Virus record (IMG/VR): IMGVR_UViG_3300047673_000352
Direction: 5' to 3' (one strand)
DNA from: an uncultured virus (IMG/VR IMGVR_UViG_3300047673_000352)
Lineage: Duplodnaviria > Heunggongvirae > Uroviricota > Caudoviricetes
Length of the DNA: 64,000 nt
The translations under genes were made by a program, and so were the position numbers. The notes beneath the pieces were generated by a model. That model had not been told where the DNA came from and made no database searches. It saw only the letters and a list, made by a program, of their open reading frames with translations. Within the stretch, counting starts at the first letter, position 1. Each line of letters begins with the position of its first letter. Positions 1-64,000 of this stretch are shown here, in pieces.

Positions 1-1
1 A

Positions 2-1027
2 GTATGGAGTTGTAACAGGCAAGGCAGCGCCGGGTGGCTTGGTCAGCGTGAACGCGGTCGTCGTGCCGTCGCCGGTCCCGAACTGCTGGGCATTGGCCGT
101 TGCCCAGTACCAACCGCCGCTCCACGTTAGAACACTACCGGTAGCAGGCGCGGTCGAGAAAACCACGGCACCGGTCGCCGGGTTCAACGTATAGTTGGCT
201 GCAGGAATCGCCACGCCGTTGGCGTACAGCGTTGCTCCGGTCACATTCTGCGTTGCCAGCGACGAGTCGGCAAGATAGAAGTATTTTTTGTTCGGGAAGT
301 CCCAAGCCGCGCCACCGTTGAAGATGTATGCAAGCATTTGGTTGATCCACTTCACGCGGCCATTCGATACAAGCGCGGCGTAACGCAGCTGACAGGCAAA
401 TCGAATTTCATTCAGCGACGCGACGGACGCAGAGCCACCGCCATAGAAGTTCGCGCCGACTTCGTAATAATCGTCGCTGTCGGAAGGATACAGATTGAAC
501 GTCTTCGTCGTTCCGTCGCCAACGCCAAATTTGCGCGGCGTTTGGACGACCAGCGTCTGCCCGGTGATCGGATTTTGGATTGATCCTGTCCAAGTCAGCG
601 GCGCATTCGCAATCGGAGCGGTGGAGAACGTGATCTGGCCAGCGGTCGCGTTGATTGTGTAGTTGGCTGGCGGAACCGTCACCGCGCTCGCTTGGATAGC
701 AGGTGAGCCGATGAAGGTGAATGGAAGAGTGTGACCGCCGCCGTCCTGATAGTTGCCGCGCGCTGCCCCGAAGGCCCAAGCGTTCGTCAGCGGCTCGAAG
801 TTGAATGCCGACAAAGGAAGGCCAAGAATGATACACCAGACGGCCAGGCCAAAGGCGTTCGCTGTGCGCAGATCAAACACGGTGGTGCGCCAGTTTTCCC
901 AGAACTGATCGTTGTACTTACCATACCACTGCGCTTTCTGATTGACCAGCGCCTGAATGTTCGGAGCGTTGTTCTGCATCCACTTCAGGGAGCGCGTCAA
1001 GTCGCCATTGTACGGAACCATTGTCAT
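2..1027 (-). CDS. Baseplate wedge protein (DUF2612-like), truncated by the window edge
   Basis: Hand-translated start MTMVPYNGDLTRSLKW...VFDLRTANAFGLAVWCIILG; ATG overlaps the stop of baseplate J; usual position after J. Confidence 0.75.
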   Translation of the reverse strand, partial: MTMVPYNGDLTRSLKWMQNNAPNIQALVNQKAQWYGKYNDQFWENWRTTVFDLRTANAFGLAVWCIILGLPLSAFNFEPLTNAWAFGAARGNYQDGGGHTLPFTFIGSPAIQASAVTVPPANYTINATAGQITFSTAPIANAPLTWTGSIQNPITGQTLVVQTPRKFGVGDGTTKTFNLYPSDSDDYYEVGANFYGGGSASVASLNEIRFACQLRYAALVSNGRVKWINQMLAYIFNGGAAWDFPNKKYFYLADSSLATQNVTGATLYANGVAIPAANYTLNPATGAVVFSTAPATGSVLTWSGGWYWATANAQQFGTGDGTTTAFTLTKPPGAALPVTTPY

Positions 1028-2286
1028 ACGAGGCTCACATTGATATTACCGATTGCCAGCTGGGCCTGCTGGTACGGCGCAATGACGAATTCGTAGGTGT
1101 AGCCAGACGGATACGAGGGCGCAGGCGAGCCAGCCGGAACACAAGCTACCATGCATGACTTAACGTACAGGCCAGGATACTGCCGCGCGATGCTGCCCGA
1201 TACTTCGAACGCCGAAACGTCCGCGCCCATCACGAAGCCCGGTTCATTCGACTCCAGGCCTTGCGCGTACGTCATGACCGCGCCCTGGATCGCGGCTGAA
1301 CCGGGCGATTGCGACGCCGACTGCTGCACGATCAAGTGGACATAGGTATCGTACAGAACCGGCGTGTTGTAGAGGACGACTTGCGGCAACCCGGTAGATG
1401 GGTCAGGCGTCGTTACGCCGTTGGGAGAATTCACCGGAACGCCCATGCCTGCTGCGCCGTAGTCCCAAGGGCAACCGCCGTTGTGCGCGGCGTAGAGTGC
1501 AGCCGCGACTGCCGATTGATCCGGCGTGCCCGCGACACAGACCCACATGCCAGTCGCTTTGGTGAACGTAATGCCGTTGACAACGCCCGGTGAGCCGGTG
1601 TTGTTCTCAACGACCATTGCTGACGTGACATTAGGTACTTCGAGCAGGTTGGCCATGATGGCCGCTGTGGACGCGGTGCCTTGAATGGCCAGCTGCGCGT
1701 TGCGCTTGTTCTTCAGTTGAGGGTCCGTGTTCTGGGTCGAGCCGGAAATTACCGTGGTGCCGACGACTGCATCTGCGCTGCCCCAGCCAATCGTTCCGTC
1801 CAGGATCGTCATGGTGCCTGTAGGGAATGCAAACGCACCGTACTCCTGCGACTGGAACGTGCCCGTGGTAACGCCGCCAACCGGAATCGTTACAGCGGTA
1901 ACGAGGGAGAAGATGTCGTTGTTGGGCGTCGAGATGCGCGAGCCTGCCGGAATTACGGTGTCAACGTCGCCGGTGATTTGCACGCCGCTCGCCACAGTCG
2001 ATTTGTTCGTGCCGCGCCCGATGCCGAGAAGGGCGCAAGTAGCATCCAAATACACGCCATAGGCGAGGTTTGGATTTTGCATATTGGCCAGTTCAGCGTT
2101 GTTCTTCATCACGCTGGTGCGTGCGGTCGTTTCGCTGGCGATGAGCGTGCCTTGCGGCGTGCTGGCGTCCGTGTTGAGGGTCGCGCCGAATGCGTTTTTC
2201 CATTCGGTTTCGACATCAGACAACAGGTCCGTCGTGTCGATGGCAATTGTGCCGGTCGATATGACGTATGTATAGGAAGCGCTCAC
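1024..2286 (-). CDS. Baseplate J-like wedge protein
   Basis: 420 aa; STPQGTLI, G.YLDA.CALLGI.R, IPAGS and VVENNT motifs typical of J-like proteins. Confidence 0.85.
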   Translation of the reverse strand: MSASYTYVISTGTIAIDTTDLLSDVETEWKNAFGATLNTDASTPQGTLIASETTARTSVMKNNAELANMQNPNLAYGVYLDATCALLGIGRGTNKSTVASGVQITGDVDTVIPAGSRISTPNNDIFSLVTAVTIPVGGVTTGTFQSQEYGAFAFPTGTMTILDGTIGWGSADAVVGTTVISGSTQNTDPQLKNKRNAQLAIQGTASTAAIMANLLEVPNVTSAMVVENNTGSPGVVNGITFTKATGMWVCVAGTPDQSAVAAALYAAHNGGCPWDYGAAGMGVPVNSPNGVTTPDPSTGLPQVVLYNTPVLYDTYVHLIVQQSASQSPGSAAIQGAVMTYAQGLESNEPGFVMGADVSAFEVSGSIARQYPGLYVKSCMVACVPAGSPAPSYPSGYTYEFVIAPYQQAQLAIGNINVSLV

Positions 2287-3059
2287 GAAATCATACCCCC
2301 AGAGGTTCTTGAGCCAGCACCGCTGCTGATGTGGCCGTGGCCAACGACGACTACGCCGCCGATGGTGGTGTTGCTAGGCAGGGTGACTGACGATGCGCCG
2401 CTGCCCGATGCGTTGAAGCCGCCGTTGACGGTCGTCGCGCCTGTGATCGTTGCGGTGCCGTCCACTTGCAGGTTGCGCTTAACTCGAATGTCTTGGCTGA
2501 ACGTCGCAAGAGGCGTTGTGACCAGGACTCCGGTCGGCGCTGTGATGTTTATTTGCCCTTCGCTGATCGCAATGCGCGTCGTGCCGTCCGTCGATTGAAT
2601 CACCATCGCTGCGCTGTCCGCGTCGTTAATGGTGTAGTTTCGGAAGACGTCAGGAATAAACCACGAATCGCTGAAGCTGTGTTTTCTGCCGGTATTCGGT
2701 ATCGCGGCTTTGAGCGTCTGCAGGAACAGGGAAAGGTCACGATCTGCGGCCAGAATCCAGCCCAAGTCGTCTTTCTTCAACGGGAAGCTGATGTGGAATC
2801 CGCCGCCGCCAAGCGACATCACCGGGACTTGTGCAATTTGGTTACGCATCCGGCTGTTATCGCTGGTGTCAACAAGCATGATCTGCGGCTGCACCGTCGC
2901 AATGTTCTTGTTCCGGTCAAAGTTGACGATCTTGGCCGGGATCAGCTTGTCAGTCTTCAGTCCGTGATGACCCAGCAGCGCGGCCAGAGCGGCAGGAAGC
3001 GAATCCGCCTCACCCGGCATCTGGTTGACTATCGGCTTGTTCTGGAGTCCTTCGGACAT
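2283..3059 (-). CDS. Baseplate central spike (gpV/gp138-like)
   Basis: N-terminal IPAKIV.FD...ATVQP, beta-rich C-terminus ending in an HxH metal motif (GHGH). Confidence 0.85.
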   Translation of the reverse strand: MSEGLQNKPIVNQMPGEADSLPAALAALLGHHGLKTDKLIPAKIVNFDRNKNIATVQPQIMLVDTSDNSRMRNQIAQVPVMSLGGGGFHISFPLKKDDLGWILAADRDLSLFLQTLKAAIPNTGRKHSFSDSWFIPDVFRNYTINDADSAAMVIQSTDGTTRIAISEGQINITAPTGVLVTTPLATFSQDIRVKRNLQVDGTATITGATTVNGGFNASGSGASSVTLPSNTTIGGVVVVGHGHISSGAGSRTSGGMIS

Positions 3060-3095
3060 GTGGCGTGACTAAGCAATCGTGTAATGAACAACGCG

Positions 3096-3116
3096 ATTGT
3101 AAGCGGCGCAGCGTGT
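3096..3116 (-). promoter_or_regulatory. Putative late promoter ACAC-N11-TACAAT
   Basis: Motif shared with other structural-gene upstream regions. Confidence 0.5.
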
Positions 3117-3129
3117 TCGGCCTACAGCA

Positions 3130-3645
3130 TCATCGCTTTGCGTTTTTGGTCGCTGCTTCCTGAGCGAGCGCGGCGTTGACGCCCTTTGCAACCATGACGT
3201 CAAACATTTTGAACGCGTCTTCGAGCGAGTAATACTCTTCCAACTCGCGCATCGACGCTACATCTTCTTGCAGCAATTGTGCAATGAGTGGATCGACATA
3301 CTTGGACTCGCGAGGCGCAACGCCGCTGGTAAATCGGGACGGTATTTTCACGCCCTTCCAATCGCTGACGAATCCAAAGCTGAACTCGTTGACGATCTTT
3401 AGGACGGCTTGCAAAACGAGTCTTGGAGCAACGATAAATGCCTTGTCCACCACGCACTCGTTGATGACGTCGCGCGAGTCGAGCGCGTGCCACTCGCCCT
3501 TCGCGCGGACGTACGTGTGGCGAAGATTGTCAGTTGGGTGGATGTGCGCTGCCTTCTCCATGATCACCAGCGCCGGTATCGCCGGAAACTGCGTGGTCTT
3601 ATACTCCACGCCGAAGAGGTCAAAGTTCTTTGTTTTGGTGGCCAT
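3130..3645 (-). CDS. Putative tail assembly chaperone, long form
   Basis: N-terminal part resembles 6697-7104; C-terminal ELEEYYSLEDAFKMFD motif. Confidence 0.5.
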   Translation of the reverse strand: MATKTKNFDLFGVEYKTTQFPAIPALVIMEKAAHIHPTDNLRHTYVRAKGEWHALDSRDVINECVVDKAFIVAPRLVLQAVLKIVNEFSFGFVSDWKGVKIPSRFTSGVAPRESKYVDPLIAQLLQEDVASMRELEEYYSLEDAFKMFDVMVAKGVNAALAQEAATKNAKR

Positions 3646-3646
3646 A

Positions 3647-4525
3647 TTAAGCTGAAGGGTTTGCGCTCGCCTTGACGTAAAACGGTATCTCGCGGCTGGT
3701 CAAATCGTACTCCAGCGACGATATAACGAAGGTCTGGTTGAGGCTAGGATTCATCTTAGATTCCAGCGTTGCCGCGCCTGCCAGCGTGATATTGGGATCG
3801 AAGAGCGTCATGAAGTCAACGCCCCATTCAGTCCACAGCGGCGTGCCAATAAACTCCTTCACAGTCACAACTTGCGCAGTCGAAATTACCTTGTTCACGT
3901 CCTTGACGTACAGCACATTGTTGTCGATGAACGCCGCGACGTTGGGCTTGTAGGCATCCTGTATGTTGACCAGAAGCTCTGCGACCAAATGCGTGCTCGC
4001 GAACATATTTGAAATCGGAACGCTGTCGCTGGACGTTTCGCAGACGACACTGCTCACTCCCATTTGCTTTCCGGCCCACTGAACATATTCCTTGAATGTT
4101 GCCTTGATTGGTGCCGGTTCGGTGATCCAGTTGAGCTTGTTCAGCTGCTGTGAATAGCACTCGATTCGCACTCCGATGTTTGGCGGTCCGTTGAAAGGCG
4201 ACACGAGCGCCACTTGGCCGCTGAAGATCGTCGTCGCAGTGTTCTTGCCTTGGTCATAATATCCAGCCTGTATCAGTACGTTGATGTAGCTTGCCGTGTA
4301 TCCTGGTTGACCGGTCTCCAAGTTGCGCTTGTTCCACGCCGTGAACTGCGACAGCAACCTTTCTCGAAGGTTTTGGGACAGGTTGAATACGTCGATGCTG
4401 CAGGTGTTCTGGATTGCTAAGGCGTCCTTTCGGATGCGCACGTGCATCTCCAGGGACTGGTCCAGGAGGACCGTTCCATTGGGCATGGCCAGTGAGACGT
4501 TAAGAACGCGGGTTCCCAGAGGCAT
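3647..4525 (-). CDS. Baseplate hub protein
   Basis: NTCSIDVFNL...IQAGY...IFSGQV motifs; lies between tape measure and spike genes. Confidence 0.75.
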   Translation of the reverse strand: MPLGTRVLNVSLAMPNGTVLLDQSLEMHVRIRKDALAIQNTCSIDVFNLSQNLRERLLSQFTAWNKRNLETGQPGYTASYINVLIQAGYYDQGKNTATTIFSGQVALVSPFNGPPNIGVRIECYSQQLNKLNWITEPAPIKATFKEYVQWAGKQMGVSSVVCETSSDSVPISNMFASTHLVAELLVNIQDAYKPNVAAFIDNNVLYVKDVNKVISTAQVVTVKEFIGTPLWTEWGVDFMTLFDPNITLAGAATLESKMNPSLNQTFVISSLEYDLTSREIPFYVKASANPSA

Positions 4526-6690
4526 TATCGTTTGATCCCGTTCGAACTGTTCACGAGAAGGTCATTCATCGCCTTCTTGAACTGGTTGTTGACCTCTGCG
4601 GCAACCGCCTTCGGATCGGTCGCGCCGTTCACGTTGATGATGATCGGCGTTTCTCCGATGGTACGCGACTGCCCGCCTGGCGCTTGCCGGTTGACGATGT
4701 CCGACGAGTACTGCTTCAGCAGGTCCAAGCCGCGTGACTGGTCGCGCAACTCCATCTGCAGCTTTGCATACGTTTGCGCCGGAAGACCAGCAACGGAAAG
4801 TTGTTGCTGCAGGCTCGTGATGTTGTTCGAGACACCTGCTTGCATCTGCCGCGCTGCCCAGCCCGCGTCACCTTGCGTCACGCCACCGCGTTGGATTTGG
4901 TCGAGCGGAACGTGCAGCCAATCTGCGATAGCCTGCTGAACGGAGCGGGTGCGCATCTTCTCTTTGCTCTCGCCCATACCGCCGACACCGCCACCGTAGT
5001 ACTTCTGAATCTTGGACAGATAAGCAGGATCGGAATTGCCGTTGTATCCGCGCAGTGCGGCTGACTCGTTGCCCTTGTTGCGCTTCAGGAAGTCTGCGTA
5101 AATCCGCGCGCCGACTTCGATGTTGGCCGCAGGGTCCATGACGTCGCGACCAGCGCCGTATGCCTTCCAGTTCCCCTTGGTGACCTGCATCAAGCCGCCA
5201 GCGCCCGTTTCGCTGTACTTGCCATTCACGCCGCTCGATTCGGCCATCATAATGGCGTGCACCATCTGCGGGTCCAAACCGTATTTATCCGATGCCGACT
5301 TAATCTGCTTCGCGTACGGGTTGCTGTACCAATTACCCGCGCCGCCGCCCGTAAAACCACCAGGGTTGGCTCCGCTCGATCCTGGCAGGCCAGCGGCTTT
5401 CCCAATCTCACCGGCCCAAGCTGCCCACGCCTGCTGGATATTGACCGCAGACGAGAACGATTGGACGGCGCTGGCGAACATATTGATTGCGAGCGCCATT
5501 TGGTTGGCGGTCTGGATGCCTTGCTTGCTGACGTCATCGAGCTTATTCACAGCCGCGTCGCGCTTGTCCTGTTCGGCCTTGGCGTTCTGCTTTTTGCTGT
5601 CCTCTTCGGTCTTTTTGCCCTTCGTCGCGTCCAATCCGAATACGCTCATCAGCCCATCAAGCAGGCCCAGGTTCGTTCCGCCACCCTTCTTGAACGCGTC
5701 ACCGGTGAACAGGCTGAGCGCGCTGTTCAACAGTCCACCGCGCCAGGCACCGGCCTTCTTTGTATCACCAACGCCGCTGACCGCTTCGATGCGGTCTCCG
5801 GTCTGCTTGGCCGTCTTCGGAATTGCATCGGCCAGCGCCTTCATCACTTCGACCAGCTTCGACAGCAGCGGCAAAAGCGGTTCTGCGAGTTCGTTGGATA
5901 CTTCGGTGAACTTCTCTTTCAGCTGCGCAAGCTGATCGTTGAACTTGGAGAGGCTTTGTTCAGACTGCGTACGTTTCTGAATTTCGTCGCTCGTCATCTC
6001 CGTTATTTTGCCAATCTCAGGTCCGAGCTTCTGGACCGTCAACAACCAGTCTTGGCTCATACCGGTCGCCTTGGCAATCCCCTGAACGTCGCCTTTCGAC
6101 TTGCCCTGCAGGCCTTGTGCCAGCTGGGTCAACTCGTCGTTCAGGCCGGTCGGAGCGCCGCCGCGTGCGCCGACATCAACGCCCAGGTAGTTGCGCATGA
6201 TCCGCGCCTCACGGCCCAGTCTCGAAGGGTCCGCGTAGGCGGCGTTGGCCATGCCGGAGAATGTCTTAATCCCTTCAGCCGCAGCATCGCGGGTAAGGTA
6301 TCCGCCAGAGCCTTTAACGAACTTCCGTTGGTACTCTTCCATGCGGATTCCGCTGATGCCCAGCTGCATCCCTTCTGATCGCTGCTGGTTGTACTGCTCG
6401 CGGAGATTCATTACCATCTTCACGCCGACTGCGAGCGCGGATACTGCCGCTGCCGCTGCCGCGAATTCCGCGCCCATCACCTTGACGGCAGAAGAGACAG
6501 CGGATACGCCTGGAACAAGTCTGCCGAGTTCAGTGGAAACGTCAGATGCAAATTGCTTCGCTTGTCCACCACTCTTCTTCGCAGCTGCGCCAACTCCGCT
6601 CATCTTATCATTGAGCTTTTCGAGTCGCGCAATCGAGTCCTTCAGTTCTACGTTGTACTGAAGAACAAATTTGTCCAGATCGTCCGCCAT
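4525..6690 (-). CDS. Tape measure protein with lytic transglycosylase (SLT) domain
   Basis: Ala/Gly-rich helical 721 aa; YGLDP...AIMMAESS...GAGGLMQV...NIEVGA...YNG SLT motifs. Confidence 0.9.
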   Translation of the reverse strand: MADDLDKFVLQYNVELKDSIARLEKLNDKMSGVGAAAKKSGGQAKQFASDVSTELGRLVPGVSAVSSAVKVMGAEFAAAAAAVSALAVGVKMVMNLREQYNQQRSEGMQLGISGIRMEEYQRKFVKGSGGYLTRDAAAEGIKTFSGMANAAYADPSRLGREARIMRNYLGVDVGARGGAPTGLNDELTQLAQGLQGKSKGDVQGIAKATGMSQDWLLTVQKLGPEIGKITEMTSDEIQKRTQSEQSLSKFNDQLAQLKEKFTEVSNELAEPLLPLLSKLVEVMKALADAIPKTAKQTGDRIEAVSGVGDTKKAGAWRGGLLNSALSLFTGDAFKKGGGTNLGLLDGLMSVFGLDATKGKKTEEDSKKQNAKAEQDKRDAAVNKLDDVSKQGIQTANQMALAINMFASAVQSFSSAVNIQQAWAAWAGEIGKAAGLPGSSGANPGGFTGGGAGNWYSNPYAKQIKSASDKYGLDPQMVHAIMMAESSGVNGKYSETGAGGLMQVTKGNWKAYGAGRDVMDPAANIEVGARIYADFLKRNKGNESAALRGYNGNSDPAYLSKIQKYYGGGVGGMGESKEKMRTRSVQQAIADWLHVPLDQIQRGGVTQGDAGWAARQMQAGVSNNITSLQQQLSVAGLPAQTYAKLQMELRDQSRGLDLLKQYSSDIVNRQAPGGQSRTIGETPIIINVNGATDPKAVAAEVNNQFKKAMNDLLVNSSNGIKR

Positions 6691-6696
6691 GCGGTG

Positions 6697-7104
6697 TTAC
6701 TCCTGAATTTTTTGGAAGGCAGGACCGAGCAACAGTGATACTTCGGCAATGAATGCCGTTGCCATCTCGTTTCCGGCCTTCGCCCAGTAGTGCGGCTGGT
6801 CGGCGTGCGTCTTCGGGTCGATGCCGTTTTGCAGCAGAACCTCTTCGAAGACCTTCTGGACGTTCTGCCACGAACCCAGATGATTGTCGATCAGCGCGTC
6901 AGTGGCCAGCGGCAACTCGCGGTCGGCAATCAGCACCTTTGCATATGCCAGCACTTCGAGCGTGTAGGCACGGCGCAGTTCTTTATCGGAGCTTGCCGCG
7001 AACTCGATGAAACGTTGTTGGATGTCCCAGCCGTCGAGTGCCGGAATTTGGCCAATGGAAACGGTCTTAACCTCTCCACCTGGCATTGAAATTTCGATGT
7101 TCAT
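6697..7104 (-). CDS. Tail assembly chaperone
   Basis: 135 aa immediately upstream of the tape measure gene. Confidence 0.6.
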   Translation of the reverse strand: MNIEISMPGGEVKTVSIGQIPALDGWDIQQRFIEFAASSDKELRRAYTLEVLAYAKVLIADRELPLATDALIDNHLGSWQNVQKVFEEVLLQNGIDPKTHADQPHYWAKAGNEMATAFIAEVSLLLGPAFQKIQE

Positions 7105-7135
7105 CGTTGTGATAGAAGGAAGTCAAGGACGGCTA

Positions 7136-7159
7136 ATTATGACTTCCTTCTGTGTCCTA
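7136..7159 (-). promoter_or_regulatory. Putative late promoter TAGGACAC-N10-CATAAT
   Basis: Same boxes and spacing as 20527-20550. Confidence 0.6.
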
Positions 7160-7170
7160 ACTGACTCAGG

Positions 7171-7485
7171 CTAGGAATCGAATCCAGGCGGAATTGGGAT
7201 TGACGCGTTCGCCAAGCAATGGCCTTTGCCAAAGAAAAAGTCAATGACCTTGGCCGCGATCTTTGCCCATTTCGCGCCTTCAATCAGCGCGTTGCCGGTG
7301 CGCTCTGACATCGTTTGCGGAAGTTTGCCGCCGAACAGCGCGTTGCCGCATGCGTCCTGTGCAATGGCCATAGATTTGGCGCGCTCTTCGGAGCCGAAGA
7401 GCGCCTGGCAGAACATGGCAACAGACAAGACCGGCATGAAGATCGTGCACAACAGCCAGAGAAGGAGAAGTTGGATTCTGCTCAT
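7171..7485 (-). CDS. Small membrane protein next to the fibre module
   Basis: Hydrophobic N-terminus; follows the fibre chaperone gene. Confidence 0.6.
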   Translation of the reverse strand: MSRIQLLLLWLLCTIFMPVLSVAMFCQALFGSEERAKSMAIAQDACGNALFGGKLPQTMSERTGNALIEGAKWAKIAAKVIDFFFGKGHCLANASIPIPPGFDS

Positions 7486-7489
7486 TACG

Positions 7490-8047
7490 TCACCATTTGA
7501 TGGATTGAACTTGCTCGATGGTCGTCGCGGCCATCACCTGAGCTTGCAGCTGCTCGTTCTTTGCTTGGCAAGAGAGAATCTGGGCCTTTATGTCTTGGCC
7601 AACTTTCTGGATCTGATTTGCCGTGTGGTAGACGTATGACCAATTTCCGTTCACATCAGCGCACCAAAACGGCGTGACCCAAGTCGATACGATGCCCGGA
7701 ATCAACGACGCGACGACTGAAGAGTTCAGGTTCTGCTGATCGGTCAGCTTGGTCGGATAGGTGCGAGTTTGGCCAGTGGCGCTCGAAGGGAATCCGCCGA
7801 CTATCTCTGCTTGACAGGCGGCACTGAGGGCCGCGCGCTGATCCGTTTTTGCGTCGTCAAGCGTGTATTGCGGAACAACAGGCGGATTTGGGTCCACGAA
7901 CTTCGCGCCATCGTAGAGCCATCCGATGTGCGCGAGTCCATCGTGCGCGATTACCGTGGTTCCTTCTGGCCACTCAACAGGCGCAACGCCGTCCCAGAGG
8001 ACCAGATTGACAACCACTCCATTTTGAATAAGTGCGTATGTGCTCAT
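7490..8047 (-). CDS. Fibre assembly chaperone (DUF4376-like)
   Basis: YALIQNGVVVN N-terminus; YPTKLTDQQNL...FWCAD..G.W...HTA.QI..VG. Confidence 0.75.
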   Translation of the reverse strand: MSTYALIQNGVVVNLVLWDGVAPVEWPEGTTVIAHDGLAHIGWLYDGAKFVDPNPPVVPQYTLDDAKTDQRAALSAACQAEIVGGFPSSATGQTRTYPTKLTDQQNLNSSVVASLIPGIVSTWVTPFWCADVNGNWSYVYHTANQIQKVGQDIKAQILSCQAKNEQLQAQVMAATTIEQVQSIKW

Positions 8048-10044
8048 TATGCGTACTCATAGACGATGATTTTACCAGGCCCGCCCGCAACCCCTGGGAT
8101 CGCACCGGTGCCACCGCCAGAGCCAGTACCCGCACCGCCCCAACCGGCTCCAGGCATAAGCGCAAAATTCGTAGGCGACGCCAAGATCATCCCCTGGCTA
8201 ATGATCACCCACGATCCAGTCAAGGTAGGTCCGCTCGAATTCAGAATGTTGCCGCCAGACGCGCTGCCGCCAGAACCAGAGAAGGATGCCGTTGCGCTGG
8301 TCGTCTGAGCGCCACTTGACCCGCCGCCGCCGCCTGCCGTGCAACCGCCGAATGTCGTGCTGCCGCCTGCTCCACCAGGAGCGCCGCCGCCAGACACGCC
8401 AGCGGCACCCGCTGCGCCGACCGTGTACGAGATGCCAGAGAATCCGCTGGTCATCCTGTGCCGAACGTATCCGCCCGCGCCGCCAGTGCCGGAAACACCA
8501 GCTTGTGATGCTGTGTTAGCTGGGAGGCCAGCGGAACCGCCGCCGCCGCCTTGCAGTTCAACGATGATGCTGTTTGTGCCTGCAGTCGGCGTGTACGTTC
8601 CACTGCTCGTAAGAACTTGAATGCCAATCAGCCGTCCTGGGATGCCAGTCAACGTTCCGGTCGCGCTCAGATTCGTGAACGCACCAGCGGCAGGCGTTGT
8701 TTGTCCAATCGGCGTGTTGTCCAGAGATGGAATCGAGAACGATCCAACCGTCAGCGTGCCGGTGATGTTGGCATTGCCGCCTACGTTAAGCGCGCCGCCT
8801 ACGCCTACGCCGCCTGCTACAACCAGCGCCCCGGTCGTTTTGGACGTGGAAGCGGTCGCAGAGTTCATCGCGACGTTGCCGCCAACCGTGAGCGCGCCGC
8901 TGACGTTCGCCAAGCCACTCGTGTACAGCGCACCGGTGATGCCGACTCCGCCAGCGACTACCAACGCACCGGTAATCGGACTCGTGGAAGCAGTCGCATT
9001 GTTGACCGTAGTTACACCGGTTATCGTCGCGGCACCGCCGACATTGATTGCGCCCGCGACGCCAACGCCGCCCGATACGACGAGAGCGCCGGTGGTGGCC
9101 GTGGTGCTTGCCGTAGTGTTCGTTACGGACGTTGCGCCCTGCAAGGTACTCGCGCCTGCAACGTTGAGAACGGACCCAACCCAGAGGCTTTTAGCGATGC
9201 CCACGCCGCCCGATACTTTCACAGCGCCGGTTGACGTGCTTGTCGAGTCGGTTGCGTTTGTCCAACTGATCGCGCCAGCGGCTGTGATCGTACCGCCCAC
9301 GTTCAGCGCGCCGCCGATGCCGACTCCGCCAGTGACGACCAGCGCGCCGGTCGTCGTGCTGGACGAGGTTGTGGCGTTGGAAACTGTCGTAATGCCCTGT
9401 AGCGTGGCCGCGCCAGCAACGTTGGCAGTCCCGCCAATCCAGACGTTTTGAGCCACGCCTACGCCACCGGCAACAGTCAGCGCGCCAGTGCTGGTGCTGG
9501 TGCTCGCCGTGGCATTGGAAACGTTGACTTGGCCGGATTGCGTGACTGTTCCGGATACATTAAGCGCACCGCCGACATACAGGGCACCAGCGACACCGAC
9601 GCCACCAGCAACGACAAGCGCGCCGGTCGTCGTGGACGTTGAAGCGGTCGTTGCGTTCGCGGCAATCTGCCCTGCCGCTGTGACGCCACCGGCGACGCCT
9701 ACGGAACCGCCAACGTTCACGCTGCCGGCAATCCCTGCCCCGCCCGCTACAACCAGCGCGCCGGTCGTCGTGGAAGTGGAAGCGGTCGTTGCGGTCGTCG
9801 TGATCGCGCCGCCTGCCGTGATGGACATGCCGACTTGAAGGCTCTTCGCGATCCCTGCCCCGCCAGCGACGGTAAGCGCGCCGGTTCCGGGTGATGTTGA
9901 ATCGGTCCCGCCCGTCACATAGACGAACGTGACGCCCTGAATCGTACCGCCAGTGATCGCAACGTTGCTGTTGTCTGCCTTTTCGGCAAACGACGCGTTC
10001 AGATCATCGGCTTTGAGTACCTCGCCTGCTGTGTAGTCGCTCAC
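8047..10044 (-). CDS. Repetitive fibre protein with glycine-rich C-terminal domain
   Basis: Nine STSxxTGALxVxGGxG-type repeats, DNTPIGQTTP linker, Gly-rich domain ending GKIIVYEY. Confidence 0.75.
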   Translation of the reverse strand: MSDYTAGEVLKADDLNASFAEKADNSNVAITGGTIQGVTFVYVTGGTDSTSPGTGALTVAGGAGIAKSLQVGMSITAGGAITTTATTASTSTTTGALVVAGGAGIAGSVNVGGSVGVAGGVTAAGQIAANATTASTSTTTGALVVAGGVGVAGALYVGGALNVSGTVTQSGQVNVSNATASTSTSTGALTVAGGVGVAQNVWIGGTANVAGAATLQGITTVSNATTSSSTTTGALVVTGGVGIGGALNVGGTITAAGAISWTNATDSTSTSTGAVKVSGGVGIAKSLWVGSVLNVAGASTLQGATSVTNTTASTTATTGALVVSGGVGVAGAINVGGAATITGVTTVNNATASTSPITGALVVAGGVGITGALYTSGLANVSGALTVGGNVAMNSATASTSKTTGALVVAGGVGVGGALNVGGNANITGTLTVGSFSIPSLDNTPIGQTTPAAGAFTNLSATGTLTGIPGRLIGIQVLTSSGTYTPTAGTNSIIVELQGGGGGSAGLPANTASQAGVSGTGGAGGYVRHRMTSGFSGISYTVGAAGAAGVSGGGAPGGAGGSTTFGGCTAGGGGGSSGAQTTSATASFSGSGGSASGGNILNSSGPTLTGSWVIISQGMILASPTNFALMPGAGWGGAGTGSGGGTGAIPGVAGGPGKIIVYEYA

Positions 10045-10679
10045 GATAGTCTGCTGGAATCAAGAATGAATGAGCCGCCCAGGTTGTCGATCAACGCGCC
10101 GTTGGCCGGTACTGTCGGAATGTATGCCGCGCTCTTGACTGCTTGGACCAGCGTCGCCAGCGGCACGACTGTCGGAGGCGTCTGGATGCTTACTCCGTAC
10201 ACCGAACTATCTGCGGCCTGTTCCGGTGCGTATCCGGAGTTGGCTGGCGGTTGCGCCTGCTCGAAGACCATGATGACGCGCGACGCCGATATCATTTCCC
10301 CTGTTTGCTCTACGTCCAAATGACTGAGGACGAGGTATGAGGTGATAATCGACTTGGTGTTAATGGATATTGTAACGGTCGTGTCCATGAACGTCGCAAT
10401 GACGTTCTCCAGCGTCGAGATGTCCGCGCAAAGAGCCGTAACCCGAAGGCGCGACGGCTCGATGATCTTGATTGCCTGAATGTCCTGTTCAAGAATCGTT
10501 TGATACGTTTCGGTGTCCGAAACCTGCTGGTTGGATATCGGCATTTCGGTGTTGGCGCTGGAGGATGAAACCTCAACGTCAACGATCCCCAGCTTGCTCC
10601 AGATAGTCGCGCCGGTATTCTCGTTCGTCGCAACGAACTTGGGCTTGCTGGTGAGAGTCGAAAGGATGGACTGGGGCAT
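10041..10679 (-). CDS. Tail/baseplate structural protein (Dit-like paralog)
   Basis: Tail-module position; shares EQAADSS with the neighbouring gene. Confidence 0.55.
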   Translation of the reverse strand: MPQSILSTLTSKPKFVATNENTGATIWSKLGIVDVEVSSSSANTEMPISNQQVSDTETYQTILEQDIQAIKIIEPSRLRVTALCADISTLENVIATFMDTTVTISINTKSIITSYLVLSHLDVEQTGEMISASRVIMVFEQAQPPANSGYAPEQAADSSVYGVSIQTPPTVVPLATLVQAVKSAAYIPTVPANGALIDNLGGSFILDSSRLS

Positions 10680-10680
10680 A

Positions 10681-11211
10681 TCAGAGTCCCAGTTGGCTGA
10701 CTACGTTCGCCGCAAAGGTTTGCACGCTGACCTTGGCGGCGTTGACCTGCTGGATGCCCTTGTCCATCAGCGACGAGTCTGCCGCCTGCTCAACAGAGGG
10801 CGGATTGGATCCATTTTGCGTCAGAATCTGCTTGAATGACATGCGCACCGGGTTCGCGCTGATGACGTCAGGCGTCTGCTTCACCTGCTCTTCGTCCGCC
10901 ATCATATTCGTCAGCACCAAGCCGCGCGACGTGATAGTGTACACGCCAGAGCGGTCCATCATCGCAGAGTTAATCATTGCCAAGTCATCCAGCGTCGCGC
11001 AGAAAACTTCAATCTCAACTATCGGAGACATGACGACGCGCGCATCAACGATGTTATTTCCGTCCTCTCGCATATGCCGCATGACGCGCGAGCGATAGCG
11101 GAACCGAACGCGCGAAACCTTCAGGCTTTGCGCGATGTTGAGGCCGGTCAAGCTGCTCACGATAGTCAGAGCGGGCTTGGACAGCAGACTGGATAGAATG
11201 CTGGCTGCCAT
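10681..11211 (-). CDS. Tail/baseplate structural protein (Dit-like paralog)
   Basis: H.REDG..IVD..V..P motif; tail-module position. Confidence 0.6.
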   Translation of the reverse strand: MAASILSSLLSKPALTIVSSLTGLNIAQSLKVSRVRFRYRSRVMRHMREDGNNIVDARVVMSPIVEIEVFCATLDDLAMINSAMMDRSGVYTITSRGLVLTNMMADEEQVKQTPDVISANPVRMSFKQILTQNGSNPPSVEQAADSSLMDKGIQQVNAAKVSVQTFAANVVSQLGL

Positions 11212-11213
11212 GA

Positions 11214-11711
11214 CTATAGAAGCGCCAGACCAGCGCGCAGAACGGTTGTGGCCAACTCTTTGAAGCTCTGTGCACCCGCGAACGTTCCGAAGGCAAAATG
11301 ATAAACGTTGCCCTTCTTCCGTCCGGCAGATGTTAAGCTGTCCGCTATAGCGCCGCTGAGCATCAAGCCGTCGCTCAACAGGACGCGCCCGCCGTCCGGA
11401 TACGATATGACCATTGACGTGGTATCAGGAAGCGGGAGAAGCTGCGGCGACGATTTGCGCGCCTGCAGCAATATCTTCAGGTTTATGTCGTCGTCAGTGT
11501 TTGCGTTGACGCCGATGGACAAGAGCACAGGCGAGGTCTTGTCAAACGTGAAAATACTGCCGTCATAAAGTTTTTCGAAGCCGCTGACTTCAAGTTGCTC
11601 GATAGTCAGCGGGTCTTCATCATCAGCAAATGACGTGACCTGAAACCCCACCGGAAAGCTGGCTGTGCTTACGATGGTAATTCCAGTGCCGAATCCGCTG
11701 ATGTCGATCAT
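11214..11711 (-). CDS. Second tail-tube-like protein
   Basis: Clear paralog of 12630-13091 (DIS.FG...TSFADD.DPL). Confidence 0.75.
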   Translation of the reverse strand: MIDISGFGTGITIVSTASFPVGFQVTSFADDEDPLTIEQLEVSGFEKLYDGSIFTFDKTSPVLLSIGVNANTDDDINLKILLQARKSSPQLLPLPDTTSMVISYPDGGRVLLSDGLMLSGAIADSLTSAGRKKGNVYHFAFGTFAGAQSFKELATTVLRAGLALL

Positions 11712-11942
11712 TTAGGCGTCCGTATGTTCCGTGCTCGCGTCGGTGATGGCTTGCTCTGCCGCTTCGGCTTCGAGTTCCGCTGCCGTCTTGTGCTGGACTA
11801 CCGGCTCAGGCGGTGCGCCGGTCGAAATGGCGTGCGCTCCTAGTGCCGCGACGCTGGGCGCGAAGGAAGGCGAAGCAACCGGCGCGCTGGGTGCAGGCGC
11901 GTGAATGGTGATAACGCCGTGGGCAGACTGGTTGGCGGGCAT
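11712..11942 (-). CDS. Small Ala/Pro-rich hypothetical protein
   Basis: Fills the gap in the tail operon. Confidence 0.5.
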   Translation of the reverse strand: MPANQSAHGVITIHAPAPSAPVASPSFAPSVAALGAHAISTGAPPEPVVQHKTAAELEAEAAEQAITDASTEHTDA

Positions 11943-11946
11943 CGTC

Positions 11947-12297
11947 TTATCCTTGAATGGTTGTTGGTCCGTATATCGTGTGAACTCGCGCGACGTAGCT
12001 GAAGTCTTCGCCGCTGATCGTGATAGTCAGCGATTCGATGCTCAGAACGTCTGGGCATTCCAGAATGTTCTTTGCTATGGACGCTCGCGCTGCATCGTAA
12101 TCCGGCTGCGGCGTGAAGACCGTGCCGAAGTAATCCACGCCGTCAGACGTGTTGTACTGGTTCTCGCCCAGGCGCATCTGGCCCTTCTGGGTAAGGTTCT
12201 GCTCGCACGCCACGATCCCAGAGATGAGGCTTAGGTTGCGCCCGTCTGGCAGATACAGGTCGTTGTTCTCGTTGCAGGCGAAGGTCTGCGTGGCCAT
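11947..12297 (-). CDS. Baseplate wedge / sheath initiator (gp25-like)
   Basis: GE..YNT..GVDY and V.TIYG motifs. Confidence 0.7.
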   Translation of the reverse strand: MATQTFACNENNDLYLPDGRNLSLISGIVACEQNLTQKGQMRLGENQYNTSDGVDYFGTVFTPQPDYDAARASIAKNILECPDVLSIESLTITISGEDFSYVARVHTIYGPTTIQG

Positions 12298-12623
12298 CAG
12301 ATGACTCCCTGCTGCAGCGCGTCCAGGAACTCTGCCAACTCGTCCTGCGGCATGTAGTACAGGTTGCAGGAGTTGCCGAAGTTCGTCCAGTCAGCGTCCG
12401 AATCAAAGCAGAAGTTGCCGAGATTCGGAGCGTACATATAGCTGTACTGCATCAGTGGAATCCCACCAAAGCATCGCACTCCATCAACGATCTTTACACC
12501 GTTTTTGGAGATGTCCGCGCACATGTGGCTGACGGCCTGGTAGACGTGAACCGTCCACAAGACGCCATCCGCATTAAACGAAACGGACTGATTTGCGACC
12601 GGCGACAGCGGGATTGCCAGCAT
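12297..12623 (-). CDS. Small baseplate protein
   Basis: IPLSPVANQS...G.F.F...FG....LYY pattern seen in myophage baseplate proteins. Confidence 0.65.
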   Translation of the reverse strand: MLAIPLSPVANQSVSFNADGVLWTVHVYQAVSHMCADISKNGVKIVDGVRCFGGIPLMQYSYMYAPNLGNFCFDSDADWTNFGNSCNLYYMPQDELAEFLDALQQGVI

Positions 12624-12629
12624 GGTACG

Positions 12630-13091
12630 TTAGCTGCCCGAAGTCGGATTTTGGCGCGATACTTGGGCGAACTTGAACGCGTAGCGCTTGGACTTCGCGC
12701 GGCCAGCCGCTGAGCCTGACTGGACTGCCGGTGCGACGACCAACTTGCCCTCGCTGCAGGTCACCTTCATGCCGTTCGGATAGCAGAAGACGATGCCGAT
12801 TTGATCGCGCGCCGACGACTTGCCCTTGGCGACGCGGTTGGCGTCCATAAGCGCGGTCAGGTTCAGGTCGTCCTGCGATTGCGGGATGACGTTCATCACA
12901 ATCTCGATCAGCTGCGGGCGCGACCACGTGATTGCATCGCCGTTCGGACCCATCGACATATCTGCGATGTCCAAGTCAGGCGAGTCGAGCGGGTCTGCAT
13001 CGTCAGCAAACGATGTGATCGTCGTCGTGTTCGGAAAGGTCTTGTCAGCAGTGAGGATCGCCGACAAGCCAAAAATGCTGATGTCTTCCAT
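12630..13091 (-). CDS. Tail tube protein
   Basis: 153 aa directly downstream of the sheath gene. Confidence 0.85.
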   Translation of the reverse strand: MEDISIFGLSAILTADKTFPNTTTITSFADDADPLDSPDLDIADMSMGPNGDAITWSRPQLIEIVMNVIPQSQDDLNLTALMDANRVAKGKSSARDQIGIVFCYPNGMKVTCSEGKLVVAPAVQSGSAAGRAKSKRYAFKFAQVSRQNPTSGS

Positions 13092-13114
13092 TTAGGACTC
13101 CAGAAAGTGTCTTG

Positions 13115-13136
13115 ATTATACCGGCGCGGCAGGTGT
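13115..13136 (-). promoter_or_regulatory. Putative late promoter ACAC-N12-TATAAT
   Basis: Perfect -10 box upstream of the tube gene. Confidence 0.5.
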
Positions 13137-13171
13137 ACCATTCACTCAAGTACGCCCTGCCGCGCAGCGGC

Positions 13172-14692
13172 TTAGATCATGACGTCGCTGCCGTTGACCG
13201 CACGGATAGCGTCAGACTTCGAATACACGAAGAGGTAATTTGCGACCCACTCCGTGATGCCACTGTTCTCGTTTACTTGCGACGTGAACGTGATGCTCAG
13301 CCAGTAGCCAAGCGTTTGAACCTGACGCCACGCGTTCGGATCGCCGGTGATGCTGCTGATGTACTGTTGCTGTACCGCAGAAAGCGTCTTGCCAGCCGCG
13401 ATAACGCCGTTGGTCTTTGCCAGCGAGATGACCGGAGTCATAACAGCCAGCAGCATCCCCGCGCCCGTATCATCGGCAGGCACTTCCGGAACGTTCAGGA
13501 ACAGCGACATGAACTGAGCGGTGAACGCCGACTTCAGCCACATCTCGTTCGCGAACGTGTTCATGTCCACGGCTGCGGTCGATCCGCCGCACAGCACGCC
13601 GCGTTGGTAGAAGGCGAGCGTTTGACCAGCGCTTTGCGTTGCGCCGATATAGTTGCCGCGTGACGCATCGACCGTATCTGCCGTGTTGTCGTCCGTAACC
13701 GTGATGTTGCGGCTCGCGAACTGATAGAACATGTAGTTCTGCGACGCTGCCGGGTTGTTGTAGTTCGTCGCGGCCAGAATCTCGCAAGGCGACTGCTCGA
13801 TGTAGTCGTTGGCTTGCGTCGTGGACAGGATGTTGATGGCGACGCCGCTGTAACCCTTGATCAGCGCGTACAACGTCTGCAGATTCGCGAGTGGCGTGGC
13901 CAGCGAGAACATGAACTTGTTGTTCTGCGAATCGGTCCACGACGAGATGGCCGTGATTTGATCGTTGGTCAGCGGCGTGGACGGCGTGCAGTAGGCGAAC
14001 GAGCCGAAGTTGTCGCTAATTGCCGCGCTCTTCGACACTGCAACGTCCGGAGTGTCTGCTGTCTGGCCCGCAACCAGGATCGTGCCGCCCGTAGTCCAGC
14101 CCAGGAGTCCGCTGACGTCCGTGGACAGGCCCGTAGGAGTGGCCGAAAGGGAGCCTGTACCGGTGTTCGAGCCGGTCAACACGAATTGGCCTGTGTTCGT
14201 GTTGTATGCTACGGTCGCCGTGGCCAGCTGGGCGTCGGCAGTTGCGCGCAAGGCCGTCTGCAGGATGGACGCGACTTGCGTCAGCGTCGTCGCCGTCGAG
14301 AAGTTCAGCGCCGTCACCGGAACGGGCGTGGCACCGTCATTGATCGTCAGCGTGCCATTCGTGATTGCGGTGAACGCGGCCAACGACTTGGCCAGCGTGT
14401 CGCCCACGATCATCGGCGCAATCGCCGCCGATACCCAGCGCGCGAAGCTGAGCAGCTGCGGCGAGTTGATGTTCTTGCTGACGAACGCGAAGTACGGTTT
14501 GGCGCGCTTGTACTCTTCCGAGGTCGTGCCGAAGTACGCGCCGACTGCATCTGCGTTCGCGAACTGCGCAACGAGGCCAGGAGGCAGCACGTTGTTCTGG
14601 GTGATCAAACGCATGATAAGCTGACGCTGTGCCACAGCCGCGCCAGCCCCCACGCCGGAAATGATCTTGATGTATCTGGACTGACTGATCAC
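13172..14692 (-). CDS. Tail sheath protein (DUF3383-like)
   Basis: 506 aa; [29 protein letters not shown]. Confidence 0.9.
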
Positions 14693-14704
14693 GTTAGTGA
14701 CTCC

Positions 14705-15208
14705 TTATGGATTAACTTTGCTGACGACAGCCTGCCACGCCTGCGCAGAGTCAATCAGCGGCTTATCAAAACCCTTCTTCTCAACGGTCGATGGCGCGTT
14801 TCCTTCCCAACCGCCGTTTTTGATGCTATCAACAATGCAGCCTTCGAGTGCGAGACCGATCTGGCCCAGCGCCTGCTCAGGCTTTATATCACCACGGATC
14901 AGCTGCTTGGCGATTTTTGTCTGAATAGCTTTTCGCTGCTTCAGAAAGTTCTGATACGCGAGGCGCATGAATGGCCGCGCTGGAATAACGATGGTGGCGT
15001 TGCCGCGCTTGATCGTCGCGCCGAACTCCTGCACTCGCATCACGTACGCGATGGACGTGCCGACTTGCTTATCAGGGATTTGCTTGCCGTCGCCTTTCGT
15101 TCCGGCGCGATAGCGTGCGGACTCAAACCAACCCGCTTCGACGGATTGGCCCTTGAGTTGTTTGAGCGCCTGAATGTGACGCTCTACAAGGTTGCCCGCT
15201 TTTGCCAT
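14705..15208 (-). CDS. Neck / tail completion protein
   Basis: EFGA...IPARPFMR and NAPSTV.KKGFDKPLIDS motifs. Confidence 0.75.
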   Translation of the reverse strand: MAKAGNLVERHIQALKQLKGQSVEAGWFESARYRAGTKGDGKQIPDKQVGTSIAYVMRVQEFGATIKRGNATIVIPARPFMRLAYQNFLKQRKAIQTKIAKQLIRGDIKPEQALGQIGLALEGCIVDSIKNGGWEGNAPSTVEKKGFDKPLIDSAQAWQAVVSKVNP

Positions 15209-15210
15209 GA

Positions 15211-15783
15211 TCAGTCCGGTACTGGGAAGGTGCCTTGGCCTTCGAATCCGCTCACCAACGCGCCAACCACGGTGTCTGTCGCGCCTATCCTATTCACGAT
15301 GATCCGCTGATGCTGCAGGACTACATCGAAATTCGGATTGGCTTCGAACGTGTGACGCTCATCCCTGAAGTAAGGATTCCTAACGGCAGTAATCCTAAGC
15401 ATTGAAACGCCCTGTGCCTTCAGAGTTCTTATGGACGCGCGGCTGTTAGTGAACAACTTCATGTAGTTTACTACATCGGAGGCTGTCGGCAGGCTCAGGT
15501 TCGTTGGGTCTTGGATGACCAGAGCCGATACCTGAAATGTCGTCTCAGTCCACTGCTTTTCCGTTTGCTGGAAGGTGTTTGTGCCAGGGTCGTATGCCTC
15601 ATAAGAGACTTCCGGCCAGCCATACGCCATGTCAAACAACTTCTCAAAAAAGATCGTCGGTCCGGTTGGAATTCCTTCCTGGGTCGGTTGGTTCTTCTGG
15701 ATTACCGGATAGGACCAGCCAGCCTGTGCACTAGCGGCTTCCAGCTGGGTCGCGATGAGGTTGATGAGGGCGTTATCCAGCAT
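15211..15783 (-). CDS. Tail terminator / neck protein
   Basis: Position before the sheath gene; 190 aa. Confidence 0.65.
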   Translation of the reverse strand: MLDNALINLIATQLEAASAQAGWSYPVIQKNQPTQEGIPTGPTIFFEKLFDMAYGWPEVSYEAYDPGTNTFQQTEKQWTETTFQVSALVIQDPTNLSLPTASDVVNYMKLFTNSRASIRTLKAQGVSMLRITAVRNPYFRDERHTFEANPNFDVVLQHQRIIVNRIGATDTVVGALVSGFEGQGTFPVPD

Positions 15784-15786
15784 GAG

Positions 15787-16173
15787 TTAAAGCGGCCCAG
15801 TAGCGCCGGTTTTGACGCGAACCGCAAGGCACGTTGCCCAGCCGTCCTGCGCAAACCAGCTTTGGCCGTTCTCCATTTGGTAAAGGTCGCCGTTATAGAT
15901 GAACCGGTCGCCGCTCGTGTCGCGCTGCAGATCGACCATGTTCAGGCTCGCGTACACCTGGACATAGAACGAGTTGAAGTTCAGGCCCATCTCCGCATAG
16001 CTGGAGCGGTTGACTGCCTGGACGCTCGCGCGCAGAGTCGTCGGAGCCGCGAAACCGGGCACGTATTGTCGCGCGGCATTCAGCGTGCGCGCGGTCGCGG
16101 CATAGTACTGCACCGTTTGAAACTTGATCAGCTTCGACGCGCGCTTAAGAAGGTTGGAGCCGGGATTACTCAC
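15787..16173 (-). CDS. Head closure / collar protein
   Basis: ASVQAV...R..SGD.F...W..QDGW; neck position. Confidence 0.65.
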   Translation of the reverse strand: MSNPGSNLLKRASKLIKFQTVQYYAATARTLNAARQYVPGFAAPTTLRASVQAVNRSSYAEMGLNFNSFYVQVYASLNMVDLQRDTSGDRFIYNGDLYQMENGQSWFAQDGWATCLAVRVKTGATGPL

Positions 16174-16634
16174 CAGAACACTCCACCAACTTTACGGAAT
16201 CCGCTGCGCTCCGGCAGACCGCCGACATAGAAGCCGCCAACGCTCTTGACCTTCAGTAGCGCGAGCAGCTGCTGGCCATACGCGGTCTGATTCAACCAGT
16301 AGTCCCACGCGTCTTTGATCGGTGGCGGCAGCATGCTTACCGACACAGCACCGACTGACGCGCTGACTTCTACGCCGCCTGGTTGCCCTGGGGCATCGCC
16401 GTCTGCGACGTTTGTTGCGTCAGCGTTGAATAACGTCGCTAGGTGCGCCGTCATGAGATTGAGAGCAAGCGCCAACGAATTGCCGTTCAGCATGTTGCAC
16501 GGATTGTCGTTCACGCTGATGTAGTCGGTGGCAACCGTCCAGTACATAGACAGGCTGTCCACCGGCCATTTCGTCGTGTCCGCGAACGCGGTGAACAGCT
16601 GACGAAACGCGGCATCGTTGTACGCTTGTGTCAT
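16170..16634 (-). CDS. Head-tail adaptor (DUF4054-like)
   Basis: FR..F.AF; AHLA.L; SASVG.VSVS; W..QT.YGQQ. Confidence 0.85.
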   Translation of the reverse strand: MTQAYNDAAFRQLFTAFADTTKWPVDSLSMYWTVATDYISVNDNPCNMLNGNSLALALNLMTAHLATLFNADATNVADGDAPGQPGGVEVSASVGAVSVSMLPPPIKDAWDYWLNQTAYGQQLLALLKVKSVGGFYVGGLPERSGFRKVGGVFW

Positions 16635-16637
16635 GGC

Positions 16638-17090
16638 TTATTGGCCTTGTTCGAGTTCCTTGGACGGCGTTTTGACCTTGATGCGCTGACCAACAGTGGA
16701 CTTGGTAAGCTGCGCCGAAGGGTCTTGGCCTTCCATGTCTTCCACGATCTTGGTGACCTTCTTGTGGTTGTCAACCACGTCCGAAGTCACGACAGCGAGG
16801 TAGCCGCCTTCCATGTGCTTCTTGAACAACCAGTGTTCTTTGACGCGCTCATACTCGTCGTCAGTAAGCTTTGTGACCACGCCACGCGGAGTCCAGAGAA
16901 CATTGCCATTGATGTCTTCGGAAGCCTCTCCAAAGCCACCCCTTTGCGACGGACGATCTGCGCCGCCGCGAATGATAACGGTGTCGGTCGGAACCGGCAG
17001 CGGACCTTGTTTTCCGTTCACATCGCCAACCATGCGATAGTTGCGATACGAAACTGCGTTGGTCATCTTCGAAAGTACATAAACAGTCAT
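16638..17090 (-). CDS. Conserved protein downstream of the major capsid gene
   Basis: 150-aa ORF with RBS; TP.GVVT motif. Confidence 0.6.
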   Translation of the reverse strand: MTVYVLSKMTNAVSYRNYRMVGDVNGKQGPLPVPTDTVIIRGGADRPSQRGGFGEASEDINGNVLWTPRGVVTKLTDDEYERVKEHWLFKKHMEGGYLAVVTSDVVDNHKKVTKIVEDMEGQDPSAQLTKSTVGQRIKVKTPSKELEQGQ

Positions 17091-17145
17091 GATTTTCAGT
17101 CCTTGTAGTTACGCCGCTGCAGCCCCTGAAGCCTTTGCGGTCGAG

Positions 17146-17178
17146 AAAATGGGCTGGCGAGGTTTCCCAAGCCAGCCC
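17146..17178 (-). terminator. Intrinsic terminator after the major capsid gene
   Basis: GGGCTGGC-N12-GCCAGCCC followed by ATTTT on the minus strand. Confidence 0.7.
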
Positions 17179-17200
17179 TGCGTCGCAGATTACTCCGCGA

Positions 17201-18340
17201 TTAGATGCCGGTGACGCGAACCACTGCCCACGGACGCTTGCAAAGAACGCCAGCCGTGCCGTTGGAATAGTCTTCCACGTACGACTTCGCGCGCTTTTCG
17301 ACGCCCAGCGTCACGAACTTCGTTTGCACCAGCTGGGCGAACGTTTCGCCGCCGTCCGTCGAGCCGTCCACCGCGCTGTCGATGTCTTCAGCGAACAGAT
17401 AGAACACGTCTGCGCCAGCATTGGCCGCACCGAGTTCCGGCGCGGAGACCACGCGGATTTTCGGATAGGTCTGCTCCAGCCAGTCGCGCACCGACACGCC
17501 GAAGTCGGTCGTCACGGACAGGTAGTCCACCTTGCCGGTCGGCAGCGCCAGCGTCATTTCAACCTTTTCCGGGTCGATCTGATCTTGCGACTGCGTACGG
17601 AGCGTGACGATGGCCATCCGGATGTCGCCGGTGATGCCTTGGAACGTGCCGTTGGTGCCGTTCCAGCCACCCGTAACGCTCGATGTGATGAACGCGGGCA
17701 GCGAAGGATCGTTCAGGAAACCGAACGTTTGGTTGTTGCCCGAATTCCAGCCGTAGAAGCCGATGGCGTTACGGAAGATTTCGAGACCGACTGCCGAAGC
17801 AGTACGCTTCGTGTCCGCCGAATTCAGACGCATGGCGGCGCTGCGGCCTTCTTCGAGCAGACCGACTTGCATGCCGAGTTCGCCGCGCACGATGGTGCGT
17901 TTGACGAAGTTGGTATTCCAGTTCGACAGAGGAATGTTCGTGAAGTCGCCGTATTCCGTCGCCGTCATCGCCGGTTCCACGATGCCTTGAACGATTTCCT
18001 GGTCTTCCCAGCTGCCGACGTTCTTGATGCCGATGATGTCGTCAATCTTTCGCGCCGCCGTCATCACCTTGATGAAGCCGGGAAGCCACGTTTGCAGGAA
18101 CTGGATCGGTGTCGGCAGCGAGCCAGCGGTTGCCGGTGCCACAAACGCCGAGTCCATCGTGCCGCTTGCGCGATGGTCGTGAAGCAGCTGAACTTGCTGC
18201 AGCACGGTCGCGTGATCGAACACGATGCCGAATTTTTCGGCCAGTTGGTTCACCGCCGCAACGGTGATTTCCTTGCTGTCCATCGCCAGCGGGCGCACTT
18301 TGCGCGGAGCGATGGACGAGCGGGTTTTGGAGAGTTGCAT
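17201..18340 (-). CDS. Major capsid protein (DUF2184-like)
   Basis: 379 aa; [41 protein letters not shown]. Confidence 0.9.
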
Positions 18341-18371
18341 GATTATCTCGCGCTCCTATGTAGCTGTGCGA

Positions 18372-18989
18372 TTACAGCTGGATGGTGGAAAGGGCCGAAA
18401 CCGCAGCGCCTGCCGACGACGCGGCAATGCTGGCCGCGTTGGTGATCTTGGCGTTCGGAATCAAAATGAAACCGGTCGGCGCTGCGCTACCTGCCGGAAC
18501 GCTGATCAGACCGCCATAGGGCACCGCTTGCGCGTTGTTGCCGGCAGTGATGTTGTTCGGGCAGAAGGCCACCTGGTCACCGAACGCCATGGCCTTGGTT
18601 GCCGTGGTTTCGTTGAACAGTTCCACGACCAAGCCTGGAATCATGTCTGCGAATTCGGCTTCTGCGCCAATCGGCAGGTCCATCGTGCTGCCCAACGCGT
18701 TGCCGTTCGAGCCGTACAACGTGTGGTGCTGCGGATGGAACAGGATACCGAAGAAGATCGGCCCGCCCACTGCAACGAGTGCTTCGCGAGCCGCGAGCGT
18801 CGTGCCGGTAGCAGGAACTTCGCCGCTGTAGCCGAACGCACGCGACATGCGGTTGGTGGATGCAGCCGGATCGACGCCGAGGGTTGCCGACGAGATACGG
18901 GCCGGTTTGGCACGGCGCGGGCCGTCAGCCACTTGTTGGCCAGCGAAGCCGGTGGTGTAGGCACGCTGGACGATTGTTTGCAGAGACAT
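18372..18989 (-). CDS. Capsid decoration / cement protein
   Basis: Between scaffold and capsid genes; GF.G....DGP.RA motif. Confidence 0.75.
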   Translation of the reverse strand: MSLQTIVQRAYTTGFAGQQVADGPRRAKPARISSATLGVDPAASTNRMSRAFGYSGEVPATGTTLAAREALVAVGGPIFFGILFHPQHHTLYGSNGNALGSTMDLPIGAEAEFADMIPGLVVELFNETTATKAMAFGDQVAFCPNNITAGNNAQAVPYGGLISVPAGSAAPTGFILIPNAKITNAASIAASSAGAAVSALSTIQL

Positions 18990-18995
18990 CGCTGG

Positions 18996-20489
18996 TTACT
19001 CCTTGAAGTATGCGTTGATTGCCGGCACTTCTTGCTGTGCGGCATCCGCAGCGCGTTTGGATTGTTGATGGGTTTGGGTAACGCTGCGTGCGGACTCGAT
19101 GCCGGTCAGGTACGCGTCCAGGGCGATTGCTTCCTGGCCCTTCGCGCACTTGAGCTTCAGCTTCTTCACCCCGTAAACAGCGACGTCACCAGCTGTTGCA
19201 GATGCGAGGTCCAAGGCTCCGTCAAATGCGCCAACCACCTTAGACAGCCGGTTGCTGAGGCTATTCTTAAGAGCAAGGTCAGCGTGGAAAGAACGAAGCG
19301 CAGCATCAGCACCTGCGTGCTTTCCTGCTGCCGGTCCTTGCGACGCGCCACCTTGCTCGCCGCCCGCACCTTCATCCGCACCTTCTCGCGCCGCTCCTTC
19401 AAGCCCTTCAACGGTGTCTTCGGTCGATTCTCCTGCTGCATTGGTGGCCTCGCCTTCGCTGCCTTCGTCGCCAGCGCCCGTCGCTTGTTTCAGCTGGGCC
19501 AAGATGGCTTCGAGTTGGCTGATAAGTTGCGCAGCGCCGCCCTGTTGCTCACCGCCTTCCGCACCTGCGGCAGCGGCACCAGCCTCAGCGCCTTCCGCTG
19601 CGCCGTTGTCGGTTTCGCCTTCTTCGCCACCAGCTGCAGCAGCGCCCGGTGCGCCTTCAGCTGCGACTTCGCCGGTGCCCGTTTCGCCACCAGCAGCCAT
19701 AGCGCCTTCCGTGCCAGCGGCACCTGCCGCGCCTTCCGCAGCGCCCGCTTCTGCAGCACCAGCCGCGCCGCCTTCGCCGCCTTGGTGCGCGGGTTCGGTG
19801 GCTTCTTCGCTCAGGAACTGTTCGAAGGTCGGCAGGAGTGCTTTCAGCTGGGCCTGGAGGGTCGCTACTACATTACCGTCCAAAGCTTTACGCTTCATGA
19901 TCTCTCCGCAAAGAGGGTTAATGGAAACATCAAAATTAAGCGAGTCAAAGCACAGCTTCTTCCCACCGTCGAGAACACGAGCACCCGGCACGCGACCAAC
20001 GTCCACCAGCGCGATGTGATTGCCGCGCATGTTCACTTGTACAACTTCGTAGTCCTGACCATCAAAGGTGCCGGACTCCAGAAGGAAGTCGCACGTGTAT
20101 CCAAGAGATAAATCCTTCTTGCCGCCGTTCAACTCAGCCTGCATCTTGCGCGTGAAGATTTTCAGATCGCCGCGCGTCCAGGGCTTTTCGTAGAAGACGT
20201 CAAACAGGATGCCGTCTATGCCGTAGTCTTCCGGTGCCGTCGCATCTTTGTCGCCAGCGAATCCGGAGAGCATTTCGTGATCGTCAATCAGCGGAACCTC
20301 TTGCAGAGATTCGATTAACTCAGGATCACTAACGGCTGATTCAGGCCGAAATACATTGACGATTCTGTTGGGATCGCCGTCCAATCCGATTTGCGCAGCG
20401 GAGTATTGAAAGATGCCGAAAGACGAGATGGGACAGGCCTTAACTCGAAGGTATCCATTCTGATCTTGTTGTCGTGCGGACTGTGGCAT
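18996..20489 (-). CDS. Prohead protease-scaffold (DUF2213-like N-terminus, acidic Ala/Gly/Glu scaffold C-terminus)
   Basis: GIFQY, V.RP, LSLGY.C, NHIALV..GR motifs. Confidence 0.85.
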   Translation of the reverse strand: MPQSARQQDQNGYLRVKACPISSFGIFQYSAAQIGLDGDPNRIVNVFRPESAVSDPELIESLQEVPLIDDHEMLSGFAGDKDATAPEDYGIDGILFDVFYEKPWTRGDLKIFTRKMQAELNGGKKDLSLGYTCDFLLESGTFDGQDYEVVQVNMRGNHIALVDVGRVPGARVLDGGKKLCFDSLNFDVSINPLCGEIMKRKALDGNVVATLQAQLKALLPTFEQFLSEEATEPAHQGGEGGAAGAAEAGAAEGAAGAAGTEGAMAAGGETGTGEVAAEGAPGAAAAGGEEGETDNGAAEGAEAGAAAAGAEGGEQQGGAAQLISQLEAILAQLKQATGAGDEGSEGEATNAAGESTEDTVEGLEGAAREGADEGAGGEQGGASQGPAAGKHAGADAALRSFHADLALKNSLSNRLSKVVGAFDGALDLASATAGDVAVYGVKKLKLKCAKGQEAIALDAYLTGIESARSVTQTHQQSKRAADAAQQEVPAINAYFKE

Positions 20490-20526
20490 GCGCTATGGTC
20501 GGTGCAATGTGTATGCGTTCGCGTGT

Positions 20527-20550
20527 ATTATGTATCTGTGCAGTGTCCTA
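20527..20550 (-). promoter_or_regulatory. Putative late promoter TAGGACAC-N10-CATAAT for the head operon
   Basis: Same boxes and spacing as 7136-7159. Confidence 0.6.
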
Positions 20551-20639
20551 CAGTACTACATTTGATTCGTTCACCTTACTGTTAATCACTCTTTCATTGC
20601 TGCATGATGTTAAGTTGACCGATTCATCGACTTTGCCGC

Positions 20640-20853
20640 GCCCAATCGGAAAATCCAACTCTTCGAACGCCCGCCGCGCAAGGCTTTTAACACCTAAAGT
20701 TGGATTATTGAGTAATTGTATAAGGTAAGAATACGTATAGGAGAATATAGAGGCTATATAGATGCCGAACTGTAGCCAACTAGCCCAATTCCCAATCAAA
20801 GGTGTCGAAGCCTTACAGGGCGGGCGTTCTGGCGAGTTGGCTACAATTGGGCA
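20640..20853. repeat. Two inverted homologous hairpin elements flanking an AT-rich core; candidate replication origin
   Basis: GAACGCCCGCC-N4-AAGGCTT-N2/3-ACACCT at 20665-20695 (+) and 20800-20829 (-), each inside its own stem. Confidence 0.65.
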
Positions 20854-20865
20854 GGCGCGGCAAGA

Positions 20866-21030
20866 TCAATGCCAGAACAGGAGTACCACCAAGGCAACGT
20901 CGAAAGCGGCCCACCTTGGTCGAAGAAGCGGGACGCTTTCAATGAATTCGATTGCGTCAATAAGACGCTCGCGGATTCGGCTTGTGCGCGGCTCTGTCTG
21001 TGCGATTTGTTCCATGTCACTAGGCTCCAT
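20866..21030 (-). CDS. Small hypothetical protein, 54 aa, hydrophobic C-terminus
   Basis: Hand-translated MEPSDMEQIAQ...FDVALVVLLFWH*. Confidence 0.4.
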   Translation of the reverse strand: MEPSDMEQIAQTEPRTSRIRERLIDAIEFIESVPLLRPRWAAFDVALVVLLFWH

Positions 21031-21115
21031 AAAAGTTTTGAATAAGACGCCGAATATTCAAGTCAGAATTGTTGGCGTCACCACCGTTTGGTCTCTCGCT
21101 TTAGCCGTGGCGGCA

Positions 21116-21973
21116 TTATTCGTTTTCGTCTTCTCTGTATCCGATGACTGGCATTTTTCTACAGCGGCAATTGATTGCCCATCCAGGCGGTCCCTGATCT
21201 GATTTTGGACCTTCCCATAGGCGCGGATCGTCCAATGAGAATATTTCGCCGTCCTTATCAACGTGACTTTGTCGCGGAACCTTCCCTGCGGACGAGTGAA
21301 GCCACTTGAAGTACCCGCAACCGTTCTGCCGTAACCTCTCGTCAGATAGCGCGCTGTACAGCTTGCTCGTCTGGTCACGTGCAATCAGGTCAACGCGCTT
21401 CTTCGCGAACGATCCTGCTTCACGGAGAGCGTTCTGGATTCCAGACGCTCCTTGCTCTTCCGGATTAGGCGACGTCAACGACAGCATCACCGCGCTGTAA
21501 ATCTTTTCGTGGACATCCTTCTGGATGTTCGTTATGAGCGTGTGGTTGAACTCAGTGGACGCACCAAGCGTCGCCGCGACGTTGTTATTATAGGTCGTGC
21601 GCGGCTCCTTGACTCCAGCAGCGGATAAGCTGAACCACGTGGATGACTTCGAGTGATCATCCACCTTCTCAACGAACTCTGGCGCGTACTTCTGCGCGAA
21701 TCCGCTGAACACTTCGGACCACTTTCTATTCAACCGGCGCATGACGCGCTGAAAGACCGAATCAGCGGCATCTTCAGCATAGAACGCCTCAACCTCTGGG
21801 TGTTCCAGCGCCTCTTGAAGCTCTTTCCGGTAATCCTTCACCATCTCGTTCGTGACGGCGAGCATCAGCCCTTCGTACCACGAACGAATGGCTGCGCTGG
21901 GTCCGAGCGGCTTGCCGTATGCGACCGGCTCAGCCGCGCGACGTTCGCGCTTCTTGGAGGCTTGGAATGGCAT
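21116..21973 (-). CDS. Minor head protein (SPP1 gp7 / Mu gpF family)
   Basis: IARDQT.KL, W.HS, R..H...DG..F, PG..INCRC. Confidence 0.9.
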   Translation of the reverse strand: MPFQASKKRERRAAEPVAYGKPLGPSAAIRSWYEGLMLAVTNEMVKDYRKELQEALEHPEVEAFYAEDAADSVFQRVMRRLNRKWSEVFSGFAQKYAPEFVEKVDDHSKSSTWFSLSAAGVKEPRTTYNNNVAATLGASTEFNHTLITNIQKDVHEKIYSAVMLSLTSPNPEEQGASGIQNALREAGSFAKKRVDLIARDQTSKLYSALSDERLRQNGCGYFKWLHSSAGKVPRQSHVDKDGEIFSLDDPRLWEGPKSDQGPPGWAINCRCRKMPVIGYREDENE

Positions 21974-21975
21974 CG

Positions 21976-24339
21976 TTATGCCTTGGGCGGCATCGCGCAC
22001 TCACCGGCTTCGAGCCAGTTCTTGAAGTCGTCCATTGACATCTTCTGGCACGAGTCATAACCCTTGAAGTTTTCATCGTGAGCAGCGTTGTACGCGGCGA
22101 TGGCTGACTCTTCGTCGTCATACCCGATCATCGTCTTGTACTCGTCAAACTCGCCGTTGTCGTCCTTCTGACTGATCACGAATACGTCTTGGGAACGCGC
22201 GTTGGGACCGATGAAGCAATCCACTTCGTCACCGTCCGCGCCGTCGAAGCCCTTGATGTACCCGTAGTGATCAGGCATCTCCACAGACCACTCGCTGCCG
22301 TCCATGTTCATCCCTTCGCGGACAGTGCCGCGCGGATTCTCGATGACGATGTTCAAGCCGTTCAAGCGCATCTTTGGAAGCTTGTGCGCCGCCATCGGGC
22401 CGATCACCTTTGCATCGCCAGCGCGTTGGCTTGATGGGACGACGCTGGGCTTGGACGTGCGACTGGTGCCAGGGCGCGTTCCTTGGATCGCGGGACCGTC
22501 CTGCGGCTTATTCTGTCCCAATACAGCGTGCGCCAAAGCGAGGATGGCGAGTTGCATCGGGTCGGCGTTTTGCTGCGCGCCGCCCTTTCCGGACACTAAA
22601 CCGTGCGCGATCACAGGAATCAACGCCTGCAACGGGTCGCCAGCGAGCGCTCCAGCGCCTTCTACGGTGTCCGTTTCGGAGCCTTCCGCGCCGGGTTCGC
22701 CCTTCTTCGCTACCATCGCACCGGCATTGGCTTCGGTGTTGACGGCGTTTGCCTTCTCCTGCTCCGAACCGGCCTTTTGCAGCGCTGCGATATTCTCAGG
22801 CGACATGCCAGGCGTCTGGTTTGCGGGCGCGTCTTCAAGGCGGTTGTAGCCGCTGTGCTCGTCGTCCTTAACCCGGTTGCGCTCTTCGTCGGCAGAGATG
22901 ACGCCAGCGTTGATCAGGGCAATGCCGGTGTTCGCCTTCTTGTCGTTGAGCTCAGCGCGCTCTGCGGCAGTGATCGAGTCCACAGAGTTGCAGACGACTT
23001 CAACTTCAGTGGCGATTCCTTCGCTGCGGCAAAGGATATCATAGTGCCTTTCGAGCATCGGCATCATCACGTGCTCTTGCACTGACTCAAGCTCTTCGTG
23101 ATAGCTCTTCATCTCGAATTCGCCAGTGGCGTTGAAGCCCTTCGGTGACGTCCCAAGGAGCTTCGTGGCAGGCGTACGCGCGATGGCCGCGACCAGCTGA
23201 TACTGGTTCATGATGATGGAGTCGAAGTCTGACATATTGGTGTCAAACTGCTCCATCGCTTCCTCTTTTCCCAGCACCTTCACGCCGTGGTTGTCGCGGT
23301 ATCGAATCCACGTCAGCAGGCGTTGCTCGAAGCCTTCCTGGTCCGCCATTACTTTGTCCAGGTCGGCGTGAATGGCCATCGTTCGTTTCGACATCGCCAT
23401 CAGGGGCGCTTCGTTCGCCGTCCGCTCAGCGGCATAGACCCGTTCATAGATGCGCTGCGTCAACGGCACGCCGCCGAAGATGTACGTTGGCTTCAGAATG
23501 TCGGCAGGCTGCGGGCCGCGAACGATGCACAGATGCGAGCGGTGATACTTCTTCCCGCTGATGACCCAGAATTCAGGGTCGTAAAAGTGAATGTCTGACG
23601 GATCGCTGGTGCCGCGAGTCGTCATCACCGGCATCATCCAGTACGGGTCGATTTGCGAGATGCCGTCATACGATCCCTTTGTCACGCCGTCGATGTTGAA
23701 CGGCTTTTCGTAGTACAAAGGGTCTTCAGAGCGAACCTTGAAAATGGCAACGCGAATGCCGAAGACGTTTTTGAACCGGTTCAGTTCGATCAAGTTGGCC
23801 TTGACCGAATAGCGCTTGTCAGCGGACAGAATCAGGTCGTGTGCTTCCTTGTCCAAGTCGTCGCCGCCGCGCGCCTTAATGACCCAGCCGTTGCGCACCG
23901 CGTCCTCACCGGACATCGAGCACGCCTTGTCCACCAGCCAGTGTTGGGCGATGATCGCGCACGCCTGATAGCCGATGAAGCTCTGGGACATGTACCAGCT
24001 TTGAAGACCGACTGGCACGGTGTACTCAGACGGACTGGCCTTTAGCATTCCTGTGCCATCGCTGTCGTCCATGATCGCGCCCTGACTCTTGAGCTTCAGG
24101 GCCGCGTCGCCAATCGCCTTGACGGTCGTTACGGAGTCGTCGCCAGCGAGCGCATCGGACACAGGGAAGTCGGTGGCGCTACGCAGCTTGAATTGCGGGC
24201 CGTGGTCAATCCAGTTTTTGCGATTCTGGATTGGGTCGAGCGGATCGACCGCGAGAATTTCTGCCCGCTTCTCTTCTTCCGTAGCGACTGCTTGCGGCTG
24301 GGCGCGGGTGAATAGCTTGCGAAGAAGGGATGGGATCAT
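21976..24339 (-). CDS. Portal protein (DUF1073-like) with C-terminal inorganic-pyrophosphatase-like domain
   Basis: DA.R.GW, H.S, IP.TKL.G.SP.GFNATGE portal motifs; C-terminal IENPRG...HYGYI...GADGDEVD. Confidence 0.85.
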   Translation of the reverse strand: MIPSLLRKLFTRAQPQAVATEEEKRAEILAVDPLDPIQNRKNWIDHGPQFKLRSATDFPVSDALAGDDSVTTVKAIGDAALKLKSQGAIMDDSDGTGMLKASPSEYTVPVGLQSWYMSQSFIGYQACAIIAQHWLVDKACSMSGEDAVRNGWVIKARGGDDLDKEAHDLILSADKRYSVKANLIELNRFKNVFGIRVAIFKVRSEDPLYYEKPFNIDGVTKGSYDGISQIDPYWMMPVMTTRGTSDPSDIHFYDPEFWVISGKKYHRSHLCIVRGPQPADILKPTYIFGGVPLTQRIYERVYAAERTANEAPLMAMSKRTMAIHADLDKVMADQEGFEQRLLTWIRYRDNHGVKVLGKEEAMEQFDTNMSDFDSIIMNQYQLVAAIARTPATKLLGTSPKGFNATGEFEMKSYHEELESVQEHVMMPMLERHYDILCRSEGIATEVEVVCNSVDSITAAERAELNDKKANTGIALINAGVISADEERNRVKDDEHSGYNRLEDAPANQTPGMSPENIAALQKAGSEQEKANAVNTEANAGAMVAKKGEPGAEGSETDTVEGAGALAGDPLQALIPVIAHGLVSGKGGAQQNADPMQLAILALAHAVLGQNKPQDGPAIQGTRPGTSRTSKPSVVPSSQRAGDAKVIGPMAAHKLPKMRLNGLNIVIENPRGTVREGMNMDGSEWSVEMPDHYGYIKGFDGADGDEVDCFIGPNARSQDVFVISQKDDNGEFDEYKTMIGYDDEESAIAAYNAAHDENFKGYDSCQKMSMDDFKNWLEAGECAMPPKA

Positions 24340-24374
24340 TGGAGGGTCTGTGGATTAGATGGACTATCGCGCGT

Positions 24375-24394
24375 ATCTTAACGACATACAGTGT
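24375..24394 (-). promoter_or_regulatory. Putative late promoter ACAC-N10-TAAGAT for the portal gene
   Basis: Shared motif and spacing. Confidence 0.5.
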
Positions 24395-24465
24395 AGGTGT
24401 AGCCATCCTAAGTTGTTGATCTGCATGAAGAAGATCACTATTTTCACAAAAGTGACACAAAGTTA

Positions 24466-24495
24466 TTGCCTGGCGAAATACTCTCAGGTTAAGAT
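24466..24495 (+). promoter_or_regulatory. Early sigma70-type promoter TTGCCT-N18-TAAGAT
   Basis: A-tract upstream; followed by the GGAGCTAAACGCC leader. Confidence 0.6.
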
Positions 24496-24540
24496 TCTCT
24501 CACGTTGTACGAACTTACTGACTGAACGGAGCTAAACGCC

Positions 24541-24723
24541 ATGAACAATGCAGCAGATATCCTTGAGCACCGCGACAACTTTTTGAACGACTTGATCACC
24601 GGCAGCGTATCCGTCGAATACGTCGAAGCACAAGGCAAAAATCTCAAGAACTCTCTTGCCAAGCGCGCTGGCGCGAAGATGGCCGTTCGCGAGTTCAAAG
24701 AAATAGAATCCAACCGGAGCTAA
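24541..24723 (+). CDS. Early hypothetical protein
   Basis: GGAGCTAAACGCC-ATG start. Confidence 0.7.
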   Translation: MNNAADILEHRDNFLNDLITGSVSVEYVEAQGKNLKNSLAKRAGAKMAVREFKEIESNRS

Positions 24724-24728
24724 ACGCC

Positions 24729-25640
24729 ATGACCTTCGCAGAAAACATCACCGGCTTTGACGATATGCAGGACGACGATCTGGGCCGTGTTCCGACCGCA
24801 TCGGAACTCGCCGCGATGCCGAAGTCCAAGAAGTTCGAAAAGCGGACGCCGACCGACCGCGCCGAAACGCTCTACAGCGAGCCGTGCAGTAAGTGTCGCG
24901 GCCAAGGCTACATCGGCGCGTACGCCTTCCGCGAGGCCGGTAAGTGCTATCAGTGCGATGGCAAGGGCGTTCTCACCTTCAAGACTCCGAAGGCCGTCCG
25001 CGACGCGAACAAGCTCAAGGCCGCAGAGCGGAAGGAGCGTAAGCGCGCCGAAAACCTCGCGGAATTCGAGAAGGAGCATCCCAAGGTCGCAGCTTGGTGG
25101 ACCGGCTCTGACTTCCCCTTCGCCGTCGATCTGCGCGAAAAGGCGATGCAGTACGGAAACCTTACGGCAGGCCAGCTGGCCGCTGCTCTGCGATGCGCAG
25201 AGAAGTTCGGAGCGGCAAAGGAAGCGCGAGCCAAGATGGCTTCAGCCGCGCCGCAGGTGGATATCTCGTCGGTCACCGCTTCGTTTGCTCGTGCCATCCG
25301 GAAAGGCGTCGCCAAGCCGAAAATGCGTCTGCTGGGCGACGGGCAAAAGCTCACTTTCTCCCGCGCTCCGGAGTCTGGCGCGAACGCTGGTGCAGTGTAC
25401 GTCAAGGACGACTCCGGCACGTATCTGGGCAAGATTGCCAACGACAAGTTCCAGAAGTCCCGCGACTGCACGGACGATGGTGCCAAGGCCGTTCTGGCGG
25501 CTTGCGCGGACCCGGAGCAGGCAGCAATCGCGTTCGGCAAGGAGTTCGGCTTGTGCTCGATCTGCAATCGTACGCTCACCGACCCTGATTCGGTTGCGCG
25601 CGGCATCGGCCCGATTTGCGCTGACAACTTCTTCGGCTGA
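24729..25640 (+). CDS. Zn-finger protein with DUF6011-like C-terminus
   Basis: CxxCxGxG twice; C-terminal C..C.R.LTDP.S..RGIGP.C. Confidence 0.8.
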   Translation: MTFAENITGFDDMQDDDLGRVPTASELAAMPKSKKFEKRTPTDRAETLYSEPCSKCRGQGYIGAYAFREAGKCYQCDGKGVLTFKTPKAVRDANKLKAAERKERKRAENLAEFEKEHPKVAAWWTGSDFPFAVDLREKAMQYGNLTAGQLAAALRCAEKFGAAKEARAKMASAAPQVDISSVTASFARAIRKGVAKPKMRLLGDGQKLTFSRAPESGANAGAVYVKDDSGTYLGKIANDKFQKSRDCTDDGAKAVLAACADPEQAAIAFGKEFGLCSICNRTLTDPDSVARGIGPICADNFFG

Positions 25641-25690
25641 TCACGAAGTCGCGGCATAATTGTCGCGCCTATTCCAGAAAGGAAAAGAAA

Positions 25691-26446
25691 GTGGAACACG
25701 ATTTGACAAAGGTCAAAGAGCGCATTGCCAAGCTTCTGTCGATGGCCAAGGATGCGTCCAGCCCGAATGAAGCCGCGATTGCCGCGCAGCGCGCTCGCGC
25801 TCTTATGGACAAGTATCAGTTGGATGAATACGACATCAGCGAAGCCGCGCCAGTCCAGTTCGGCGAGTCCGATGCAACGCGCGCCTTCTCAGCGATGCCG
25901 TATCACGTCGAAATTCTGTCTTCATTCGTCGGTCGTTACAACGACTGCCAGGCAGTTTTAACGCCTGCAGAAGTGACCTTCAAGATGGCATCCAAGGCGA
26001 ATCAGAGCGAGAAGAAAGGCACCGGACGCACCAAGTCTTGGGGCAAAAAGATTGTATTTCGCGGATATGAAGCGGACGCGCAGATGGCCGCTGACATGCT
26101 TAATCGCTTGCTGGAAAACATCGACTCGCTCTGTAAGAAGTACATGCAGGAGTATCACAGCGGTCGATATAACGTGCGCATCGGCGGCGAGTATAAGACC
26201 GGCTGCGCTCTTCAGCTTATTGCCCAATTCAAGTTGATGTTGACAGAGCGCGAGCAGCTGACAGTCTCAAACGGCACTGCGCTTGTCGTTCTGAAGATGG
26301 CTGCTGTGAACGAGCACTACGCGCCGCCGACTAAGCAGAATGACCGCAACAAGAAGTGGAACGAGGACGGCCAAAGCGCTCACGCGCGTCAGACAGGCTA
26401 CATTGACGGCCACAAAATCGAAATCATCAAACGTTTGGACGACTAA
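25691..26446 (+). CDS. DUF2786-domain protein
   Basis: RIAKLL.MA....SPNEA..A..RA..LM.KY.L. Confidence 0.8.
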   Translation: MEHDLTKVKERIAKLLSMAKDASSPNEAAIAAQRARALMDKYQLDEYDISEAAPVQFGESDATRAFSAMPYHVEILSSFVGRYNDCQAVLTPAEVTFKMASKANQSEKKGTGRTKSWGKKIVFRGYEADAQMAADMLNRLLENIDSLCKKYMQEYHSGRYNVRIGGEYKTGCALQLIAQFKLMLTEREQLTVSNGTALVVLKMAAVNEHYAPPTKQNDRNKKWNEDGQSAHARQTGYIDGHKIEIIKRLDD

Positions 26447-26448
26447 TC

Positions 26449-27015
26449 ATGCGACTCATAACAGCACAGCTGCACGCGATATATGTTTGGGACGGCGACG
26501 ATGCGAAGAAGGCAGCGCAGACTGCCAGGCTTGTCGAAGCGCGACGTGACGCCCTTGCCAAGCTCGACATCAAAACTGACGAAACGGACCTGGCCCGTGC
26601 GATCCAGGTTGTGGTCACTGAGCGCCAGTTGGCCGATCTTATGATCATGGGCCAGTCGGTCCAAGCGCAGGCGTCGTTGAACGTGGCTGAAGACCCTATC
26701 ATGCGCGCCGCCCAAGCCATTGAAGTAGCGGCAGAGAAAGTCGCGCGCTTCTCCGAAAGTCTGCCTGAAGTGAACAACAACTTCAACGAGCGCGTGGAAG
26801 TCTATACGCCCGGTGCAGGCCTGATGCTGTTTAACCGTGTTATGCTGCTACAGGACGCCTGCAGCGACGCGCTGCAAATGGAGATGGACAACGGCTGGCG
26901 GATCATCGCCGCGTGCCCGCAACCGGACCAGCGCCGACCGGACTACATTTTGGGCAGGTACGATCCCAAATACGCGCTGGAGAGCGGCGCGAACAACTCT
27001 GCCCTTCGCGGGTAA
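26449..27015 (+). CDS. Hypothetical protein
   Basis: 188-aa ORF; GWRIIA.CPQPDQRRPDYILGR. Confidence 0.7.
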   Translation: MRLITAQLHAIYVWDGDDAKKAAQTARLVEARRDALAKLDIKTDETDLARAIQVVVTERQLADLMIMGQSVQAQASLNVAEDPIMRAAQAIEVAAEKVARFSESLPEVNNNFNERVEVYTPGAGLMLFNRVMLLQDACSDALQMEMDNGWRIIAACPQPDQRRPDYILGRYDPKYALESGANNSALRG

Positions 27016-27037
27016 TCCGATAACTTCAGGAGCACTA

Positions 27038-27442
27038 ATGAAACGCACTCGCATCTGCGCCGCCATCGCCTGTGGCCTATCCCTTTTCGCGCTTTCCGGT
27101 TGTGATGTGTACCCACCGTACAAGGTCTATTCACAACGCATGGACGGCGAAGCCGAACTGGCCAAGGCCAACTACTCCAAGCAGGTCCAGATCCAGGACG
27201 CGCTTGCGAAGAAGGAAAGCGCAAAGGCACTCGCGGACGCAGAAGTAATCCGCGCCCAAGGCGTTGCGCAGGCCAACAAGATCATTGGCGATTCGCTCAA
27301 GGGCAATGACGGTTATCTGCGATATCTGTGGATCAACAAACTTGGCGACGCTGAAGGGCGCGGCCAGGTGATCTACGTGCCGACCGAAGCCGGGTTGCCG
27401 ATCATGGAAGCGGGTCGCGCGTCTGCGAAGGTTCAGCAGTGA
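27038..27442 (+). CDS. Lipoprotein resembling the SPFH/band-7 coiled-coil C-terminus
   Basis: Lipobox LSGC; AE..RA.G.A.AN......L....YL.YLWI...IYVPTEAGLP. Confidence 0.7.
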   Translation: MKRTRICAAIACGLSLFALSGCDVYPPYKVYSQRMDGEAELAKANYSKQVQIQDALAKKESAKALADAEVIRAQGVAQANKIIGDSLKGNDGYLRYLWINKLGDAEGRGQVIYVPTEAGLPIMEAGRASAKVQQ

Positions 27443-27657
27443 ACGCAAAGGCAAAGACGTACATCACCACGCCGGACAGCGTGTTCAACTACGATATGAA
27501 CTTGCTGCAGACCGGCGTGAAGTGCATCCTTCTGAATCCTGGCGGCGTTGCCTGCCTTGGATCGGTGACGAACTCGACGCGCAACCACTTCATCGCTTGG
27601 GCACCGATGCCGAAGCGTGACAAAGAACGCGAGCGCCAAATGGGGATAAAGATATGA
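27439..27657 (+). CDS. Hypothetical protein
   Basis: Coupled ORF; AWAPMPK motif. Confidence 0.6.
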   Translation: MNAKAKTYITTPDSVFNYDMNLLQTGVKCILLNPGGVACLGSVTNSTRNHFIAWAPMPKRDKERERQMGIKI

Positions 27658-27887
27658 CCAAAGACTACGTTGGCGCGCCTTCCAAGTCCAAGCTTGGCGT
27701 GATTCGCGGCGTGCCGTTCGTGGATACGCCGCGCGAGCAGCTGGAGACCGTGACCGTATCGCGAGCGTCCTGGGAAGAGCTAAAGGGCGGCGTTAAGCTG
27801 GCCCAGGAAGGAGCTTTGGCGGCTTGCTGTCTTTCCGGTCTCGCAATCGCCGTCGCGTTGATTGTGGCGATGAACGTTTGGCGCTGA
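27654..27887 (+). CDS. Hypothetical membrane protein
   Basis: C-terminal hydrophobic helix; ATGA overlap. Confidence 0.6.
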   Translation: MTKDYVGAPSKSKLGVIRGVPFVDTPREQLETVTVSRASWEELKGGVKLAQEGALAACCLSGLAIAVALIVAMNVWR

Positions 27888-27946
27888 CGAGTGGTACACC
27901 GCGATTCCATAGTACAATTCGCGGTGTACTTTAGTTTGGAGGCCGA

Positions 27947-28135
27947 ATGGAATTTATCGCATGCCTGGTGTTTATCGGCCTTATGTTCTTTTGCTCGCCA
28001 GTCGATCACGTCAAGACAGCGGCATCCATCTTTTGGCTGGTGATTCTCTTCATCGGCTTCATCACATCTCCCGTTCCCACCACCACAAAGAAGGAAGCCA
28101 AAAAGTGTCCACCACAATCGAACACGAAAGCGTGA
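27947..28135 (+). CDS. Small two-helix membrane protein
   Basis: GGAGG RBS; two hydrophobic segments. Confidence 0.6.
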   Translation: MEFIACLVFIGLMFFCSPVDHVKTAASIFWLVILFIGFITSPVPTTTKKEAKKCPPQSNTKA

Positions 28136-28138
28136 CGA

Positions 28139-28169
28139 AATCGGACGGTCTTGTTGCAACCGTCCGATT
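28139..28169. terminator. Hairpin between convergent transcription units
   Basis: Perfect 11-bp inverted repeat AATCGGACGGT/ACCGTCCGATT. Confidence 0.55.
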
Positions 28170-28222
28170 GTTCAGAGATGAAGAGGGCAGCTGGGACTGC
28201 GCCTGTACCGTCGAAGAAGACG

Positions 28223-29824
28223 TCAAAAGAACGTCGCAGCAGAGCGCTTCGGACGGATCATCGACATAATCAACGCGTCCGCAACGTTAGGCGACTTGAT
28301 GCCCCTGTCGCGCAAGTCGTCTTTCGACTCCACCTTGAACTTGCCCATACGGTCCACGTCCTTGTGCGGCGACGCGAGTTCAAACTTGATCTTTTCCACC
28401 ATCGTCTTCCCCAGGGTTTCCGAGTTCAGCGAGATGAGCTCATCAACCGGGTGCTTGACTCCCAACTCCACCGCTTCATAGGTCTTGCGGAACCGCACCG
28501 CGACCTCATCCCACATCTGCGCTTTGATGTTTGAGAAGTGTTCACCGTTCGTGATTGTCACGTGTGGGAACACCATGTACGCGCCCTTGGGATCGTTGAC
28601 CGCGCCGCCAGCATTGAACGGCTCATAGATCACTCTGCGCTTGTTTTCTTCGTTCAACTCTGCAAACTTCGAGCCTGCAAACGCGCCTACGCCGATGGAG
28701 TCCCAGACGATCTGCGCGTTGTTCTCGACGGCCAGGTTAAAGACGCGCGTACAGCTTTTGAGAATCTGGTCCTCTAGGCCTGCCCACTCGTCAGCGTTCA
28801 TCACGACGTTGCCGTGAGAGTACACGGTTGCGTTCTTGTCCTCTCCATCGTCCGCAACGTCATACCCGATCTTTTTGGTGCCGGACGGCTCCCAGCCTAG
28901 CTTCTTGTGGGCGTCCACAGTCGCGATGATGTACTTCATCGGAATGATCGACTTATCCGCGCCCATCTTTGGCTCGCCACCGTACACGTGCACCGCGCTT
29001 TCCGGCTCGCGCTTGTAATAGTTATAGATCACCTTGAGCATGGTGACCGACAGAAACGGATTTTCCTGCCAATTTATCTCGCGCACAACAGTGTCTGCTG
29101 GCGGGTTGACGACGAAATTCTGGTACACGTAGTCAGTGAACTCATCCGGGTTGAAGATTAACCAAATCTGCGCGCCTTCTTTACGAATCGTCGGTTCAAT
29201 GACTTCCCACTGATCCTTATTGAGATAGTGCGCTTCTTCGAGCCACAGAATGTCAACCCCTTCTGTCGATTTAATTTCCTCAAGGTTTCTGGCGATCCCG
29301 TAAAATAAGAACTCCGAACCAGTTCGCTTGTGGCGAATAGATGTCTTGAGAATCTCGAATTCACCGCGATACGGTGACGCATTTATCTTGTCCTTGATAA
29401 GAGTGTATACAGACTCGCTGATGCGATTCTGGAATTGTCGGGCGCAGAGTATCTTGACGGTGTAGTTGGCCGCTAGGAACACCGCGTATCCAGCGGCATC
29501 GTGCGACTTGGACGAGCCGCGCCCACCGTACAGAACCTTGTACCGCGATTCGGTCTCCCAGAACGTCCGCAGCGCCGGGTTGAGCGAGTACAGTGCGATG
29601 TCTTTCCAGGAGTCGCGCTCCGACTCCAGCTGGCGCAACGTTATCGACTCGTAATGCTCATCATACGTCGCCAGACCCTGCTTGACCAGGGATATCTCGC
29701 GCGCCACCTGCTCGCCAGCTTCTTTGAGAAGTTTGGTGAGGGTCTCGTCAGTGTACTCATAGGCGGTGACCGGCCTGCGTGCGGCGTGCGGGTCGGACGC
29801 TTCTGGTGATAGCGGGATCGGCAT
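28223..29824 (-). CDS. terL: Terminase large subunit
   Basis: Walker A GGRGSSKS, Walker B ILWLEEA, nuclease GYDVAD and SPN.ADA. Confidence 0.95.
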   Translation of the reverse strand: MPIPLSPEASDPHAARRPVTAYEYTDETLTKLLKEAGEQVAREISLVKQGLATYDEHYESITLRQLESERDSWKDIALYSLNPALRTFWETESRYKVLYGGRGSSKSHDAAGYAVFLAANYTVKILCARQFQNRISESVYTLIKDKINASPYRGEFEILKTSIRHKRTGSEFLFYGIARNLEEIKSTEGVDILWLEEAHYLNKDQWEVIEPTIRKEGAQIWLIFNPDEFTDYVYQNFVVNPPADTVVREINWQENPFLSVTMLKVIYNYYKREPESAVHVYGGEPKMGADKSIIPMKYIIATVDAHKKLGWEPSGTKKIGYDVADDGEDKNATVYSHGNVVMNADEWAGLEDQILKSCTRVFNLAVENNAQIVWDSIGVGAFAGSKFAELNEENKRRVIYEPFNAGGAVNDPKGAYMVFPHVTITNGEHFSNIKAQMWDEVAVRFRKTYEAVELGVKHPVDELISLNSETLGKTMVEKIKFELASPHKDVDRMGKFKVESKDDLRDRGIKSPNVADALIMSMIRPKRSAATFF

Positions 29825-29947
29825 TTTGTAGTGTTCCGTGGTCGTTCGCGTTATTCTAGCGGTTCAGCGCGCGGCGTGGACTATCATCTTTGCGATGTCG
29901 ATAGAAATTATTTCGTCCACTCACCGTCAGATGGATCACGAAAACTG

Positions 29948-29976
29948 TTGCCGACTGGCGTTTTGTGCTTCATAAT
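29948..29976 (+). promoter_or_regulatory. Early sigma70-type promoter TTGCCG-N17-CATAAT
   Basis: Consensus spacing; upstream A-tract. Confidence 0.7.
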
Positions 29977-30037
29977 CCTTCTCATGCGCTGACGAGATGA
30001 AGCGCTAACCCAGAAAGACCTAGAAAGGAGCTTAGAC

Positions 30038-30952
30038 ATGCAAACGATCAACATCACCGAAGCGAAGACTTCAGACCTCGTAGCCTTCTACAACGCGAAC
30101 ATCACGCGCTTTCCGGACGGAACGGCCATCAAGAAGTTCGCAGACCGTAAGACGGCAGAAAAGCGCGTCGCGGACCTCGTGGAAAAGATCGCATCCCACT
30201 TTCCGGAAGACGAAACGCCTGAAGGTACGATTCCGGACCCGAACGTCGCGACCCGCAACGAATCGGACACCAACGAATCGGGCCAAGCGGACGGCGCAGC
30301 GACCGACGACAAAAACAACGAAGCCGCGCCGGAATCGAACGAACAAGTCGCGCCCGAACTCTCAGGCGAGTCCAAAGTCCAACCGGATATGGACGGCTCG
30401 CGCCTCGTTCTGGAACCGACCGACCAACCGACCGACGCTGAGCGCGCCGCGATGGAAGAAAGCGAATACCAGATTCAGGCGCAAGGCGCGCGGCCCTCTG
30501 GCGACGAAGGCGAAGAGCCGAACGCAGACGACGAAGATGAAGAGGACATCGCCCCTTCAGCGCGCGGCGCGAGCGCTTTCAACGCCCTGCAGGCTACGCT
30601 CTCCGCTCTCAGCGATAAATCGAAGCTCGAAGCCGAAAACGGCGTGAAGCCGGTGACGCGTACCTCTTCGGCCAAGGCGTCGAATTCGGACGGCGTAGCG
30701 GCTTCGTGGGTGGATGCCGATATCCGTGCGGCCCGCCTTACCCGCGACGGCGTGAAAGTCGAGTTGGACGGTAAGGAAGTCGGCACGTTCAAATCGACGC
30801 GCGAAGCATTCCGCAACTTGCGTCTGCCGGACAACAAGCACATCCGTTTCCGCCTGAAGCTGAAGGAAGCTCACCGCGATCAAGGCGAAGGTGCTGACTT
30901 CGAGCACAGCGGCAAGAAGTACCACTTCACCATCGTGCAAGTGGACGTGTAA
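30038..30952 (+). CDS. Early acidic protein with disordered middle
   Basis: 304 aa; strong RBS and its own promoter. Confidence 0.75.
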   Translation: MQTINITEAKTSDLVAFYNANITRFPDGTAIKKFADRKTAEKRVADLVEKIASHFPEDETPEGTIPDPNVATRNESDTNESGQADGAATDDKNNEAAPESNEQVAPELSGESKVQPDMDGSRLVLEPTDQPTDAERAAMEESEYQIQAQGARPSGDEGEEPNADDEDEEDIAPSARGASAFNALQATLSALSDKSKLEAENGVKPVTRTSSAKASNSDGVAASWVDADIRAARLTRDGVKVELDGKEVGTFKSTREAFRNLRLPDNKHIRFRLKLKEAHRDQGEGADFEHSGKKYHFTIVQVDV

Positions 30953-31331
30953 CAGAATTTCGGAGCGGGTCGAAAGGCCCGCCCTAGTGGCCCAGGAGTC
31001 TGCTGTGAACGAGATTATCAATACACTCACTGAGATGGACAGCGTCATGCTTACTCTCGTTTTCGGTGGCCTTATGGGCCTGCTCTCGCAACGTATTATT
31101 GGACGTTTCGTCAAACCAAACTACTACACAAGGAGCCGATAGTGCAGACCATCAAACCGCGCGCTGTCCACGATCCGGAAAGCAACAGCTGGATAGTCCA
31201 CGGTGCCGGCATCGTCCGGAATCGCACCTGTATCAACGAAGCCATCGCCGCGTGGCGTCAGCGTTTCGTGGATCGTCAAATTGGCCCGAGAGTTGAAAAA
31301 GTCGAAGGCCGTGCGCAGTAAGGAAGGAAGT

Positions 31332-31703
31332 ATGAACAACGGGCTTCTCGCCACTCTTAACGACCGGTTGCTTGGCGCGGCTGGTCTTCTCTTAGGTCAC
31401 GGGCACCGCGAAAGTAGCGCGGCTGTCCGTGAAGCCATTTCAGTTCTCGAAGTCTCCCAGGGTCCGAAAGGCGAAGACCTCGCCGCGCTCCGTGCGATCC
31501 GCCAATACCATTACGATCAGTATGTAAGCTTCTCTCAACGCGCTGCGGAGATGGAGAAGAAAGCTGCTGGGCGCTTGGATAAGGGCGATTCTCGCGACGC
31601 CTTTGAGCGCACGGCCACTTCGCATCGGCGCGTGGCAAGCCAGCACCTTCGATTCGCTCGCAATATGAATGTCCTATTTCCGACATCGGATAGTGTACTG
31701 TGA
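31332..31703 (+). CDS. Hypothetical protein
   Basis: Start reassigned to the ATG after AAGGAAG. Confidence 0.6.
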   Translation: MNNGLLATLNDRLLGAAGLLLGHGHRESSAAVREAISVLEVSQGPKGEDLAALRAIRQYHYDQYVSFSQRAAEMEKKAAGRLDKGDSRDAFERTATSHRRVASQHLRFARNMNVLFPTSDSVL

Positions 31704-31760
31704 ACTGATCGCCTTCTGGGATTCGGCGGATAAAAACTGACCTAAGCTCGCGCTTAGTCA

Positions 31761-31791
31761 GAATACGGGCATTAGTGTCCGTATTTTCTTT
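31761..31791 (+). terminator. Intrinsic terminator
   Basis: AATACGGGCA-ttag-TGTCCGTATT followed by TTCTTT. Confidence 0.7.
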
Positions 31792-31880
31792 GTCGAATCA
31801 CTTATAATTGGTTCCGTAGTCAACAGGGAGTTGCAGAACCTTATACCTCACTAATTCGAATCTCAGAAAGGAGTTTTACC

Positions 31881-32186
31881 ATGATCGCTCAAACGACCGC
31901 AAAAGAAGTTTTCCGTGCCATCCGCGTGCCTTCGGCAGTTAGCAAGCGCGCGTCAACGCAGCAGAAGCGTATCCGTGCCGCTGGTCAACGCTATATGACC
32001 GAAGCCCAGGCAACCGCTTTGAAGGTCGCAGGCGATCAGGGCTGGGAAGCTCGATCAATCGTTGCCAACGCCAAAGAGCAGCGCTGCATCATCTCCATCC
32101 AGAAGGGTGACGAAGTGGCCTGGATCGACGGTAACGGCACCCTTCGCTCAGAAGACGACATCATCAAGAGCGCTGGCGCTGTGTAA
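31881..32186 (+). CDS. Hypothetical basic protein
   Basis: AAGGAG RBS; TATAAT at 31803. Confidence 0.7.
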   Translation: MIAQTTAKEVFRAIRVPSAVSKRASTQQKRIRAAGQRYMTEAQATALKVAGDQGWEARSIVANAKEQRCIISIQKGDEVAWIDGNGTLRSEDDIIKSAGAV

Positions 32187-32250
32187 CCTCTTCGTCACTA
32201 TTTCCGATTAAACTAGCCTTGCAGTTGATCGGAGTCTAAGCCCTCGTTAT

Positions 32251-32289
32251 GGGGCGCACGTCCGAATGGATTGTGCGCCCCTTCTTTTT
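32251..32289 (+). terminator. Intrinsic terminator
   Basis: GGGGCGCAC...GTGCGCCCC followed by TTCTTTTT. Confidence 0.75.
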
Positions 32290-32313
32290 GCGCCAGCAGT
32301 TTAGGAGACAGAA

Positions 32314-32697
32314 ATGTCCACAGCACCATCCCGCGTCAGTCGTCCTCTTCCCGCTCGCATCGAAGTCTCAACGCAAGCGCTTGCCCAGATCGTCAACGCC
32401 CTCAACGGGCACCCTCACCAGATTCGCGAGCTACAAGTCACACGCGGCCCGCTATTCAGCAACCCCATTGACGTCATCGAGCGCGAGCTATTGACGGCAC
32501 AAGCCGCGCCTGAGCCTGCCCGTCCAGTGTCCGAAGAGGACATTCAAGGTGAACTATTCAACCACAAGCGCGTTGGCGGGCCGTCAGCCAGCGAGGTAAT
32601 CGACGTTGTGCGCAAGCACTTCTCTTGGTACTCTGGCAGCAGTCTCGTGCGCGAGCGCTGCGAAGAGGAAATCACCAAACTTTTCGAAGGAAAATGA
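32314..32697 (+). CDS. Hypothetical protein
   Basis: AGGAG RBS. Confidence 0.65.
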   Translation: MSTAPSRVSRPLPARIEVSTQALAQIVNALNGHPHQIRELQVTRGPLFSNPIDVIERELLTAQAAPEPARPVSEEDIQGELFNHKRVGGPSASEVIDVVRKHFSWYSGSSLVRERCEEEITKLFEGK

Positions 32698-32698
32698 C

Positions 32699-32977
32699 AT
32701 GCCGTTCAATTTCAAGACTGGTAAGACCTCTCATCCGAAGACCGGCAAGCGGGTGCACGTCGCCAAGGTTCTGCTGGATATGCGCGACGTCAACGGCGTT
32801 TCGAATGAAGACCGCGCCGCCCTGAAGCACGCGGTTGACTACATCATCGCGCTGGAGCGTACCGTGCTGTGGCATGAATCGCGCAGACCGCCTGTTGTCA
32901 ACGTGAACGTTACCGGCAGCATTTCAGCCCAACAACTCGCCAACTCAGTGTCCAATTATGAACACGGCAAAGTGTAA
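32699..32977 (+). CDS. Hypothetical protein
   Basis: ATG immediately after the previous stop. Confidence 0.6.
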   Translation: MPFNFKTGKTSHPKTGKRVHVAKVLLDMRDVNGVSNEDRAALKHAVDYIIALERTVLWHESRRPPVVNVNVTGSISAQQLANSVSNYEHGKV

Positions 32978-33188
32978 GCGGTTCCGCGATGTGTACGCCG
33001 CGCCCGGTTCGCAACTCTTCCAGGCTCTCGAAGACGGCGACCGGAAGAAAGCTGCCGCGATCTATGACGAGTGCGAACGGCTTCTGGCGAAGGAGCAAGG
33101 GCGCTTGACGTACTACGCGGCTGACGGAACGTTGATGGTTACGGCGACCGGCGCACGATCCATCTTTAACGATTTGGACGCGCTATGA
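32958..33188 (+). CDS. Hypothetical protein
   Basis: Operon packing. Confidence 0.55.
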   Translation: MNTAKCKRFRDVYAAPGSQLFQALEDGDRKKAAAIYDECERLLAKEQGRLTYYAADGTLMVTATGARSIFNDLDAL

Positions 33189-33439
33189 TCGACGCTCTGG
33201 TCCAAGCGCTCATCGCGGCCATGTCGTTGTCGGCAACGTACTTGAGCCTTCATCCGACGCGCCAGAAATGGGCGTGCTTCTTCGGGCTGTCCGTCCAACC
33301 TCTTTGGATGCTCAGCACGTCCACAAACCACCAGTGGGGCATGTTCACGCTTTGCTTTGTCTACGGATTCATTTGGCTCCGTAGCTTTTGGCGTCACTGG
33401 TCAACCCCAGTAATTGAATTACTTTGGAGAACGAAATGA
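33185..33439 (+). CDS. Small multi-helix membrane protein
   Basis: Three hydrophobic segments; ATGA overlaps at both ends. Confidence 0.6.
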   Translation: MIDALVQALIAAMSLSATYLSLHPTRQKWACFFGLSVQPLWMLSTSTNHQWGMFTLCFVYGFIWLRSFWRHWSTPVIELLWRTK

Positions 33440-33861
33440 ACCAACTCAAGTTTGCAGACCTTCGACTGGCCAACACGCTGCGCCTTCCGCAATTCAAGAA
33501 CGCTCAAGGAGAACCGGCGCACTCGCAACCGGACGGCAGCGATTGGTCACCGGCTGACTGGATGGTCGCTGTCGTTGGAGAACTTGGCGAGGCCGCGAAC
33601 CTGATGAAGAAAATTCGTCGCGGCGACTTCGCCACCATGTGCGATCTGCTGGAGGCAAAGGAGAAGCTGCAGAAGGAGTTTGCCGACTTCATCACGTACG
33701 CCGACATCATGGCGGCGCAGTTCGGCATCGACCTTGGCGAAGCCGTCATGCAAAAATTCAACGAAGTCTCGCGACGCGTTGATTCCACGGTGTTCATGCA
33801 AGAGGCCGCGACCGGTGCGTGCGTCTATGTCTTCGACAAATCAGAAACGGACGCAGCTTAA
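33436..33861 (+). CDS. mazG: MazG-like nucleotide pyrophosphohydrolase
   Basis: GELGEAAN..KK..R...EFAD...Y...GIDL..A...KFN. Confidence 0.85.
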   Translation: MNQLKFADLRLANTLRLPQFKNAQGEPAHSQPDGSDWSPADWMVAVVGELGEAANLMKKIRRGDFATMCDLLEAKEKLQKEFADFITYADIMAAQFGIDLGEAVMQKFNEVSRRVDSTVFMQEAATGACVYVFDKSETDAA

Positions 33862-34204
33862 GCCCGGTGACATCGTCAAGCACGACGAGTCGCCGTGCGA
33901 GGTTCTGTGCGTGTTCGCTGCGCTCGATCTGGTGTTCATAATGAATAAACGGACGCTCTGTGCGCAGTATCTTCACCCGGCTGAAGTAGAATTCGTGAGA
34001 AGGCCCGAAGCAAAAAAACGTGGAGAACGAAATGAACCTCAGACTGTGCGCCAAGTGCGAAAGAACGCTGCAGGAGAGCGAAGGCGTTAAGGCTGGTCGT
34101 TCGTGGTACCATGTCGGTTGCGCTGCGAATACTTGGATCAGGCCGCGCGTCCACGAGTTCAGCGAAGGCCCGTTGACGGACCTTCTGAAGCCGGAAGAAA
34201 AAAG

Positions 34205-34525
34205 ATGAGCTGTGTCCACTGCCGCTGTCGCAAGTGCGATGCGCGGCGAGTCCTGCCGAAGCATCCTGACCTATACCGTAGGACTCCTAAGTGCCGATAT
34301 TGCACGGACGGAACGCTGCGACCGGATAAGTGGATGAACCAACGCAATACACGTGCAATGGGCTGTATGTGCGCTGGGTACGCGTGGGAAGGAATGATGA
34401 CTGGAGCCATGCATCGTCGCGGCTCGTTGCGCTGCTGGTATCGCGCGAACGGTGAGAAGCGAGAGCACGGTGATAAGGACTACTTTATTGACCCGATGTG
34501 GATTGAGGAGATGAATTATGGCTGA
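34205..34525 (+). CDS. Cys/His-rich putative Zn-binding protein
   Basis: CRKC, CRYC, CMC.GY...HRRGS..C. Confidence 0.65.
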   Translation: MSCVHCRCRKCDARRVLPKHPDLYRRTPKCRYCTDGTLRPDKWMNQRNTRAMGCMCAGYAWEGMMTGAMHRRGSLRCWYRANGEKREHGDKDYFIDPMWIEEMNYG

Positions 34526-34611
34526 CCATCAAGTGCTCTGGACCCTCGCCAAAGTTTGTGGCGGATGGATTCTGCTGTCGCTCGTTCTTTCGCTCGCAAT
34601 GAGCCGTATCC

Positions 34612-35016
34612 TTGGATGGCTGGACGACCGTGAAGCACGTGAATCTGAACATTGATCTTGTAGGCGGCTCGCACGCCGGTCCGCTCTTCATTATCCAGAA
34701 GCAGCGACCGTTGGCGCGTCCGCACGGCAAGCAGGGAGCGGTACGCCGCGCCCAGGAGCGTCGCCGTAGACCGCCCTGGGCTGATCGGAAGGCGATACGT
34801 GCCCTGTACAACGAAGCGCGCCGCCTGACGAAGTTGACCGGCGAGTTGCACGTGGTCGATCACATCGTGCCGTTGATTGGTAAGTACAACGGCGTAAACA
34901 TCGTCAGCGGGCTTCACGTCGATTACAACATGCGCGTGGTCCACTGGAAACCGAACGCCCAACGTGGCAACTATGAGTGGCCAGATATGCCTGTTCAACA
35001 ACTGGAGTTGCTATGA
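34612..35016 (+). CDS. HNH endonuclease family protein (start uncertain)
   Basis: PPWAD...VDHIVPL.G....VSGLHV..N.......N..RGN. Confidence 0.8.
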   Translation: MDGWTTVKHVNLNIDLVGGSHAGPLFIIQKQRPLARPHGKQGAVRRAQERRRRPPWADRKAIRALYNEARRLTKLTGELHVVDHIVPLIGKYNGVNIVSGLHVDYNMRVVHWKPNAQRGNYEWPDMPVQQLELL

Positions 35017-35312
35017 CCTTCCCTGTCGCGCTTGCAATCGTTATCGGCCTGACCGTTTCTGCTTTGATCATCGCGTTGATCATCTGCGCGCGCTATCCGC
35101 CGGTGCAGATGCTCGCGCCGCCTGATGACGGCCTGCGCTTCGAACGCAAAAGCCTGTGGGTGTGCAGGCGCTGCGGAATGTCGCTGGACGAAGCTTACGA
35201 CCCGTTGGCCGTCCGGTGCCTGCTCGAAGGATCGTTGCCGGACGGCACGCCCTGCCCGATGGAACGTCAGGATATCGTGGTGGCCGTATCAATGGAATCA
35301 TCTACGTCATAA
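35013..35312 (+). CDS. Membrane-anchored hypothetical protein
   Basis: N-terminal hydrophobic helix; CRRC. Confidence 0.55.
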   Translation: MTFPVALAIVIGLTVSALIIALIICARYPPVQMLAPPDDGLRFERKSLWVCRRCGMSLDEAYDPLAVRCLLEGSLPDGTPCPMERQDIVVAVSMESSTS

Positions 35313-35327
35313 AAGTTCACAAAGTGC

Positions 35328-35356
35328 TTTACTCCTGGTCGGATATCAAAGATAAT
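35328..35356 (+). promoter_or_regulatory. Early sigma70-type promoter TTTACT-N17-GATAAT
   Basis: Preceded by AAAGTGC as at 36843. Confidence 0.65.
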
Positions 35357-35399
35357 AGAGTCTCTGATGCAGTGAACACCGACCAAGGAGCTAAACGCC

Positions 35400-35612
35400 A
35401 TGATCACTTCCCGACTCGAAATCTTCGCGGATAAGACGCGACTCGTTCTGATCGAAGAGTCCAAAGACCCTTCACTCAGCCGCGTTCTTTGGATCGGAGA
35501 AGCCTATAACGATCAAGTTCCGCTCCTTAAGCGAGAAGCCAAGCGCGCGACCGGCCACAAGGTCGCTCAGCCCACCTTCACAGTCCAGTTCGGCAGCAGC
35601 CTGCACAAATAA
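35400..35612 (+). CDS. Early hypothetical protein
   Basis: GGAGCTAAACGCC-ATG start; hairpin 35620-35642 downstream. Confidence 0.7.
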   Translation: MITSRLEIFADKTRLVLIEESKDPSLSRVLWIGEAYNDQVPLLKREAKRATGHKVAQPTFTVQFGSSLHK

Positions 35613-35668
35613 TTCCATCCGGCGCGGCGTTCGGTCGCGCCGTTCTCTTCCCTTTAGGAGCAGCCAAA

Positions 35669-36037
35669 ATGGCTAAGATACCAACCAACAACAAAGTCTT
35701 CACCGCCAAGTTCATCTCCGAAATCCAGGCCAAGCGCGCGGAACTCGCCGCCGCGCTCGCTTCCCTTTCGAACGTCCTGCTGGGCCAAGGCTTCGTCGTC
35801 CTAAGCGGCGCGGGCATCGCCCTCAAGTTCAAGGTCGAAGGCCAACAGGTCACTGAGCCGGTGCCGGCAGGCGGGCCGCACCAGGCCACCCGATTCTCCC
35901 GTACGGACGCGGAAAACGTCGCGGACGCCGTAACGGACGGCAACGGCAATCACGGTCGCGCGGTTCACATTTGCATCGCGCTGAAAGACGCCATCGAACA
36001 GCTGGACAGTGTTCTCGCGATGATCACCGCGAAGTAA
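35669..36037 (+). CDS. Early hypothetical protein
   Basis: AGGAG RBS. Confidence 0.7.
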   Translation: MAKIPTNNKVFTAKFISEIQAKRAELAAALASLSNVLLGQGFVVLSGAGIALKFKVEGQQVTEPVPAGGPHQATRFSRTDAENVADAVTDGNGNHGRAVHICIALKDAIEQLDSVLAMITAK

Positions 36038-36061
36038 TTGCCACTTTCTTCGGAATTCTGC

Positions 36062-36090
36062 TTGACGGGTCATTCCATCTCAGGCAGAAT
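36062..36090 (+). promoter_or_regulatory. Early sigma70-type promoter TTGACG-N17-CAGAAT
   Basis: Consensus spacing; followed by a 5' hairpin and the leader motif. Confidence 0.7.
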
Positions 36091-36137
36091 TCTAGTCTGG
36101 TGTCCACCCGGATGCCATGGACAGGAGCTAAACGCCA

Positions 36138-36326
36138 ATGAAAAATACCACCCAACTCTTCCTCGCTTACGTCAACTATAAGACGAAGCCGCAGCCGCGT
36201 ATCTCGTTCGCGGAGTACGTCGAAACGAAGCCGGATTTGGCATCGCTGATTCTGGTGTCGATGATCGCCGCTGATAACGGCATCCAGCCCGCTCCGCGTC
36301 GCGGTCGGAAGGCTATCGCACGATGA
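36138..36326 (+). CDS. Early hypothetical protein
   Basis: GGAGCTAAACGCC-A-ATG start. Confidence 0.7.
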   Translation: MKNTTQLFLAYVNYKTKPQPRISFAEYVETKPDLASLILVSMIAADNGIQPAPRRGRKAIAR

Positions 36327-36598
36327 GTAAAATCGTTCGCGAATACGTTGCGATCTACGGCCAGGAAGCGTACGAACGCGAATTGCGCCGCGCAGATACG
36401 CCCGAAGAACTCGAAGAGAAGCTGCGGAAGGCCGTAGAAGGCCAGGCCGTCTGGGTCTACTTCAAGTTCCTGGGGATCGACTACCGGACCAACCGCGACG
36501 CCACCCTGATCGAGCGTAACGATGGGAAACACCTGGGCTGGGTGCGTACGGACTCGCGCCGCGTGCAGCGGGAAGCGGAACGGGCCTTGGGCAAGTAA
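36323..36598 (+). CDS. Early hypothetical protein
   Basis: ATGA coupling. Confidence 0.65.
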   Translation: MSKIVREYVAIYGQEAYERELRRADTPEELEEKLRKAVEGQAVWVYFKFLGIDYRTNRDATLIERNDGKHLGWVRTDSRRVQREAERALGK

Positions 36599-36614
36599 TA
36601 AGGAATGTAAGAAT

Positions 36615-36824
36615 ATGTCGAAGACGGTAACTAACATCATCATCGTCTGGAAGCAGAAGGACGGCGTGACCGGCACCGCGACTTACAGCGCTGGGCGTCT
36701 TGGCCCCACTGCTGCCCGCCAGCGCGCGGCTAGTCGCACGGCCCTTCTCCACGAGCAAGGCCTGGACTACATGGCCACGGAGTATTACGCGGACGGCTCG
36801 AAACACGAGTTCAAAAATTTTTGA
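36615..36824 (+). CDS. Early hypothetical protein
   Basis: Start reassigned after TAAGGA. Confidence 0.6.
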   Translation: MSKTVTNIIIVWKQKDGVTGTATYSAGRLGPTAARQRAASRTALLHEQGLDYMATEYYADGSKHEFKNF

Positions 36825-36842
36825 ACTTTTGTGCGAAAGTGC

Positions 36843-36871
36843 TTGACGGAATGTGAACACTCCGTCATAAT
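36843..36871 (+). promoter_or_regulatory. Early sigma70-type promoter TTGACG-N17-CATAAT
   Basis: Near-consensus boxes; AT-rich upstream tract. Confidence 0.75.
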
Positions 36872-36919
36872 CTCTTCACGGTGTCCAACCGGACGCCGAA
36901 AACCCAGGAGCTAAACGCC

Positions 36920-37321
36920 ATGAAATACCAAGTCGAATTCAAGCAAATCCGTAACGGTTCGGACCCGATCCACGCGCGTTGGGAAGTCGCATCGGAGCCG
37001 GTCGAAACGAAGGGCATGGCCCTCGCGTACGCCGAACTTACCGCGACGCGCCTGGGGACGCCCGCTATCGTCCGCACGGTCGGAGAAGAAGGAGAGGTGT
37101 CTAAACGCCTCAACTGCGTCATCGCGTACTTCGGACCCGAAGAGCACGCCGTTGAGCCGGTGTGGTTTGAATTCCAGGACGGCCAATTCAACTATCGCTG
37201 CACCGCAGACAGCGATACGGTTCAAAAGCGCCTTCCGTCCGGTCGCTGGACGGCCTTCATGTCACCGGAGCGTCCGACGAGTTTCTACACGGCGCGTTCC
37301 AAGGCTCTCTACGGCGGATAA
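36920..37321 (+). CDS. Early hypothetical protein
   Basis: Start reassigned to GGAGCTAAACGCC-ATG. Confidence 0.7.
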   Translation: MKYQVEFKQIRNGSDPIHARWEVASEPVETKGMALAYAELTATRLGTPAIVRTVGEEGEVSKRLNCVIAYFGPEEHAVEPVWFEFQDGQFNYRCTADSDTVQKRLPSGRWTAFMSPERPTSFYTARSKALYGG

Positions 37322-37346
37322 GATTCACCGGCACGCGAAATAGTGC

Positions 37347-37375
37347 TTGCCGGTTCCGATTCGTCAGACGATAAT
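37347..37375 (+). promoter_or_regulatory. Early sigma70-type promoter TTGCCG-N17-GATAAT
   Basis: Preceded by AGTGC like the other early promoters. Confidence 0.7.
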
Positions 37376-37406
37376 CTGTTCATTTTCTGACGAATCGGAG
37401 AGCCAG

Positions 37407-37634
37407 ATGGTCGAAGCCAAGGAAGTTGCTAAGCGCATCGCGAAGATCGACTTCAAGGTGCGCGTGGAAGTCTTCGAACTAGCGGACGATGCGCCTGTGC
37501 GCAGGACCTTCCTGGACGCCTGGCCTTCGATCTTTCTGACGGAAAAGAAAGCGCCATCGCCCTATCTCAAGGCGATGGTCAAAGACGCGATACGCGTTGA
37601 CGTAACCAAGTTGCAGCAACCAGGGAAGAAATGA
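37407..37634 (+). CDS. Early hypothetical protein
   Basis: Start reassigned after GGAG. Confidence 0.6.
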   Translation: MVEAKEVAKRIAKIDFKVRVEVFELADDAPVRRTFLDAWPSIFLTEKKAPSPYLKAMVKDAIRVDVTKLQQPGKK

Positions 37635-37963
37635 CATGGCCATCGCTTTAATCATCGGAGTTTGCCTGCCGGCCTTTGCCATCGGCTGGATCGTTGGTCG
37701 CGACTCGCAGCGCAAATTCAATCGCCGTATGTCGGACATCGACAAACGCAAGCGCTCGATCAACTGGCCAATCGGCCACAAGGAGATTCAGTCGTGAAAG
37801 ACGACCGCCGAACGTTCAGCATTGAGTTCTCGTCGCAGAACTGGTCTGCCACGGCCACAATCGAAGTCAAGGCGCATACGGTAGAGCAGGCAATCGCGAA
37901 GGCTGAAGCCTGCCTACACGCCGACTTCCGTCCGCAGCTGATGAACTTCTATGAGGTGTCCTG

Positions 37964-38179
37964 ATGAGCACACTCACGATGTACTTCGTGGACGGCGATG
38001 CTGGCGTCACGTTCGCGGCGAGCGGCGAGGAACGAAAGCTGGTGCCGATGCTGTGGCGCAAGCTGCGGACGGCGTATGGCCCGCTCTCGACGTTGCCGCG
38101 CGATGCAGCGGACCTTGCAGCCAAGGTGGCTGACGCATTCGGCGGTGAATGCGTGCTCGAAATCGAACGTTCATCATAA
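37964..38179 (+). CDS. Hypothetical protein
   Basis: GAGGT RBS. Confidence 0.6.
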   Translation: MSTLTMYFVDGDAGVTFAASGEERKLVPMLWRKLRTAYGPLSTLPRDAADLAAKVADAFGGECVLEIERSS

Positions 38180-38199
38180 TCGGTTAGTATCAGTTCTAC

Positions 38200-38312
38200 G
38201 GACGGCGCGAGTCGGCGTGCGCGACGCTGAACCTCTGTGAGTAAGCTATGAACGGTGGCTGAAAGAAGCAGAGGAAAAGGGCCGATGGTGAGAATCCATT
38301 CGCCGTCCACCA
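38200..38312 (+). ncRNA. tRNA-like RNA with 8-bp acceptor stem, 5-bp T-stem, 3' ACCA and no canonical anticodon loop
   Basis: GGACGGCG/CGCCGTCC-ACCA; GATGG-TGAGAAT-CCATT; TCGGCGT/ACGCTGA; CCTCTG/CAGAGG; fully intergenic. Confidence 0.7.
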
Positions 38313-38335
38313 CTCAACTTTAGGGATTGCACATT

Positions 38336-38545
38336 ATGCCCAAGAAAGAAGACGACGCCGTCATGGCGCTTCTCGACCGCATTATCAACGGCTCGCGGCT
38401 GGACGAGAACAACCACAACAACGATTCGCTTGTCGAAGTCGCAAACCATCTAGCCAAGCGCGGCGACAAATGGGCCTCGCGCTCTGTCGGCAGCGTCTAC
38501 AATGACGCTCTCGACCTCAAGCGCCTTCTGCTGGACGGCCAGTGA
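38336..38545 (+). CDS. Hypothetical protein
   Basis: First ORF of a coupled run. Confidence 0.55.
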   Translation: MPKKEDDAVMALLDRIINGSRLDENNHNNDSLVEVANHLAKRGDKWASRSVGSVYNDALDLKRLLLDGQ

Positions 38546-38742
38546 TGAACGGCATCCGCTGGTACATCGAACGCAACCGCGTTCCACAGGCCCACGAGGT
38601 TCGCGCGTACGCCATCGGGCGTGGCGTGACGATGATGGATGCGAAGCGCGAGTTGATGAACGAGTCGAAGCCGCGCCTGCAGTTCTGTGACCACAACGGC
38701 AAGTGGCAGGACGTTCCGACTGTCGTGGAGGAACGGAAATGA
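38542..38742 (+). CDS. Hypothetical protein
   Basis: Overlap coupling; LQF....G.W.DVP.V. Confidence 0.6.
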   Translation: MMNGIRWYIERNRVPQAHEVRAYAIGRGVTMMDAKRELMNESKPRLQFCDHNGKWQDVPTVVEERK

Positions 38743-38954
38743 TCATCACCGTCCCAGGCCCGCACCTGCAGCCGGGTGACCGTCTGCGCAACGGAAAGAC
38801 GGTCGCTTTCCGGCTCGCGCTCGACGCCTCGCAAACTCCCGGTTTGATGGCTCGCCTGAAGTGTCGCGAGTTCGCTGCTATCGGCTTCGAAGGCGAACCC
38901 TTGCCCGTCCTCTTCACGGACCAAATTTCATTCATGGTGGATCGTCGTGGATAA
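38739..38954 (+). CDS. Hypothetical protein
   Basis: GGAGG RBS; ATGA overlap. Confidence 0.55.
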   Translation: MIITVPGPHLQPGDRLRNGKTVAFRLALDASQTPGLMARLKCREFAAIGFEGEPLPVLFTDQISFMVDRRG

Positions 38955-39276
38955 CCTTTCAATCAACCTATCGCGCAATTGCGTTGATGCCGCTGACCTT
39001 CTATCTCTGCAAGGTTCTGTATCGCCAGAAGTGAGGCAGCTTGTCGTCAGCGTCCTTCGAACTGTATCCTTCCACCTGAAGCGAATGGACGCGGCAACGC
39101 AACCGGTGCAGGCGCAATTGGCGCTGACGGACGAGCAGCGCAAGTCGGTATGGTGGGCAGTCTTGGAGGCTGAGAAGAATGAACCGGAGCCAGGATCGTT
39201 GATGCACCGACGAGCCAGCGACCTTCGCGCCATTCTCGCCGCGCAACCGGGCGATCAAGAGGGCAAGAATGTCTGA
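38947..39276 (+). CDS. Hypothetical protein
   Basis: Operon packing. Confidence 0.5.
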   Translation: MDNLSINLSRNCVDAADLLSLQGSVSPEVRQLVVSVLRTVSFHLKRMDAATQPVQAQLALTDEQRKSVWWAVLEAEKNEPEPGSLMHRRASDLRAILAAQPGDQEGKNV

Positions 39277-39604
39277 GTTCCTTATCCCACAGCGTCGCGG
39301 CTTCCAGATCGCGCTACAGCACCACGCTGAAGGCTTGACGTTCGAACAGATCGGAGTCCTTCACAAAATCTCGATGCAGCGCGCGTATCAGATTTATCGG
39401 CAGGCGCTGACGACTCTTGGACTCTTCCATCAGAAGCCGGGTAAAATCACCGCTGAAGAGATTGGCTTGGCCATTCAACGCAGAGCAGCATCGTTTGCGG
39501 CGCGTGAATCCGGCGAGTATGCCGGAACACCTTTGTGGTTCCAGGATGTACTGGCATTCGAGCGTCAGCGCGACTGGGACAACTACCGATATGAGGGATT
39601 GTGA
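39269..39604 (+). CDS. Sigma70 region 4-like helix-turn-helix protein
   Basis: EGLTFEQIGVLHKISMQRAYQIYRQALTTL matches the T..E+G.....+.+R..QI...AL..L pattern. Confidence 0.65.
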   Translation: MSEFLIPQRRGFQIALQHHAEGLTFEQIGVLHKISMQRAYQIYRQALTTLGLFHQKPGKITAEEIGLAIQRRAASFAARESGEYAGTPLWFQDVLAFERQRDWDNYRYEGL

Positions 39605-40047
39605 TGAGGAAGACTGACTACACGCCTGAGCAGTTGTGCGGTGACGCCGCCAATGGGGCGATTGGGGAGCGGGAAGCGTTTGAGTCGTGGGCTAAAGGCC
39701 GGTATTCAACCCGCCATATCGGCACGTATATGGATCGCACAGCGGACGCTTACGAGTACACAAAGTTGGCCACTGCAGCGCTGGACGGATGGAAAGCCCG
39801 CGCCTCACTCGTGCGATCCACCGAAACACAAGACGACGAAGCAAAGTTCCAAGCCCTTCTCACCGAAGCCCGCCAGTACAAGTTCCGCGATTCGACATAT
39901 GACGCGCTCGACGTTCTGGACGCCGCGCTCTTCAGCGGTGACGAGTTCCTGACGCCTCTCGCGCGGACGGCGCTGCGCTATTACATGGCGCGCTTCGAGC
40001 GGAAGTTGAAGGAGTTTGATGAAACCGATCTGGGTGAAGAGTCATGA
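39601..40047 (+). CDS. Hypothetical protein
   Basis: EREAFE.W...W.ARA motif common in phage accessory proteins. Confidence 0.6.
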   Translation: MMRKTDYTPEQLCGDAANGAIGEREAFESWAKGRYSTRHIGTYMDRTADAYEYTKLATAALDGWKARASLVRSTETQDDEAKFQALLTEARQYKFRDSTYDALDVLDAALFSGDEFLTPLARTALRYYMARFERKLKEFDETDLGEES

Positions 40048-40346
40048 GAAAGACTGACTATACGCTGACCAAGTTCTGCGTTGACTGTTCAAACTTCCGT
40101 GACAGCAGTCCTGCTGGCGTTGGCATGTGCGTCAGAGGCACGAAGCGCGTTGAGTTCGTTGATCCTGTACGCGGTAAGTCCGTAGGCTATGAACATAGCT
40201 TCGTAGGCGTCGCGCTGGATGAGCGGACGACCGGTGGCTGCGGCATGGACGGGAAGCTGTTTTCGTCGCGCCCTTCGACCGTGATCGAGTCGCGTTCAAT
40301 AGGGATGTCGATCATTCGCCTGCTGCGAAAGTGGAGAGGGAAATGA
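40044..40346 (+). CDS. Cys-containing hypothetical protein
   Basis: FCVDC...C...ER....CG.DGKLF. Confidence 0.6.
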   Translation: MRKTDYTLTKFCVDCSNFRDSSPAGVGMCVRGTKRVEFVDPVRGKSVGYEHSFVGVALDERTTGGCGMDGKLFSSRPSTVIESRSIGMSIIRLLRKWRGK

Positions 40347-40648
40347 ACGAATGGCAACCCGGCGCACGCGCGGCGATCATCGTCACCGAATGGCCGCGCA
40401 ACATGTTCAGAGTCGTTGAGCTTCATAGTCCTCTGGCTGTCCACATGGGCAACGGATGGATTGTGACCGATCCGCTTGGCGGGACATTCGACGGCTATCA
40501 GGTCTACTCGCACGACAACACCAAGACCAACGGCCAGATGATCGTGCGCCCGGTGCTGGGCATAGCTCAATGGAAGCTTCGCCTGGTGAACGGCGATGAC
40601 CGCGTCAGAGAGTTCCTTGGTTCGCTGTACTTAGAGATGGAGATTTGA
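40343..40648 (+). CDS. Hypothetical protein
   Basis: ATGA coupling. Confidence 0.55.
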   Translation: MNEWQPGARAAIIVTEWPRNMFRVVELHSPLAVHMGNGWIVTDPLGGTFDGYQVYSHDNTKTNGQMIVRPVLGIAQWKLRLVNGDDRVREFLGSLYLEMEI

Positions 40649-40649
40649 G

Positions 40650-41021
40650 ATGCCTGACGCAACAGCGGACGCCTTAAAGTTCAAGCTCGACTCGACTGAG
40701 ATGCTGGCGAGCATCAAGCGCAAAGAGCCACGGCTGACCGAAGAAGAGGCACGCGCCCTTCTCACGATGGTCTACTGGCAAACGACACAGGAGTTTGCCA
40801 AGCAGGTGGCGATGCTGGAGCGTGAGAAGGAAGCTTTGCTGCTCTCCGTCCAGGCTAAGGATTTGATCTTGGGCAATAGCATTAGCCGTCCGAAAGATCA
40901 TGAGATTCGAGACATCGTCAATTGCCTAACGGTCACTGCGCGAGAGTATAGTGCTACTCAGCAACTGCGCGACCGTATTGCGCAGATCATCGTGCCGGTT
41001 TTGAAAGGGAGTTCGTCGTGA
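40650..41021 (+). CDS. Hypothetical protein
   Basis: GGAG RBS; TQQLRDRI motif. Confidence 0.6.
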   Translation: MPDATADALKFKLDSTEMLASIKRKEPRLTEEEARALLTMVYWQTTQEFAKQVAMLEREKEALLLSVQAKDLILGNSISRPKDHEIRDIVNCLTVTAREYSATQQLRDRIAQIIVPVLKGSSS

Positions 41022-41227
41022 AAGTGTTTACCTGCAAAGGCTTCAGAGGCCACAACCCGGTGGGCACCGCTGCTGTGGTCGTCGCTCAGAGTGCAGAGGA
41101 AGCCGCGCTGCTGCTCACCGGCCACCTGCATGCCATCGGATTGCCTCAGACCATCGAAGCATCGCGCATGGAAGAAGTCAAGACAGACTCGTTGCACGTC
41201 CGCGTGCTTTGTGACGGAGATTATTGA
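41018..41227 (+). CDS. Hypothetical protein
   Basis: GTGA coupling; similar to the C-terminal half of the next gene. Confidence 0.6.
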   Translation: MKVFTCKGFRGHNPVGTAAVVVAQSAEEAALLLTGHLHAIGLPQTIEASRMEEVKTDSLHVRVLCDGDY

Positions 41228-41667
41228 TGAAGATCACACTCGAAATAGACATGGAAGACGGCGTGCCGGCAGAGGCAATCTCTGGGCGCTTCTCGAATGT
41301 CGCGAGCTACGTCGCTGGATACATCAGCACGTGTCACGTCAAGGCTGGGCGTATCGAAGTCCACGAGACTGTCTTGTTCGGCTCAGTCTTCCGCGTCGCC
41401 ACCAACGTCAAGATCACGATTGACCGGAGCGAGCCTGTTCCAGAGCGACAGCCACTCAAGGTCTTTGCGTCGCACGCCTTCACCGGTCGCTGCATGTCGC
41501 TTGGTGCATATGGCGTTGTAATCGCGGAGAGCCGTTCGCACGCCGCGCACCTGATGACTCTGCAGATCATAGCAGAAGGCCTGCCAGAGCAAATGCCTTT
41601 GTCACACGATGATATGATCGAAGTCGATCTGTCCGTGCCCAAAGCGTACATCGTCAAGGACGAGTGA
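41224..41667 (+). CDS. Hypothetical two-domain protein
   Basis: Coupled ORF. Confidence 0.6.
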   Translation: MMKITLEIDMEDGVPAEAISGRFSNVASYVAGYISTCHVKAGRIEVHETVLFGSVFRVATNVKITIDRSEPVPERQPLKVFASHAFTGRCMSLGAYGVVIAESRSHAAHLMTLQIIAEGLPEQMPLSHDDMIEVDLSVPKAYIVKDE

Positions 41668-41855
41668 TGACCCACTTCATTCTCATTGCCATCTTCTTCA
41701 GCGGCGCTGGAGTCGGTCGCGCCGACAACGCGCGTGTCGATCACATCGAGTTCAACACCAAGCAGGCGTGCGAAGTCGCTGCAGCCGTGGTCAACCAACA
41801 TATGACGAAGATGCACCGCAACCAGACTGAGTTGGTCTGCGTGCCGACTTCGTAA
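41664..41855 (+). CDS. Small secreted or membrane protein
   Basis: Hydrophobic N-terminus; EF.T...CE.A...CVP. Confidence 0.6.
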   Translation: MMTHFILIAIFFSGAGVGRADNARVDHIEFNTKQACEVAAAVVNQHMTKMHRNQTELVCVPTS

Positions 41856-41870
41856 ACAGGAGCTTCTGAG

Positions 41871-42131
41871 ATGGACCAACGAATAGTGTGCGCCGCGAAT
41901 CGCAAGAGGTTCACCGGCCAAGTCGTTCTGGGCATACGCCACTGGGACGCGTTCATGGACCATATGGACTCCGAAGGTGATCCAGTGGACCAGGGCTTCA
42001 TCGACAACCGTGGCAATTTCCTCTCGCGCACCGAAGCGTGGAAGGTGGCCTTGGCCGCTGGTCAGATCATCCGTCGCTGCGGTGGCGATGAAACGAATGG
42101 CGGTACGCTCTACTCAGAGAACCTGTACTGA
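41871..42131 (+). CDS. Conserved phage protein
   Basis: RIVCAA...G.RH.D...QGFID..G.FL.R.EA...LYSE.LY. Confidence 0.7.
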   Translation: MDQRIVCAANRKRFTGQVVLGIRHWDAFMDHMDSEGDPVDQGFIDNRGNFLSRTEAWKVALAAGQIIRRCGGDETNGGTLYSENLY

Positions 42132-42132
42132 C

Positions 42133-42375
42133 ATGATGCACCAGCCAGCGAACCTTGAGTCAATCGGCGCGCGAGTTAGGCGTGTCCGACTGGCCAAGGG
42201 CATCGGCCTTCGAGAGCTTGCCTTGAAGATTCACACGAGCACAGCCGTCATCTGGGCGCTGGAGACCGGCAAGCGCTCGACCAACATGTTCACGTTGATC
42301 GACGTGGCGAAGGCGCTGGGCGTTTCGATTGACTACCTGGCGTATGGTTCGAACTACGGAGTGTTCAATAAATGA
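42133..42375 (+). CDS. XRE/Cro-family helix-turn-helix regulator
   Basis: IGARVRRVR..KG....ELA.........LE.G......TL..VAKALGVSIDYL. Confidence 0.85.
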   Translation: MMHQPANLESIGARVRRVRLAKGIGLRELALKIHTSTAVIWALETGKRSTNMFTLIDVAKALGVSIDYLAYGSNYGVFNK

Positions 42376-42587
42376 TCAAGTCAAAGAAAGGCCGGTATAA
42401 ATACCAGTTCCAATACTCCTTTGACAATCTGTCGTACAAAGTTACAGTCACCGGTAATGATCAGCGACAAGCGCGAATACGTGCCAAAGAAGAGGTTGAT
42501 AGGCGTTGGCGCAAGTCTGGTCGATCTTCACCGACTGGCTGGGATATGACGGTGTTGCAAACGGACGATCCTGCATGGAGTTCCTAA
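42372..42587 (+). CDS. Hypothetical protein
   Basis: Last ORF before the convergent hairpin. Confidence 0.55.
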   Translation: MIKSKKGRYKYQFQYSFDNLSYKVTVTGNDQRQARIRAKEEVDRRWRKSGRSSPTGWDMTVLQTDDPAWSS

Positions 42588-42591
42588 AAAG

Positions 42592-42628
42592 AGAAGGCCC
42601 AAGAGAACTAGTGTTCCTTGGGCCTTCT
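42592..42628. terminator. Probable bidirectional terminator
   Basis: AGAAGGCCCAAG...CTTGGGCCTTCT 12-bp stem plus inner GAAC/GTTC, between convergent genes. Confidence 0.75.
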
Positions 42629-42711
42629 TCGTTTGGTATGGGCAACGTTAAGTATTTCCGAAATCAGCCCAACCTCGCCACATTTCCTTGTGTGCAAATA
42701 GCACGAACGGA

Positions 42712-43380
42712 TTACTTCTGTGCCGTTAAGAACTCTTCCGACTCCTTGGAGCCAGGTTCGGGGTGACGGCCAGTCAGATTCGGCTTGGCGTTCGGCGTAG
42801 GCTGGTTGGTATCCTCATAGAACTCCTTCAGCGACCGGCCTGCGCGCGTCCTGCCAGAGTCGTCAATCACCGTGATGCCGAACAGCACGTTGAGTTCCTT
42901 CATCGCGCTGAGCTTCGTGGAGCACTTGGTGAACGGGTTGTTCATCAGGCTTACAAGCTCATAAACGGCCAGCTTCGGACCATACATCTCTTCGAGCTTC
43001 ACCACGCCGAACTTCTGCGCGAAGACCTTCCGATACACCATGTTGTGTTCGAGCGCTTCGATGCGCGCGTACAGGTGCAGGTCTGCGTAGTCAGTGCCGA
43101 AGACGCGGGTGAATGCGCGCTCTGCGTTCCAGCCAATCACGCGATAGTCTGCGTAGTCGCTCACCAGCTTAATGTTTAGCTCAGCGAAGCGTTCGGACCT
43201 GAACTGCAACGGCGACATTACGTTGGTCGTCGTGATGTCGCGTGGCGGTTGGCCGTCCTTGTCCTCATCCGCAAAGTCTTTGGCGGACTGGCTGATGTCA
43301 TCGCCTTCGTTGTCCCATGGGCTTTGGCTCTGCTGCTCCTTGGGGCGCGGGCGATTGTTCGGGTTACGTTGGCGTGGCAT
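42712..43380 (-). CDS. terS: Terminase small subunit (E217/PB1 type)
   Basis: ARI.A.E.N..YRK.F...LSA.KELNVL..IT..D.SG.TR.GR.L..FY resembles E217 TerS as recalled; same position downstream of the primase-helicase. Confidence 0.75.
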   Translation of the reverse strand: MPRQRNPNNRPRPKEQQSQSPWDNEGDDISQSAKDFADEDKDGQPPRDITTTNVMSPLQFRSERFAELNIKLVSDYADYRVIGWNAERAFTRVFGTDYADLHLYARIEALEHNMVYRKVFAQKFGVVKLEEMYGPKLAVYELVSLMNNPFTKCSTKLSAMKELNVLFGITVIDDSGRTRAGRSLKEFYEDTNQPTPNAKPNLTGRHPEPGSKESEEFLTAQK

Positions 43381-43412
43381 GATGCTATCCGGAGAGTGAT
43401 CTGTTGTTCGCG

Positions 43413-43432
43413 ATTGTACTGGCGTGATGTGT
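43413..43432 (-). promoter_or_regulatory. Putative late promoter ACAC-N10-TACAAT for terS
   Basis: Shared motif and spacing. Confidence 0.55.
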
Positions 43433-43742
43433 TTGTGTGTGGCTCAGCGCGAACTGTGCGAGAGGTTTGCCGCGCTCTTCGGTTTGGGCCTTGTTGCTTG
43501 CGTGTCGCCGCGTGTGCTGTGATGTTCCGGTGCGATGATATTGCCGCGTGCTTGGCTGAGGATGAGAGCGCGGTCTTGGCGCAATGCGACATGCCGCAAG
43601 GTGAACTGCCCATCGCCTGCTGGCGTACGCAAATAGCGCTGGCCGCGTGTTCACGTCAAGTGTTGGACACGCAGATTGGCCAAATAAAAAGTCACCGCGA
43701 GGGCAATCGACCGCAAACCCAGAGCGGACGCAGGTTAGTGGG

Positions 43743-43800
43743 ATATTACTTTATATATACCAATATATATTAATTAATAGGTATATATATAGGGTAGTAA
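43743..43800. repeat. AT-rich inverted repeat in a 660-bp non-coding gap
   Basis: TATATATACC (43752-43761) / GGTATATATA (43780-43789) around an all-AT spacer. Confidence 0.7.
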
Positions 43801-44039
43801 TGGTGCCGGTAGAGTTTCTATCGCCCAAGAATCAACTCACCACATGCGGCGCACCTTTGCGATGAACCAAGATTGGGTAAGTTGCCCAACCGTACACAAA
43901 ATCGACCCTCTTGACGCGCGGCCAGTTTTATAGTAGGCCAAAGAATCAATGTCCACTAGCCCAGAACGATCACCCTTGCTCCAAGCTTTAAAATGAATAA
44001 GCCCGCAAACAGCGGGCCTTGAAGGGCTTTCAAATGACT

Positions 44040-45629
44040 TCAGAACTGCTCGTGGACGGGCTTGCCTTCTTCTCTGTTGCCTTCCTCGCCGTCATCCTTG
44101 TAATCCATTTCGCCAAGCCTCTTGTTGAAGTCTGCAATACTCTCAAACTTCGGGAACAAATAGCCCGTATAGCCGCCAGAGAACACGTGTTCAACCGCGC
44201 CCAACGAGTACATCTTGTTCCGCAGATGCTTCCAGTTAGGTCGGACGTGCTTGAGGTTGTCCATAAAGAAGCGCTTGAACTCGCCTGTGCGAACTCCAAC
44301 GCACTTTTTGTCCTCTCCCTGCTTCTGCCATTCGCACTTCGGCCCTTCCTTCAGCATCGGAACTAGATAGACCTCAAACACATCATCGCCAATCGTTCCG
44401 CTGTCGCGTTCCATCTCGGCATTCGAGAAGTCCTTGACCGCCTTAATGACCTCGACCACAAAGTGCTCATAAGCGCCCAGCCCATTCTCGTCAAACCAGT
44501 GCGCGGCTTCGGCCATTAGCTGCCAAACCTCATCTTCGAAGGACTCCCAATCACTGTCGCTTACAGCAAAGTCGGAGCGCCAAGCCGGTTTCCCCAGCTT
44601 ATCAGGAAGCTGGCCGCAGAACATCGGATAGAAGCGCCGGTTGCCGGAGTCGTCCCGCTGCATGCCCTCGTACCTGTTACCGTCCATCACGGTAATCCAC
44701 TGGCGCATCTGGTTGAACGTGCCTTCGAACTTGTAGTGCATCTGATCGCCAGGACGCGTGATGAAGTCCTTGATCTTGTTCAAGTCGCCGCGCGTGAAGC
44801 CGGTCATTTCGCCGACCGAAGCAATAACCGACTGGCCTGTGATGTTGCGCAGGAACTCCAGCTTGTCGCCGTCCAGATTCAGCTGCACCGAGTCTGCATC
44901 TTCGTTGCCGGTGATGATCTTGCAGATGGCCTTCGAGAAGCGCGACTTGCCGCAACCTTGCGCGCCGAACAGCGACAGAACGATTGGCGCGAGCGATCCA
45001 GGCATCATGACGCGCGAATATAGGGACAGCCAAAAGTACTGTCCAAAGTCGCGGTTCAATTCTGTGTCGCGACAATCGAACATTTCAATCAGCTTCGTCC
45101 GCATCCGCTCCTTGCCATCCCACTCTGGAATGCGTGCCTCCACGTGATTGATCAGGTCATTGCGCTCGTTCATCATGGCCCACTCTTTAACAGCCTCACG
45201 CGCGCCCTTAGCCGATACGCCCTTCAGACCAGCGGCAGAGAATGCCTCTACCCAGCGCACGACCGGGTACTGGTCATCAATCACGCGCCCTTCGTGGTCC
45301 ACGATTCGACCGCGAAAGTGATCGCGATGAGGCGTGTTATCGCCGCCGTCACCGAACAGGGCCTGCAGGACCGTCCATTTATTCTCGTCGGTCATCTGTG
45401 GCTGCGACACGAACATATCGCCAACGCGCACCTTCTTGACGTCCGGATAGTCGATCATCCCTGCCGTGAAGAGAGCGCGCGCCCGCTTCACGATATCAAT
45501 TTCCTTCCGTAGCTCCTTAGCCGTTGCTTCAGCCTCTTCGGCCTCAATTACTTTAGCAGCGCGCAGCTGCTCGACTTCCTTTTCTGCGCGCTGCGACTCT
45601 TCGCCTTTGCTCGTTGGCCACTTTGCCAT
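44040..45629 (-). CDS. VapE/VirE-like P-loop replicative helicase
   Basis: WDG..R, Walker A GAQGCGKS, IKDFIT, D.SGNRRFYP. Confidence 0.85.
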   Translation of the reverse strand: MAKWPTSKGEESQRAEKEVEQLRAAKVIEAEEAEATAKELRKEIDIVKRARALFTAGMIDYPDVKKVRVGDMFVSQPQMTDENKWTVLQALFGDGGDNTPHRDHFRGRIVDHEGRVIDDQYPVVRWVEAFSAAGLKGVSAKGAREAVKEWAMMNERNDLINHVEARIPEWDGKERMRTKLIEMFDCRDTELNRDFGQYFWLSLYSRVMMPGSLAPIVLSLFGAQGCGKSRFSKAICKIITGNEDADSVQLNLDGDKLEFLRNITGQSVIASVGEMTGFTRGDLNKIKDFITRPGDQMHYKFEGTFNQMRQWITVMDGNRYEGMQRDDSGNRRFYPMFCGQLPDKLGKPAWRSDFAVSDSDWESFEDEVWQLMAEAAHWFDENGLGAYEHFVVEVIKAVKDFSNAEMERDSGTIGDDVFEVYLVPMLKEGPKCEWQKQGEDKKCVGVRTGEFKRFFMDNLKHVRPNWKHLRNKMYSLGAVEHVFSGGYTGYLFPKFESIADFNKRLGEMDYKDDGEEGNREEGKPVHEQF

Positions 45630-45635
45630 TTGTCG

Positions 45636-45944
45636 TTAGTTCCTGGTGGCGCTAAAATTGACCTTCGTGAAGTAGTTCTCCACCCATGCGGTTGCGGGCT
45701 GAGACTTCACTCCGTACTCCTTTACTTCTTCCTTCGTCGGCAGAAGCACGGACGGCTGTACGCGCGACTTCGCCGGTGCCATAATCTCGACTTCGATCAG
45801 CGCGCCCGGTGCGCAATACGGCTCCCACCTATCCATCGCTTCCTGGAACGCTAGGCAAAGGTCTTTCGCCTTCACCGTGTCCACGATCCTGCCGTCCTTC
45901 TTGACTACGAATTGCTTCAGCTTTGCTTCGTTGTTCTTTGCCAT
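45636..45944 (-). CDS. Hypothetical protein
   Basis: Between primase and helicase genes. Confidence 0.55.
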   Translation of the reverse strand: MAKNNEAKLKQFVVKKDGRIVDTVKAKDLCLAFQEAMDRWEPYCAPGALIEVEIMAPAKSRVQPSVLLPTKEEVKEYGVKSQPATAWVENYFTKVNFSATRN

Positions 45945-45956
45945 GATCGGTCTCAC

Positions 45957-47081
45957 TCACGCTTCGTAATATTCGTTGAACCACTCGTTGTCGCGGTTGG
46001 CTTCTTCCAATTGATCCGCGATGTGCTCGATGACGATATGATCAACGAACACGGACCACGTACGCTTGTTGTCCTTGCGGCAGGTGTCGTGCCCGCACCC
46101 AAACACATACTCGTATTCAGCGCCAGGGATTGAGCCACGGAAATACGCCCCATACGGGTCGCCGTTCGTATGCTCGTTTCCCCACGGGCAGGCTATACGA
46201 TACTTCCCACTCATGTTTTGCGATACTTCACCGCCGCTGCCCTCGCCCATCTTTGCGCGTGAAGTGATCCTTATCGCCATGTCGAGCCAGATCGCATCGA
46301 ACTTGCGTTCGTAGTTCATCGACTCCAATTCAGCCGGGTCTAGTTTCCGCTCGACTGGCACCACGATAGGAAAACCGAACGCAGATGCGATGCGATCCAT
46401 GCTGTATCGGCGGCTGTAGTCAGCCCGAACCAGTCCGACACTGAAACACCTGCTCTTATTGCTTCCCACGCTGGCAAGGTCAGGATACTTGAACTGGCCA
46501 TCTTTGCCACGTTTGTTATTGACGCCTGCAGGCATCCGTCCGTACCGGCTAATATCCCGTATGGTGCCGTCGCCGCCCTTGTCCACGAGTACGTGTTCAA
46601 CGAAGCCCAGCAAGAAAGCCTTGAACCGTTTGCGATCTGGCGTTGGGTTGTCGAGAAAGTACCACAGCTGGTGATTGCCGGGTGATGTCTCCACGATAGC
46701 GGTTGGCTCCAGGACGCCGCATACTGTTTCAAGGTCCAATCCGCCTTTGCTTCCCTTTCCGGTTCCAATGTCGTCCACCATGAGAGCAAGTCCGTGCCCA
46801 AATGAAGCCTCGCCGCGCCAGTAACGCAGAGCGCCCGTTTTGGGATTTGGAGTCTTGATGGATGAAGAGATACAGACATAGCAATTCTCGTCCATGGGGA
46901 TTTGACGGCCAGCTTTGTACGGTGTGGGCCACCAGCCAGCGTTGAGTTTCTTTCCGGACGCGTCTGTTTGAACGGTTGCTTCATCAGCATAACCGGCCAT
47001 TACTCGTTCGTCGTCGGGAAGGCCCTTGCCGAGTTCCGCAAGGAAGAGTTCGCACGCCTCAAGGCGTTGTCGTTGATTCAC
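45957..47081 (-). CDS. RepB-like (AEP superfamily) DNA primase
   Basis: LMVDDIG, PTAIVETSPGNHQLWY, R.GRMPAG.N.K; C-terminal CPW..EHT...C.H..C Zn site. Confidence 0.8.
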   Translation of the reverse strand: MNQRQRLEACELFLAELGKGLPDDERVMAGYADEATVQTDASGKKLNAGWWPTPYKAGRQIPMDENCYVCISSSIKTPNPKTGALRYWRGEASFGHGLALMVDDIGTGKGSKGGLDLETVCGVLEPTAIVETSPGNHQLWYFLDNPTPDRKRFKAFLLGFVEHVLVDKGGDGTIRDISRYGRMPAGVNNKRGKDGQFKYPDLASVGSNKSRCFSVGLVRADYSRRYSMDRIASAFGFPIVVPVERKLDPAELESMNYERKFDAIWLDMAIRITSRAKMGEGSGGEVSQNMSGKYRIACPWGNEHTNGDPYGAYFRGSIPGAEYEYVFGCGHDTCRKDNKRTWSVFVDHIVIEHIADQLEEANRDNEWFNEYYEA

Positions 47082-47348
47082 AGCTGTCTGCCTCGTTACT
47101 ATATTGTTGCAGGTCGTTATTACCGCTCAACCTGGAAAGCGGGCCGGTCTAAATTTCTTAGATCGGATTATAGGACCGCCTGAGTGGTACAATAATACAA
47201 CTTTCCAACTATTATTTACCGCGTATTAAATAGGAGAAAGGCGTTCTTTCTGACGCTTAAACTTCCACCGCTCAGCGATATACTCAACTCGCTCGCTCAT
47301 GTGAACGGGTCCGGACATACAGCCGGTGAACAAGTGAAAGGAAGAAGT

Positions 47349-48128
47349 ATGGGCACAATATCAAGGCGCGTTCTATTAGACGGCTCTGTGCGGTTCCAAG
47401 CTAAGGTGCGCAGAAAAGGGCACAAAACCCTCAGCGCGACGTTTCGTGAAGAGTCTATGGCAAAGGCCTGGGCTGACATTCAAGAGGTCCGGTTGGATGG
47501 CTTCTCGCTCGATATCAACTTGGACACGCTAAGTAGCATCACGGTTGGAGATATCATAAAGAAGTACGCCGACGAAGTAGCGCCGAAGCACCACGGCTAC
47601 GAAAGCGAGCGCTTCACTATCCAGCGCTGGCTCAGATTGCCGTTTAGTCGCTCACCGGTCAGCGCCTTCGATCAGTCAGCGTTAGAGATGTATGCGCGCT
47701 GGCGCTCTTCTGCTGTCACAAAATCAACGCTCCGAAGAGAATTCAACATACTGTCTGCGGTATTCAGGAACGCGACTTCGATTGGCGTCCGTTGCCATGA
47801 ACTCAACTTCAGATCATTGACCGCTGATGAACTTATCGGCATCTATGTGCTTTCATTTCCGAACGGCATGAAGTACGTGGGTCAGTCGGTCAGCATATCA
47901 TCCCGCCTGTACCAGCACGAGTACGCCTTAAGGCGCAACCGCCACTACAACGCGCGCTTGCAGTCTACAGCCAATCAATTCGGAATAGACGCGATGAGTG
48001 TCGATGTGTTCCGGTGCAGTCGCGAACAGCTTAACGACGAAGAGCAAAGGATCATAGAACTCGTCGCGCCTGATCGACTTCTCAACCACGTAAACGCTCC
48101 ATGCACAAGAATAAAGGCCCAATCATGA
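47349..48128 (+). CDS. Chimeric protein: tyrosine-integrase N-terminal and core-binding domains fused to a GIY-YIG endonuclease
   Basis: FQAKVRRKG....SATF....AKAWA; TVGDII.KY..EV.P; STLRRE.NILSAVF; then GIY...YVGQS....R..QH...E...LN. Confidence 0.8.
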   Translation: MGTISRRVLLDGSVRFQAKVRRKGHKTLSATFREESMAKAWADIQEVRLDGFSLDINLDTLSSITVGDIIKKYADEVAPKHHGYESERFTIQRWLRLPFSRSPVSAFDQSALEMYARWRSSAVTKSTLRREFNILSAVFRNATSIGVRCHELNFRSLTADELIGIYVLSFPNGMKYVGQSVSISSRLYQHEYALRRNRHYNARLQSTANQFGIDAMSVDVFRCSREQLNDEEQRIIELVAPDRLLNHVNAPCTRIKAQS

Positions 48129-49276
48129 ACGCGCCCGCTGAGCTCAGCTTTAATCCTGAGCAGCAAGAAGGTATTCAACGAATCGTCGCCTGGTTTAAGG
48201 GCTGGCAAGACCGTAAGCACCGCAAACAGATTTTCGCGCTCGCGGGCCGCGCCGGTACGGGCAAGACCTCGTTGGCGCAGGCGGCTGCGACCAGCTGCAC
48301 GAGCGAGTACCGAGTGGTGTTCATCGCGCCGACCGGAAAGGCTGCGAGCCGGTTGCGCCAGAAGGGCTGCAAGGGCGCAAAGACCCTGCACCAGTTCGTC
48401 TATAACGTGCGCGGCGAGGACGAAGACGGCGACCCGATATTTGTGGAGAAGGGCTTCAATAAGGAAACGCCGCTGCTTATCGTGCTGGATGAAGGCTCGA
48501 TGGTGGGCGAGTACGATATGAAGGCGCTGCTGCGGTTCAATATTCCGGTGCTGGTACTCTGCGACTTGGGCCAGCTGCAACCGGTTAAGGCACCGCCCTC
48601 GCTGACGCCTGAACACATCGACTTCGAACTGACCCAGATCATGCGTCAGGCCGCTGAATCGAACATCATACGCGCTGCCGGATTCGTTCGCGACGGTAAG
48701 CGGTTGCCGTTGCGCGAGTATCCGGATGTAAGAGTGCGGGCCGGAAATCCGCCGCTGGACGAGTTGATCGCGCACTCCGGCATTGATTCGCAAATTCTGT
48801 GTTCGTACAACAACACCAGGGTGGCCGTGAACCGGAAGATTCGGGAAGCTCTGGGATTCACCGGCGACACACCGAATGTGGGCGAGAAGGTCATGTGCTG
48901 GTTCAATCAGCACGCCCATAACTTCATGAACGGTGAGCAGGGCATTGTGCTGGGATTCGATACGCTGCGCGACGACGAACTCAACGAAGACGAACCGGAT
49001 GAACTCCAGATCATGCGGCTGAAGTCGTTGACCGATGGCCGCGAGCGTCGTGTGAAGTTCAACCCGTTGTCATTCCACCGCGATCCTGAAGTGTCGGGAC
49101 CGGCGCTGAAGGGCGTGGGCGGCTTCCAGTTCGGCTGGTGCTGCACGATCCATAAGAGCCAGGGCAGCGAGTGGGACAACGTGCTGGTGTTTGAAGAGAT
49201 GATGGGTGACTATGCAAAGATGCAATATACCGCCTATACCCGCGCCGCTAAGGTTTTGACTGTTTACAGAGGATAA
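48125..49276 (+). CDS. Dda/RecD-like SF1B helicase
   Basis: GRAGTGKT, APTGKAA, DEGSMV, D.GQL.PV, TIHKSQGSEW, YTA.TRA. Confidence 0.92.
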   Translation: MNAPAELSFNPEQQEGIQRIVAWFKGWQDRKHRKQIFALAGRAGTGKTSLAQAAATSCTSEYRVVFIAPTGKAASRLRQKGCKGAKTLHQFVYNVRGEDEDGDPIFVEKGFNKETPLLIVLDEGSMVGEYDMKALLRFNIPVLVLCDLGQLQPVKAPPSLTPEHIDFELTQIMRQAAESNIIRAAGFVRDGKRLPLREYPDVRVRAGNPPLDELIAHSGIDSQILCSYNNTRVAVNRKIREALGFTGDTPNVGEKVMCWFNQHAHNFMNGEQGIVLGFDTLRDDELNEDEPDELQIMRLKSLTDGRERRVKFNPLSFHRDPEVSGPALKGVGGFQFGWCCTIHKSQGSEWDNVLVFEEMMGDYAKMQYTAYTRAAKVLTVYRG

Positions 49277-49450
49277 CTAAGCAATGAGCAAACAATCCGA
49301 CTCGATGACCACGGCCCAATCGGTCTGCCTGGCTGCGGTAATCATCGCGATCATCGCAGCAGCGGTCGCACTCGTAATCGCCGGTGACGGCGTTTGGGTT
49401 ATGTGGTTCATCATCCTTCTTGGCCTCATTTTCTTTTAGGAGTTCATATC

Positions 49451-49666
49451 ATGTCAGGTCTTCAAATGAAGTATTTCGTCGTTAAGCCTGCTGGTGACGA
49501 CACGTACGCCAAGGCGAGTCGCGCGGCCATTCGCTGCTACGCTCGCCATATCGAAGCTGCCAACCCTGAGTTTGCCAAGGAGTTGAACGAATGGGCGCAG
49601 CGCGAAGAGGAAGCGAGCGATGACCGGCTGGCCAATCCGCACGCGATCCATCCGGTGACGCCATGA
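49451..49666 (+). CDS. Hypothetical protein
   Basis: AGGAG RBS; KYFV.KP..DD.YA. Confidence 0.6.
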   Translation: MSGLQMKYFVVKPAGDDTYAKASRAAIRCYARHIEAANPEFAKELNEWAQREEEASDDRLANPHAIHPVTP

Positions 49667-49908
49667 CCATCAACTCCACGACCGCTTGGCAGTCGGACCT
49701 CTCACCCGGCACGATCTTCAAGACGCGTGAAGAGGCGCAGGAATTCGAGCGCGTCATTATTCCGCGCAAACTCGTTTCCAGCGTCATTGACGAGTACGGC
49801 TCAAGCGGTTGCGTCTGCACCGATTATGACGACGCCATCGACAAGATCGTTGAAGCGTTAGGTGAACTTTGGAGTGTGCAAGGATACGTTAAGCCACGAA
49901 GTGGTTGA
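49663..49908 (+). CDS. Hypothetical protein
   Basis: ATGA coupling. Confidence 0.55.
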   Translation: MTINSTTAWQSDLSPGTIFKTREEAQEFERVIIPRKLVSSVIDEYGSSGCVCTDYDDAIDKIVEALGELWSVQGYVKPRSG

Positions 49909-50030
49909 CGGGCGCGGTTCTCGCGTCAGTTAGGATATCTGAACACTTCGAATTTGAAGCGCGCAGGTATAATTCAACCACAGGCAAACGAATTGCCTAA
50001 CCCATCGAAAACCTTAAGGAGAATTAAACA

Positions 50031-50828
50031 ATGTCGCACGGTCATCACCACAACGTATCGGACGCGGGTCACTCGCACAACATCGCTCAGTCGGTTCAAA
50101 CGGCTGTGCAAGAAACGTCGGTGGAGTTGACCGCCGAACAGAAGAAGGCGCAGGACGACGCCGCGAAGCAAGCAGCGAAAGAAGCCGCGAACGCCGCCAA
50201 GGAAGCCAAGCGCAAGGCTGCTGCCGAAGAGCGCGAAGCGAAGAAGGCAGCGAAGCTCGCAGAGCGCGAAGCCGCGAACGCGGAGAAGGAAGCAGAGCGC
50301 CAGGCGAAGGCCGCAACGCGCGAAGCAGAAAAGGCGCAGAAGGCTGCTGAACGCGCCGAAAAGCTCGCTGCCGAGAAGGAAGCGAAGAAGGCCGAACGCG
50401 AAGCCGCAAAGCTGGCGAAGAAGGCTGAAACGGACGCGGCCAAGGAAGCGAAGAAGGCCGAAACGGCAGCTGCGAAGGAAGCCGCGAAAGAAGCGCGCAA
50501 GGCTGAAGTGGCACGCCGCGCGGCCATGGTCGAAGAGCGCAAGGCGCAAACGAAGATCGACGGCGAGCGCCGCAGCAAGGCCACGCATGTCGTCTACACC
50601 GGCAACGGCATCAGCAACCCGCAGTCCACGTCGATCCGTGGCAAGGTTCTCGAACACATCCGCGAGAACTACAGCGTGGGCGACAAAATCGCCATCGAAA
50701 CGCTCGCGAAGGATTGCAAGCCGCTGCTGTACGGCGCGTCCATCCGTTCGTTCCTGTCGAAGCTGGAAGAGCGCTGCCACCTGGACTTCGTGACCGAATC
50801 GACGGACGAGCCGGCAGCAGCTGAATAA
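50031..50828 (+). CDS. Ala/Glu/Lys-rich coiled-coil protein with small globular C-terminal domain
   Basis: Low-complexity AEK repeats; TATAAT at 49968, AAGGAG RBS and its own terminator. Confidence 0.8.
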   Translation: MSHGHHHNVSDAGHSHNIAQSVQTAVQETSVELTAEQKKAQDDAAKQAAKEAANAAKEAKRKAAAEEREAKKAAKLAEREAANAEKEAERQAKAATREAEKAQKAAERAEKLAAEKEAKKAEREAAKLAKKAETDAAKEAKKAETAAAKEAAKEARKAEVARRAAMVEERKAQTKIDGERRSKATHVVYTGNGISNPQSTSIRGKVLEHIRENYSVGDKIAIETLAKDCKPLLYGASIRSFLSKLEERCHLDFVTESTDEPAAAE

Positions 50829-50857
50829 GCCGCTCCACCGCGTCGCTGTAGACTAAG

Positions 50858-50884
50858 AACCCGGCCCAGTGCCGGGTTTTTCTT
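50858..50884 (+). terminator. Intrinsic terminator
   Basis: AACCCGGC-ccagt-GCCGGGTT followed by a T tract. Confidence 0.85.
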
Positions 50885-50910
50885 CACCTCACACTTAGTG
50901 ACTATCAGAA

Positions 50911-51867
50911 ATGGATAAAACCATCATCGTTGGGGCGGGACTCGCTGGCCTCATCACCGCATGCAAGATCAAGGACGCGACCATCTATGAGGCCGGAAAA
51001 CAGCTGGAGCAGCACAAGGCTCTTCTGCGCTTTCGCGATGAGTCCGTTTCTCATCTCACTGGCATTCCTTTCCGTGCTGTTACCGTCCACAAGGGAATCC
51101 ACATCGGAGCGCAAACGTATGACCGATGCACGCCCGCCTTTGCGAACGCGTATGCCCGGAAGGTCACCGGCAAGATCGCGGCTGACCGCAGCATCTGGAA
51201 TCTCGACACGGTTGTGCGTTACATTGCGCCGGAAGACTTCTACCATCAGCTGGTCACTCGCCATAGTTCGCGCATCCGGTGGGAGACTGCGATGCACGCG
51301 GATTCCATCGTGTACGGCCAGAAAGAATACAAGTTCGTCAATACCGCGCCGCTGCCTGTGATCATGAAGGCGTGCGGCTTGCACCAGGGCAGCTTGCCTG
51401 AAGCGCTTTTCGAATCCAGCAAGATCGAAGTGCTGCGCTATCGCCTTCCCGCTGGCACGGATGTGTTCCAAACGCTTTACTTCCCAGAGTCGGATATCCG
51501 CTGCTTCCGCGCGTCGATCACCAGCGACCTGCTGATTGTCGAGCGCGTCAAGGGCATCGAGTGCAACCGCTTTCCGGAGTCTGTCGAGCTATCGTACATC
51601 TGCGCGGCTTTCGGCCTGGATGCGTTCGCGGACCTGACTGAGATTGAACGCGTGGACCAGCGCTATGGTAAGATAATTGAATTGCCGCGTGATACTCGCG
51701 AAGCCATTCTGTTCGAACTGACGCACGCGTACAACGTGTTCAGCATCGGTCGGTTCGCGACGTGGCGCAATCTTTTGCTGGACGATGTGGTTAAGGATAT
51801 CGACATTGTTCAGCAACTCATGGCAGCGTCCTCGTATGGGCGCGCAAAGGTGCTGGCGCATCGGTAG
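50911..51867 (+). CDS. FAD-dependent protein, UDP-galactopyranose-mutase-like fold
   Basis: IIVGAGLAGL...IYE Rossmann motif; NTAPL; C-terminal GRFATWRNLLLDDVV. Confidence 0.7.
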   Translation: MDKTIIVGAGLAGLITACKIKDATIYEAGKQLEQHKALLRFRDESVSHLTGIPFRAVTVHKGIHIGAQTYDRCTPAFANAYARKVTGKIAADRSIWNLDTVVRYIAPEDFYHQLVTRHSSRIRWETAMHADSIVYGQKEYKFVNTAPLPVIMKACGLHQGSLPEALFESSKIEVLRYRLPAGTDVFQTLYFPESDIRCFRASITSDLLIVERVKGIECNRFPESVELSYICAAFGLDAFADLTEIERVDQRYGKIIELPRDTREAILFELTHAYNVFSIGRFATWRNLLLDDVVKDIDIVQQLMAASSYGRAKVLAHR

Positions 51868-51876
51868 GAGAGCGAA

Positions 51877-52101
51877 GTGAGCCGTCAACCGTATCACATC
51901 AACCAAGGATCGCAGCTGTATAGTGATCTAATCACCGTCTTACGTCTTCTTGGAGAAGGCGGCACACCCATCTCTTTATTTCAGCGACCAGACGGAAAGA
52001 CCTGGGTTCTGGGCGTGCGCGGAAAGACGTTTGAAGACCTCTCGCTGAACCGCGTAATCGAGCGAGCAGGCCGCGAGCTTACAACGGTATTCGACCGTTA
52101 A
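51877..52101 (+). CDS. Hypothetical protein
   Basis: AGGAG RBS with GTG start. Confidence 0.6.
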   Translation: MSRQPYHINQGSQLYSDLITVLRLLGEGGTPISLFQRPDGKTWVLGVRGKTFEDLSLNRVIERAGRELTTVFDR

Positions 52102-52115
52102 CAAAGGAGTGTATC

Positions 52116-52700
52116 ATGATGTTCTTTACAGAACCCGCTGTATCGCAACACCCGCTTTACATCTTCGATCTGGGCGGCACGCTGGCCTTTATCGACCATC
52201 GCCGTCACCTGGTAACTGCACCTGACGATAATAGCTGTCGCCACTGCTTCCAGGGCCATGCATACGACGATGCAAACGGATCGGCGCAATGCCCTGCTTG
52301 CAAGGGCACCGGAAAGTTCGTGCCTGACTGGGATGCCTTCTTCGAAGCCTGTGACCGTGACGCGCCCAATTGGCCCGTCATCGGCACGATGCTGCAGTTG
52401 TACAGCGTTGGTTGCGACATCCGTATCTGGAGCGGTCGCAGCGACGCTGTGAAGCAGAAGACGCTGATGTGGCTGCACGCGGCAACCCGGATTCCGCTGA
52501 TCAAGCTGGAGATGATGCTGAAGATGCGCGCGGCTGACGACTTCACGCCAGACGACCAGCTGAAGCGCAAGTGGCTCAACCTCATGGGCAAGCAGGAGCG
52601 TGCACGCCTCTCCGCTGTGTTCGATGACCGCAACAAGGTTGTCGCAATGTGGCGTGAAGCGGGCGTGCCGTGCTTTCAAGTCGCTCTAGGAGAGTTCTGA
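52116..52700 (+). CDS. HAD phosphatase (T4 PNK 3'-phosphatase-like) with inserted Zn finger
   Basis: FDLGGTL, SGR, D...K, FDDR.KVV.MWR..G..CFQV; CRHC...CPACKGTG insert. Confidence 0.8.
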   Translation: MMFFTEPAVSQHPLYIFDLGGTLAFIDHRRHLVTAPDDNSCRHCFQGHAYDDANGSAQCPACKGTGKFVPDWDAFFEACDRDAPNWPVIGTMLQLYSVGCDIRIWSGRSDAVKQKTLMWLHAATRIPLIKLEMMLKMRAADDFTPDDQLKRKWLNLMGKQERARLSAVFDDRNKVVAMWREAGVPCFQVALGEF

Positions 52701-52924
52701 TGGACTTGCGCAAACTCAGAGCCGCGAATGTTCTCATTGACGAACTCGATGAGATCGACGGCAAGATCAATAAGGTGAAGAACCACCTTGGCGTCACGCT
52801 TTATGGCGCGTACCAGGATGAGGTCATCTGCGATGTTGCACGTCCTGCGCTCCTTGCACACTTCAATGAAAAGCGTGCACAAATCGTTGCGCAACTCAAG
52901 GAATTGGGCGTAACTGCTGATTGA
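52700..52924 (+). CDS. Hypothetical protein
   Basis: AGGAG RBS; TGATG coupling. Confidence 0.6.
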   Translation: MDLRKLRAANVLIDELDEIDGKINKVKNHLGVTLYGAYQDEVICDVARPALLAHFNEKRAQIVAQLKELGVTAD

Positions 52925-53020
52925 TTCCACTCGCTTAGAACAGAGGTAGTCAGTTACGATTACCTCACTTAAACGAATTGCCTAAGTAGTTCTTACCAAC
53001 ACAGAAAGGAGCAGAAAGAC

Positions 53021-53473
53021 ATGCAAACGAACCGCGACCCGATGCACGCCGCTGGCGGCGACTTCATCACCGGCCAAATGCAGCGCGAGCAGGCCACGAG
53101 CAATCAAACTTTGACGGCTCGCCAGCGCTCCAAGCGCGTGACGCTGACCATGAAGGACGACTATGCGCTGGTCCAGTGGATGCACAACCGCGAGCCGCAG
53201 TATGGCGAAACGCCGCAAGACATCTTCGTCCAGGCCAGCGCCGCGCTGAACATCCCAGGCCTGAACTCCGACCACATCCGCACGCGCCTGATCGCCCTGG
53301 CGGATACGTTGCCCAAGGCGAAGTGCGCACCGCTCTCGTTGGAACAGCGCATCGACCGGCTGGAGCGTCTGGGCGTGATCATCGCACGTCTGCGCACGAA
53401 CGGCGATTCTGGCACGGTGGCAGAACTCGCGTTCCTGGCGGACTTCGAGAACGCCGTTGCTCAAGCATCTTAA
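53021..53473 (+). CDS. Hypothetical protein
   Basis: AAGGAG RBS. Confidence 0.6.
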   Translation: MQTNRDPMHAAGGDFITGQMQREQATSNQTLTARQRSKRVTLTMKDDYALVQWMHNREPQYGETPQDIFVQASAALNIPGLNSDHIRTRLIALADTLPKAKCAPLSLEQRIDRLERLGVIIARLRTNGDSGTVAELAFLADFENAVAQAS

Positions 53474-53502
53474 ATCGTCGGCAAGCAATTAGGAATCCGA
53501 AC

Positions 53503-54366
53503 ATGCAAGTCAAACTCATCAGCCACACGCCTGACGCGCTGAACCTTCTCATCGGCACGAAGACCACGCGCATGCGCGGCAAGTCGCCGGAAGAGATGAC
53601 CGACGCAGAGCGATACGAGCACTTCAGCTACATGCTCGACACGATCAAGTCGCCGTTTGAATTCGTTGACTACATCTTCGAGATCACCGGCGTGAGCAAG
53701 AATTTTTCGCATCAACTCGTGCGTACACGTACTGGCGCATACCAGCAGGAAACGAGTCGCGCTCTGGAAGTTACGGAAACGGTGCGGCCTGACGCGTTTG
53801 CATGGCCCGATCTTTCCGATGAAGCACCTTACGATCAATCGACGGCCAAACAATGCTCGCTCGCAAGCTTGTTTGATGACGCCGTTGCGGACGCCAACGC
53901 GCACTACCAGCAGTTGATCGCAGCTGGGGCCGCGCTCCAAGACGCTCGCGCCGTCCTTCCGTCGAATATGCAGACGGCAATCAAGGCGAAGTTCAACCTG
54001 CGTACGATGTCCGATATGGCCAAGAACCGGCTCTGCGCGCGTACGCAAGGCGAATACCAGCAGGCGTACCGGCTCATGCGCGCGGCTGTTCTCGCCGTCC
54101 ATCCGTGGGCTGATCCGTTGTTGCAAGTCGCCTGCGTTGCGACCGGCCAGTGCGCCTTCCCGCGTTGGGGCGGAAAGGTTCTGAATCCGAATGACGCTGC
54201 TGACAAGGCGGTGATCGAGAGGCGTGGTGGAGCGATCTACCAATGCCCGCATTACCGTCCGTGGATGGACCTGGCGAAGCAGAAAGAAGAGTTGCGCATT
54301 TCGTTCTGGAGTCGCGAGGAACTGGCACAAGCCAACCCGGTCGCAAAGAACGGCAAGAGCATGTAA
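53503..54366 (+). CDS. thyX: Divergent flavin-dependent thymidylate synthase homologue
   Basis: SPFEF..Y.FEI.GVS....HQLVR.R, DAR.VLP, N.R........R.C...Q.E; signature altered to RTR-x7-T. Confidence 0.8.
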   Translation: MQVKLISHTPDALNLLIGTKTTRMRGKSPEEMTDAERYEHFSYMLDTIKSPFEFVDYIFEITGVSKNFSHQLVRTRTGAYQQETSRALEVTETVRPDAFAWPDLSDEAPYDQSTAKQCSLASLFDDAVADANAHYQQLIAAGAALQDARAVLPSNMQTAIKAKFNLRTMSDMAKNRLCARTQGEYQQAYRLMRAAVLAVHPWADPLLQVACVATGQCAFPRWGGKVLNPNDAADKAVIERRGGAIYQCPHYRPWMDLAKQKEELRISFWSREELAQANPVAKNGKSM

Positions 54367-54404
54367 CATTCCGTAGTACAACGAATAAGAAAAGGAACAA
54401 AGCC

Positions 54405-55151
54405 ATGAAGAAAGTTGCTGTAGTAGCCGCCCTAGCGTTTGCGTCCGTGGGAGCGCACGCTGAGTCCTGGTTCAGCTTTGAAGCTGGAGTAGGTGCGTCA
54501 TCCTACACGCGTGATGGCCCAGGCATCTACTACAGCCCTGGCTTCAAGTACAGCGCGCCGGTCAACGCTTTCGCATTCCGCGTGGGCGTCGTATCCACCG
54601 TCATCGACGCTAAGCCGCGCTCTTTCGTTCCTGGCTTGCGCATTCACGCCGACTATCTCAACTTCGGTGGCATCAAATGGTCATCCGACTCGCCGCAGGA
54701 TTCGAGTGACTTCACAGATCGCGGCATGGTCGGCGGCTACGATCCGAAAGCGAAGGCCTGCATCAACCATACGTGCGGGCAAATGTCTGACTTCGAATCG
54801 TTCGGACGTATCCAGGCGATTGCGCTGACGCTGGAGCCGTATTGGGCGCTGAAGAACGGCTGGACCGTAGGCGTCGAAGTTGGACCGGCGCTGTATCGCG
54901 ACACATGGGTTACAAGCGCAACCGTTCTCACGGACGGCTTCAAGCTTGGCCCGCCCGGAACGGTCCACCACCTGACAACGGAGCCGAAGTTGCACATGGG
55001 CACGGTCGTCGGCGCGAGCGTTTCGAAAGGCCCGTTCAGTGTCCGGTACACGTACATATTCGCGCGCCCGTCACAGACCGGTGCCCAAGATTGGCAATCG
55101 CAATCGGGTGTGACAGGGGCGCATATGCTGACCCTCAACTACACCTTCTAA
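54405..55151 (+). CDS. Outer-membrane beta-barrel protein
   Basis: Signal peptide MKKVAVVAALAFASVGAHA; alternating beta strands; terminal LTLNYTF beta-signal. Confidence 0.8.
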   Translation: MKKVAVVAALAFASVGAHAESWFSFEAGVGASSYTRDGPGIYYSPGFKYSAPVNAFAFRVGVVSTVIDAKPRSFVPGLRIHADYLNFGGIKWSSDSPQDSSDFTDRGMVGGYDPKAKACINHTCGQMSDFESFGRIQAIALTLEPYWALKNGWTVGVEVGPALYRDTWVTSATVLTDGFKLGPPGTVHHLTTEPKLHMGTVVGASVSKGPFSVRYTYIFARPSQTGAQDWQSQSGVTGAHMLTLNYTF

Positions 55152-55188
55152 ACGGTATTATCAACCCCTTCTCTCCAAGGTATATCAA

Positions 55189-56052
55189 ATGCCCCGTACC
55201 ATTAACGACAACATCGCCGTCTTCGATATCGACGGCTGCATCAGCGATGACGTGTGGCGTCGCGCCCGCATTCCGGAAGGCGCTGAGCACTCGCTTCAAT
55301 ACGAATACTATCACGCCGGTTGCAGCGATGATCCGCCCTTGGCCATCGGCTCAGAAGTGCTGCGCACGCACATCGCTCGCGGCGACTTCATCGTGTTCTG
55401 CACGGCACGTCCGATGAAGGTTTCTGGCGAGACATCGAAGTGGATCAGCGATCATTTCGGCATCTCGCCGGATGGTGACTTTGTCATCTTGATGCGTGGG
55501 GACGGCGACAACCGCAGCGCCGTCGAAGTGAAGCGTGAAATGGCAAGCTTCTTGCGCGGGTTCGAAGACCAGACCAAGCGCAAGGTCATCGCGGCGTACG
55601 ATGACCGACAAGACATCGTGGACATGTACCGCGAGAACGGATACATTGCGCAGCTGCTGGACGCGAACGGGCTGACGCCGCTGGCACCGGGCGCATCCTT
55701 TTTGCCGGAGGCAGACGCCGCGCTGCAGAAGCCGCTGAAGTTGCTTGGCGTGGCGGAGATTCTGGAAGAAGCCGCGCAGACCTTCCGCGAACGCAACGCT
55801 GTCTATCGCGACAACGCTGTGAAGGTTGGCGACTTGATGGCGGTGCTTTTCCCGCACGGCGTGACGCTTCGGACGGCTAAAGATCACCGCGCGTATCATC
55901 TGTTTGAGCTGATGATCGTCAAGCTGACGCGCTTCGTCAACAGCGATTTGCGTCACCAAGACTCGATCCGCGATCTGGCCGTGTACGCGGCGATGGTCGA
56001 GAGCCTTGTTGACCAGCACGAAATCGAAGTGCGCGACGAGTGGAGCGAATGA
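55189..56052 (+). CDS. HAD phosphatase fused to an all-alpha nucleotide-modification-associated (NTP-pyrophosphatase-like) domain
   Basis: FDIDGC, TAR, K, YDDR; C-terminal EILEEA......R...Y...K..R......H.DS..DLA.YA. Confidence 0.75.
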   Translation: MPRTINDNIAVFDIDGCISDDVWRRARIPEGAEHSLQYEYYHAGCSDDPPLAIGSEVLRTHIARGDFIVFCTARPMKVSGETSKWISDHFGISPDGDFVILMRGDGDNRSAVEVKREMASFLRGFEDQTKRKVIAAYDDRQDIVDMYRENGYIAQLLDANGLTPLAPGASFLPEADAALQKPLKLLGVAEILEEAAQTFRERNAVYRDNAVKVGDLMAVLFPHGVTLRTAKDHRAYHLFELMIVKLTRFVNSDLRHQDSIRDLAVYAAMVESLVDQHEIEVRDEWSE

Positions 56053-56231
56053 CCGTGGCCATCGACATCGTACGCACGCGCGACCGTGCGAAAATCTTCA
56101 GCGACGAACTGGCAAAGATCGTCCAGAAGCACGTGGAAGAAACCACCGGACGCCAGGTGCACTCCGTCGAATTCCACGCAGGCCGCAACGAACTTGGTGC
56201 GGTAACAATTCACTTCGAGTTCAAGGATTAA
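56049..56231 (+). CDS. Hypothetical protein
   Basis: ATGA coupling. Confidence 0.55.
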   Translation: MTVAIDIVRTRDRAKIFSDELAKIVQKHVEETTGRQVHSVEFHAGRNELGAVTIHFEFKD

Positions 56232-56233
56232 GC

Positions 56234-56911
56234 ATGACCAAGCACATTCTCGTAACCGGTTCGTCAACCGGCCTGGGCGCGGCAGTCTGCGTTGCACTCC
56301 GTGATGCCGGTCATTTCGTGCACGAGTACGATGTGATCAACGGCGATGACGTTCGCAATCCGTCGCGCTGGCTCAAAGACCTGCCGCAGCTGGATGCGAT
56401 CATCAACTGCGCAGGCATCAACGACAACCGCTGGTTCGAAGAGGTTCAAGAGCGCGATTTTTTCGAACTGATGGACGTGAATGCGTTTTCCTTTGTCCGG
56501 ATGACGCAGGCCGTCTTGCCGCAGCTGAAGCGTTCGCGTGGTTTTGTGATCAACATAGTGTCCAATGCTGCACACATGCCAATGACGTCGAGCCTTTCAT
56601 ACAACGCGTCGAAGGCTGCAGCGCTGATGATCACGAAGCAGATGGCGCACGAACTGACGCCGAAATACGGCATCACCGTCTTCAGCGTGTCACCGAACAA
56701 ACTGGCGGGCACCGGTATGTCGAAGGCTATCGAAGCCAACGTGTGCAAGGTGCGCGGCTGGTCGCCGGAATACGCGGCTGAGTATCAGAAGAAGGCGTTG
56801 ATGCACGGTCTGGAAACGCCGCCCGAAGCCGTGGCGGAACTCATCAGCGGTCTGTTGACGGTCGGCAACGGGCTGTATCTGTCCGGTTGTGACATTCCGT
56901 TTGGAAAATAA
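56234..56911 (+). CDS. Classical short-chain dehydrogenase/reductase
   Basis: TGSSTGLG, NCAG, catalytic Ser and YNASK. Confidence 0.9.
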   Translation: MTKHILVTGSSTGLGAAVCVALRDAGHFVHEYDVINGDDVRNPSRWLKDLPQLDAIINCAGINDNRWFEEVQERDFFELMDVNAFSFVRMTQAVLPQLKRSRGFVINIVSNAAHMPMTSSLSYNASKAAALMITKQMAHELTPKYGITVFSVSPNKLAGTGMSKAIEANVCKVRGWSPEYAAEYQKKALMHGLETPPEAVAELISGLLTVGNGLYLSGCDIPFGK

Positions 56912-56921
56912 GGAGTAGGAA

Positions 56922-57176
56922 ATGAAAGGCAAGGAAATGCTTGGCTACACGATGCGCGATATCGTCACCGGCTTCGTCGGCGTTGCAGTCGGCCACGTTG
57001 AGTACATCACCGGATGCGATCAACTTCTGCTGGTGCCGTCCGTCGATGAGAGCGGCAAGCTGCGCGAGTCCAATTGGTTCGACACGCAGCGCTGCGAACT
57101 CCTTCCGACTCAGCCTGTCGTGACCGTGGACAACAGCAAGTTCAACGGACCCGACAAGGAAGCGCCCAAGCGCTGA
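56922..57176 (+). CDS. Small conserved phage protein
   Basis: D.VTGF.GVA....EY.TGC.Q..L.P...WFD..R. Confidence 0.65.
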   Translation: MKGKEMLGYTMRDIVTGFVGVAVGHVEYITGCDQLLLVPSVDESGKLRESNWFDTQRCELLPTQPVVTVDNSKFNGPDKEAPKR

Positions 57177-57182
57177 ACGCAG

Positions 57183-57398
57183 ATGTCTCTCGAAAAGGAT
57201 TTGCGCGAAGCCGTCACGGAACTCGCATTCGAAGACGAAGCCGCTGCCCAAGTGGTTTTGCTCTTCGTTCGCGGCATGACCGGCGACACCCATGACCAGT
57301 CCGCGTCTTCGATGACGTTCCACCTTGGGCAAGCGCTCATGGAACACGAAGGCGACCCGGAAGACTCGATCAACGCAACACCAACTCAGCAAGGTTAA
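57183..57398 (+). CDS. Hypothetical acidic protein
   Basis: Operon packing. Confidence 0.5.
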   Translation: MSLEKDLREAVTELAFEDEAAAQVVLLFVRGMTGDTHDQSASSMTFHLGQALMEHEGDPEDSINATPTQQG

Positions 57399-57401
57399 GC
57401 A

Positions 57402-57926
57402 ATGCCACACTTTCGTGTAGAACAAATCGCCCTGTGCGCAGACAACTCCGTGCGCGCGCGCAACTTCCTGGCTGATCTGGGCCTGTCCGAATGGCACCAC
57501 GATACGGTCGTTGCACGCGGCTCCGTCTTCACGGAGAAAGACTGCGAGAACACCGCGCATCTGGCCTTCAACTATCAGGCCGGCAACGGTTCGGACTCTG
57601 GCGCGGGCAAGCCGCTGGAACTCGAAATTCTCGATTATGTCGAAGGCGATAACTGGATGGAAGTATCGCGCGAGTCTGGCGAAACGGGCCAATTCGGCGC
57701 GGTGAGCCACTTGGGCATGCACGTGACGGAAGAAGAGTTGACCGGCTTCGACCTCGTGATGCAAAAGCACGACATCAAGATCGCCCAGCGCGTCGTAACG
57801 CAGTCGCACACCAACCCGGTGATCAAGGACTCGCGTCGCTACAAGTACGTGATCTATGACACGCGCTTCTTGATCGGTGTCGATCTGAAGTTCATCGTGC
57901 GTCTTCCGTACAATTCGGCGCAGTAA
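57402..57926 (+). CDS. VOC-superfamily protein (glyoxalase / methylmalonyl-CoA-epimerase-like)
   Basis: EQIAL...LELEIL.Y..G.NW...SHLGMHV...Y..YDT...IG...KFI. Confidence 0.7.
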   Translation: MPHFRVEQIALCADNSVRARNFLADLGLSEWHHDTVVARGSVFTEKDCENTAHLAFNYQAGNGSDSGAGKPLELEILDYVEGDNWMEVSRESGETGQFGAVSHLGMHVTEEELTGFDLVMQKHDIKIAQRVVTQSHTNPVIKDSRRYKYVIYDTRFLIGVDLKFIVRLPYNSAQ

Positions 57927-58050
57927 AATAGGCGCGTTCCGTCTACTCAAAGACAGCCAAGGAACGTCGCCAACATACGGTTTCAAGCCAGGCTGCGGCC
58001 GTCGATGTTGGTTCGGCTCTGGCTCTCAGCCGTAATCCGTTTGCCCAAGG

Positions 58051-58076
58051 AGCCGCGCCCGTCGCGGCTTTTTGTT
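58051..58076 (+). terminator. Intrinsic terminator at the end of a structured intergenic region
   Basis: AGCCGCG-cccgt-CGCGGCT followed by TTTTGTT. Confidence 0.8.
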
Positions 58077-58102
58077 ACCTCTAGCCAGAAAGGACTAGAT
58101 TC

Positions 58103-58669
58103 ATGTTATTTTCCGTGTTTGACTGGGAAACCACCGGCCTGCCATTTCATCCGGACGCCGAACTATCCAAACAGCCGCGCGCCATCGAATTCGGTGGCAT
58201 CATTACGGACGGCGAAGAGATTCTGGACACGTTGGAGTTCATCTGCAATCCTGGCATTGCCATCGAAGCGATCATCACCGAAATCACCGGGTTGAAGAAT
58301 GAAGACCTGGAAGACAAGCCGCCCTTTGAGCATTTCATTCCGCAACTCACCGGATACTTCGCCGCGACGCGCGGACGGATCGCGCACAACCTGTCGTTCG
58401 ATAAGGGCATCTTAGCCTTCGACCTTCGACGCCTGGGAAAGACGCTGGATGAAGTCTGCTGGCGCGGCTCGAACGGCGATGCCATCGAGATTTGCACGGT
58501 CGAGCAAACCTTCATGAAGTACGGCAAACGGATGCGCCTGCAAGACCTTCATGAACTCCACTTTGGCCCGTACGTCCAGAAGCACAGAGCGCTGGATGAC
58601 GTGATCTTGCTGCACAAAATCGCCAAGGCAGAAGGCGTCTATGAAGCGTTCAAAGGAGTCGCGCGATGA
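58103..58669 (+). CDS. dnaQ: DEDDh 3'-5' exonuclease (epsilon-like)
   Basis: FDWETTG, AHN..FD, HRALDD. Confidence 0.9.
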   Translation: MLFSVFDWETTGLPFHPDAELSKQPRAIEFGGIITDGEEILDTLEFICNPGIAIEAIITEITGLKNEDLEDKPPFEHFIPQLTGYFAATRGRIAHNLSFDKGILAFDLRRLGKTLDEVCWRGSNGDAIEICTVEQTFMKYGKRMRLQDLHELHFGPYVQKHRALDDVILLHKIAKAEGVYEAFKGVAR

Positions 58670-61515
58670 GCATGCCGCAACTGAGGGTTCGCAGCGGGTA
58701 TTCGTACCGCAATGCGTATGGACGCCACCCAGAGATTGTCGAGCGTTTGAAGGAGTTGGGTTGCGAACGCGCCGCACTCGTGGATGCCGGTACGTGGGGT
58801 CACGTCCGCTTCGAGAACGCGCTGAAGAAGGCCGAACTGACGCCGATGTTCGGCATGGAGATTCCGGTGTTGACGCTGGGCGAGGACGGCGAGCCGGTAG
58901 GATTTAAGCCAGTCGCCTGGGTGCTGGCAAAGGACACGAAGAAGTTCTACAACCTCACGACGAAGAGTGTGGCAAATAAGGGGCTTACTGATGCGGAGCT
59001 TTCTGGCGCAGATGGTGTCATTCGCTTTTGCGGTGGCGCGCACACCCTCAGTCTGGGCGCATACGATTACATCGACGTCAACCCGGCTTCGTTCACCCAC
59101 GCCTATCACGCCGTCCAACTCGCGCGGCGTACCGGTAAGCCGATGGTCATCACATCTTACAACGACATGCCGCACCCGAAGCACCAGCGGTTTGCGTATG
59201 CTTGGGAAGTTCGTGACTCTGTCGGAGTGCGCCATATAGCGTCTGAGGACGAGATTTGGGAACAGGTGAAGTGGTTCATGACGCGCGACGAGTTCACGCT
59301 GGCCGTAGCCAACACGTACGCGGTCGCTGAGCAGATGGATGGGGTATCGCTCCAGAAGGCACCGCTGATCCACCTAGAAGGCGATCTGGTGGCACTAGCG
59401 CGCGAAGGGCAACGGAGCCGCCTGACGCGCGGCCATATTACCGAATGGACGGACGAATATGAAGCGCGCTTCCTCATGGAAATCGAGCAGATTCAACTCA
59501 AGAAGTTTGATTCATACTTTCTTGTGGTGTCTGATCTGGTGCGGTACGCGAAGGAGCATATGCTGGTCGGTCCCGCTCGCGGCTCGTCTGCAGGCTCGCT
59601 GGTGTGCTATCTGCTGGGCATCACCGAAGTTGACCCGATCCCGCACGACTTACTATTCCAGCGATTCATTGACATTAGTCGCGCTGACTTGCCTGACATT
59701 GACATCGACTTTACGGACACCAAACGACATCTGGTTTTTGAGTACCTTCAGGATAAGTACGGTGCCGCCAACGTCGCGAAGCTGGGCAATATTAACACAC
59801 TGCAAGCTAATAGTGTGATGGCGCAGGTCGGCAAACGCTTTGGAGTGCCTTACAGTGAAACGGCAAACGTCAAGAATGCGCTCATCGTCTACTCATCTGG
59901 TGACGCGCGTTACGGGAAGGGTCTGCAGGATACCTTTGACGGCACGGAGCCTGGCCAGGAGTTTATGCGCCGCTTTCCCGAAGCCGCGCAGTGCATGGGC
60001 GATCTTGAGATTCATCCATCTCACACCGGTGTCCACGCTGCCGGCATCCTGGTTTGTAATGACCCGGTCAGCGACTACTGCACAGTCAACGTCGAAGGTG
60101 TGGCCCAGATCGACAAGCCAGATTCCGAATACCTTAACCTGCTCAAGATCGACGCCTTGGGTCTTCGCACCCTTGGCATTATCGAAGACAGTGGTGTGGT
60201 CACCGCAGAACAACTGTTTTCGCTTAAGCTGGACGACCCGGAAGTCTTCAAGGTCATCAATGAAGACCGTGTCAGCGGCATCTTCCAGTTCGAAGGCGAT
60301 GCGGTGCGGTCGGTTACTCGCTCTGTTAATGTCGATAGGTTCTCGAAGATTGACAACTTAACGGCGTTGGCGCGGCCAGGCCCGCTTGCGTCCGGTATGG
60401 CACAGAAGTACATCGCCCGCGCCGCTGGCAAGGAGCCGGTTACATACGATGTGCCGCAGCTGGAGAAGTACCTGAAGGACACGTTTGGCGTCTTCTTGTA
60501 CCAAGAGCAGATCATGTCGGTGGTGAAGGAAATCGGCCTGTTTGACTGGGTCAAAACCTCTGCCGTCCGAAAGGCCATGTCAGGGAGAAAAGGCGAAGAG
60601 TACTTCAACAAGATGGGCGAGGACTTCGTTGCTGGCGCGACTTCCCAAGGAGTCCCGATTGACCAGGCGAAGAAAATCTGGCAAGAAATGGTTACTTTCG
60701 GGTCTTGGGGCTTCAATAAGTCTCACTCCGTTTCTTACGCTGTCGTCACATACTGGACCTGCTGGCTCAAGCGCTATCACAAACTTGAGTTTGCTGCTGC
60801 GTGCCTTCGTGCCGCGAAGGACGATGAACAGACAATCGCCATTCTCCGCGAACTCGCAAAGGAAGGGGTTTCGTACACGCCGATTGACCCTGAATTTTCC
60901 GAGATGCATTGGAAAGTAGCTGATGGACGACTCATCGGCGGAATCCAGAACGCGAAGGGCTTTGGCCCCGTCAAGGCAACTAAGTATATCCAAGCGCGCG
61001 AGAAGTGGAAAGAACGGCTCTCGTTTGGGCCGCTGACGAAGAAGGAGTGGAAGGAGTATTCCAAGCACGTCGAATCGCTCGCCAAGGCTGAGGTTATGTA
61101 TCAAGACCTCGCAGAAGCGCATACGAAGTGGGGTCACTTCTACAAGAACCCTTCGCTGGTCGGCGTAACGTCCGGCAATCCGATCATCAACATGAAGGAG
61201 TGCGGCGACCGCGACGAGTGTCTGGTCATTGCTAAGCTCACCAAAAAGATTCTCGCGGACGAGAACGAAGCAATCCGGATTAAGAAGCGTGGCGGCAAGG
61301 TTCTTAAGGGTGAAACTCAGTTCATCGACTTGATGATGGTGGACGATTCAACCGACTCGCCAATGCGGTTCCGTGTGCGTCCGGATAAGTACAAGCAGCA
61401 TGGCAAGCCTATCGCGGAAACCGCGCCGCTTGGCTCGTGGTTCCTGGTCCGCGCCTGGAAGATCAGTGGCATCGACATGTTCATTATCAAGAACGTTAAA
61501 AGGATTGACCAATGA
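58666..61515 (+). CDS. dnaE: DNA polymerase III alpha (family C)
   Basis: GP.RGS.AGSLV, PDIDID, HAAG, K.D.LGL, YQEQIM, FNKSH. Confidence 0.95.
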   Translation: MSMPQLRVRSGYSYRNAYGRHPEIVERLKELGCERAALVDAGTWGHVRFENALKKAELTPMFGMEIPVLTLGEDGEPVGFKPVAWVLAKDTKKFYNLTTKSVANKGLTDAELSGADGVIRFCGGAHTLSLGAYDYIDVNPASFTHAYHAVQLARRTGKPMVITSYNDMPHPKHQRFAYAWEVRDSVGVRHIASEDEIWEQVKWFMTRDEFTLAVANTYAVAEQMDGVSLQKAPLIHLEGDLVALAREGQRSRLTRGHITEWTDEYEARFLMEIEQIQLKKFDSYFLVVSDLVRYAKEHMLVGPARGSSAGSLVCYLLGITEVDPIPHDLLFQRFIDISRADLPDIDIDFTDTKRHLVFEYLQDKYGAANVAKLGNINTLQANSVMAQVGKRFGVPYSETANVKNALIVYSSGDARYGKGLQDTFDGTEPGQEFMRRFPEAAQCMGDLEIHPSHTGVHAAGILVCNDPVSDYCTVNVEGVAQIDKPDSEYLNLLKIDALGLRTLGIIEDSGVVTAEQLFSLKLDDPEVFKVINEDRVSGIFQFEGDAVRSVTRSVNVDRFSKIDNLTALARPGPLASGMAQKYIARAAGKEPVTYDVPQLEKYLKDTFGVFLYQEQIMSVVKEIGLFDWVKTSAVRKAMSGRKGEEYFNKMGEDFVAGATSQGVPIDQAKKIWQEMVTFGSWGFNKSHSVSYAVVTYWTCWLKRYHKLEFAAACLRAAKDDEQTIAILRELAKEGVSYTPIDPEFSEMHWKVADGRLIGGIQNAKGFGPVKATKYIQAREKWKERLSFGPLTKKEWKEYSKHVESLAKAEVMYQDLAEAHTKWGHFYKNPSLVGVTSGNPIINMKECGDRDECLVIAKLTKKILADENEAIRIKKRGGKVLKGETQFIDLMMVDDSTDSPMRFRVRPDKYKQHGKPIAETAPLGSWFLVRAWKISGIDMFIIKNVKRIDQ

Positions 61516-61670
61516 CAGTTACCGCCTTTCTCGTCCTGATGGACGTTGTAGCCAGTCTGGCGGCAATCGCCGGGTGCTCTTGCGCTGCGGTTGGCGAACG
61601 CGCGGCAGCGCTTGTCTTGTGGATTCTGGCCGCGCTCCTTTTCTTCGTTACTGCTCACTACGGAATCTGA
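61512..61670 (+). CDS. Small two-helix membrane protein, 52 aa
   Basis: Hand-translated MTVTAFLVLMDVV...LLFFVTAHYGI*; ATGA overlap with dnaE. Confidence 0.5.
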   Translation: MTVTAFLVLMDVVASLAAIAGCSCAAVGERAAALVLWILAALLFFVTAHYGI

Positions 61671-61671
61671 C

Positions 61672-62088
61672 ATGACCCGCCAACGCGAACAAAAATCCTG
61701 GGACGCCTTCAGCAAGGCGTTCGATCCACGGCAGTTGAAGCCGTTCCGAATCGAGAACCTGTACAGTGGCAGCGGAATGCCTGATGTACTCCTAATCAAC
61801 CGGCGCGGCACCGTCTTCTGGATCGAGAACAAGGCAATCGAGAATTGGCCTGTGCGAGCGACGACAAAGCCGCTGCGTGATGCCTTCGAGCCTGGCCAGC
61901 TTGGCTTCCAACGGCAGTGGCGCGAGTGGCACGGAATCGCCTTCACGCTGCTGCGTGTCGGTCTGGACTACTACCTGCTGGACCCGGATGAACCTCTGGA
62001 CGAGATGACGCGCGAAGAGTTGGTTGAGCTTGCCGTTATCCAGCACGGAAAGACCGAGATTGCAACTTACCTGGAGAATCTGAAGTGA
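61672..62088 (+). CDS. PD-(D/E)xK nuclease (VRR-NUC / resolvase-like)
   Basis: RIEN....GMPDV...WIE.K...Q; adjacent to the SNF2 helicase. Confidence 0.8.
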   Translation: MTRQREQKSWDAFSKAFDPRQLKPFRIENLYSGSGMPDVLLINRRGTVFWIENKAIENWPVRATTKPLRDAFEPGQLGFQRQWREWHGIAFTLLRVGLDYYLLDPDEPLDEMTREELVELAVIQHGKTEIATYLENLK

Positions 62089-63557
62089 AGACCCAACCGA
62101 TGAAGCACCAAAGCGCGGCTATCCAAAAGTCAGAGGGCAAGCGCAATTTCGCGTACTTCGCGGAACAGGGCACCGGAAAGACATGGATGCTGCTGGCGGA
62201 CGCTGAACGCGCGTTCCTGGCGGGCAAGATCGACGCGCTGCTGGTCTTCGCTCCGAAAGGAGTCCATACCAACTGGGTGCTGCGCGAGATTCCGAAGCAC
62301 CTGAGCGCGCCTGCTGTGATGTACTCTTGGAGCGGTCCCGTCAAGACCAAGCGCCAGAAGGAAGGCGTTGCAAAGCTGATGGACGCGAAGAAGTCAACCG
62401 GTTGCCTGCGCGTTCTCACGATGAACTTCGAAGCGATGCTGCAACCAGCCGCGCGGGAGTTCGTGGACGAGTTCATCGCGCAGTACCGCACGATGGCTGT
62501 CGTGGACGAGTCCAAGAAGATCGGCAACCCGGATGCGAAGCGTACGAAGTACATCATTGAGGCCGGTCGCAACGCAGAGGCGCGACGTATCCTGTCCGGC
62601 AAGCCGCTGACCAAGGCACCGATGGACCTGTTCAGCCAATTCGACTTCCTGAAGAGCGGGCTGCTGGGCACGAAGTCTTACCGCGCTTTCGTCGCAGAGT
62701 ATGCGGTGTTGCTTGACCCGCGCTCGCCCAAGATGCAGGGGTTGATCCGCAAGATGGGTCCGAAGGCTGCTTACGCCCAGGTGGTGGACGTTGACGACTT
62801 CGGCAACAAGAAGTATCAGAACCTGGACAAGCTTGCGGCCATGATCGAACCGCACATGTACCGCGTCCGCAAAGACGAGTGCCTGGACTTGCCGCCGAAG
62901 GTCTATGAGCAGCGCATCTTCCAGCTGAGCGATGAGCAGCGCGCCGTGTACGACCAGCTGGAACACGAGTACGCGTACAAGTCCAAGACGGAAGGCGAAA
63001 TGTCGTTTGAAGCCATCGCCGCGCGCTCGAAGATGAAGCAGGTAACGTCCGGTTTCATCAACGTGTACGGCGAACCGGAGTTGATCGACCCGGAGCGCAA
63101 CCCGCGCATGGAGACCTTCTTGGATGTGGTGGACGACATCGAAGGGCAGTTCATCGTCTGGGCGATCTACCGGCATGAGATTGAACACATCGTCAAGGCG
63201 CTGGAAGAGCAGGGCATCAGCACCGTCCAGTACCACGGCGGCGTAAAGGACGGCGAACGGGAATTGGCCGTTGACGAGTTCCAGGCCGGCAGGGTGCGGG
63301 CGTTTGTGTGCAACAAGGCTGCGTATGCAGGGTTGACGCTTACCGCTGCGCGCACGTCGATCTACTACAGCTGTGATTACGACAATGACGTGCGTGGCCA
63401 GTCGGAGGACCGTAATCACCGAATCGGCACGACCGGTCCTGTCCTGTATGTTGACCTGATTGCGGAGGATACTCTTGATGAGGATATCGCCGCGAACCTG
63501 GCGGCCAAAGACGCCATTGCCGATCACGTGATTGATAAGCGTCCTCTGTCTGTATAG
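62085..63557 (+). CDS. SNF2-family helicase
   Basis: EQGTGKT, VDES, LSG.P, GLTL, QSEDR.HRIG. Confidence 0.9.
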   Translation: MKTQPMKHQSAAIQKSEGKRNFAYFAEQGTGKTWMLLADAERAFLAGKIDALLVFAPKGVHTNWVLREIPKHLSAPAVMYSWSGPVKTKRQKEGVAKLMDAKKSTGCLRVLTMNFEAMLQPAAREFVDEFIAQYRTMAVVDESKKIGNPDAKRTKYIIEAGRNAEARRILSGKPLTKAPMDLFSQFDFLKSGLLGTKSYRAFVAEYAVLLDPRSPKMQGLIRKMGPKAAYAQVVDVDDFGNKKYQNLDKLAAMIEPHMYRVRKDECLDLPPKVYEQRIFQLSDEQRAVYDQLEHEYAYKSKTEGEMSFEAIAARSKMKQVTSGFINVYGEPELIDPERNPRMETFLDVVDDIEGQFIVWAIYRHEIEHIVKALEEQGISTVQYHGGVKDGERELAVDEFQAGRVRAFVCNKAAYAGLTLTAARTSIYYSCDYDNDVRGQSEDRNHRIGTTGPVLYVDLIAEDTLDEDIAANLAAKDAIADHVIDKRPLSV

Positions 63558-63611
63558 CTTCACCGCTATGCAGGATAATTGCCTCAACGAATTGGAGAAA
63601 GGAAGAACGGC

Positions 63612-63947
63612 ATGACACCAAAAGTATTCATCCCACAGCTTGTCAAGAAGTACGACACAAAGTTGCGCGCCTTTGTACCGGTGCACAACTTCGATAGCGC
63701 GGCATCGTTCGGAGTTCTAAGGGTGATCCTGGACAAGAGTGATGACCCGATGTTCTTGCCGACTCTGACGCGCAAGATTCAGGACGCTCTGGAAGACTTC
63801 ACTTACGACGACTATTTTGTTGCTGTGGGCGATCCTTCCGTCATTTCGGTCTGCAGCGGCATCATCCTTCGCCGCCAGGACTATTTCAAAATGCTCAAAT
63901 GGGATAAGAAGATGACCCAGTACATAACGATGGAGGTTCAACTGTGA
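63612..63947 (+). CDS. Conserved hypothetical protein
   Basis: A..FG.L...DY....GDP...LKWD.....Y. Confidence 0.65.
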   Translation: MTPKVFIPQLVKKYDTKLRAFVPVHNFDSAASFGVLRVILDKSDDPMFLPTLTRKIQDALEDFTYDDYFVAVGDPSVISVCSGIILRRQDYFKMLKWDKKMTQYITMEVQL

Positions 63948-64000
63948 TCGACAGCAAATTCATTCCGCCCAACGAAACTGTCATGGACATTGGCGGAATC

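Follow-up and report, generated by a model that had tools for sequence, protein, structure and literature searches.

What would a phage do with a protein that begins like a tyrosine integrase and ends like a GIY-YIG nuclease? A gene predicted to encode such a fusion lies between the primase and helicase genes of an uncultured virus, within a 64,000-nucleotide stretch of DNA that was analyzed as a whole and that we call the window. A preliminary description of this DNA had read the product as an att-site-directed nuclease acting against prophages, satellites or islands, and had given a homing endonuclease with an unusual targeting domain as the alternative.

The fusion gene is intact and apparently expressed

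The reading frame of the fusion gene is not interrupted anywhere across its 259 codons. An AGGAAG-type ribosome-binding site lies 5–6 nt 5′ of the ATG, and the stop codon overlaps the start of the Dda-like helicase gene in the sequence ATGA (48125–48128). These features had been pointed out in the preliminary description and were all seen again; judged from them, the gene is apparently expressed and coupled to the helicase. The divergent neighbors on the other side are the primase gene and then a primase/helicase gene. An independent public run yielded a contig (compared over 47183–48325 of the window) that includes the gene and both of its junctions with 0 differences, and the fusion gene is therefore not an assembly chimera. 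Scans for promoters and terminators returned nothing above chance level. Additionally, a search for repeats in 46950–48300 gave only short matches of two or three copies, with no flanking direct repeats and no arm-like arrays found. The features of the locus are collected in Table 1.

Table 1. Positions in the window of the fusion gene, its predicted domains and the genes that border its slot.
Feature	Position	Strand	Remarks
Fusion gene (259 aa)	47349..48128	+	integrase-type DNA-binding head and predicted GIY-YIG nuclease
Arm-type (AP2-like) DNA-binding domain, residues 1–54	47349..47510	+	three-stranded sheet and helix, as at integrase N-termini
Core-binding (SAM-like) helical domain of tyrosine recombinases, residues 58–150	47520..47798	+	structure superposition and PHROG_1
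Linker with R-x-L-T-x-x-E, residues 151–163	47799..47837	+	alignments; low pLDDT
Predicted GIY-YIG nuclease domain (I-TevI/Seg type), residues 164–250	47838..48098	+	profiles, alignments, model, PDB matches
Leader and ribosome-binding site	47105..47348	+	in gene-free relatives directly 5′ of the helicase start codon
Dda-like helicase	48125..49276	+	phrog_325, E 2.4e-85; tblastn to relatives from residue 1 or 7
DNA primase, divergent, other border of the slot	45957..47081	-	phrog_4861, E 4.8e-167; 60–65% identity to PB1-like primases

The N-terminal half is an integrase head

The first ∼160 residues had been assigned to the N-terminal and core-binding domains of integrases, and both sequence and fold agree with this assignment. 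The N-terminal half matches the PHROG_1 integrase over residues 7–144 (E 1.3e-8), and BLASTP aligned residues 1–155 with a full-length, 328-residue Paraburkholderia integrase that carries the recombinase catalytic domain PF00589 (29% identity, E 2e-15). Two integrases, P0004 and P0006, align with the fusion protein starting at its residue 1. Among the 170 proteins collected, 135 match the N-terminal half only.

An AlphaFold model made with 34 sequences reached a pLDDT of ∼90 over residues 1–150. Within it, residues 1–54 (pLDDT ∼95) form three strands (2–8, 14–20 and 28–32) and one helix (35–50), and superpose on AP2/ERF domains (AtERF1, 1gcc) with a Z of 6.0, which is middling for a small common fold. 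Superposition by VIA-align placed residues 58–162 on the core-binding/SAM-like domain 2kd1 (Z 11.9, rmsd 2.4 over 101 residues) and on Tn1549 Int (Z 11.8, rmsd 2.1 over 96 residues), and the core-binding domain on 3lys (Z 11.2), the three superpositions spanning 95–101 residues at an rmsd of 2.1–2.4. Residues 1–159 also match residues 14–172 of lambda Int with a Z of 11.2, but at an rmsd of 9.1, indicating that the two domains are arranged differently. Judged by sequence and modeled fold, the N-terminal half is a homologue of the arm-type and core-binding domains of integrases.

The alignment to integrases stops at about residue 155. Just before the junction, the R-x-L-T-x-x-E stretch matches the opening of the catalytic domain in the integrase homologues, and PF00589 itself gave no match in the fusion protein at E up to 10. 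The catalytic domain thus gives way to the GIY-YIG domain after this linker, at the point where the replacement had been described. Because the catalytic domain is absent, the fusion protein is not an integrase and strand exchange is impossible.

The C-terminal half is a GIY-YIG domain of the I-TevI type

Profile searches with the C-terminal half recovered the group I intron endonuclease model TIGR01453 (E 7e-10) at 39.3 bits, short of the 56.05 cut-off and over the nuclease part of the model only. The protein encoded in the window, P0001, scored below the cut-off of the Pfam GIY-YIG family PF01541 as well (E 7.6e-4; 20.2 against 22.6 bits), and its homologue P0005 lies above that cut-off with 29.0 bits. 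PF01541 was the only Pfam family listed for P0001 at E up to 10, the T5orf172 family (PF10544) giving no match.

In the full-length model the C-terminal half had a pLDDT of only ∼33–56, and it was therefore folded separately. Folded alone on a 20-sequence alignment it reached 90.6, with the GIY-YIG order of elements: two strands, two helices, a strand and a helix. Its best PDB matches were the I-TevI catalytic domain (1mk0/1ln0; E 2.5e-4 to 1e-3, TM 0.64–0.78, probability 1.00), followed by the GIY-YIG domain of UvrC. Foldseek with the full-length model returned no match at E 0.001 or better, and a phmmer search of PDB sequences with the entire protein turned up nothing beyond a chance match. 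Structure prediction of both halves, which the preliminary description had proposed as a check, thus returned an integrase fold for one (pLDDT ∼90) and a GIY-YIG fold for the other.

The 20-sequence alignment also bears out the statement that the GIY, YVG, Arg, His, Glu and Asn positions are intact. G164, Y166, Y176, G178, R186, H190 and E232 are invariant in all 20 GIY-YIG sequences, and H199 and N246 are nearly so. The catalytic positions Y166, Y176, R186, H190, H199, E232 and N246 are all invariant across the three fusion proteins that we compared (P0001, P0003 and P0005). With the help of a pairwise alignment, we take these positions to be the counterparts of the numbered catalytic residues of I-TevI. 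The C-terminal half is, by these comparisons, a GIY-YIG domain of the I-TevI type with a complete active site, and nuclease activity is predicted. Among the matches listed, the nearest relatives of this half are 35–44% identical to it and consist of an N-terminal nuclease with a long C-terminal tail.

The fusion is very rare and probably arose once

A HMMER search of 1.84 billion representative proteins produced 3,852 matches at E 0.001 or better. Among the best 150 of these 3,852, both halves were covered only in the protein's own cluster and in P0005, so that the architecture amounts to two clusters at 50% identity among the matches listed. P0005 has 267 residues and is 40% identical to the fusion protein over residues 1–254; P0003, recovered in a word-indexed search from a 2.1-kb contig, is 88% identical. 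A search of 50,697 phage records gave 141 matches to one half and none that covers 80% of the fusion protein. The ESM Atlas held no large cluster with the fusion, its nearest clusters being N-terminal fragments of integrases (score 0.82), and a megablast of 45000–50000 against the phage collection found no near-identical DNA; the nearest record (G001), a fragment of 34.6 kb, does not extend to this region. In the collections searched, the architecture is very rare. The portions of the literature consulted yielded no description of an integrase head on a GIY-YIG nuclease or of a homing enzyme with the targeting domains of a tyrosine recombinase, and the main text of a 2006 GIY-YIG survey has 0 mentions of 'integrase' (PMC1564403).

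A tree of 126 N-terminal halves unites the three fusion proteins in one clade (SH-aLRT 95), with 333-residue integrases of Burkholderia cepacia and B. multivorans as their nearest neighbors. Among the matches listed, identity of this half reaches at most 41% to full-length integrases and 45% to one fragment of 106 residues. A free tree of 23 nuclease domains, in which branches are long, did not place the fusions together; a single clade of the C-terminal halves was nevertheless not rejected (AU p 0.29). The junction falls at an identical position in all three proteins. Because the N-terminal halves form a clade, a clade of the C-terminal halves is not rejected and the junction position is shared, one old fusion is the simplest account. 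Such an event would have given rise to a small family, members of which later reached two or more slots within this group of phages.

The window belongs to a PB1/E217-like myovirus

The phage is of the PB1/E217-like myovirus type, as indicated by Pfam families for E217 gp28, gp29, gp32, gp38 and gp41 together with a portal and a terminase. Its primase is 60–65% identical to those of Luteibacter phage Pluto, Burkholderia phage WTB, Xanthomonas phage XcP1 and Pseudomonas Pbunaviruses. In the 64-kb window, neither an integrase catalytic domain nor a further homing-type nuclease came up among 80 ORFs searched with Pfam and 20 searched with PHROGs. By the labels of the sequencing runs, the material is from the rhizosphere. 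The longest contig that carries the fusion protein measures 71,208 bp, leaving ∼7 kb of genome outside the window.

Several other features of the window and its relatives deserve mention in their own right. The portal protein (21979–24339, minus strand) combines PF06381 over residues 124–470 with a C-terminal, inorganic pyrophosphatase-like domain (PF18823 InPase, residues 652–777, E 2.6e-45). On the minus strand, 10044–13091 holds paired paralogues of E217 baseplate and tail-fibre families, namely two Gp38_E217 genes (10044–10679 and 10684–11211) and two E217_Gp32 genes (11217–11711 and 12633–13091). A 265-residue phrog_4765 protein (50031–50828, plus strand), also conserved in the related contig L004, contains a long and highly charged Ala/Lys/Glu repeat in its middle. 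The plus-strand segment 52116–56911 encodes a polynucleotide-kinase-like protein, a thymidylate-synthase-like protein, a second kinase/phosphorylase-like protein and a FabG-like reductase; the same set is present in L004, and the cluster may constitute a thymidine hypermodification pathway. Lastly, the Pseudomonas phages 6917 (OL362268.1, 54452–56717) and vB_PaeM_SMS12 (MN615700.1, 56085–57249) show the primase match in two pieces with extra hypothetical ORFs beneath. The split match in some Pbunaviruses may reflect an insertion within the primase, for example an intron or a homing gene.

The gene is a precise insert at the helicase start

Nine related loci, viral or metagenomic, were fetched via their helicases (59–74% identity): L004, L008, L009, L011–L015 and L017. 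Two of them came from a metagenome scan with the helicase. L012–L015 and L017 have identical scores and are probably one phage, so the nine loci represent ∼4 independent lineages. None of the nine has the fusion gene between primase and helicase. Eight have a gene-free gap of ∼210–485 bp: 485 bp in L008 and L009, where no plus-strand ORF of 50 residues occurs, ∼265 bp in L011 and ∼210–225 bp in L012–L015 and L017. The ninth, L004, carries an unrelated 151-residue ORF (3648–4103, plus strand), with no Pfam or PHROG family, in the slot that the conserved leader and the start of the helicase enclose. The slot looks like a hot spot for accessory genes.

The DNA 5′ of the fusion gene identifies the point of insertion. 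The 244 bases at 47105–47348, together with the ATG, align with L011 3243–3494 (166/254 identical; local alignment score 62 against a shuffled maximum of 15), and the alignment ends on the ATG of the L011 helicase. Against L008 3246–3489, 153/246 positions are identical (score 46, shuffled maximum 14) and the alignment ends 12 nt before the ATG. Because the leader aligns up to or near the helicase ATG of the relatives, the fusion gene is seen to be an insert, ∼776 bp long, that sits precisely at the start of the helicase gene. From these alignments the gene is predicted to use the former leader and ribosome-binding site of the helicase, and the helicase to be read now by translational coupling.

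A second slot is found in L004, a 71.8-kb viral contig syntenic with the window. Both share the order primase, Dda helicase, phrog_4765, phrog_4828, kinase, thymidylate-synthase-like, kinase and FabG-like. The fusion protein of L004, P0005, is encoded elsewhere in the genome, its gene ending 2 bp 5′ of the polynucleotide kinase gene, and at that place the window has only a 74-residue ORF. Both copies are low in G+C: 0.523 for the fusion gene against 0.57 for the window, and 0.432 for the L004 copy against 0.542 for its surroundings.

The closest empty allele shares only ∼74% identity in the helicase, and no near-identical genome without the fusion gene was found among the loci fetched; the target site therefore cannot be read off. 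Contigs of four runs (X4–X7) contained no joint that skips the gene, which says nothing on the absence of such a joint, as contigs drop rare variants. The first 60–120 nt of the helicase gene are conserved at 0.45–0.68 against L004, L008, L009 and L011, compared with ∼0.7 for the rest. We rejected this as a marker of the target site since gene starts often vary.

A free-standing homing endonuclease gene is the favored reading

The clade to which the nuclease belongs, the precision of the insert, the alleles without the gene, the use of a second slot and a G+C below that of the surroundings together lead us to favor, with moderate confidence, the reading that a lytic PB1/E217-like myovirus carries a free-standing homing endonuclease gene. 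The fusion gene is probably a selfish, mobile DNA-cutting gene. The alternative named in the preliminary description is thereby the one to which insertion polymorphism, movement between slots and low G+C point. Homing endonucleases are known to shuffle their DNA-binding modules. On the other hand, presence and absence together with variation in slot are also the pattern of any accessory phage gene: L004 has an unrelated ORF in this slot, and phage WTB has several small genes between its primase and helicase. No characterized GIY-YIG homing enzyme is known to have the head-first, nuclease-last order and the short linker.

Under the homing reading, the protein would act in cells co-infected by a gene-bearing and a gene-free phage. 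In the gene-free relative, the two integrase-type domains would bind a bipartite site situated at the leader/helicase junction or in its vicinity and, given the shortness of the linker, the GIY-YIG domain would cut nearby. The gene-bearing genome would then serve as the template for recombinational repair, by which the gene would be copied into the cut genome. The carrier would be immune either because the insert splits the site by separating the leader from the helicase start, or because its site has diverged.

An Odn-like nuclease that binds arm or core sites of a host prophage, satellite or island, cuts the DNA of that element and so rids the phage of a competitor or parasite, and that is kept for its benefit to the phage and not through homing, is in our judgment unlikely. 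We likewise hold it improbable that the protein serves as a counter-weapon whose integrase head guides cutting of arm or core sites in prophages, satellites or defence islands as these excise or replicate during infection. What speaks for such a role is that the head is a true integrase homologue and that its nearest full-length relatives (∼41% identity, among the matches listed) come from Burkholderia, Paraburkholderia and Trinickia genomes. A tRNA scan around the integrase genes of four loci found a tRNA-Val gene at a distance of 86 bp in L022 and a tRNA at ∼5–6 kb in L020 and L023, with none in L019. There is also the precedent of Odn from the vibriophage ICP1, which cuts the satellite origin and has a head 42% identical to satellite RepA_N (PMC8263062). 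Another source describes phage nucleases that mirror the variety of satellite RepA_N (PMC10448857). The identity of our head to full-length integrases is in the same range, and with no more than 42% between the head of Odn and its donor, a shared specificity is compatible with such a distance.

The remaining evidence runs against an anti-element role. The fusion heads are each other's closest relatives, which indicates one old capture and no repeated captures that track a target. Among the matches listed from 1.84 billion representatives, no integrase is more than 45% identical to the head, and there is no sign of recent capture. No cognate element was found. Full-length integrases were located in Burkholderiaceae, some of them beside tRNA genes, as the preliminary description had suggested looking for, but their att-side DNA bears no similarity to the phage slots: the tRNA- and integrase-adjacent DNA of L020, L022 and L023 gave only chance matches of 9–11 nt (E 0.2 or worse). 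Additionally, the gene is missing from most relatives, and its nuclease belongs to the classical PF01541 family instead of the T5orf172 type of Odn. The claim of an att-site-directed nuclease against prophages, satellites or islands accordingly finds no support in the single clade of N-terminal halves, their identity of at most 41% to full-length integrases and the homing-like context of the gene.

Two further readings fare worse. I-TevI also represses its own promoter, and the fusion gene, which is coupled to the helicase and comes first after the divergent intergenic region, might encode a domesticated DNA-binding regulator or replication factor that binds the primase/helicase control region as a repressor or a site-specific nicking factor. 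A description of I-TevI as both endonuclease and repressor (PMC10448857) fits this idea, which we nonetheless consider very unlikely. The gene is absent from the slot in 9 of 9 related loci and has a homologue in another slot, which rules out a core regulator. A search of 46950–48300 found no candidate binding sites that recur, and the catalytic residues are all retained. In known integrases, arm-type and core-binding domains recognize specific sequences, which argues against a head with loose DNA affinity. Such a head is part of a scarcely credible reading, a general nuclease against unmodified host DNA with the phage's own DNA shielded by thymine hypermodification: downstream genes in the window for a thymidylate-synthase-like protein, two P-loop kinases and a FabG-like protein would suit it, as would the hypermodified thymine in Pbunaviruses reported in a 2025 preprint (PMC12191111), but DNA modification is only putative in the phage with the fusion gene, and relatives with the same putative modification genes carry the fusion gene only sporadically.

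Comparison with known systems

If the protein is active, two classes of mobile-element enzymes can trade parts, and the fusion would be a natural case of integrase-type recognition driving a double-strand cut in place of strand exchange. This would be of relevance to nuclease engineering and to the question of how phages gain new specificities. With two clusters, the fusion is probably of small biological reach, except if the anti-element reading is true; the Odn principle would then have a second, independent example, directed at integration sites where Odn is directed at replication origins.

The closest parallel to the homing reading is offered by I-TevI and the Seg enzymes of T4-like phages. 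They share the nuclease fold and catalytic residues of the fusion protein, are modular with a separate DNA-binding part, and are encoded by small genes that lie between conserved DNA-metabolism genes in some relatives and not in others. In contrast to I-TevI and Seg, the fusion protein has its binding module N-terminal of the nuclease and not C-terminal. Its linker comprises ∼13–18 residues, whereas that of I-TevI is long. The fusion protein also scores below the TIGR01453 cut-off, and P0001 in addition below that of PF01541. While the binding module of the fusion is derived from an integrase, the nearest GIY-YIG relatives carry repeat-rich C-terminal tails.

On the side of the head, lambda Int, Tn1549 Int and the Burkholderiaceae integrases are homologous over residues 1–155 and have the same folds; PF00589 is what the fusion protein lacks by comparison. 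Odn (Gp88) of vibriophage ICP1 is similarly built, with an N-terminal head borrowed from another mobile element and a homing-type nuclease at the C-terminus, and identity of head to donor is ∼40% in both proteins. However, the nuclease of Odn is of the T5orf172 type and that of the fusion protein is classical GIY-YIG. The donor (PLE RepA) and target (PLE origin) of Odn are both known, whereas no cognate element was found for the fusion protein, and the distribution of its gene looks like homing.

Lastly, the HNH-AP2 homing endonucleases (Magnani et al. 2004; IPA-HNH of ICP1-like phages) join an AP2-type DNA-binding domain to a homing nuclease (PMC10448857). The likeness lies in the three-stranded sheet of the AP2-type fold, on which residues 1–54 of the fusion protein superpose at Z 6.0. 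In the HNH-AP2 enzymes an N-terminal HNH nuclease is followed by a C-terminal AP2 domain, whereas in the fusion protein the AP2-like domain is part of an integrase head, stands together with a core-binding domain and is joined to a GIY-YIG nuclease.

Follow-up and report, generated by a model that had tools for sequence, protein, structure and literature searches.

What do the genes that precede the DNA polymerase gene of an uncultured soil phage make, and do they together modify a DNA base? The window, i.e., the whole stretch of 64,000 nucleotides that was analysed, comes from a PB1-like myovirus of rhizosphere metagenomes, which is represented by metagenome assemblies only and is known here from its genes alone. 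A block of co-oriented genes (approximately 50.9-57.9 kb, + strand) lies immediately 5' of the genes for a DnaQ-like 3'-5' exonuclease (58103..58669, +; Pfam RNase_T, 6.7e-18; phrog_192) and a DnaE-type DNA polymerase (58666..61515, +; Pfam DNA_pol3_alpha, 9.6e-62), the latter 75.6% identical to that of Luteibacter phage Pluto. The block encodes a flavoprotein with the fold of UDP-galactopyranose mutase (UGM), a ThyX-like protein, a HAD-DUF6378-like fusion, a short-chain dehydrogenase (SDR) and a VOC-fold protein, and interspersed among them are an accessory PseT-like HAD gene, an outer-membrane-protein-like moron and small ORFs. The initial annotation had proposed an undescribed base-modification pathway, and every gene that it listed before dnaQ-dnaE was recovered on the + strand in the order claimed. 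We lean, by a modest degree, towards reading the block as a DNA-nucleotide hypermodification cassette appended to the replication operon.

The first core gene (50911..51867, +) codes for a FAD protein of 318 residues, compared with 465-517 in the matched UGM (Glf) chains; no match to GLF or another Pfam family was found at the sequence level in the Pfam scan. The second (53503..54366, +) encodes the ThyX-like protein, of 287 residues (Pfam Thy1, 97.8 bits), whose true start is at 53503; the span given initially falls within a longer GTG ORF. Its score against the NCBIfam thyX equivalog, 87.5, is just short of the cut-off of 87.9. Where solved ThyX chains have the motif RHR..S....S.RY, the protein has RTRTGAYQQETSRA, and its profile alignment with ThyX of T. 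maritima places Ile at the folate-stacking His, RTR at RHR and Ala at the catalytic Tyr. This His is reported to stack on the folate pterin, and mutation of the Tyr to slow flavin oxidation 1000-fold (PMC11940539). Among 134 aligned cluster representatives of the ThyX-like proteins, the His position is occupied by I/L/V in 120 and by His in 6, and the Tyr is retained in 9, whereas the five arginines aligned to those of the dUMP site are retained in 125-132. The altered active-site motifs noted earlier are thus confirmed, and by its residues the ThyX-like protein is not canonical.

The third core gene (55189..56052, +) encodes a fusion of 287 residues between a HAD phosphatase (HAD_PNKP, 7e-10) and a DUF6378-like helical domain, which matches phrog_4889 at 3e-56. 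The claim of a HAD fused to an all-alpha nucleotide-modification-associated domain stands, although the DUF6378 match of the C-terminal part is weak (E 0.0066, 17.1 bits against a Pfam cut-off of 27.1); a match at E <= 0.1 is found in 28 of the 32 aligned family members. In these 32 sequences D13, D15, T72, K115, D138 and D139 are invariant, and the family profile matches the phosphatase domain of T4 PNK at 4.4e-9. The fusion protein is the fastest-changing member of the cassette. Its identity is 80% between Pbunavirus phages F8 and 14-1, compared with 94-97% for the ThyX-like protein and the flavoprotein, and 58% between the window and its closest relative (L012), compared with 86-87% for ThyX, SDR and VOC. 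The divergence between F8 and 14-1 is not specific to this gene (gp57), because many others diverge as much or more, including gp070 (57%), gp012 (73%), gp075 and gp066. The other HAD phosphatase (52116..52700, +; 194 residues with a Cys4 insert; Pfam HAD_PNKP, 2e-22; motif I, DLGGT) had been counted as part of the pathway. It has tblastn matches in 1305 phage records; among 35 related loci (dereplicated from the best 80 of 438 relatives), only 6 carry it, and it does not belong to the conserved cassette. The initial annotation was silent on its being a widespread PseT-like accessory gene.

The SDR (56234..56911, +; Pfam adh_short, 3.4e-33) is of the classical type and comprises 225 residues from its true start at 56234. 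It is intact, as had been stated, with complete TGSSTGLG and YNASK motifs, and proteins 61-68% identical to it are found in Wifcevirus, Serratia, Pantoea, Erwinia and Luteibacter phages. The VOC-fold protein (57402..57926, +; 174 residues) has neither a Pfam nor a PHROG match, and the assignment was recovered from its AF2 model (pLDDT 94), for which the top Foldseek match is the putative methylmalonyl-CoA epimerase 3gm5 (E 3.5e-8, TM 0.70), followed by methylmalonyl-CoA epimerases and HPPD. Its tblastn matches are in 55 phage records, none of them from Pseudomonas.

Also within the block, the moron (54405..55151, +) codes for an outer-membrane beta-barrel-like protein of 248 residues with a signal peptide and Phe at its C-terminus; it gave no match in Pfam and NCBIfam scans, shares 48% identity with part of Paraburkholderia phage IPK and 87% with its counterpart in the closest relative, and is inserted in the cassette. 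The small ORFs, all on the + strand, comprise one of 74 residues (51877..52101) with no family match and 40% identity to an ORF at the same place in the closest relative, one of 84 (52670..52924) matching phrog_5415 at 3.6e-11 with no match in that relative, another of 84 (56922..57176) matching phrog_16275 at 1e-16 with 86% identity there, and one of 71 (57183..57398) with no family match and 57% identity. Neither the moron nor these four ORFs had been mentioned initially. The MazG placed elsewhere in the window is probably an ORF of 145 residues (33424..33861, +). Its Pfam MazG-like match (E 0.003; 18.2 bits, below the cut-off of 27) and its phrog_229 match (E 6e-4) lend that claim weak support, and the ORF does not belong to the conserved cassette. 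An hhalign comparison of the C-terminal domain of the HAD fusion with this ORF gave a probability of 0.6%. The kinase and glycosyltransferase families said to be missing were indeed absent from the Pfam scan, which covered 101 ORF translations of the window.

The conservation of the block was assessed in the 80 IMG/VR loci closest to the flavoprotein, out of 438 relatives, after dereplication at 90% identity. Counts were made on the 35 dereplicated loci with at least 8 kb downstream, 26 of which also have at least 4 kb upstream. In this sample of the best 80 relatives, the ThyX-like protein, the DUF6378-like domain, DnaQ and DnaE are present in 35 of 35 loci and the HAD domain in 33, and the order flavoprotein, ThyX-like, HAD/DUF6378, DnaQ-DnaE and the strand are constant throughout. 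PB1-like upstream genes are missing from 12 of the 26 loci, and the trio is retained in all 12. In the unrelated Rhizobium jumbo phage RHph_TM30, the trio lies within 7 kb, next to genes for dUTPase and ribonucleotide reductase (RNR). The SDR and VOC genes occur together in 24 of the 35 loci, neither occurs in 10, and VOC occurs alone in one. Among the listed genes, synteny is thus strict for the core trio with DnaQ-DnaE, and SDR and VOC are kept or lost jointly. Loci devoid of the pair may carry, within the cassette, genes for SAM methyltransferases (4 loci) or of the O-carbamoyltransferase family (2 loci), and one locus with the pair also has an Nmad5 domain gene; from this gene content, the SDR/VOC position would be a variable tailoring slot. 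Resolution of the flavoprotein tree is poor, with good support for 5 of its 33 inner branches, and the supported branches force only 2 independent changes of SDR/VOC, so that shared descent may explain much of the co-occurrence.

A chemical precedent exists among related Pseudomonas phages of therapeutic use. The virion DNA of Pbunavirus F8 and 14-1 was recently reported to contain hypermodified thymidine in TG context, at about a quarter of T, with nucleoside masses of 362 and 390 Da (Yee et al., 2025, bioRxiv 10.1101/2025.03.31.646159; PMC12191111). F8 and 14-1, with their 80% identical HAD/DUF6378 proteins, differ in modification. In that preprint, the nucleosides are read as a tetrose sugar-alcohol derivative and a cyclised aldopentose derivative, the phages are presented as a family without known modification genes, and no biosynthetic genes are assigned (10.1101/2025.03.31.646159). 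Our literature search found no paper assigning genes to this modification. The term 'undescribed' no longer fits the modification, already published for F8 and 14-1, and applies only to the gene assignment. Of 88 F8 proteins queried with tblastn, 41 match the window. Outside structure and replication, the only shared genes of enzyme families are gp57 (HAD/DUF6378), gp59 (ThyX-like) and gp65 (flavoprotein); shared unannotated early genes are few (gp009, gp012, gp076, gp077 and gp084). The cassette enzymes are the best, albeit unproven, candidates for the synthesis of the sugar-like modified thymine of these phages. SDR and VOC genes are both missing from the only phages whose chemistry has been measured, F8 and 14-1, and hence are not required for the published modifications and would serve at most for clade-specific tailoring.

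On balance we favor, with confidence slightly above even, a scheme in which a non-canonical thymidine is the product of the trio and is tailored by SDR and VOC in the clade of the window phage. Starting from a nucleotide of deoxyuridine or thymidine, the trio would produce a thymidine analogue with a sugar-like side chain of the F8/14-1 kind. The steps would most likely be ordered as in PhiW-14 and SP10, where a thymidylate-synthase homologue is reported to act ahead of replication, with sequence-specific conversion of the base following in DNA (PMC5889632). Because the dUMP-binding arginines are retained, dUMP would be the substrate of the ThyX-like enzyme prior to replication; its product would be built into DNA by the phage polymerase, and a later step on DNA would set the sequence context. 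The TG specificity of the published modification calls for such a sequence-reading step, for which no candidate was recognised in the cassette. The SDR and VOC proteins would tailor the side chain, likely by carbonyl reduction and by epimerisation or isomerisation adjacent to a carbonyl, so that the window phage is predicted to make a product other than the 362 and 390 Da nucleosides. We infer that these genes make the modification, that the DNA of the window phage is modified and that the steps follow this order. The core of the initial proposal, a sugar-derived or hydroxyalkyl pyrimidine made in the phage DNA by way of ThyX, gains from the modification of F8 and 14-1, the shared trio and the altered ThyX. 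As worded, the proposal is weakened by the earlier publication of the modification, by the lack of SDR and VOC in these two phages and by its inclusion of the first HAD and the MazG-like ORF.

The block might instead serve ordinary nucleotide supply, a divergent but working thymidylate synthase feeding the phage polymerase while other, unrecognised genes perform the F8/14-1-type modification; the HAD fusion would then be a nucleotidase or end-healing phosphatase, and flavoprotein, SDR and VOC unrelated auxiliary metabolic genes in the replication operon. The Thy1 score of the ThyX-like protein and its miss of the thyX cut-off by only 0.4 bits, the retained dUMP-site arginines, the dUTPase and RNR neighbors in RHph_TM30, the match of the HAD domain to T4 PNK and the depositors' annotations (thymidylate synthase, polynucleotide kinase, FabG-like reductase) would all suit this explanation. 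We nevertheless regard it as unlikely, given the clade-wide loss of the folate-stacking His and catalytic Tyr, the linkage in all 35 loci (from the best 80 of 438) of the ThyX-like protein with a UGM-fold flavoprotein that has no role in dTMP synthesis, the methyltransferase and carbamoyltransferase genes within the cassettes of relatives, and the lack of further enzyme-family genes shared by the window with F8, which is chemically modified.

The need for a DNA-level enzyme at TG sites, with none recognised in the cassette, leaves some room for an indirect role, the cassette shaping the dUMP/dTTP pool or making a sugar donor and the attachment enzymes being among unannotated early genes. Most ORFs at 30-43 kb are without a family match, and a bona fide UGM is described as supplying the sugar donor within a different hypermodification cluster of a phage (PMC13326640). 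This appears rather improbable, since the unannotated early genes common to F8 and the window are few and apparently do not accompany the trio in the 12 loci without PB1-like upstream genes. An even fainter prospect is a sugar-nucleotide or envelope-glycan pathway of UGM-like mutase, SDR and VOC-type epimerase, altering for instance host LPS during infection. The UGM fold, the SDR and epimerase-like VOC chemistry typical of sugar-nucleotide tailoring and the outer-membrane-protein-like gene inserted in the block would fit it; however, only 1 of the 35 related loci (from the best 80 of 438) carries that gene, the flavoprotein is tied to the ThyX-like protein and DnaQ-DnaE and not to glycosyltransferases or envelope genes, and the 101 ORFs scanned yielded no glycosyltransferase.

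The proposed hypermodification cassette can be set against several known systems. Its ThyX-like protein belongs to the fold family of canonical ThyX (T. maritima, M. tuberculosis; PDB 1kq4, 3gwc; profile E 1e-24 to 3e-19) and has the aligned dUMP-site arginines in common with it, but differs by a C-terminal extension of about 60 residues and by Ile for His, RTR for RHR and Ala for Tyr. F8 and 14-1, of the same phage superfamily, have flavoprotein, ThyX-like, HAD/DUF6378, exonuclease and polymerase genes in the same order as the window; F8 is 60% identical to it in DnaE, 57% in the ThyX-like protein, with the identical motif RTRTGAYQQETSRA, and 45% in the flavoprotein. Unlike the window, these phages are devoid of SDR and VOC, and their chemistry has been measured, whereas any modification in the window phage would, to judge from its SDR and VOC, carry a different side chain. 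The T-dioxygenase route to hypermodified thymidine (TET/JBP, 5mYOX; PMC13229309), in whose description Pbunavirus is not mentioned, also accounts for a sequence-specific alteration of T after replication of phage DNA; none of the 101 window ORFs scanned matched the TET/JBP family. A true UGM is reported from the 5-hydroxycytosine glycosylation cluster of Rhizobium phage RL38J1 (PMC13326640). In PhiW-14, SP10, ViI and M6, the 5-hmdU-based modification is described as partial and sequence-context-dependent, with pre-replication and then on-DNA steps (Lee et al., 2018, 2021), and, as in the window, a thymidylate-synthase-type enzyme adjoins the phage's own polymerase (PMC5889632; PMC8989533). These phages rely on a ThyA-family dUMP hydroxymethylase, a P-loop 5-hmdU DNA kinase and aGPT-Pplase/AADT transferases, families that were absent from the 101 window ORFs scanned, whereas the synthase of the window is of the ThyX type and is paired with a UGM-fold flavoprotein.

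The genes at 50911..57926 on the plus strand, directly before DnaQ (58103-58669) and DnaE (58666-61515), form a cassette that is a well-founded candidate for the thymidine hypermodification pathway of PB1-like phages. Its core is a trio that encodes a predicted UGM-fold flavoprotein (50911-51867), a ThyX-like protein whose gene starts at 53503 and ends at 54366, and a HAD/DUF6378 fusion (55189-56052), and the window is an SDR+VOC variant of this cassette with two lineage-specific inserts. All the genes that the initial annotation had named in this block were found on the plus strand, in the order proposed and ending at dnaQ-dnaE; it had not listed an outer-membrane-protein-like (OMP-like) gene (54405-55151), four small ORFs, or the commonness of the first HAD gene.

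A 71,208-base contig encodes a protein identical to the window's flavoprotein; the window therefore represents most of the genome (64 kb of about 71 kb) of an uncultured PB1-like phage. Its GC content ranges from 53 to 63% along its length, and PHROG and Pfam scans revealed a myovirus gene content (tail sheath, baseplate, portal and terminase genes), followed by primases, a Dda-like helicase, DnaQ, a DnaE-type polymerase and an SNF2 helicase. The polymerase is 75.6% identical to that of Luteibacter phage Pluto, about 69% to those of Xanthomonas Carpasina-like phages, about 68% to Serratia MyoSmar-like phages, about 65% to E. coli Wifcevirus and about 60% to Pbunavirus F8. A megablast search of 50,697 phage records with the block gave no match, its kin being detectable at the protein level only, and neither the block nor Thy1 was matched in the nearest record, a 34.6-kb fragment (G001). 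Rhizosphere metagenome runs contain sequence of the window; five carry 94-100% of the sampled words, and three are flagged as possible sources. Between 49.2 and 58.8 kb, four promoter-like sites were counted (3.4 expected) and 16 terminator-like sites (10.8 ± 4.0 expected).

Several features outside the cassette deserve mention. In the early region (30000-43700) gene calls are ambiguous: choosing the longest ORFs gave minus-strand ORFs at 33504-34264, and the PHROG matches there lie instead on the plus strand, at 33424-33861 (MazG-like), 34103-34525 (phrog_17384) and 34612-35016 (phrog_26577). The MazG that the initial annotation had placed elsewhere in the window is at best the weak MazG-like ORF at 33424-33861. 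The MazG (gp049) and ligase (gp048) of F8 had no tblastn match within the 64-kb window, and their counterparts may be outside it, since the whole genome is about 71 kb long. Between the primase and Dda-like helicase genes, a 275-residue ORF (47301-48128, plus strand) with a weak GIY-YIG match and PHROG matches to homing endonucleases and integrases probably encodes, judging by these matches, a homing endonuclease. Immediately 5' of the flavoprotein gene, 50031-50828 (plus strand) encodes a Lys/Ala/Glu-rich protein of 265 residues (phrog_4765), which has counterparts at the same position in F8 (gp66), Pluto and the PB1-like subset of IMG/VR and is missing from 12 loci of other lineages. The 787-residue portal/minor-head protein (21976-24339, minus strand) ends in a domain of about 130 residues (650-784) that matches many PHROGs labelled as DarB-like antirestriction, endolysin or structural proteins.

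The link to DNA chemistry comes from the Pbunavirus phages F8 and 14-1. Five enzymes with TG-containing sites failed to cut F8 DNA and five with non-TG sites cut it, and new nucleosides of 362 and 390 Da, respectively, were found in F8 and 14-1 in place of about one quarter of the thymidine (10.1101/2025.03.31.646159). Yee et al. interpreted the former as a tetrose sugar-alcohol derivative and the latter as a cyclised aldopentose derivative, and presented the F8/14-1 family as one in which gene-based prediction would miss the modification (10.1101/2025.03.31.646159). By our own arithmetic, a mass of 362 can be written as three isomers, namely dT (242) plus C4H8O4, 5-hmdU (258) plus a tetritol (122) minus water, or dU with a C5 tetrahydroxypentyl group, and 390 corresponds to 5-hmdU plus a pentose (150) minus water. 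No gene assignment for the Pbunavirus or PB1-like modification was found in the literature, citing papers included and the extended data of the preprint aside.

Both modified phages carry the first three genes of the cassette (gp65, gp59 and gp57 in F8). SDR and VOC are absent from them and are dispensable for their modifications. The order flavoprotein, ThyX-like, HAD/DUF6378, SDR, VOC, followed by the exonuclease and polymerase, is found in Pluto, Carpasina and Bas99; cultured phages with the five-gene form include E. coli Wifcevirus Bas98-101 and Serratia MyoSmar besides Xanthomonas Carpasina and Luteibacter Pluto. In tblastn searches of the phage collection, the flavoprotein matched 362 records, 292 of them from Pseudomonas phages, and VOC matched 55, none from Pseudomonas; the 40 SDR matches listed were all from non-Pseudomonas PB1-like relatives (61-68% identity), Pseudomonas not being among the ten genera named. 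Outside the group, RHph_TM30, a jumbo phage of Rhizobium in the Kleczkowskaviridae, carries three matching genes inside a 7-kb span, adjoining dUTPase and ribonucleotide reductase genes. Its flavoprotein is 37% identical to that of the window, its ThyX-like protein, with the motif RNRTNSYAQQTMRV, 38%, and its HAD, which bears the same C-terminal domain, 38%.

Uncultured phages show the same division into a constant core and an optional pair. Relatives of the flavoprotein are encoded in 438 IMG/VR stretches. The best 80 by similarity were examined together with flanks of up to 10 kb on either side, and components were detected by tblastn with the window proteins (E <= 1e-5). Among the 66 of these best 80 loci with at least 3 kb downstream, ThyX-like was found in 66, the C-terminal domain of the fusion in 65 and its HAD in 64. 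Dereplication at 90% flavoprotein identity left 55 clusters, 35 of which have at least 8 kb downstream. ThyX-like, the C-terminal domain, DnaQ and DnaE are present in 35 of these 35 and the HAD of the fusion in 33, in constant order and strand. One short locus (L023) is rearranged. SDR is present in 24 and VOC in 25 (both in 24/35, VOC alone in 1/35, neither in 10/35), the PseT-like HAD in 6 and the OMP-like gene in 1. The initial annotation's proposal of a ThyX-based pathway is partly supported. The loci sampled are the 80 nearest to the query, and much of the synteny may be due to common descent. Among the 26 of the 35 loci with at least 4 kb upstream, 12 are without the PB1-like helicase and gp66-like genes, and the trio and DnaQ-DnaE are kept in all 12. 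On the flavoprotein tree, which is poorly resolved, two SDR/VOC changes are forced by supported branches and six or seven are needed on the best tree. Counting independent gains and losses of SDR and VOC was abandoned as underpowered, with two usable pairs on supported branches.

Some loci that have neither SDR nor VOC hold other enzymes. The interval between the flavoprotein and DnaQ genes in the 35 loci contains 103 ORFs of at least 80 codons without a match to known components; 52 of them, the longer and non-nested ones chosen by eye, were scanned with Pfam, and 17 matched a family. Class-I SAM methyltransferases occur in four loci (L085, L076, L088 and L086), all without SDR and VOC, and NodU/CmcH-type carbamoyltransferases in two (L079 and L086). 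MazG (L056, L086) and a T4 endoV-like pyrimidine-dimer glycosylase (L042, L086) are seen with or without SDR and VOC, and Nmad5 in a locus that has both (L060). The other families found were DUF932 (L059), homing endonucleases (L046, L017, L061 and L013) and DUF4406 in the closest relative of the window locus (L012). In that locus (16516-16848) and in the other of the two closest relatives (L011, 6004-6309), the DUF4406 gene (E 4.5e-23) sits between SDR and an 84-residue ORF; the window is without it. A constant core with swappable group-transfer and redox enzymes would fit a tailoring pathway and not a housekeeping supply of dTMP.

The ThyX-like protein may nevertheless still make dTMP, and its own sequence bears on this. 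It belongs to the Pfam Thy1 family (PF02511, 97.8 bits against a gathering cut-off of 24.8) and falls marginally, by 0.4 bits, below the cut-off of the NCBIfam equivalog TIGR02170 (87.5 against 87.9 bits). It departs from the canonical motif RHR..S....S.RY, reading RTRTGAYQQETSRA where solved ThyX chains have RHRTASVNEISGRY, RHRHFSYSQLSQRY and RHRIASYNELSGRY. A search of 1.84 billion cluster representatives returned 1439 relatives at E <= 0.001, of which 292 reached E <= 1e-10. Residues were counted in 134 of the best 150 representatives, 16 with fewer than 180 residues having been dropped, and numbered after T. maritima ThyX by alignment to a 44-member profile. At H53 the window has Ile (I, L or V in 120 of the 134, His in 6); at H79, the middle residue of RHR, it has Thr (T 71, H 26, Q 17, S 8, N 5); and at Y91 it has Ala (Tyr in 9). 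The arginines at R78, R80, R90, R147 and R174 are all kept in the window and in 125-132 representatives; in window numbering, R74, R149 and R176 are invariant among the 44 aligned sequences and R76 and R86 nearly so. We take R80, R147 and R174 of T. maritima, matched to window arginines, to be dUMP-site residues. In the ternary complex H53, which is hydrogen-bonded to Y91, stacks against the pterin of the folate; mutating Y91 makes flavin oxidation during methylation about 1000 times slower, R78 touches the flavin, and R90 adjoins Y91 (PMC11940539). By these residue patterns, the proteins form a distinct clade that would still bind a deoxyuridylate-like nucleotide and probably does not carry out the folate-dependent reaction of canonical ThyX by the usual route. 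If the ThyX-like enzyme were a plain thymidylate synthase, the finding would reduce to an unusual yet ordinary nucleotide-supply operon.

The flavoprotein begins with GxGxxG and has no sequence match in Pfam (GLF and NAD_binding_8 included), NCBIfam or the PDB. Fold searches were needed because PDB sequence searches with the flavoprotein and the VOC protein, both as single sequences and as profiles, returned nothing significant. At E<=1e-5, 1431 homologues were found in the protein collection, and an AF2 model built on an alignment of 45 of them (pLDDT 87) was placed by Foldseek among two-domain flavoproteins, in agreement with ESM Atlas look-alikes. The predicted structure is a UGM fold with an FAD-binding Rossmann domain. 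Complex prediction of the flavoprotein with the ThyX-like protein scored 0.08 and 0.00 (mark 0.32), which was counted neither for nor against their pairing.

The third core protein scores 39.6 bits against HAD_PNKP (cut-off 27.6, Pfam). Its catalytic set is intact, D13, D15, T72, K115, D138 and D139 being invariant in the aligned family, whose profile matches the phosphatase domain of T4 PNK (4.4e-9). Neither window HAD protein has a kinase family match, and the label "polynucleotide kinase" given by depositors reflects only the phosphatase domain. The helical C-terminal domain matches DUF6378 (PF19905) weakly, with 17.1 bits against a cut-off of 27.1, and the match is seen in 28 of the 32 family members at E<=0.1 (best E 1.1e-5). 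It is not called a pyrophosphatase, because hhalign against the MazG-like ORF of the window gave a probability of 0.6%. The fusion evolves far more quickly than the proteins encoded around it. The linker between its two domains is highly variable in length, and the fusion is 58% identical to that of the closest relative (L012, 14904-15839), where ThyX, SDR and VOC are 86-87% identical. Similarly, F8 gp57 and 14-1 gp58 are 80% identical and differ in length by 16 residues, with ThyX and flavoprotein at 94-97%. A single cassette gene that would explain 362 against 390 Da in F8 and 14-1 was sought and dropped: gp57 is the most divergent in the cassette, and many other genes are equally so. The first HAD gene (52116-52700, plus strand) encodes a common PseT-like phosphatase, present in 1305 phage records. 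Its motif I reads DLGGT, the second catalytic Asp being replaced by Gly, and it has a CxxC...CxxC insert; its nearest homologues belong to the Burkholderia phages Maja and BcepF1 and to Xp12-like phages of Xanthomonas.

The optional pair is assigned at the level of family and fold. The SDR (56234-56911) scores 115 bits against adh_short (cut-off 26.6) and has the cofactor motif TGSSTGLG and the catalytic YNASK, which class it by sequence as a classical short-chain dehydrogenase/reductase; every specific NCBIfam model is far under its cut-off. The VOC protein (57402-57926) has no Pfam or PHROG match, and PF13669 was found on one of the 120 homologues listed. Its model (pLDDT 94) has the paired beta-alpha-beta-beta-beta fold and, by Foldseek (3gm5 at E 3.5e-8, TM 0.70; also MMCE and HPPD chains), is predicted to be closest to methylmalonyl-CoA epimerase-like chains. 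Q8, E73, E75, H103, H107 and H136 are invariant. Between the ThyX-like and HAD/DUF6378 genes, 54405-55151 (plus strand) encodes a 248-residue protein that has a signal peptide and ends in ...NYTF; the product looks like an outer-membrane beta-barrel and matched nothing in Pfam or NCBIfam. It is 87% identical to its counterpart in L012, and stretches of Paraburkholderia phage IPK and Ralstonia phage PQ43W resemble it at 48% and 29% identity, respectively; the last two resemblances hint at a Burkholderiales host for the window phage.

How the core might act can be outlined from the published modification and the retained sites. A DNA-level step is indicated by the TG context of the modification, and a step on dUMP is suggested because the ThyX-like enzyme keeps its nucleotide site. 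In PhiW-14 and SP10, a thymidylate-synthase homologue forms 5-hmdUMP, which the polymerase incorporates (PMC5889632). A two-stage route is favoured because these phages reconcile a dUMP step with a DNA step: the ThyX-like enzyme would act on dUMP and the polymerase would incorporate the product, after which a separate DNA-level enzyme would act in TG context. In the window phage, the SDR would reduce the side chain and VOC would epimerise or isomerise it.

A bolder version, to which we give only a slim chance, is a "sugar thymidylate synthase", in which a folate-free ThyX-like and UGM-fold pair, with HAD, SDR and VOC, would make a C-C-linked 5-(polyhydroxyalkyl)-deoxyuridylate. UGM operates through a covalent N5 adduct of its reduced flavin. 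The chemistry of ThyX involves a flavin-N5 iminium (PMC8989533). By analogy, the pair might move a sugar carbon in place of the folate methylene: the carbon source of the ThyX-like enzyme would no longer be folate, iminium chemistry at flavin N5 would put the carbonyl carbon of an aldose or aldose-phosphate on C5 of dUMP, with reduction to follow, the HAD would strip the sugar or nucleotide phosphate, and SDR and VOC would remodel the chain. C5-tetrahydroxypentyl dU has the mass of the F8 nucleoside, 362, and is an isomer of thymidine with a tetritol on the methyl carbon.

Pbunaviruses rank with the phages most frequently deployed against Pseudomonas aeruginosa. Their hypermodification was first reported only in 2025 (10.1101/2025.03.31.646159), and the three-gene core beside the polymerase provides a short list of candidate genes for it. 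Wifcevirus isolates were insensitive to the restriction-modification systems tested except EcoP1_I, with no known protection mechanism named in the account cited (PMC11990801). If the cassette is the modification pathway, it would help explain this resistance as well as the targeting of such phages by END nucleases. Many uncultured phages would be predicted to be modified, the flavoprotein family having 1431 members, and side chains would differ with the tailoring genes, SDR and VOC here and a methyltransferase or carbamoyltransferase elsewhere.

Compared with known systems, the flavoprotein is about 150 residues shorter than the UGM/GLF chains that it matched and lacks sequence-level membership of that family. 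The HAD proteins have the phosphatase domain in common with T4 PseT/PNKP and are without its P-loop 5'-kinase domain. A ThyA-family dUMP hydroxymethylase, a 5-HMUDK P-loop kinase and aGPT-Pplase/AADT were found neither among the 101 window ORFs (Pfam) nor in PHROG scans. The cassette thus differs from the 5-hmdU kinase/transferase system (Lee 2018), whose hydroxymethylase, kinase and transferases have no counterpart detected in the window; if the candidate pathway is correct, thymidine would be hypermodified not by ThyA/kinase/transferase logic but by a ThyX-type enzyme together with a sugar-mutase-type flavoprotein.

Follow-up and report, generated by a model that had tools for sequence, protein, structure and literature searches.

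A ThyX variant paired with a UDP-galactopyranose-mutase-like flavoprotein as a candidate entry enzyme for thymidine hypermodification in PB1-like phages

The flavin-dependent thymidylate synthase ThyX has been defined by an RHR-x7-S signature (Myllykallio 2002, as cited in PMC2826268), and a 2010 phylogeny of the family dropped sequences with more than two dissimilar residues off this motif (PMC2826268). In the Thermotoga maritima enzyme, as described in sections of PMC11940539, His53 stacks on the folate pteridine and forms, together with Tyr91 and Asn85, a single hydrogen-bond network gating the folate site; Tyr91 is the proposed general acid in carbinolamine breakdown, and its mutation slowed flavin oxidation 1000-fold. 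Both Tyr91 and Ser88 were reported as critical, and carbon from a free aldehyde is usable by ThyX via an N5-carbinolamine flavin (PMC8316439).

Known thymidine-hypermodifying phages start from a dUMP hydroxymethylase of the thymidylate synthase family, and 5-hmdU is missing from their virions, having been converted sequence-specifically to a hypermodified base or to thymine (excerpts of PMC8989533). DNA hypermodification has only recently been found in Pbunaviruses, which are among the most-used therapy phages against Pseudomonas aeruginosa. In virion DNA of Pbunaviruses F8 and 14-1, about a quarter of the thymidine is hypermodified, in TG context, and three quarters of the thymines are ordinary T (PMC12191111; Yee et al. 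2025, bioRxiv 10.1101/2025.03.31.646159). The portion of that report available to us gives hypermodified nucleosides of 362 and 390 U, describes Pbunavirus as being without the genes previously implicated in hypermodification, assigns no genes to the F8 and 14-1 modification, and uses the terms "ThyX" and "thymidylate" zero times.

The window analysed here is a stretch of 64,000 nucleotides from an uncultured virus (IMG/VR record IMGVR_UViG_3300047673_000352), a PB1-like Burkholderia phage related to F8 and 14-1 (ThyX identity 57%). Its ThyX variant and a neighbouring flavoprotein are a candidate pair for the Pbunavirus thymidine modification. Our leading reading, held tentatively and at somewhat less than an even chance, is that the variant is the nucleotide-level entry enzyme of the TG-thymidine hypermodification pathway, not a plain dTMP synthase; only slightly less probable, in our view, is a plain dTMP synthase served by a partner reductase.

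ThyX fold and signature residues

The open reading frame runs from the ATG at 53503 to the stop at 54366 and begins at the same methionine as its homologues. The following features were located in it:

53503..54366, plus strand: ThyX-fold flavoenzyme of the "RTR" clade, 287 aa (Pfam Thy1; phrog_85, 3e-38; AF2 model; Foldseek)
53644..53661, plus strand: IKSPFE, I48 to E53, followed by F54; T. maritima H53 to I and H59 to F, with T55 (as S) and E58 kept (alignment)
53722..53763, plus strand: variant signature RTRTGAYQQETSRA, R74 to A87; T. maritima H79 to T, S88 to T and Y91 to A, with R78, R80 and R90 kept (alignment)
54034..54246, plus strand: four co-occurring cysteines, C178, C211, C217 and C248 (co-occurrence across clade loci)

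Pfam Thy1 (PF02511) matched residues 4-202 over its entire profile (1-191 of 191) with 99 bits, exceeding the gathering cut-off of 24.8 bits. The AF2 model (pLDDT 87.5), in which the protein is a full-length ThyX fold, found its best Foldseek matches in the ThyX enzymes of T. maritima and PBCV-1 (E ~4e-10, 18-22% identity, TM 0.73-0.79 by target). The score against the NCBIfam thyX equivalog (TIGR02170) was 87.5 bits, a marginal miss of the trusted cut-off of 87.9 bits.

The variant reads RTR-x7-T in place of RHR-x7-S. Alignment of RTRTGAYQQETSRA with M. tuberculosis RHRHFSYSQLSQRY and T. maritima RHRIASYNELSGRY agreed with the original prediction, which had described the RHR-x7-S-x-RY signature as replaced by His to Thr, Ser to Thr and Tyr to Ala, and the upstream H-x-S-x-x-E motif as IKSPFE. 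In the latter, I48-E53 aligned with T. maritima H53-E58 (H53-E-T-P-F-E58), placing Ile at the His53 position; the folate contact that the prediction had ascribed to this histidine is borne out by the pteridine stacking reported for T. maritima (sections of PMC11940539). The folate-site network positions His53, Tyr91 and Asn85 correspond to I48, A87 and Q81, and Ser88 to T84. A fourth change, absent from that prediction, is Phe at the His59 position; the set of four cysteines, described below, had likewise escaped it.

The expected retention of flavin and nucleotide binding is likewise supported by the alignment: Q75, R78, R80, R90, R147, N163, R165, R174 and Q180 of canonical ThyX are the same residues in the variant (Q71, R74, R76, R86, R149, N165, R167, R176 and Q182), and these would bind FAD and dUMP, with Q71, R74, R86, R149 and R176 matching the dUMP-binding and -activating Q75, R78, R90, R147 and R174. 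Of the two further motifs said to be retained, AR.VLP is present as DARAVLP (147-153), whereas N.R...R holds only for N165-x-R167; the next conserved arginine, R176 (R174 in T. maritima), follows at a distance of nine residues rather than four.

The prediction had also warned that a plain thymidylate synthase label may be wrong, and we consider that label unsafe because the RHR-x7-S signature failed and the score falls under the equivalog cut-off. Its suggestion that the carbon donor has changed is one option among several: since the lost residues are the folate-gating network with the proposed acid Tyr91, a changed fate of the intermediate, for example hydroxymethylation, or a changed electron supply would explain their loss equally well.

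Because all dUMP-binding and -activating residues are kept, dTMP synthesis by the variant is chemically possible, and the Ile that replaces His53 could still pack against a pterin. The variant may therefore be an ordinary dTMP synthase with a rebuilt folate/NADPH face that uses reduced FAD and either CH2-THF or formaldehyde to methylate dUMP; the flavoprotein would then be a dedicated reductase, standing in for the NADPH half-reaction that disappeared along with His53, His59 and His79, or would be unrelated (oxidizing thymine in DNA, for example). We regard this as a serious possibility, albeit one that falls short of an even chance. The full Thy1 domain, the ThyX fold and the complete set of dUMP-phosphate-binding and uracil-polarising residues speak for it, as does the ThyX label that the gene carries in each database and paper examined, whereas the sub-cut-off equivalog score and the fate of the reportedly critical Tyr91 and Ser88, followed across the clade below, speak against it.

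The RTR clade and its conserved neighbours

We compared 57 clade sequences with 18 canonical phage and reference ThyX sequences. His53, His59, His79, Ser88 and Tyr91 were each present in 18/18 canonical sequences; in the clade, the His53 position was Ile and the His59 position Phe in all 57, the His79 position was Thr in 50, the Ser88 position was Ala in 10, and the Tyr91 position held a small residue (V/A/T/I/G) throughout and never Tyr. Retained were Q75, R78, R147, R165 and R174 (57/57) and R80, R90 and Q180 (56/57). As the His53 position is uniformly Ile and the Tyr91 position never Tyr, against 18/18 for both residues in canonical ThyX, the deviation from the signature is, judging by these alignments, neither chance nor decay.

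The loss of four residues invariant in canonical ThyX might also mark a catalytically dead relic retained as a structural or regulatory subunit. This is very improbable: the replacements are themselves invariant (Ile and Phe, 57/57 each), the arginines that bind substrate do not vary even among sequences sharing only 26-30% identity, 1439 cluster representatives match at E <=0.001, and in two homologues an intein interrupts the conserved RAF|THQLVR motif.

To gather clade loci, we searched with an alignment of 11 sequences and with individual proteins. The clade is large and, in the sequences searched, was found only on phage-sized contigs. In a tree from a quick search on a subsample, a key branch with 88% SH-aLRT, which was not starred, set apart the locus-derived rows of the clade loci (61 rows together with 4 representatives). 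A phylogeny had been proposed earlier as a check for a distinct RTR clade linked to the flavoprotein; a distinct clade and, from the locus scans described below, its linkage are both supported. A check of 28 long homologues for a second domain yielded, besides Thy1, two inteins and a single weak match to Pam3_gp59; none was fused to a dUTPase or a deaminase. A long "RQR" type (P0127) gave no relatives in the viral contigs scanned and so probably lies outside the clade. Our literature search, which did not extend to supplements, returned no description of the RTR clade or its motif.

Relative to canonical ThyX, the variant has an extra 85-residue C-terminal extension with the four cysteines, which tie the helix after the catalytic R176 to the extension. 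In the close subclade they vary little or not at all, and across 189 clade loci they come as a set: 91 loci have all four, 97 lack every one of them and a single locus has one. From this pattern, a metal site is probable.

The following genes surround the variant:

50031..50828, plus strand: phrog_4765 protein, upstream of the flavoprotein (phrog_4765)
50911..51867, plus strand: partner flavoprotein, 318 aa, GxGxxG, UDP-galactopyranose-mutase (UGM)-like fold (phrog_4828, 2e-105; AF2 pLDDT 87.8)
52116..52700, plus strand: HAD phosphatase, PNKP phosphatase-type (PF25109, 2e-22; phrog_415)
55189..56052, plus strand: HAD phosphatase with a DUF6378-like domain fused at its C-terminus (phrog_4889; weak Pfam DUF6378 match)
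56234..56911, plus strand: short-chain dehydrogenase/reductase, FabG-like (PF00106, 1e-33; phrog_3142)
58103..58669, plus strand: DnaQ-like 3'-5' exonuclease (Pfam, PHROG)
58666..61515, plus strand: DnaE-type Pol III alpha (Pfam, PHROG)

The flavoprotein was found in 146/148 clade loci whose upstream sequence spans 3 kb or more (65/65, 57/58, 18/19 and 6/6 in separate scans), whereas no UGM-like flavoprotein lay beside canonical phage ThyX (0/30 loci); this absence of such a partner at canonical phage ThyX weighs against an ordinary dTMP synthase. The flavoprotein matched no Pfam family at E <=0.01 and no NCBIfam family, and its profile matched PDB sequences solely at the GxGxxG stretch. Structural comparison (VIA) placed its model closest to the T. 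cruzi UGM 4dsg (Z 21.6, rmsd 3.7 A, 310/318 residues aligned); the top 17 structural entries were all UGM (Z 20.3-21.6), with protoporphyrinogen oxidase (PPO; Z 18.6) and MAO (Z 17) below them. On the model, its fold is that of UGM. The nearest folds, eukaryote-type UGMs, bind NAD(P)H (5vwt, 5vwu), which is compatible with the reductase role that the flavoprotein would have beside a dTMP synthase.

The module always adjoins the DnaQ-like exonuclease and DnaE-type Pol III alpha replication genes. F8 and 14-1 both encode the ThyX variant, the flavoprotein and the HAD-DUF6378 protein beside Pol III alpha, and Wifcevirus phages also have the module, as do Xanthomonas Carpasinavirus, Vibrio VA-RY-3 and Burkholderia WTB. 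Many relatives have a copy of the FabG-like gene, which Pbunavirus lacks, and the phrog_4765 protein, for which an Atlas search gave no usable match, is limited to the PB1-like subgroup. The DUF6378-like domain occurs in 174/193 loci searched, 4 of them annotated phage records, with invariant R23, Y27, K66, R69, H77, D79, S80 and D83. A reading of this domain as an NTP pyrophosphatase was unsupported, since the Pfam match is weak, the Atlas neighbours are viral unknowns, and its profile found nothing significant in the PDB (best a POU domain, E 0.06).

In a survey of relatives' genomes (45 records, 40 of them at least 90% complete), Thy1 gave exactly one match in each of the 45, and none held a ThyA-family protein, a TET/JBP match over the cut-off, a thymidylate kinase family protein (PF02223) or a dCMP deaminase (PF00383). 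An ordinary dTMP synthase gains from this survey twice, as the variant is the sole thymidylate synthase homologue in all 45 relatives and the absence of a phage dNMP kinase (PF02223) and dCMP deaminase offers no support for a nucleotide route to anything other than T.

A possible route to modified thymidine

The analyses above show the ThyX fold, the kept and lost residues, the structure of the clade, its gene linkage and the lack of other thymidylate synthase or TET/JBP genes; the scheme we infer covers the product of the variant, the role of its partner and every DNA-level step. The variant would bind FAD, and bind dUMP and activate it at C5. Its folate/NADPH face is remodelled: Ile, Phe and Thr stand in for His53, His59 and His79, and a small residue takes the place of Tyr91, which is proposed to act as acid catalyst and to gate the active-site loop. 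As in ThyX, N5 of the reduced FAD would carry a carbon unit to C5 of dUMP; the last, flavin-to-methylene hydride transfer would be disfavoured, as the 1000-fold slower flavin oxidation of the T. maritima Tyr91 mutant suggests. The UGM-like flavoprotein and the HAD-DUF6378 protein would act jointly with the variant. The product may be 5-hydroxymethyl-dUMP, which we consider about twice as probable as a bulkier C5 adduct derived from an aldehyde or sugar, the idea behind the original prediction. The phage DnaE-type polymerase would incorporate the derived nucleotide, and DNA-level enzymes would convert it, according to sequence context, to a sugar-bearing thymine or back to thymine. Because the relatives lack thymidylate kinase and dCMP deaminase families (0/45 each) and Pbunavirus lacks the implicated genes, such a route would have to rely on kinases of the host and on further DNA-level enzymes, a point against it.

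By our own arithmetic, the 362 and 390 U nucleosides equal hmdU plus a tetritol minus H2O and hmdU plus a pentose minus H2O, respectively. We dropped the view that these masses prove C-C-linked pentose or hexose adducts: they are blind to O-linked (hmU-derived) versus C-linked structures, as both are isobaric. An ordinary dTMP synthase would fit the predominance of canonical T in F8 and 14-1 DNA (accessible text of PMC12191111), but it would leave the functionalised C5 carbon of Pbunavirus DNA with no candidate enzyme, because neither TET/JBP nor a ThyA-type hydroxymethylase was found. Moreover, Tyr is absent at the Tyr91 position throughout the clade and Ser88 is replaced by Ala in part of it, although both residues are reported as critical.

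Since the F8 and 14-1 modification is specific to TG, at least one DNA-reading enzyme is required. The variant, with or without the flavoprotein, might itself be that enzyme, flipping T or U in TG and carrying out the last ThyX step, backwards or forwards, on polymeric DNA, so that an exocyclic methylene is trapped by a sugar hydroxyl or water. A small residue at the Tyr91 position would open the active-site loop, the flavoprotein has 11 invariant Arg/Lys, and the UGM alignment covers the whole of it (1-318, 310 residues), UGM chains being 80-190 residues longer. Nevertheless, we consider action on DNA improbable: the three arginines that cage a free 5'-phosphate monoester (R74, R86 and R149) are all retained, the ThyX active site is buried between tetramer subunits, a Pfam search of the variant gave no DNA-binding domain, and such a reaction has no known precedent. 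We also withdrew the argument that TG specificity bars a nucleotide-level route, as known phages convert incorporated 5-hmdU in a context-specific manner (excerpts of PMC8989533).

Returning to the nucleotide-level entry step, its fullest form is a route of two flavoenzymes, a ThyX fold and a UGM-like protein both using N5 as a carrier, that puts a hydroxymethyl or sugar-derived chain on C5 of dUMP, is the origin of the Pbunavirus TG sugar-thymine, and is present in hundreds of phage lineages with a DnaE-type polymerase and the module. We hold this extended claim more loosely than the entry step itself, as a plausible but unproven-looking option that may well be wrong. If true, it would give the ThyX family its first nucleotide-hypermodification enzyme. 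Any product other than plain dTMP would extend flavin-dependent C5 chemistry beyond methylation; in that case Ile at His53, Phe at His59, the lack of Tyr91 and an adjacent UGM-like gene would serve to predict modified phage genomes, and the "thymidylate synthase" label on the gene in the records examined would need correction. If the variant is instead a plain synthase, His53, His79 and Tyr91 would be dispensable, which bears on ThyX inhibitor design.

Comparison with known systems

The variant has its fold and domain in common with canonical ThyX/FDTS (T. maritima TM0449, M. tuberculosis ThyX and PBCV-1 A674R; PF02511) and differs in having Ile, Phe, Thr, Thr and Ala for His53, His59, His79, Ser88 and Tyr91. 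The ThyX fold has been diverted from DNA-precursor synthesis in PolB (PDB 4p5b), a ThyX-like UMP/dUMP C5-methylase of polyoxin biosynthesis that the variant's model matched at E 2e-9 (Foldseek). PolB is bacterial, not viral, and we know of no flavoprotein partner for it.

For the partner, the likeness to UGM is at the level of the fold (14-16% identity), and the flavoprotein is nearer to UGM than to the same-superfamily oxidases PPO and MAO by only ~3 Z. UGM uses N5 of its reduced flavin as a covalent carrier, like ThyX, and the title of UGM entry 5hhf names a covalent FAD-galactopyranose. The TG-modified thymidine itself was measured in the two Pbunaviruses F8 and 14-1 only.

Phages SPO1, M6, ViI and PhiW-14, as described in excerpts of PMC8989533, encode, besides a dUMP hydroxymethylase, a dNMP kinase and a dCMP deaminase, neither of which was found in the 45 relatives' records (PF02223 and PF00383, 0/45 each), as well as the 5-hmdU DNA kinase 5-HMUDK and the transferase aGPT-Pplase. 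Their hydroxymethylase has the ThyA fold, unrelated to the ThyX fold of the variant, and what the two would share is the proposed role, supplying the nucleotide precursor of hypermodified T.

A ThyX fold with a changed active-site face

The ThyX variant matched Pfam Thy1 over its full length (99 bits), and its AF2 model (pLDDT 87.5) superposed on the ThyX structures of T. maritima, PBCV-1, M. tuberculosis and T. thermophilus (Foldseek E ~4e-10; TM 0.73-0.79, depending on the target).

53503-54366 (+), ThyX variant, 287 aa
54034-54246 (+), part of the same ORF holding four cysteines, C178, C211, C217 and C248

Residues were aligned to the T. maritima chain, whose numbering is the native one plus 12. 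Relative to that enzyme, the window protein is changed at H51 (D46), H53 (I48), H59 (F54), H79 (T75), N85 (Q81), S88 (T84), G89 (S85) and Y91 (A87), and E144 corresponds to Q146; kept are T55 (as S50), E58 (E53), Q75 (Q71), R78 (R74), R80 (R76), R90 (R86), R147 (R149), N163 (N165), R165 (R167), R174 (R176) and Q180 (Q182). Together with the Thy1 match and the fold, this alignment bears out the original prediction of a ThyX homologue missing hallmark residues. The motif it had written as N.R...R holds for N-x-R, but the spacing was imprecise, the next conserved arginine lying nine residues on.

In T. maritima ThyX, His53 is described as stacking on the folate pteridine and the reduced isoalloxazine, hydrogen-bonded by Tyr91 and Asn85, with Ser88 bonding the flavin C4=O; Tyr91 is proposed to act as general acid when the flavin carbinolamine loses water, and flavin oxidation becomes 1000-fold slower when this tyrosine is mutated (PMC11940539). 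Tyr91 and Ser88 are also described as critical in a report that free formaldehyde can be the ThyX carbon source, via an N5-carbinolamine flavin (PMC8316439). By this alignment, the variant retains the requirements of a ThyX for holding FAD and for holding and polarizing dUMP, in agreement with the predicted retention of flavin and nucleotide binding, and has lost the folate/NADPH-face histidines along with the tyrosine that gates the active-site loop and aids the carbinolamine reaction. Furthermore, C178, two residues after the catalytic R176, and C211, C217 and C248, in a C-terminal extension, occur on an all-or-none basis (all four in 91 clade loci, none in 97, one in 1; n = 189). This pattern suggests a probable metal site, Zn or Fe-S, next to R176 in about half of the clade, the window gene included.

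A distinct clade of ThyX homologues

An exhaustive profile-free search for homologues returned 1439 cluster representatives at E ≤0.001 and 292 at ≤1e-10, and the canonical motif was missing in nearly all of the best 150. Four separate clade queries against viral contigs gave 80, 78 new, 23 and 8 clade loci, and 30 loci fetched with a canonical phage ThyX served as the control. A tree was computed by a quick IQ-TREE search on a subsample of 89 rows, with domain pieces <150 aa left out: every 4th locus of the first two clade sets, every 3rd of the third, all of the fourth and every 2nd of the control set, together with the window and 17 representatives. The locus-derived clade rows fell on one side (61 rows with 4 representatives; SH-aLRT 88, not starred), whereas the canonical ThyX rows fell on the opposite side (27 rows). 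A census of alignment columns set 57 clade rows against 18 canonical ones.

Residues at T. maritima positions in clade and canonical rows
His53: clade Ile 57; canonical His 18
His59: clade Phe 57; canonical His 18
His79: clade Thr 50, Ser 3, His 3, Asn 1; canonical His 18
Ser88: clade Thr 24, Ser 23, Ala 10; canonical Ser 18
Tyr91: clade Val 32, Ala 11, Thr 11, Ile 1, Gly 1; canonical Tyr 18

The Ile and Phe replacements are invariant in the clade, as are the dUMP-binding arginines across sequences of 26-30% identity. In two clade homologues (P0062 and P0064), inteins interrupt the conserved RAF|THQLVR motif at a point five to six residues ahead of R-x-R. The sequence pattern is that of a clade rather than a lesion and reflects selection for a changed site, not decay; that the variant is a dead enzyme is very improbable.

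The best 120 relatives in a 5.8-billion-protein collection all lay on contigs of at most ~75 kb, consistent with a virus-only distribution. In the literature searched, we found no description of the clade, and papers mentioning the gene call it plain ThyX (PMC13506937). The clade may have gone unremarked because a 2010 ThyX phylogeny is stated to have left out sequences more than two dissimilar residues off RHRX7S (PMC2826268).

A conserved module in PB1-like and other phages

The window holds most of a PB1-like myophage genome, with structural genes matching Pbunavirus E217 families. Its replication block runs Dda helicase, phrog_4765, flavoprotein, HAD phosphatase, ThyX, HAD-DUF6378, SDR, DnaQ-like exonuclease, DnaE-type Pol III alpha and SNF2 helicase.

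21976-24339 (-), portal protein (PF06381) with a C-terminal inorganic-pyrophosphatase-like domain (PF18823 InPase, residues 652-777, E 3e-45)
47301-48128 (+), ORF immediately 5' of the Dda-like helicase; its N-terminal part is integrase-like, its C-terminal part weakly GIY-YIG/homing-endonuclease-like
50911-51867 (+), flavoprotein, 318 aa
52116-52700 (+), first PNKP-type HAD phosphatase flanking the ThyX gene
54405-55151 (+), 248-aa ORF between ThyX and HAD-DUF6378, N-terminus signal-peptide-like (MKKVAVVAALAFASVGAHA)
55189-56052 (+), second, separate PNKP-type HAD phosphatase flanking the ThyX gene

Of the two phosphatases, Pbunavirus carries the second, fused one only. The 248-aa ORF matched no Pfam, PHROGs or NCBIfam family and seems to be an accessory insertion in the operon, since its homologue was found in a single locus (L005) among the 84 searched.

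The variant protein matched 483 records, 355 of them covering ≥80% of the query. Its top named relative is from Burkholderia phage vB_BglM_WTB (72.9% identity), followed by ~290 Pbunavirus records at ~57% and by Erwinia and E. coli (Wifcevirus) phages at ~55%. The same gene order occurs in WTB, Pbunavirus PS44, Xanthomonas XcP1 and a 40 kb Vibrio podophage, and the module is also present in Wifcevirus phages (L030, a 66,854-bp record).

An HMM of the 318-aa flavoprotein detected it in 65/65, 57/58, 18/19 and 6/6 clade loci with at least 3 kb upstream of ThyX (146/148 in total), compared with 0/30 canonical-ThyX control loci, 28 of which had at least 3 kb upstream. With the split in the tree, this supports the distinct RTR clade linked to the flavoprotein that had been anticipated. 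The flavoprotein matched no Pfam or NCBIfam family. The closest fold to its AF2 model (pLDDT 87.8) was UDP-galactopyranose mutase (UGM; 4dsg, VIA, Z 21.6, rmsd 3.7 Å, 310/318 residues aligned); the top 17 entries were all UGM, and protoporphyrinogen oxidase (PPO) scored 18.6, bacterial UGMs 16.6-17.2 and MAO ~17. This ranking places it, by fold only, in the UGM/PPO/amine-oxidase flavoprotein superfamily, nearest eukaryote-type UGM. An HAD phosphatase with a DUF6378-like C-terminal domain is near-universal in clade loci (domain in 174/193 searched); this domain has invariant R, Y, K, R, H, D, S and D and no identifiable relative. Pol III alpha adjoins the module in most loci. The ThyX variant is inherited as a unit with the UGM-like flavoprotein and the phosphatase.

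Gene content and the likely role of the variant

In 45 clade-carrying records, 40 of them ≥90% complete, Thy1 had exactly one match per record (45/45), and ThyA, TET/JBP above cut-off, thymidylate kinase and dCMP deaminase families each had 0/45, making the variant the sole thymidylate-synthase-superfamily gene in these phages. Pfam scans of the 77 window ORFs likewise found no ThyA, ribonucleotide reductase, deaminase or dUTPase.

Virion DNA of Pbunavirus F8 and 14-1, both of which carry the module, is reported to contain hypermodified thymidine in a TG context, which makes up roughly one quarter of T (Yee et al. 2025, PMC12191111); the evidence for the modification comes from these two Pbunaviruses only. 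The nucleosides are described as a 362 U "erythrose/threose sugar alcohol derivative" and a 390 U "circularized aldopentose derivative", and Pbunavirus as being without genes previously implicated in hypermodification; neither "ThyX" nor "thymidylate" occurs in the text of that paper (PMC12191111). The masses fit this wording for O-linked hmU derivatives: hmdU (258) plus tetritol (122) minus 18 gives 362, and hmdU plus pentose (150) minus 18 gives 390. Reductive alkylation of the ThyX type, with a pentose or an oxidised hexose, would yield C-linked products of the same mass as the O-linked ones, so the original idea of a sugar or aldehyde donor stays viable.

C5-functionalised thymine occurs in two or more members of the group, and no other enzyme able to add or oxidise a carbon at C5 is present; the simplest pathway would therefore have the variant as the entry step of C5-thymine modification. 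We hold this reading, counting a hydroxymethyl product and a changed donor jointly, at a little under an even chance. A serious alternative, somewhat less probable, is a genuine dTMP synthase whose folate face has been rebuilt and which works with a partner reductase; the intact substrate cage, the lack of a phage dNMP kinase or dCMP deaminase and the fact that most T is ordinary all speak for it. Action of the variant at the DNA level is improbable, and the small remaining probability is given to no named reading. For the entry step in C5 modification, we favour a version in which the donor would be the same, the fate of the intermediate would be changed and the product would be a hydroxymethyl; we regard this as about twice as probable as a changed donor.

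The adducts of F8 (L225) and 14-1 (L224) differ by 28 U. Their ThyX variants are 93.8% and their flavoproteins 97.3% identical; HAD-DUF6378 (ORF57) is 80.8% identical, differing by an acidic repeat insert, ORF70 is 56.9%, small ORFs 58, 60 and 61 are ~78-82%, and the rest of the block is ~94-99%, the genes next to HAD-DUF6378 and ORF70 being at ~96-99%. HAD-DUF6378, ORF70 and ORFs 58, 60 and 61 may determine the 28 U difference or END-inhibitor status, and the divergence of the first two offers a lead to the tailoring step. In known thymidine-hypermodifying phages, virions are described as free of 5-hmdU, since this base is turned, depending on sequence context, into either the hypermodified base or thymine, and the first enzyme is a thymidylate-synthase-family dUMP hydroxymethylase (PMC8989533).
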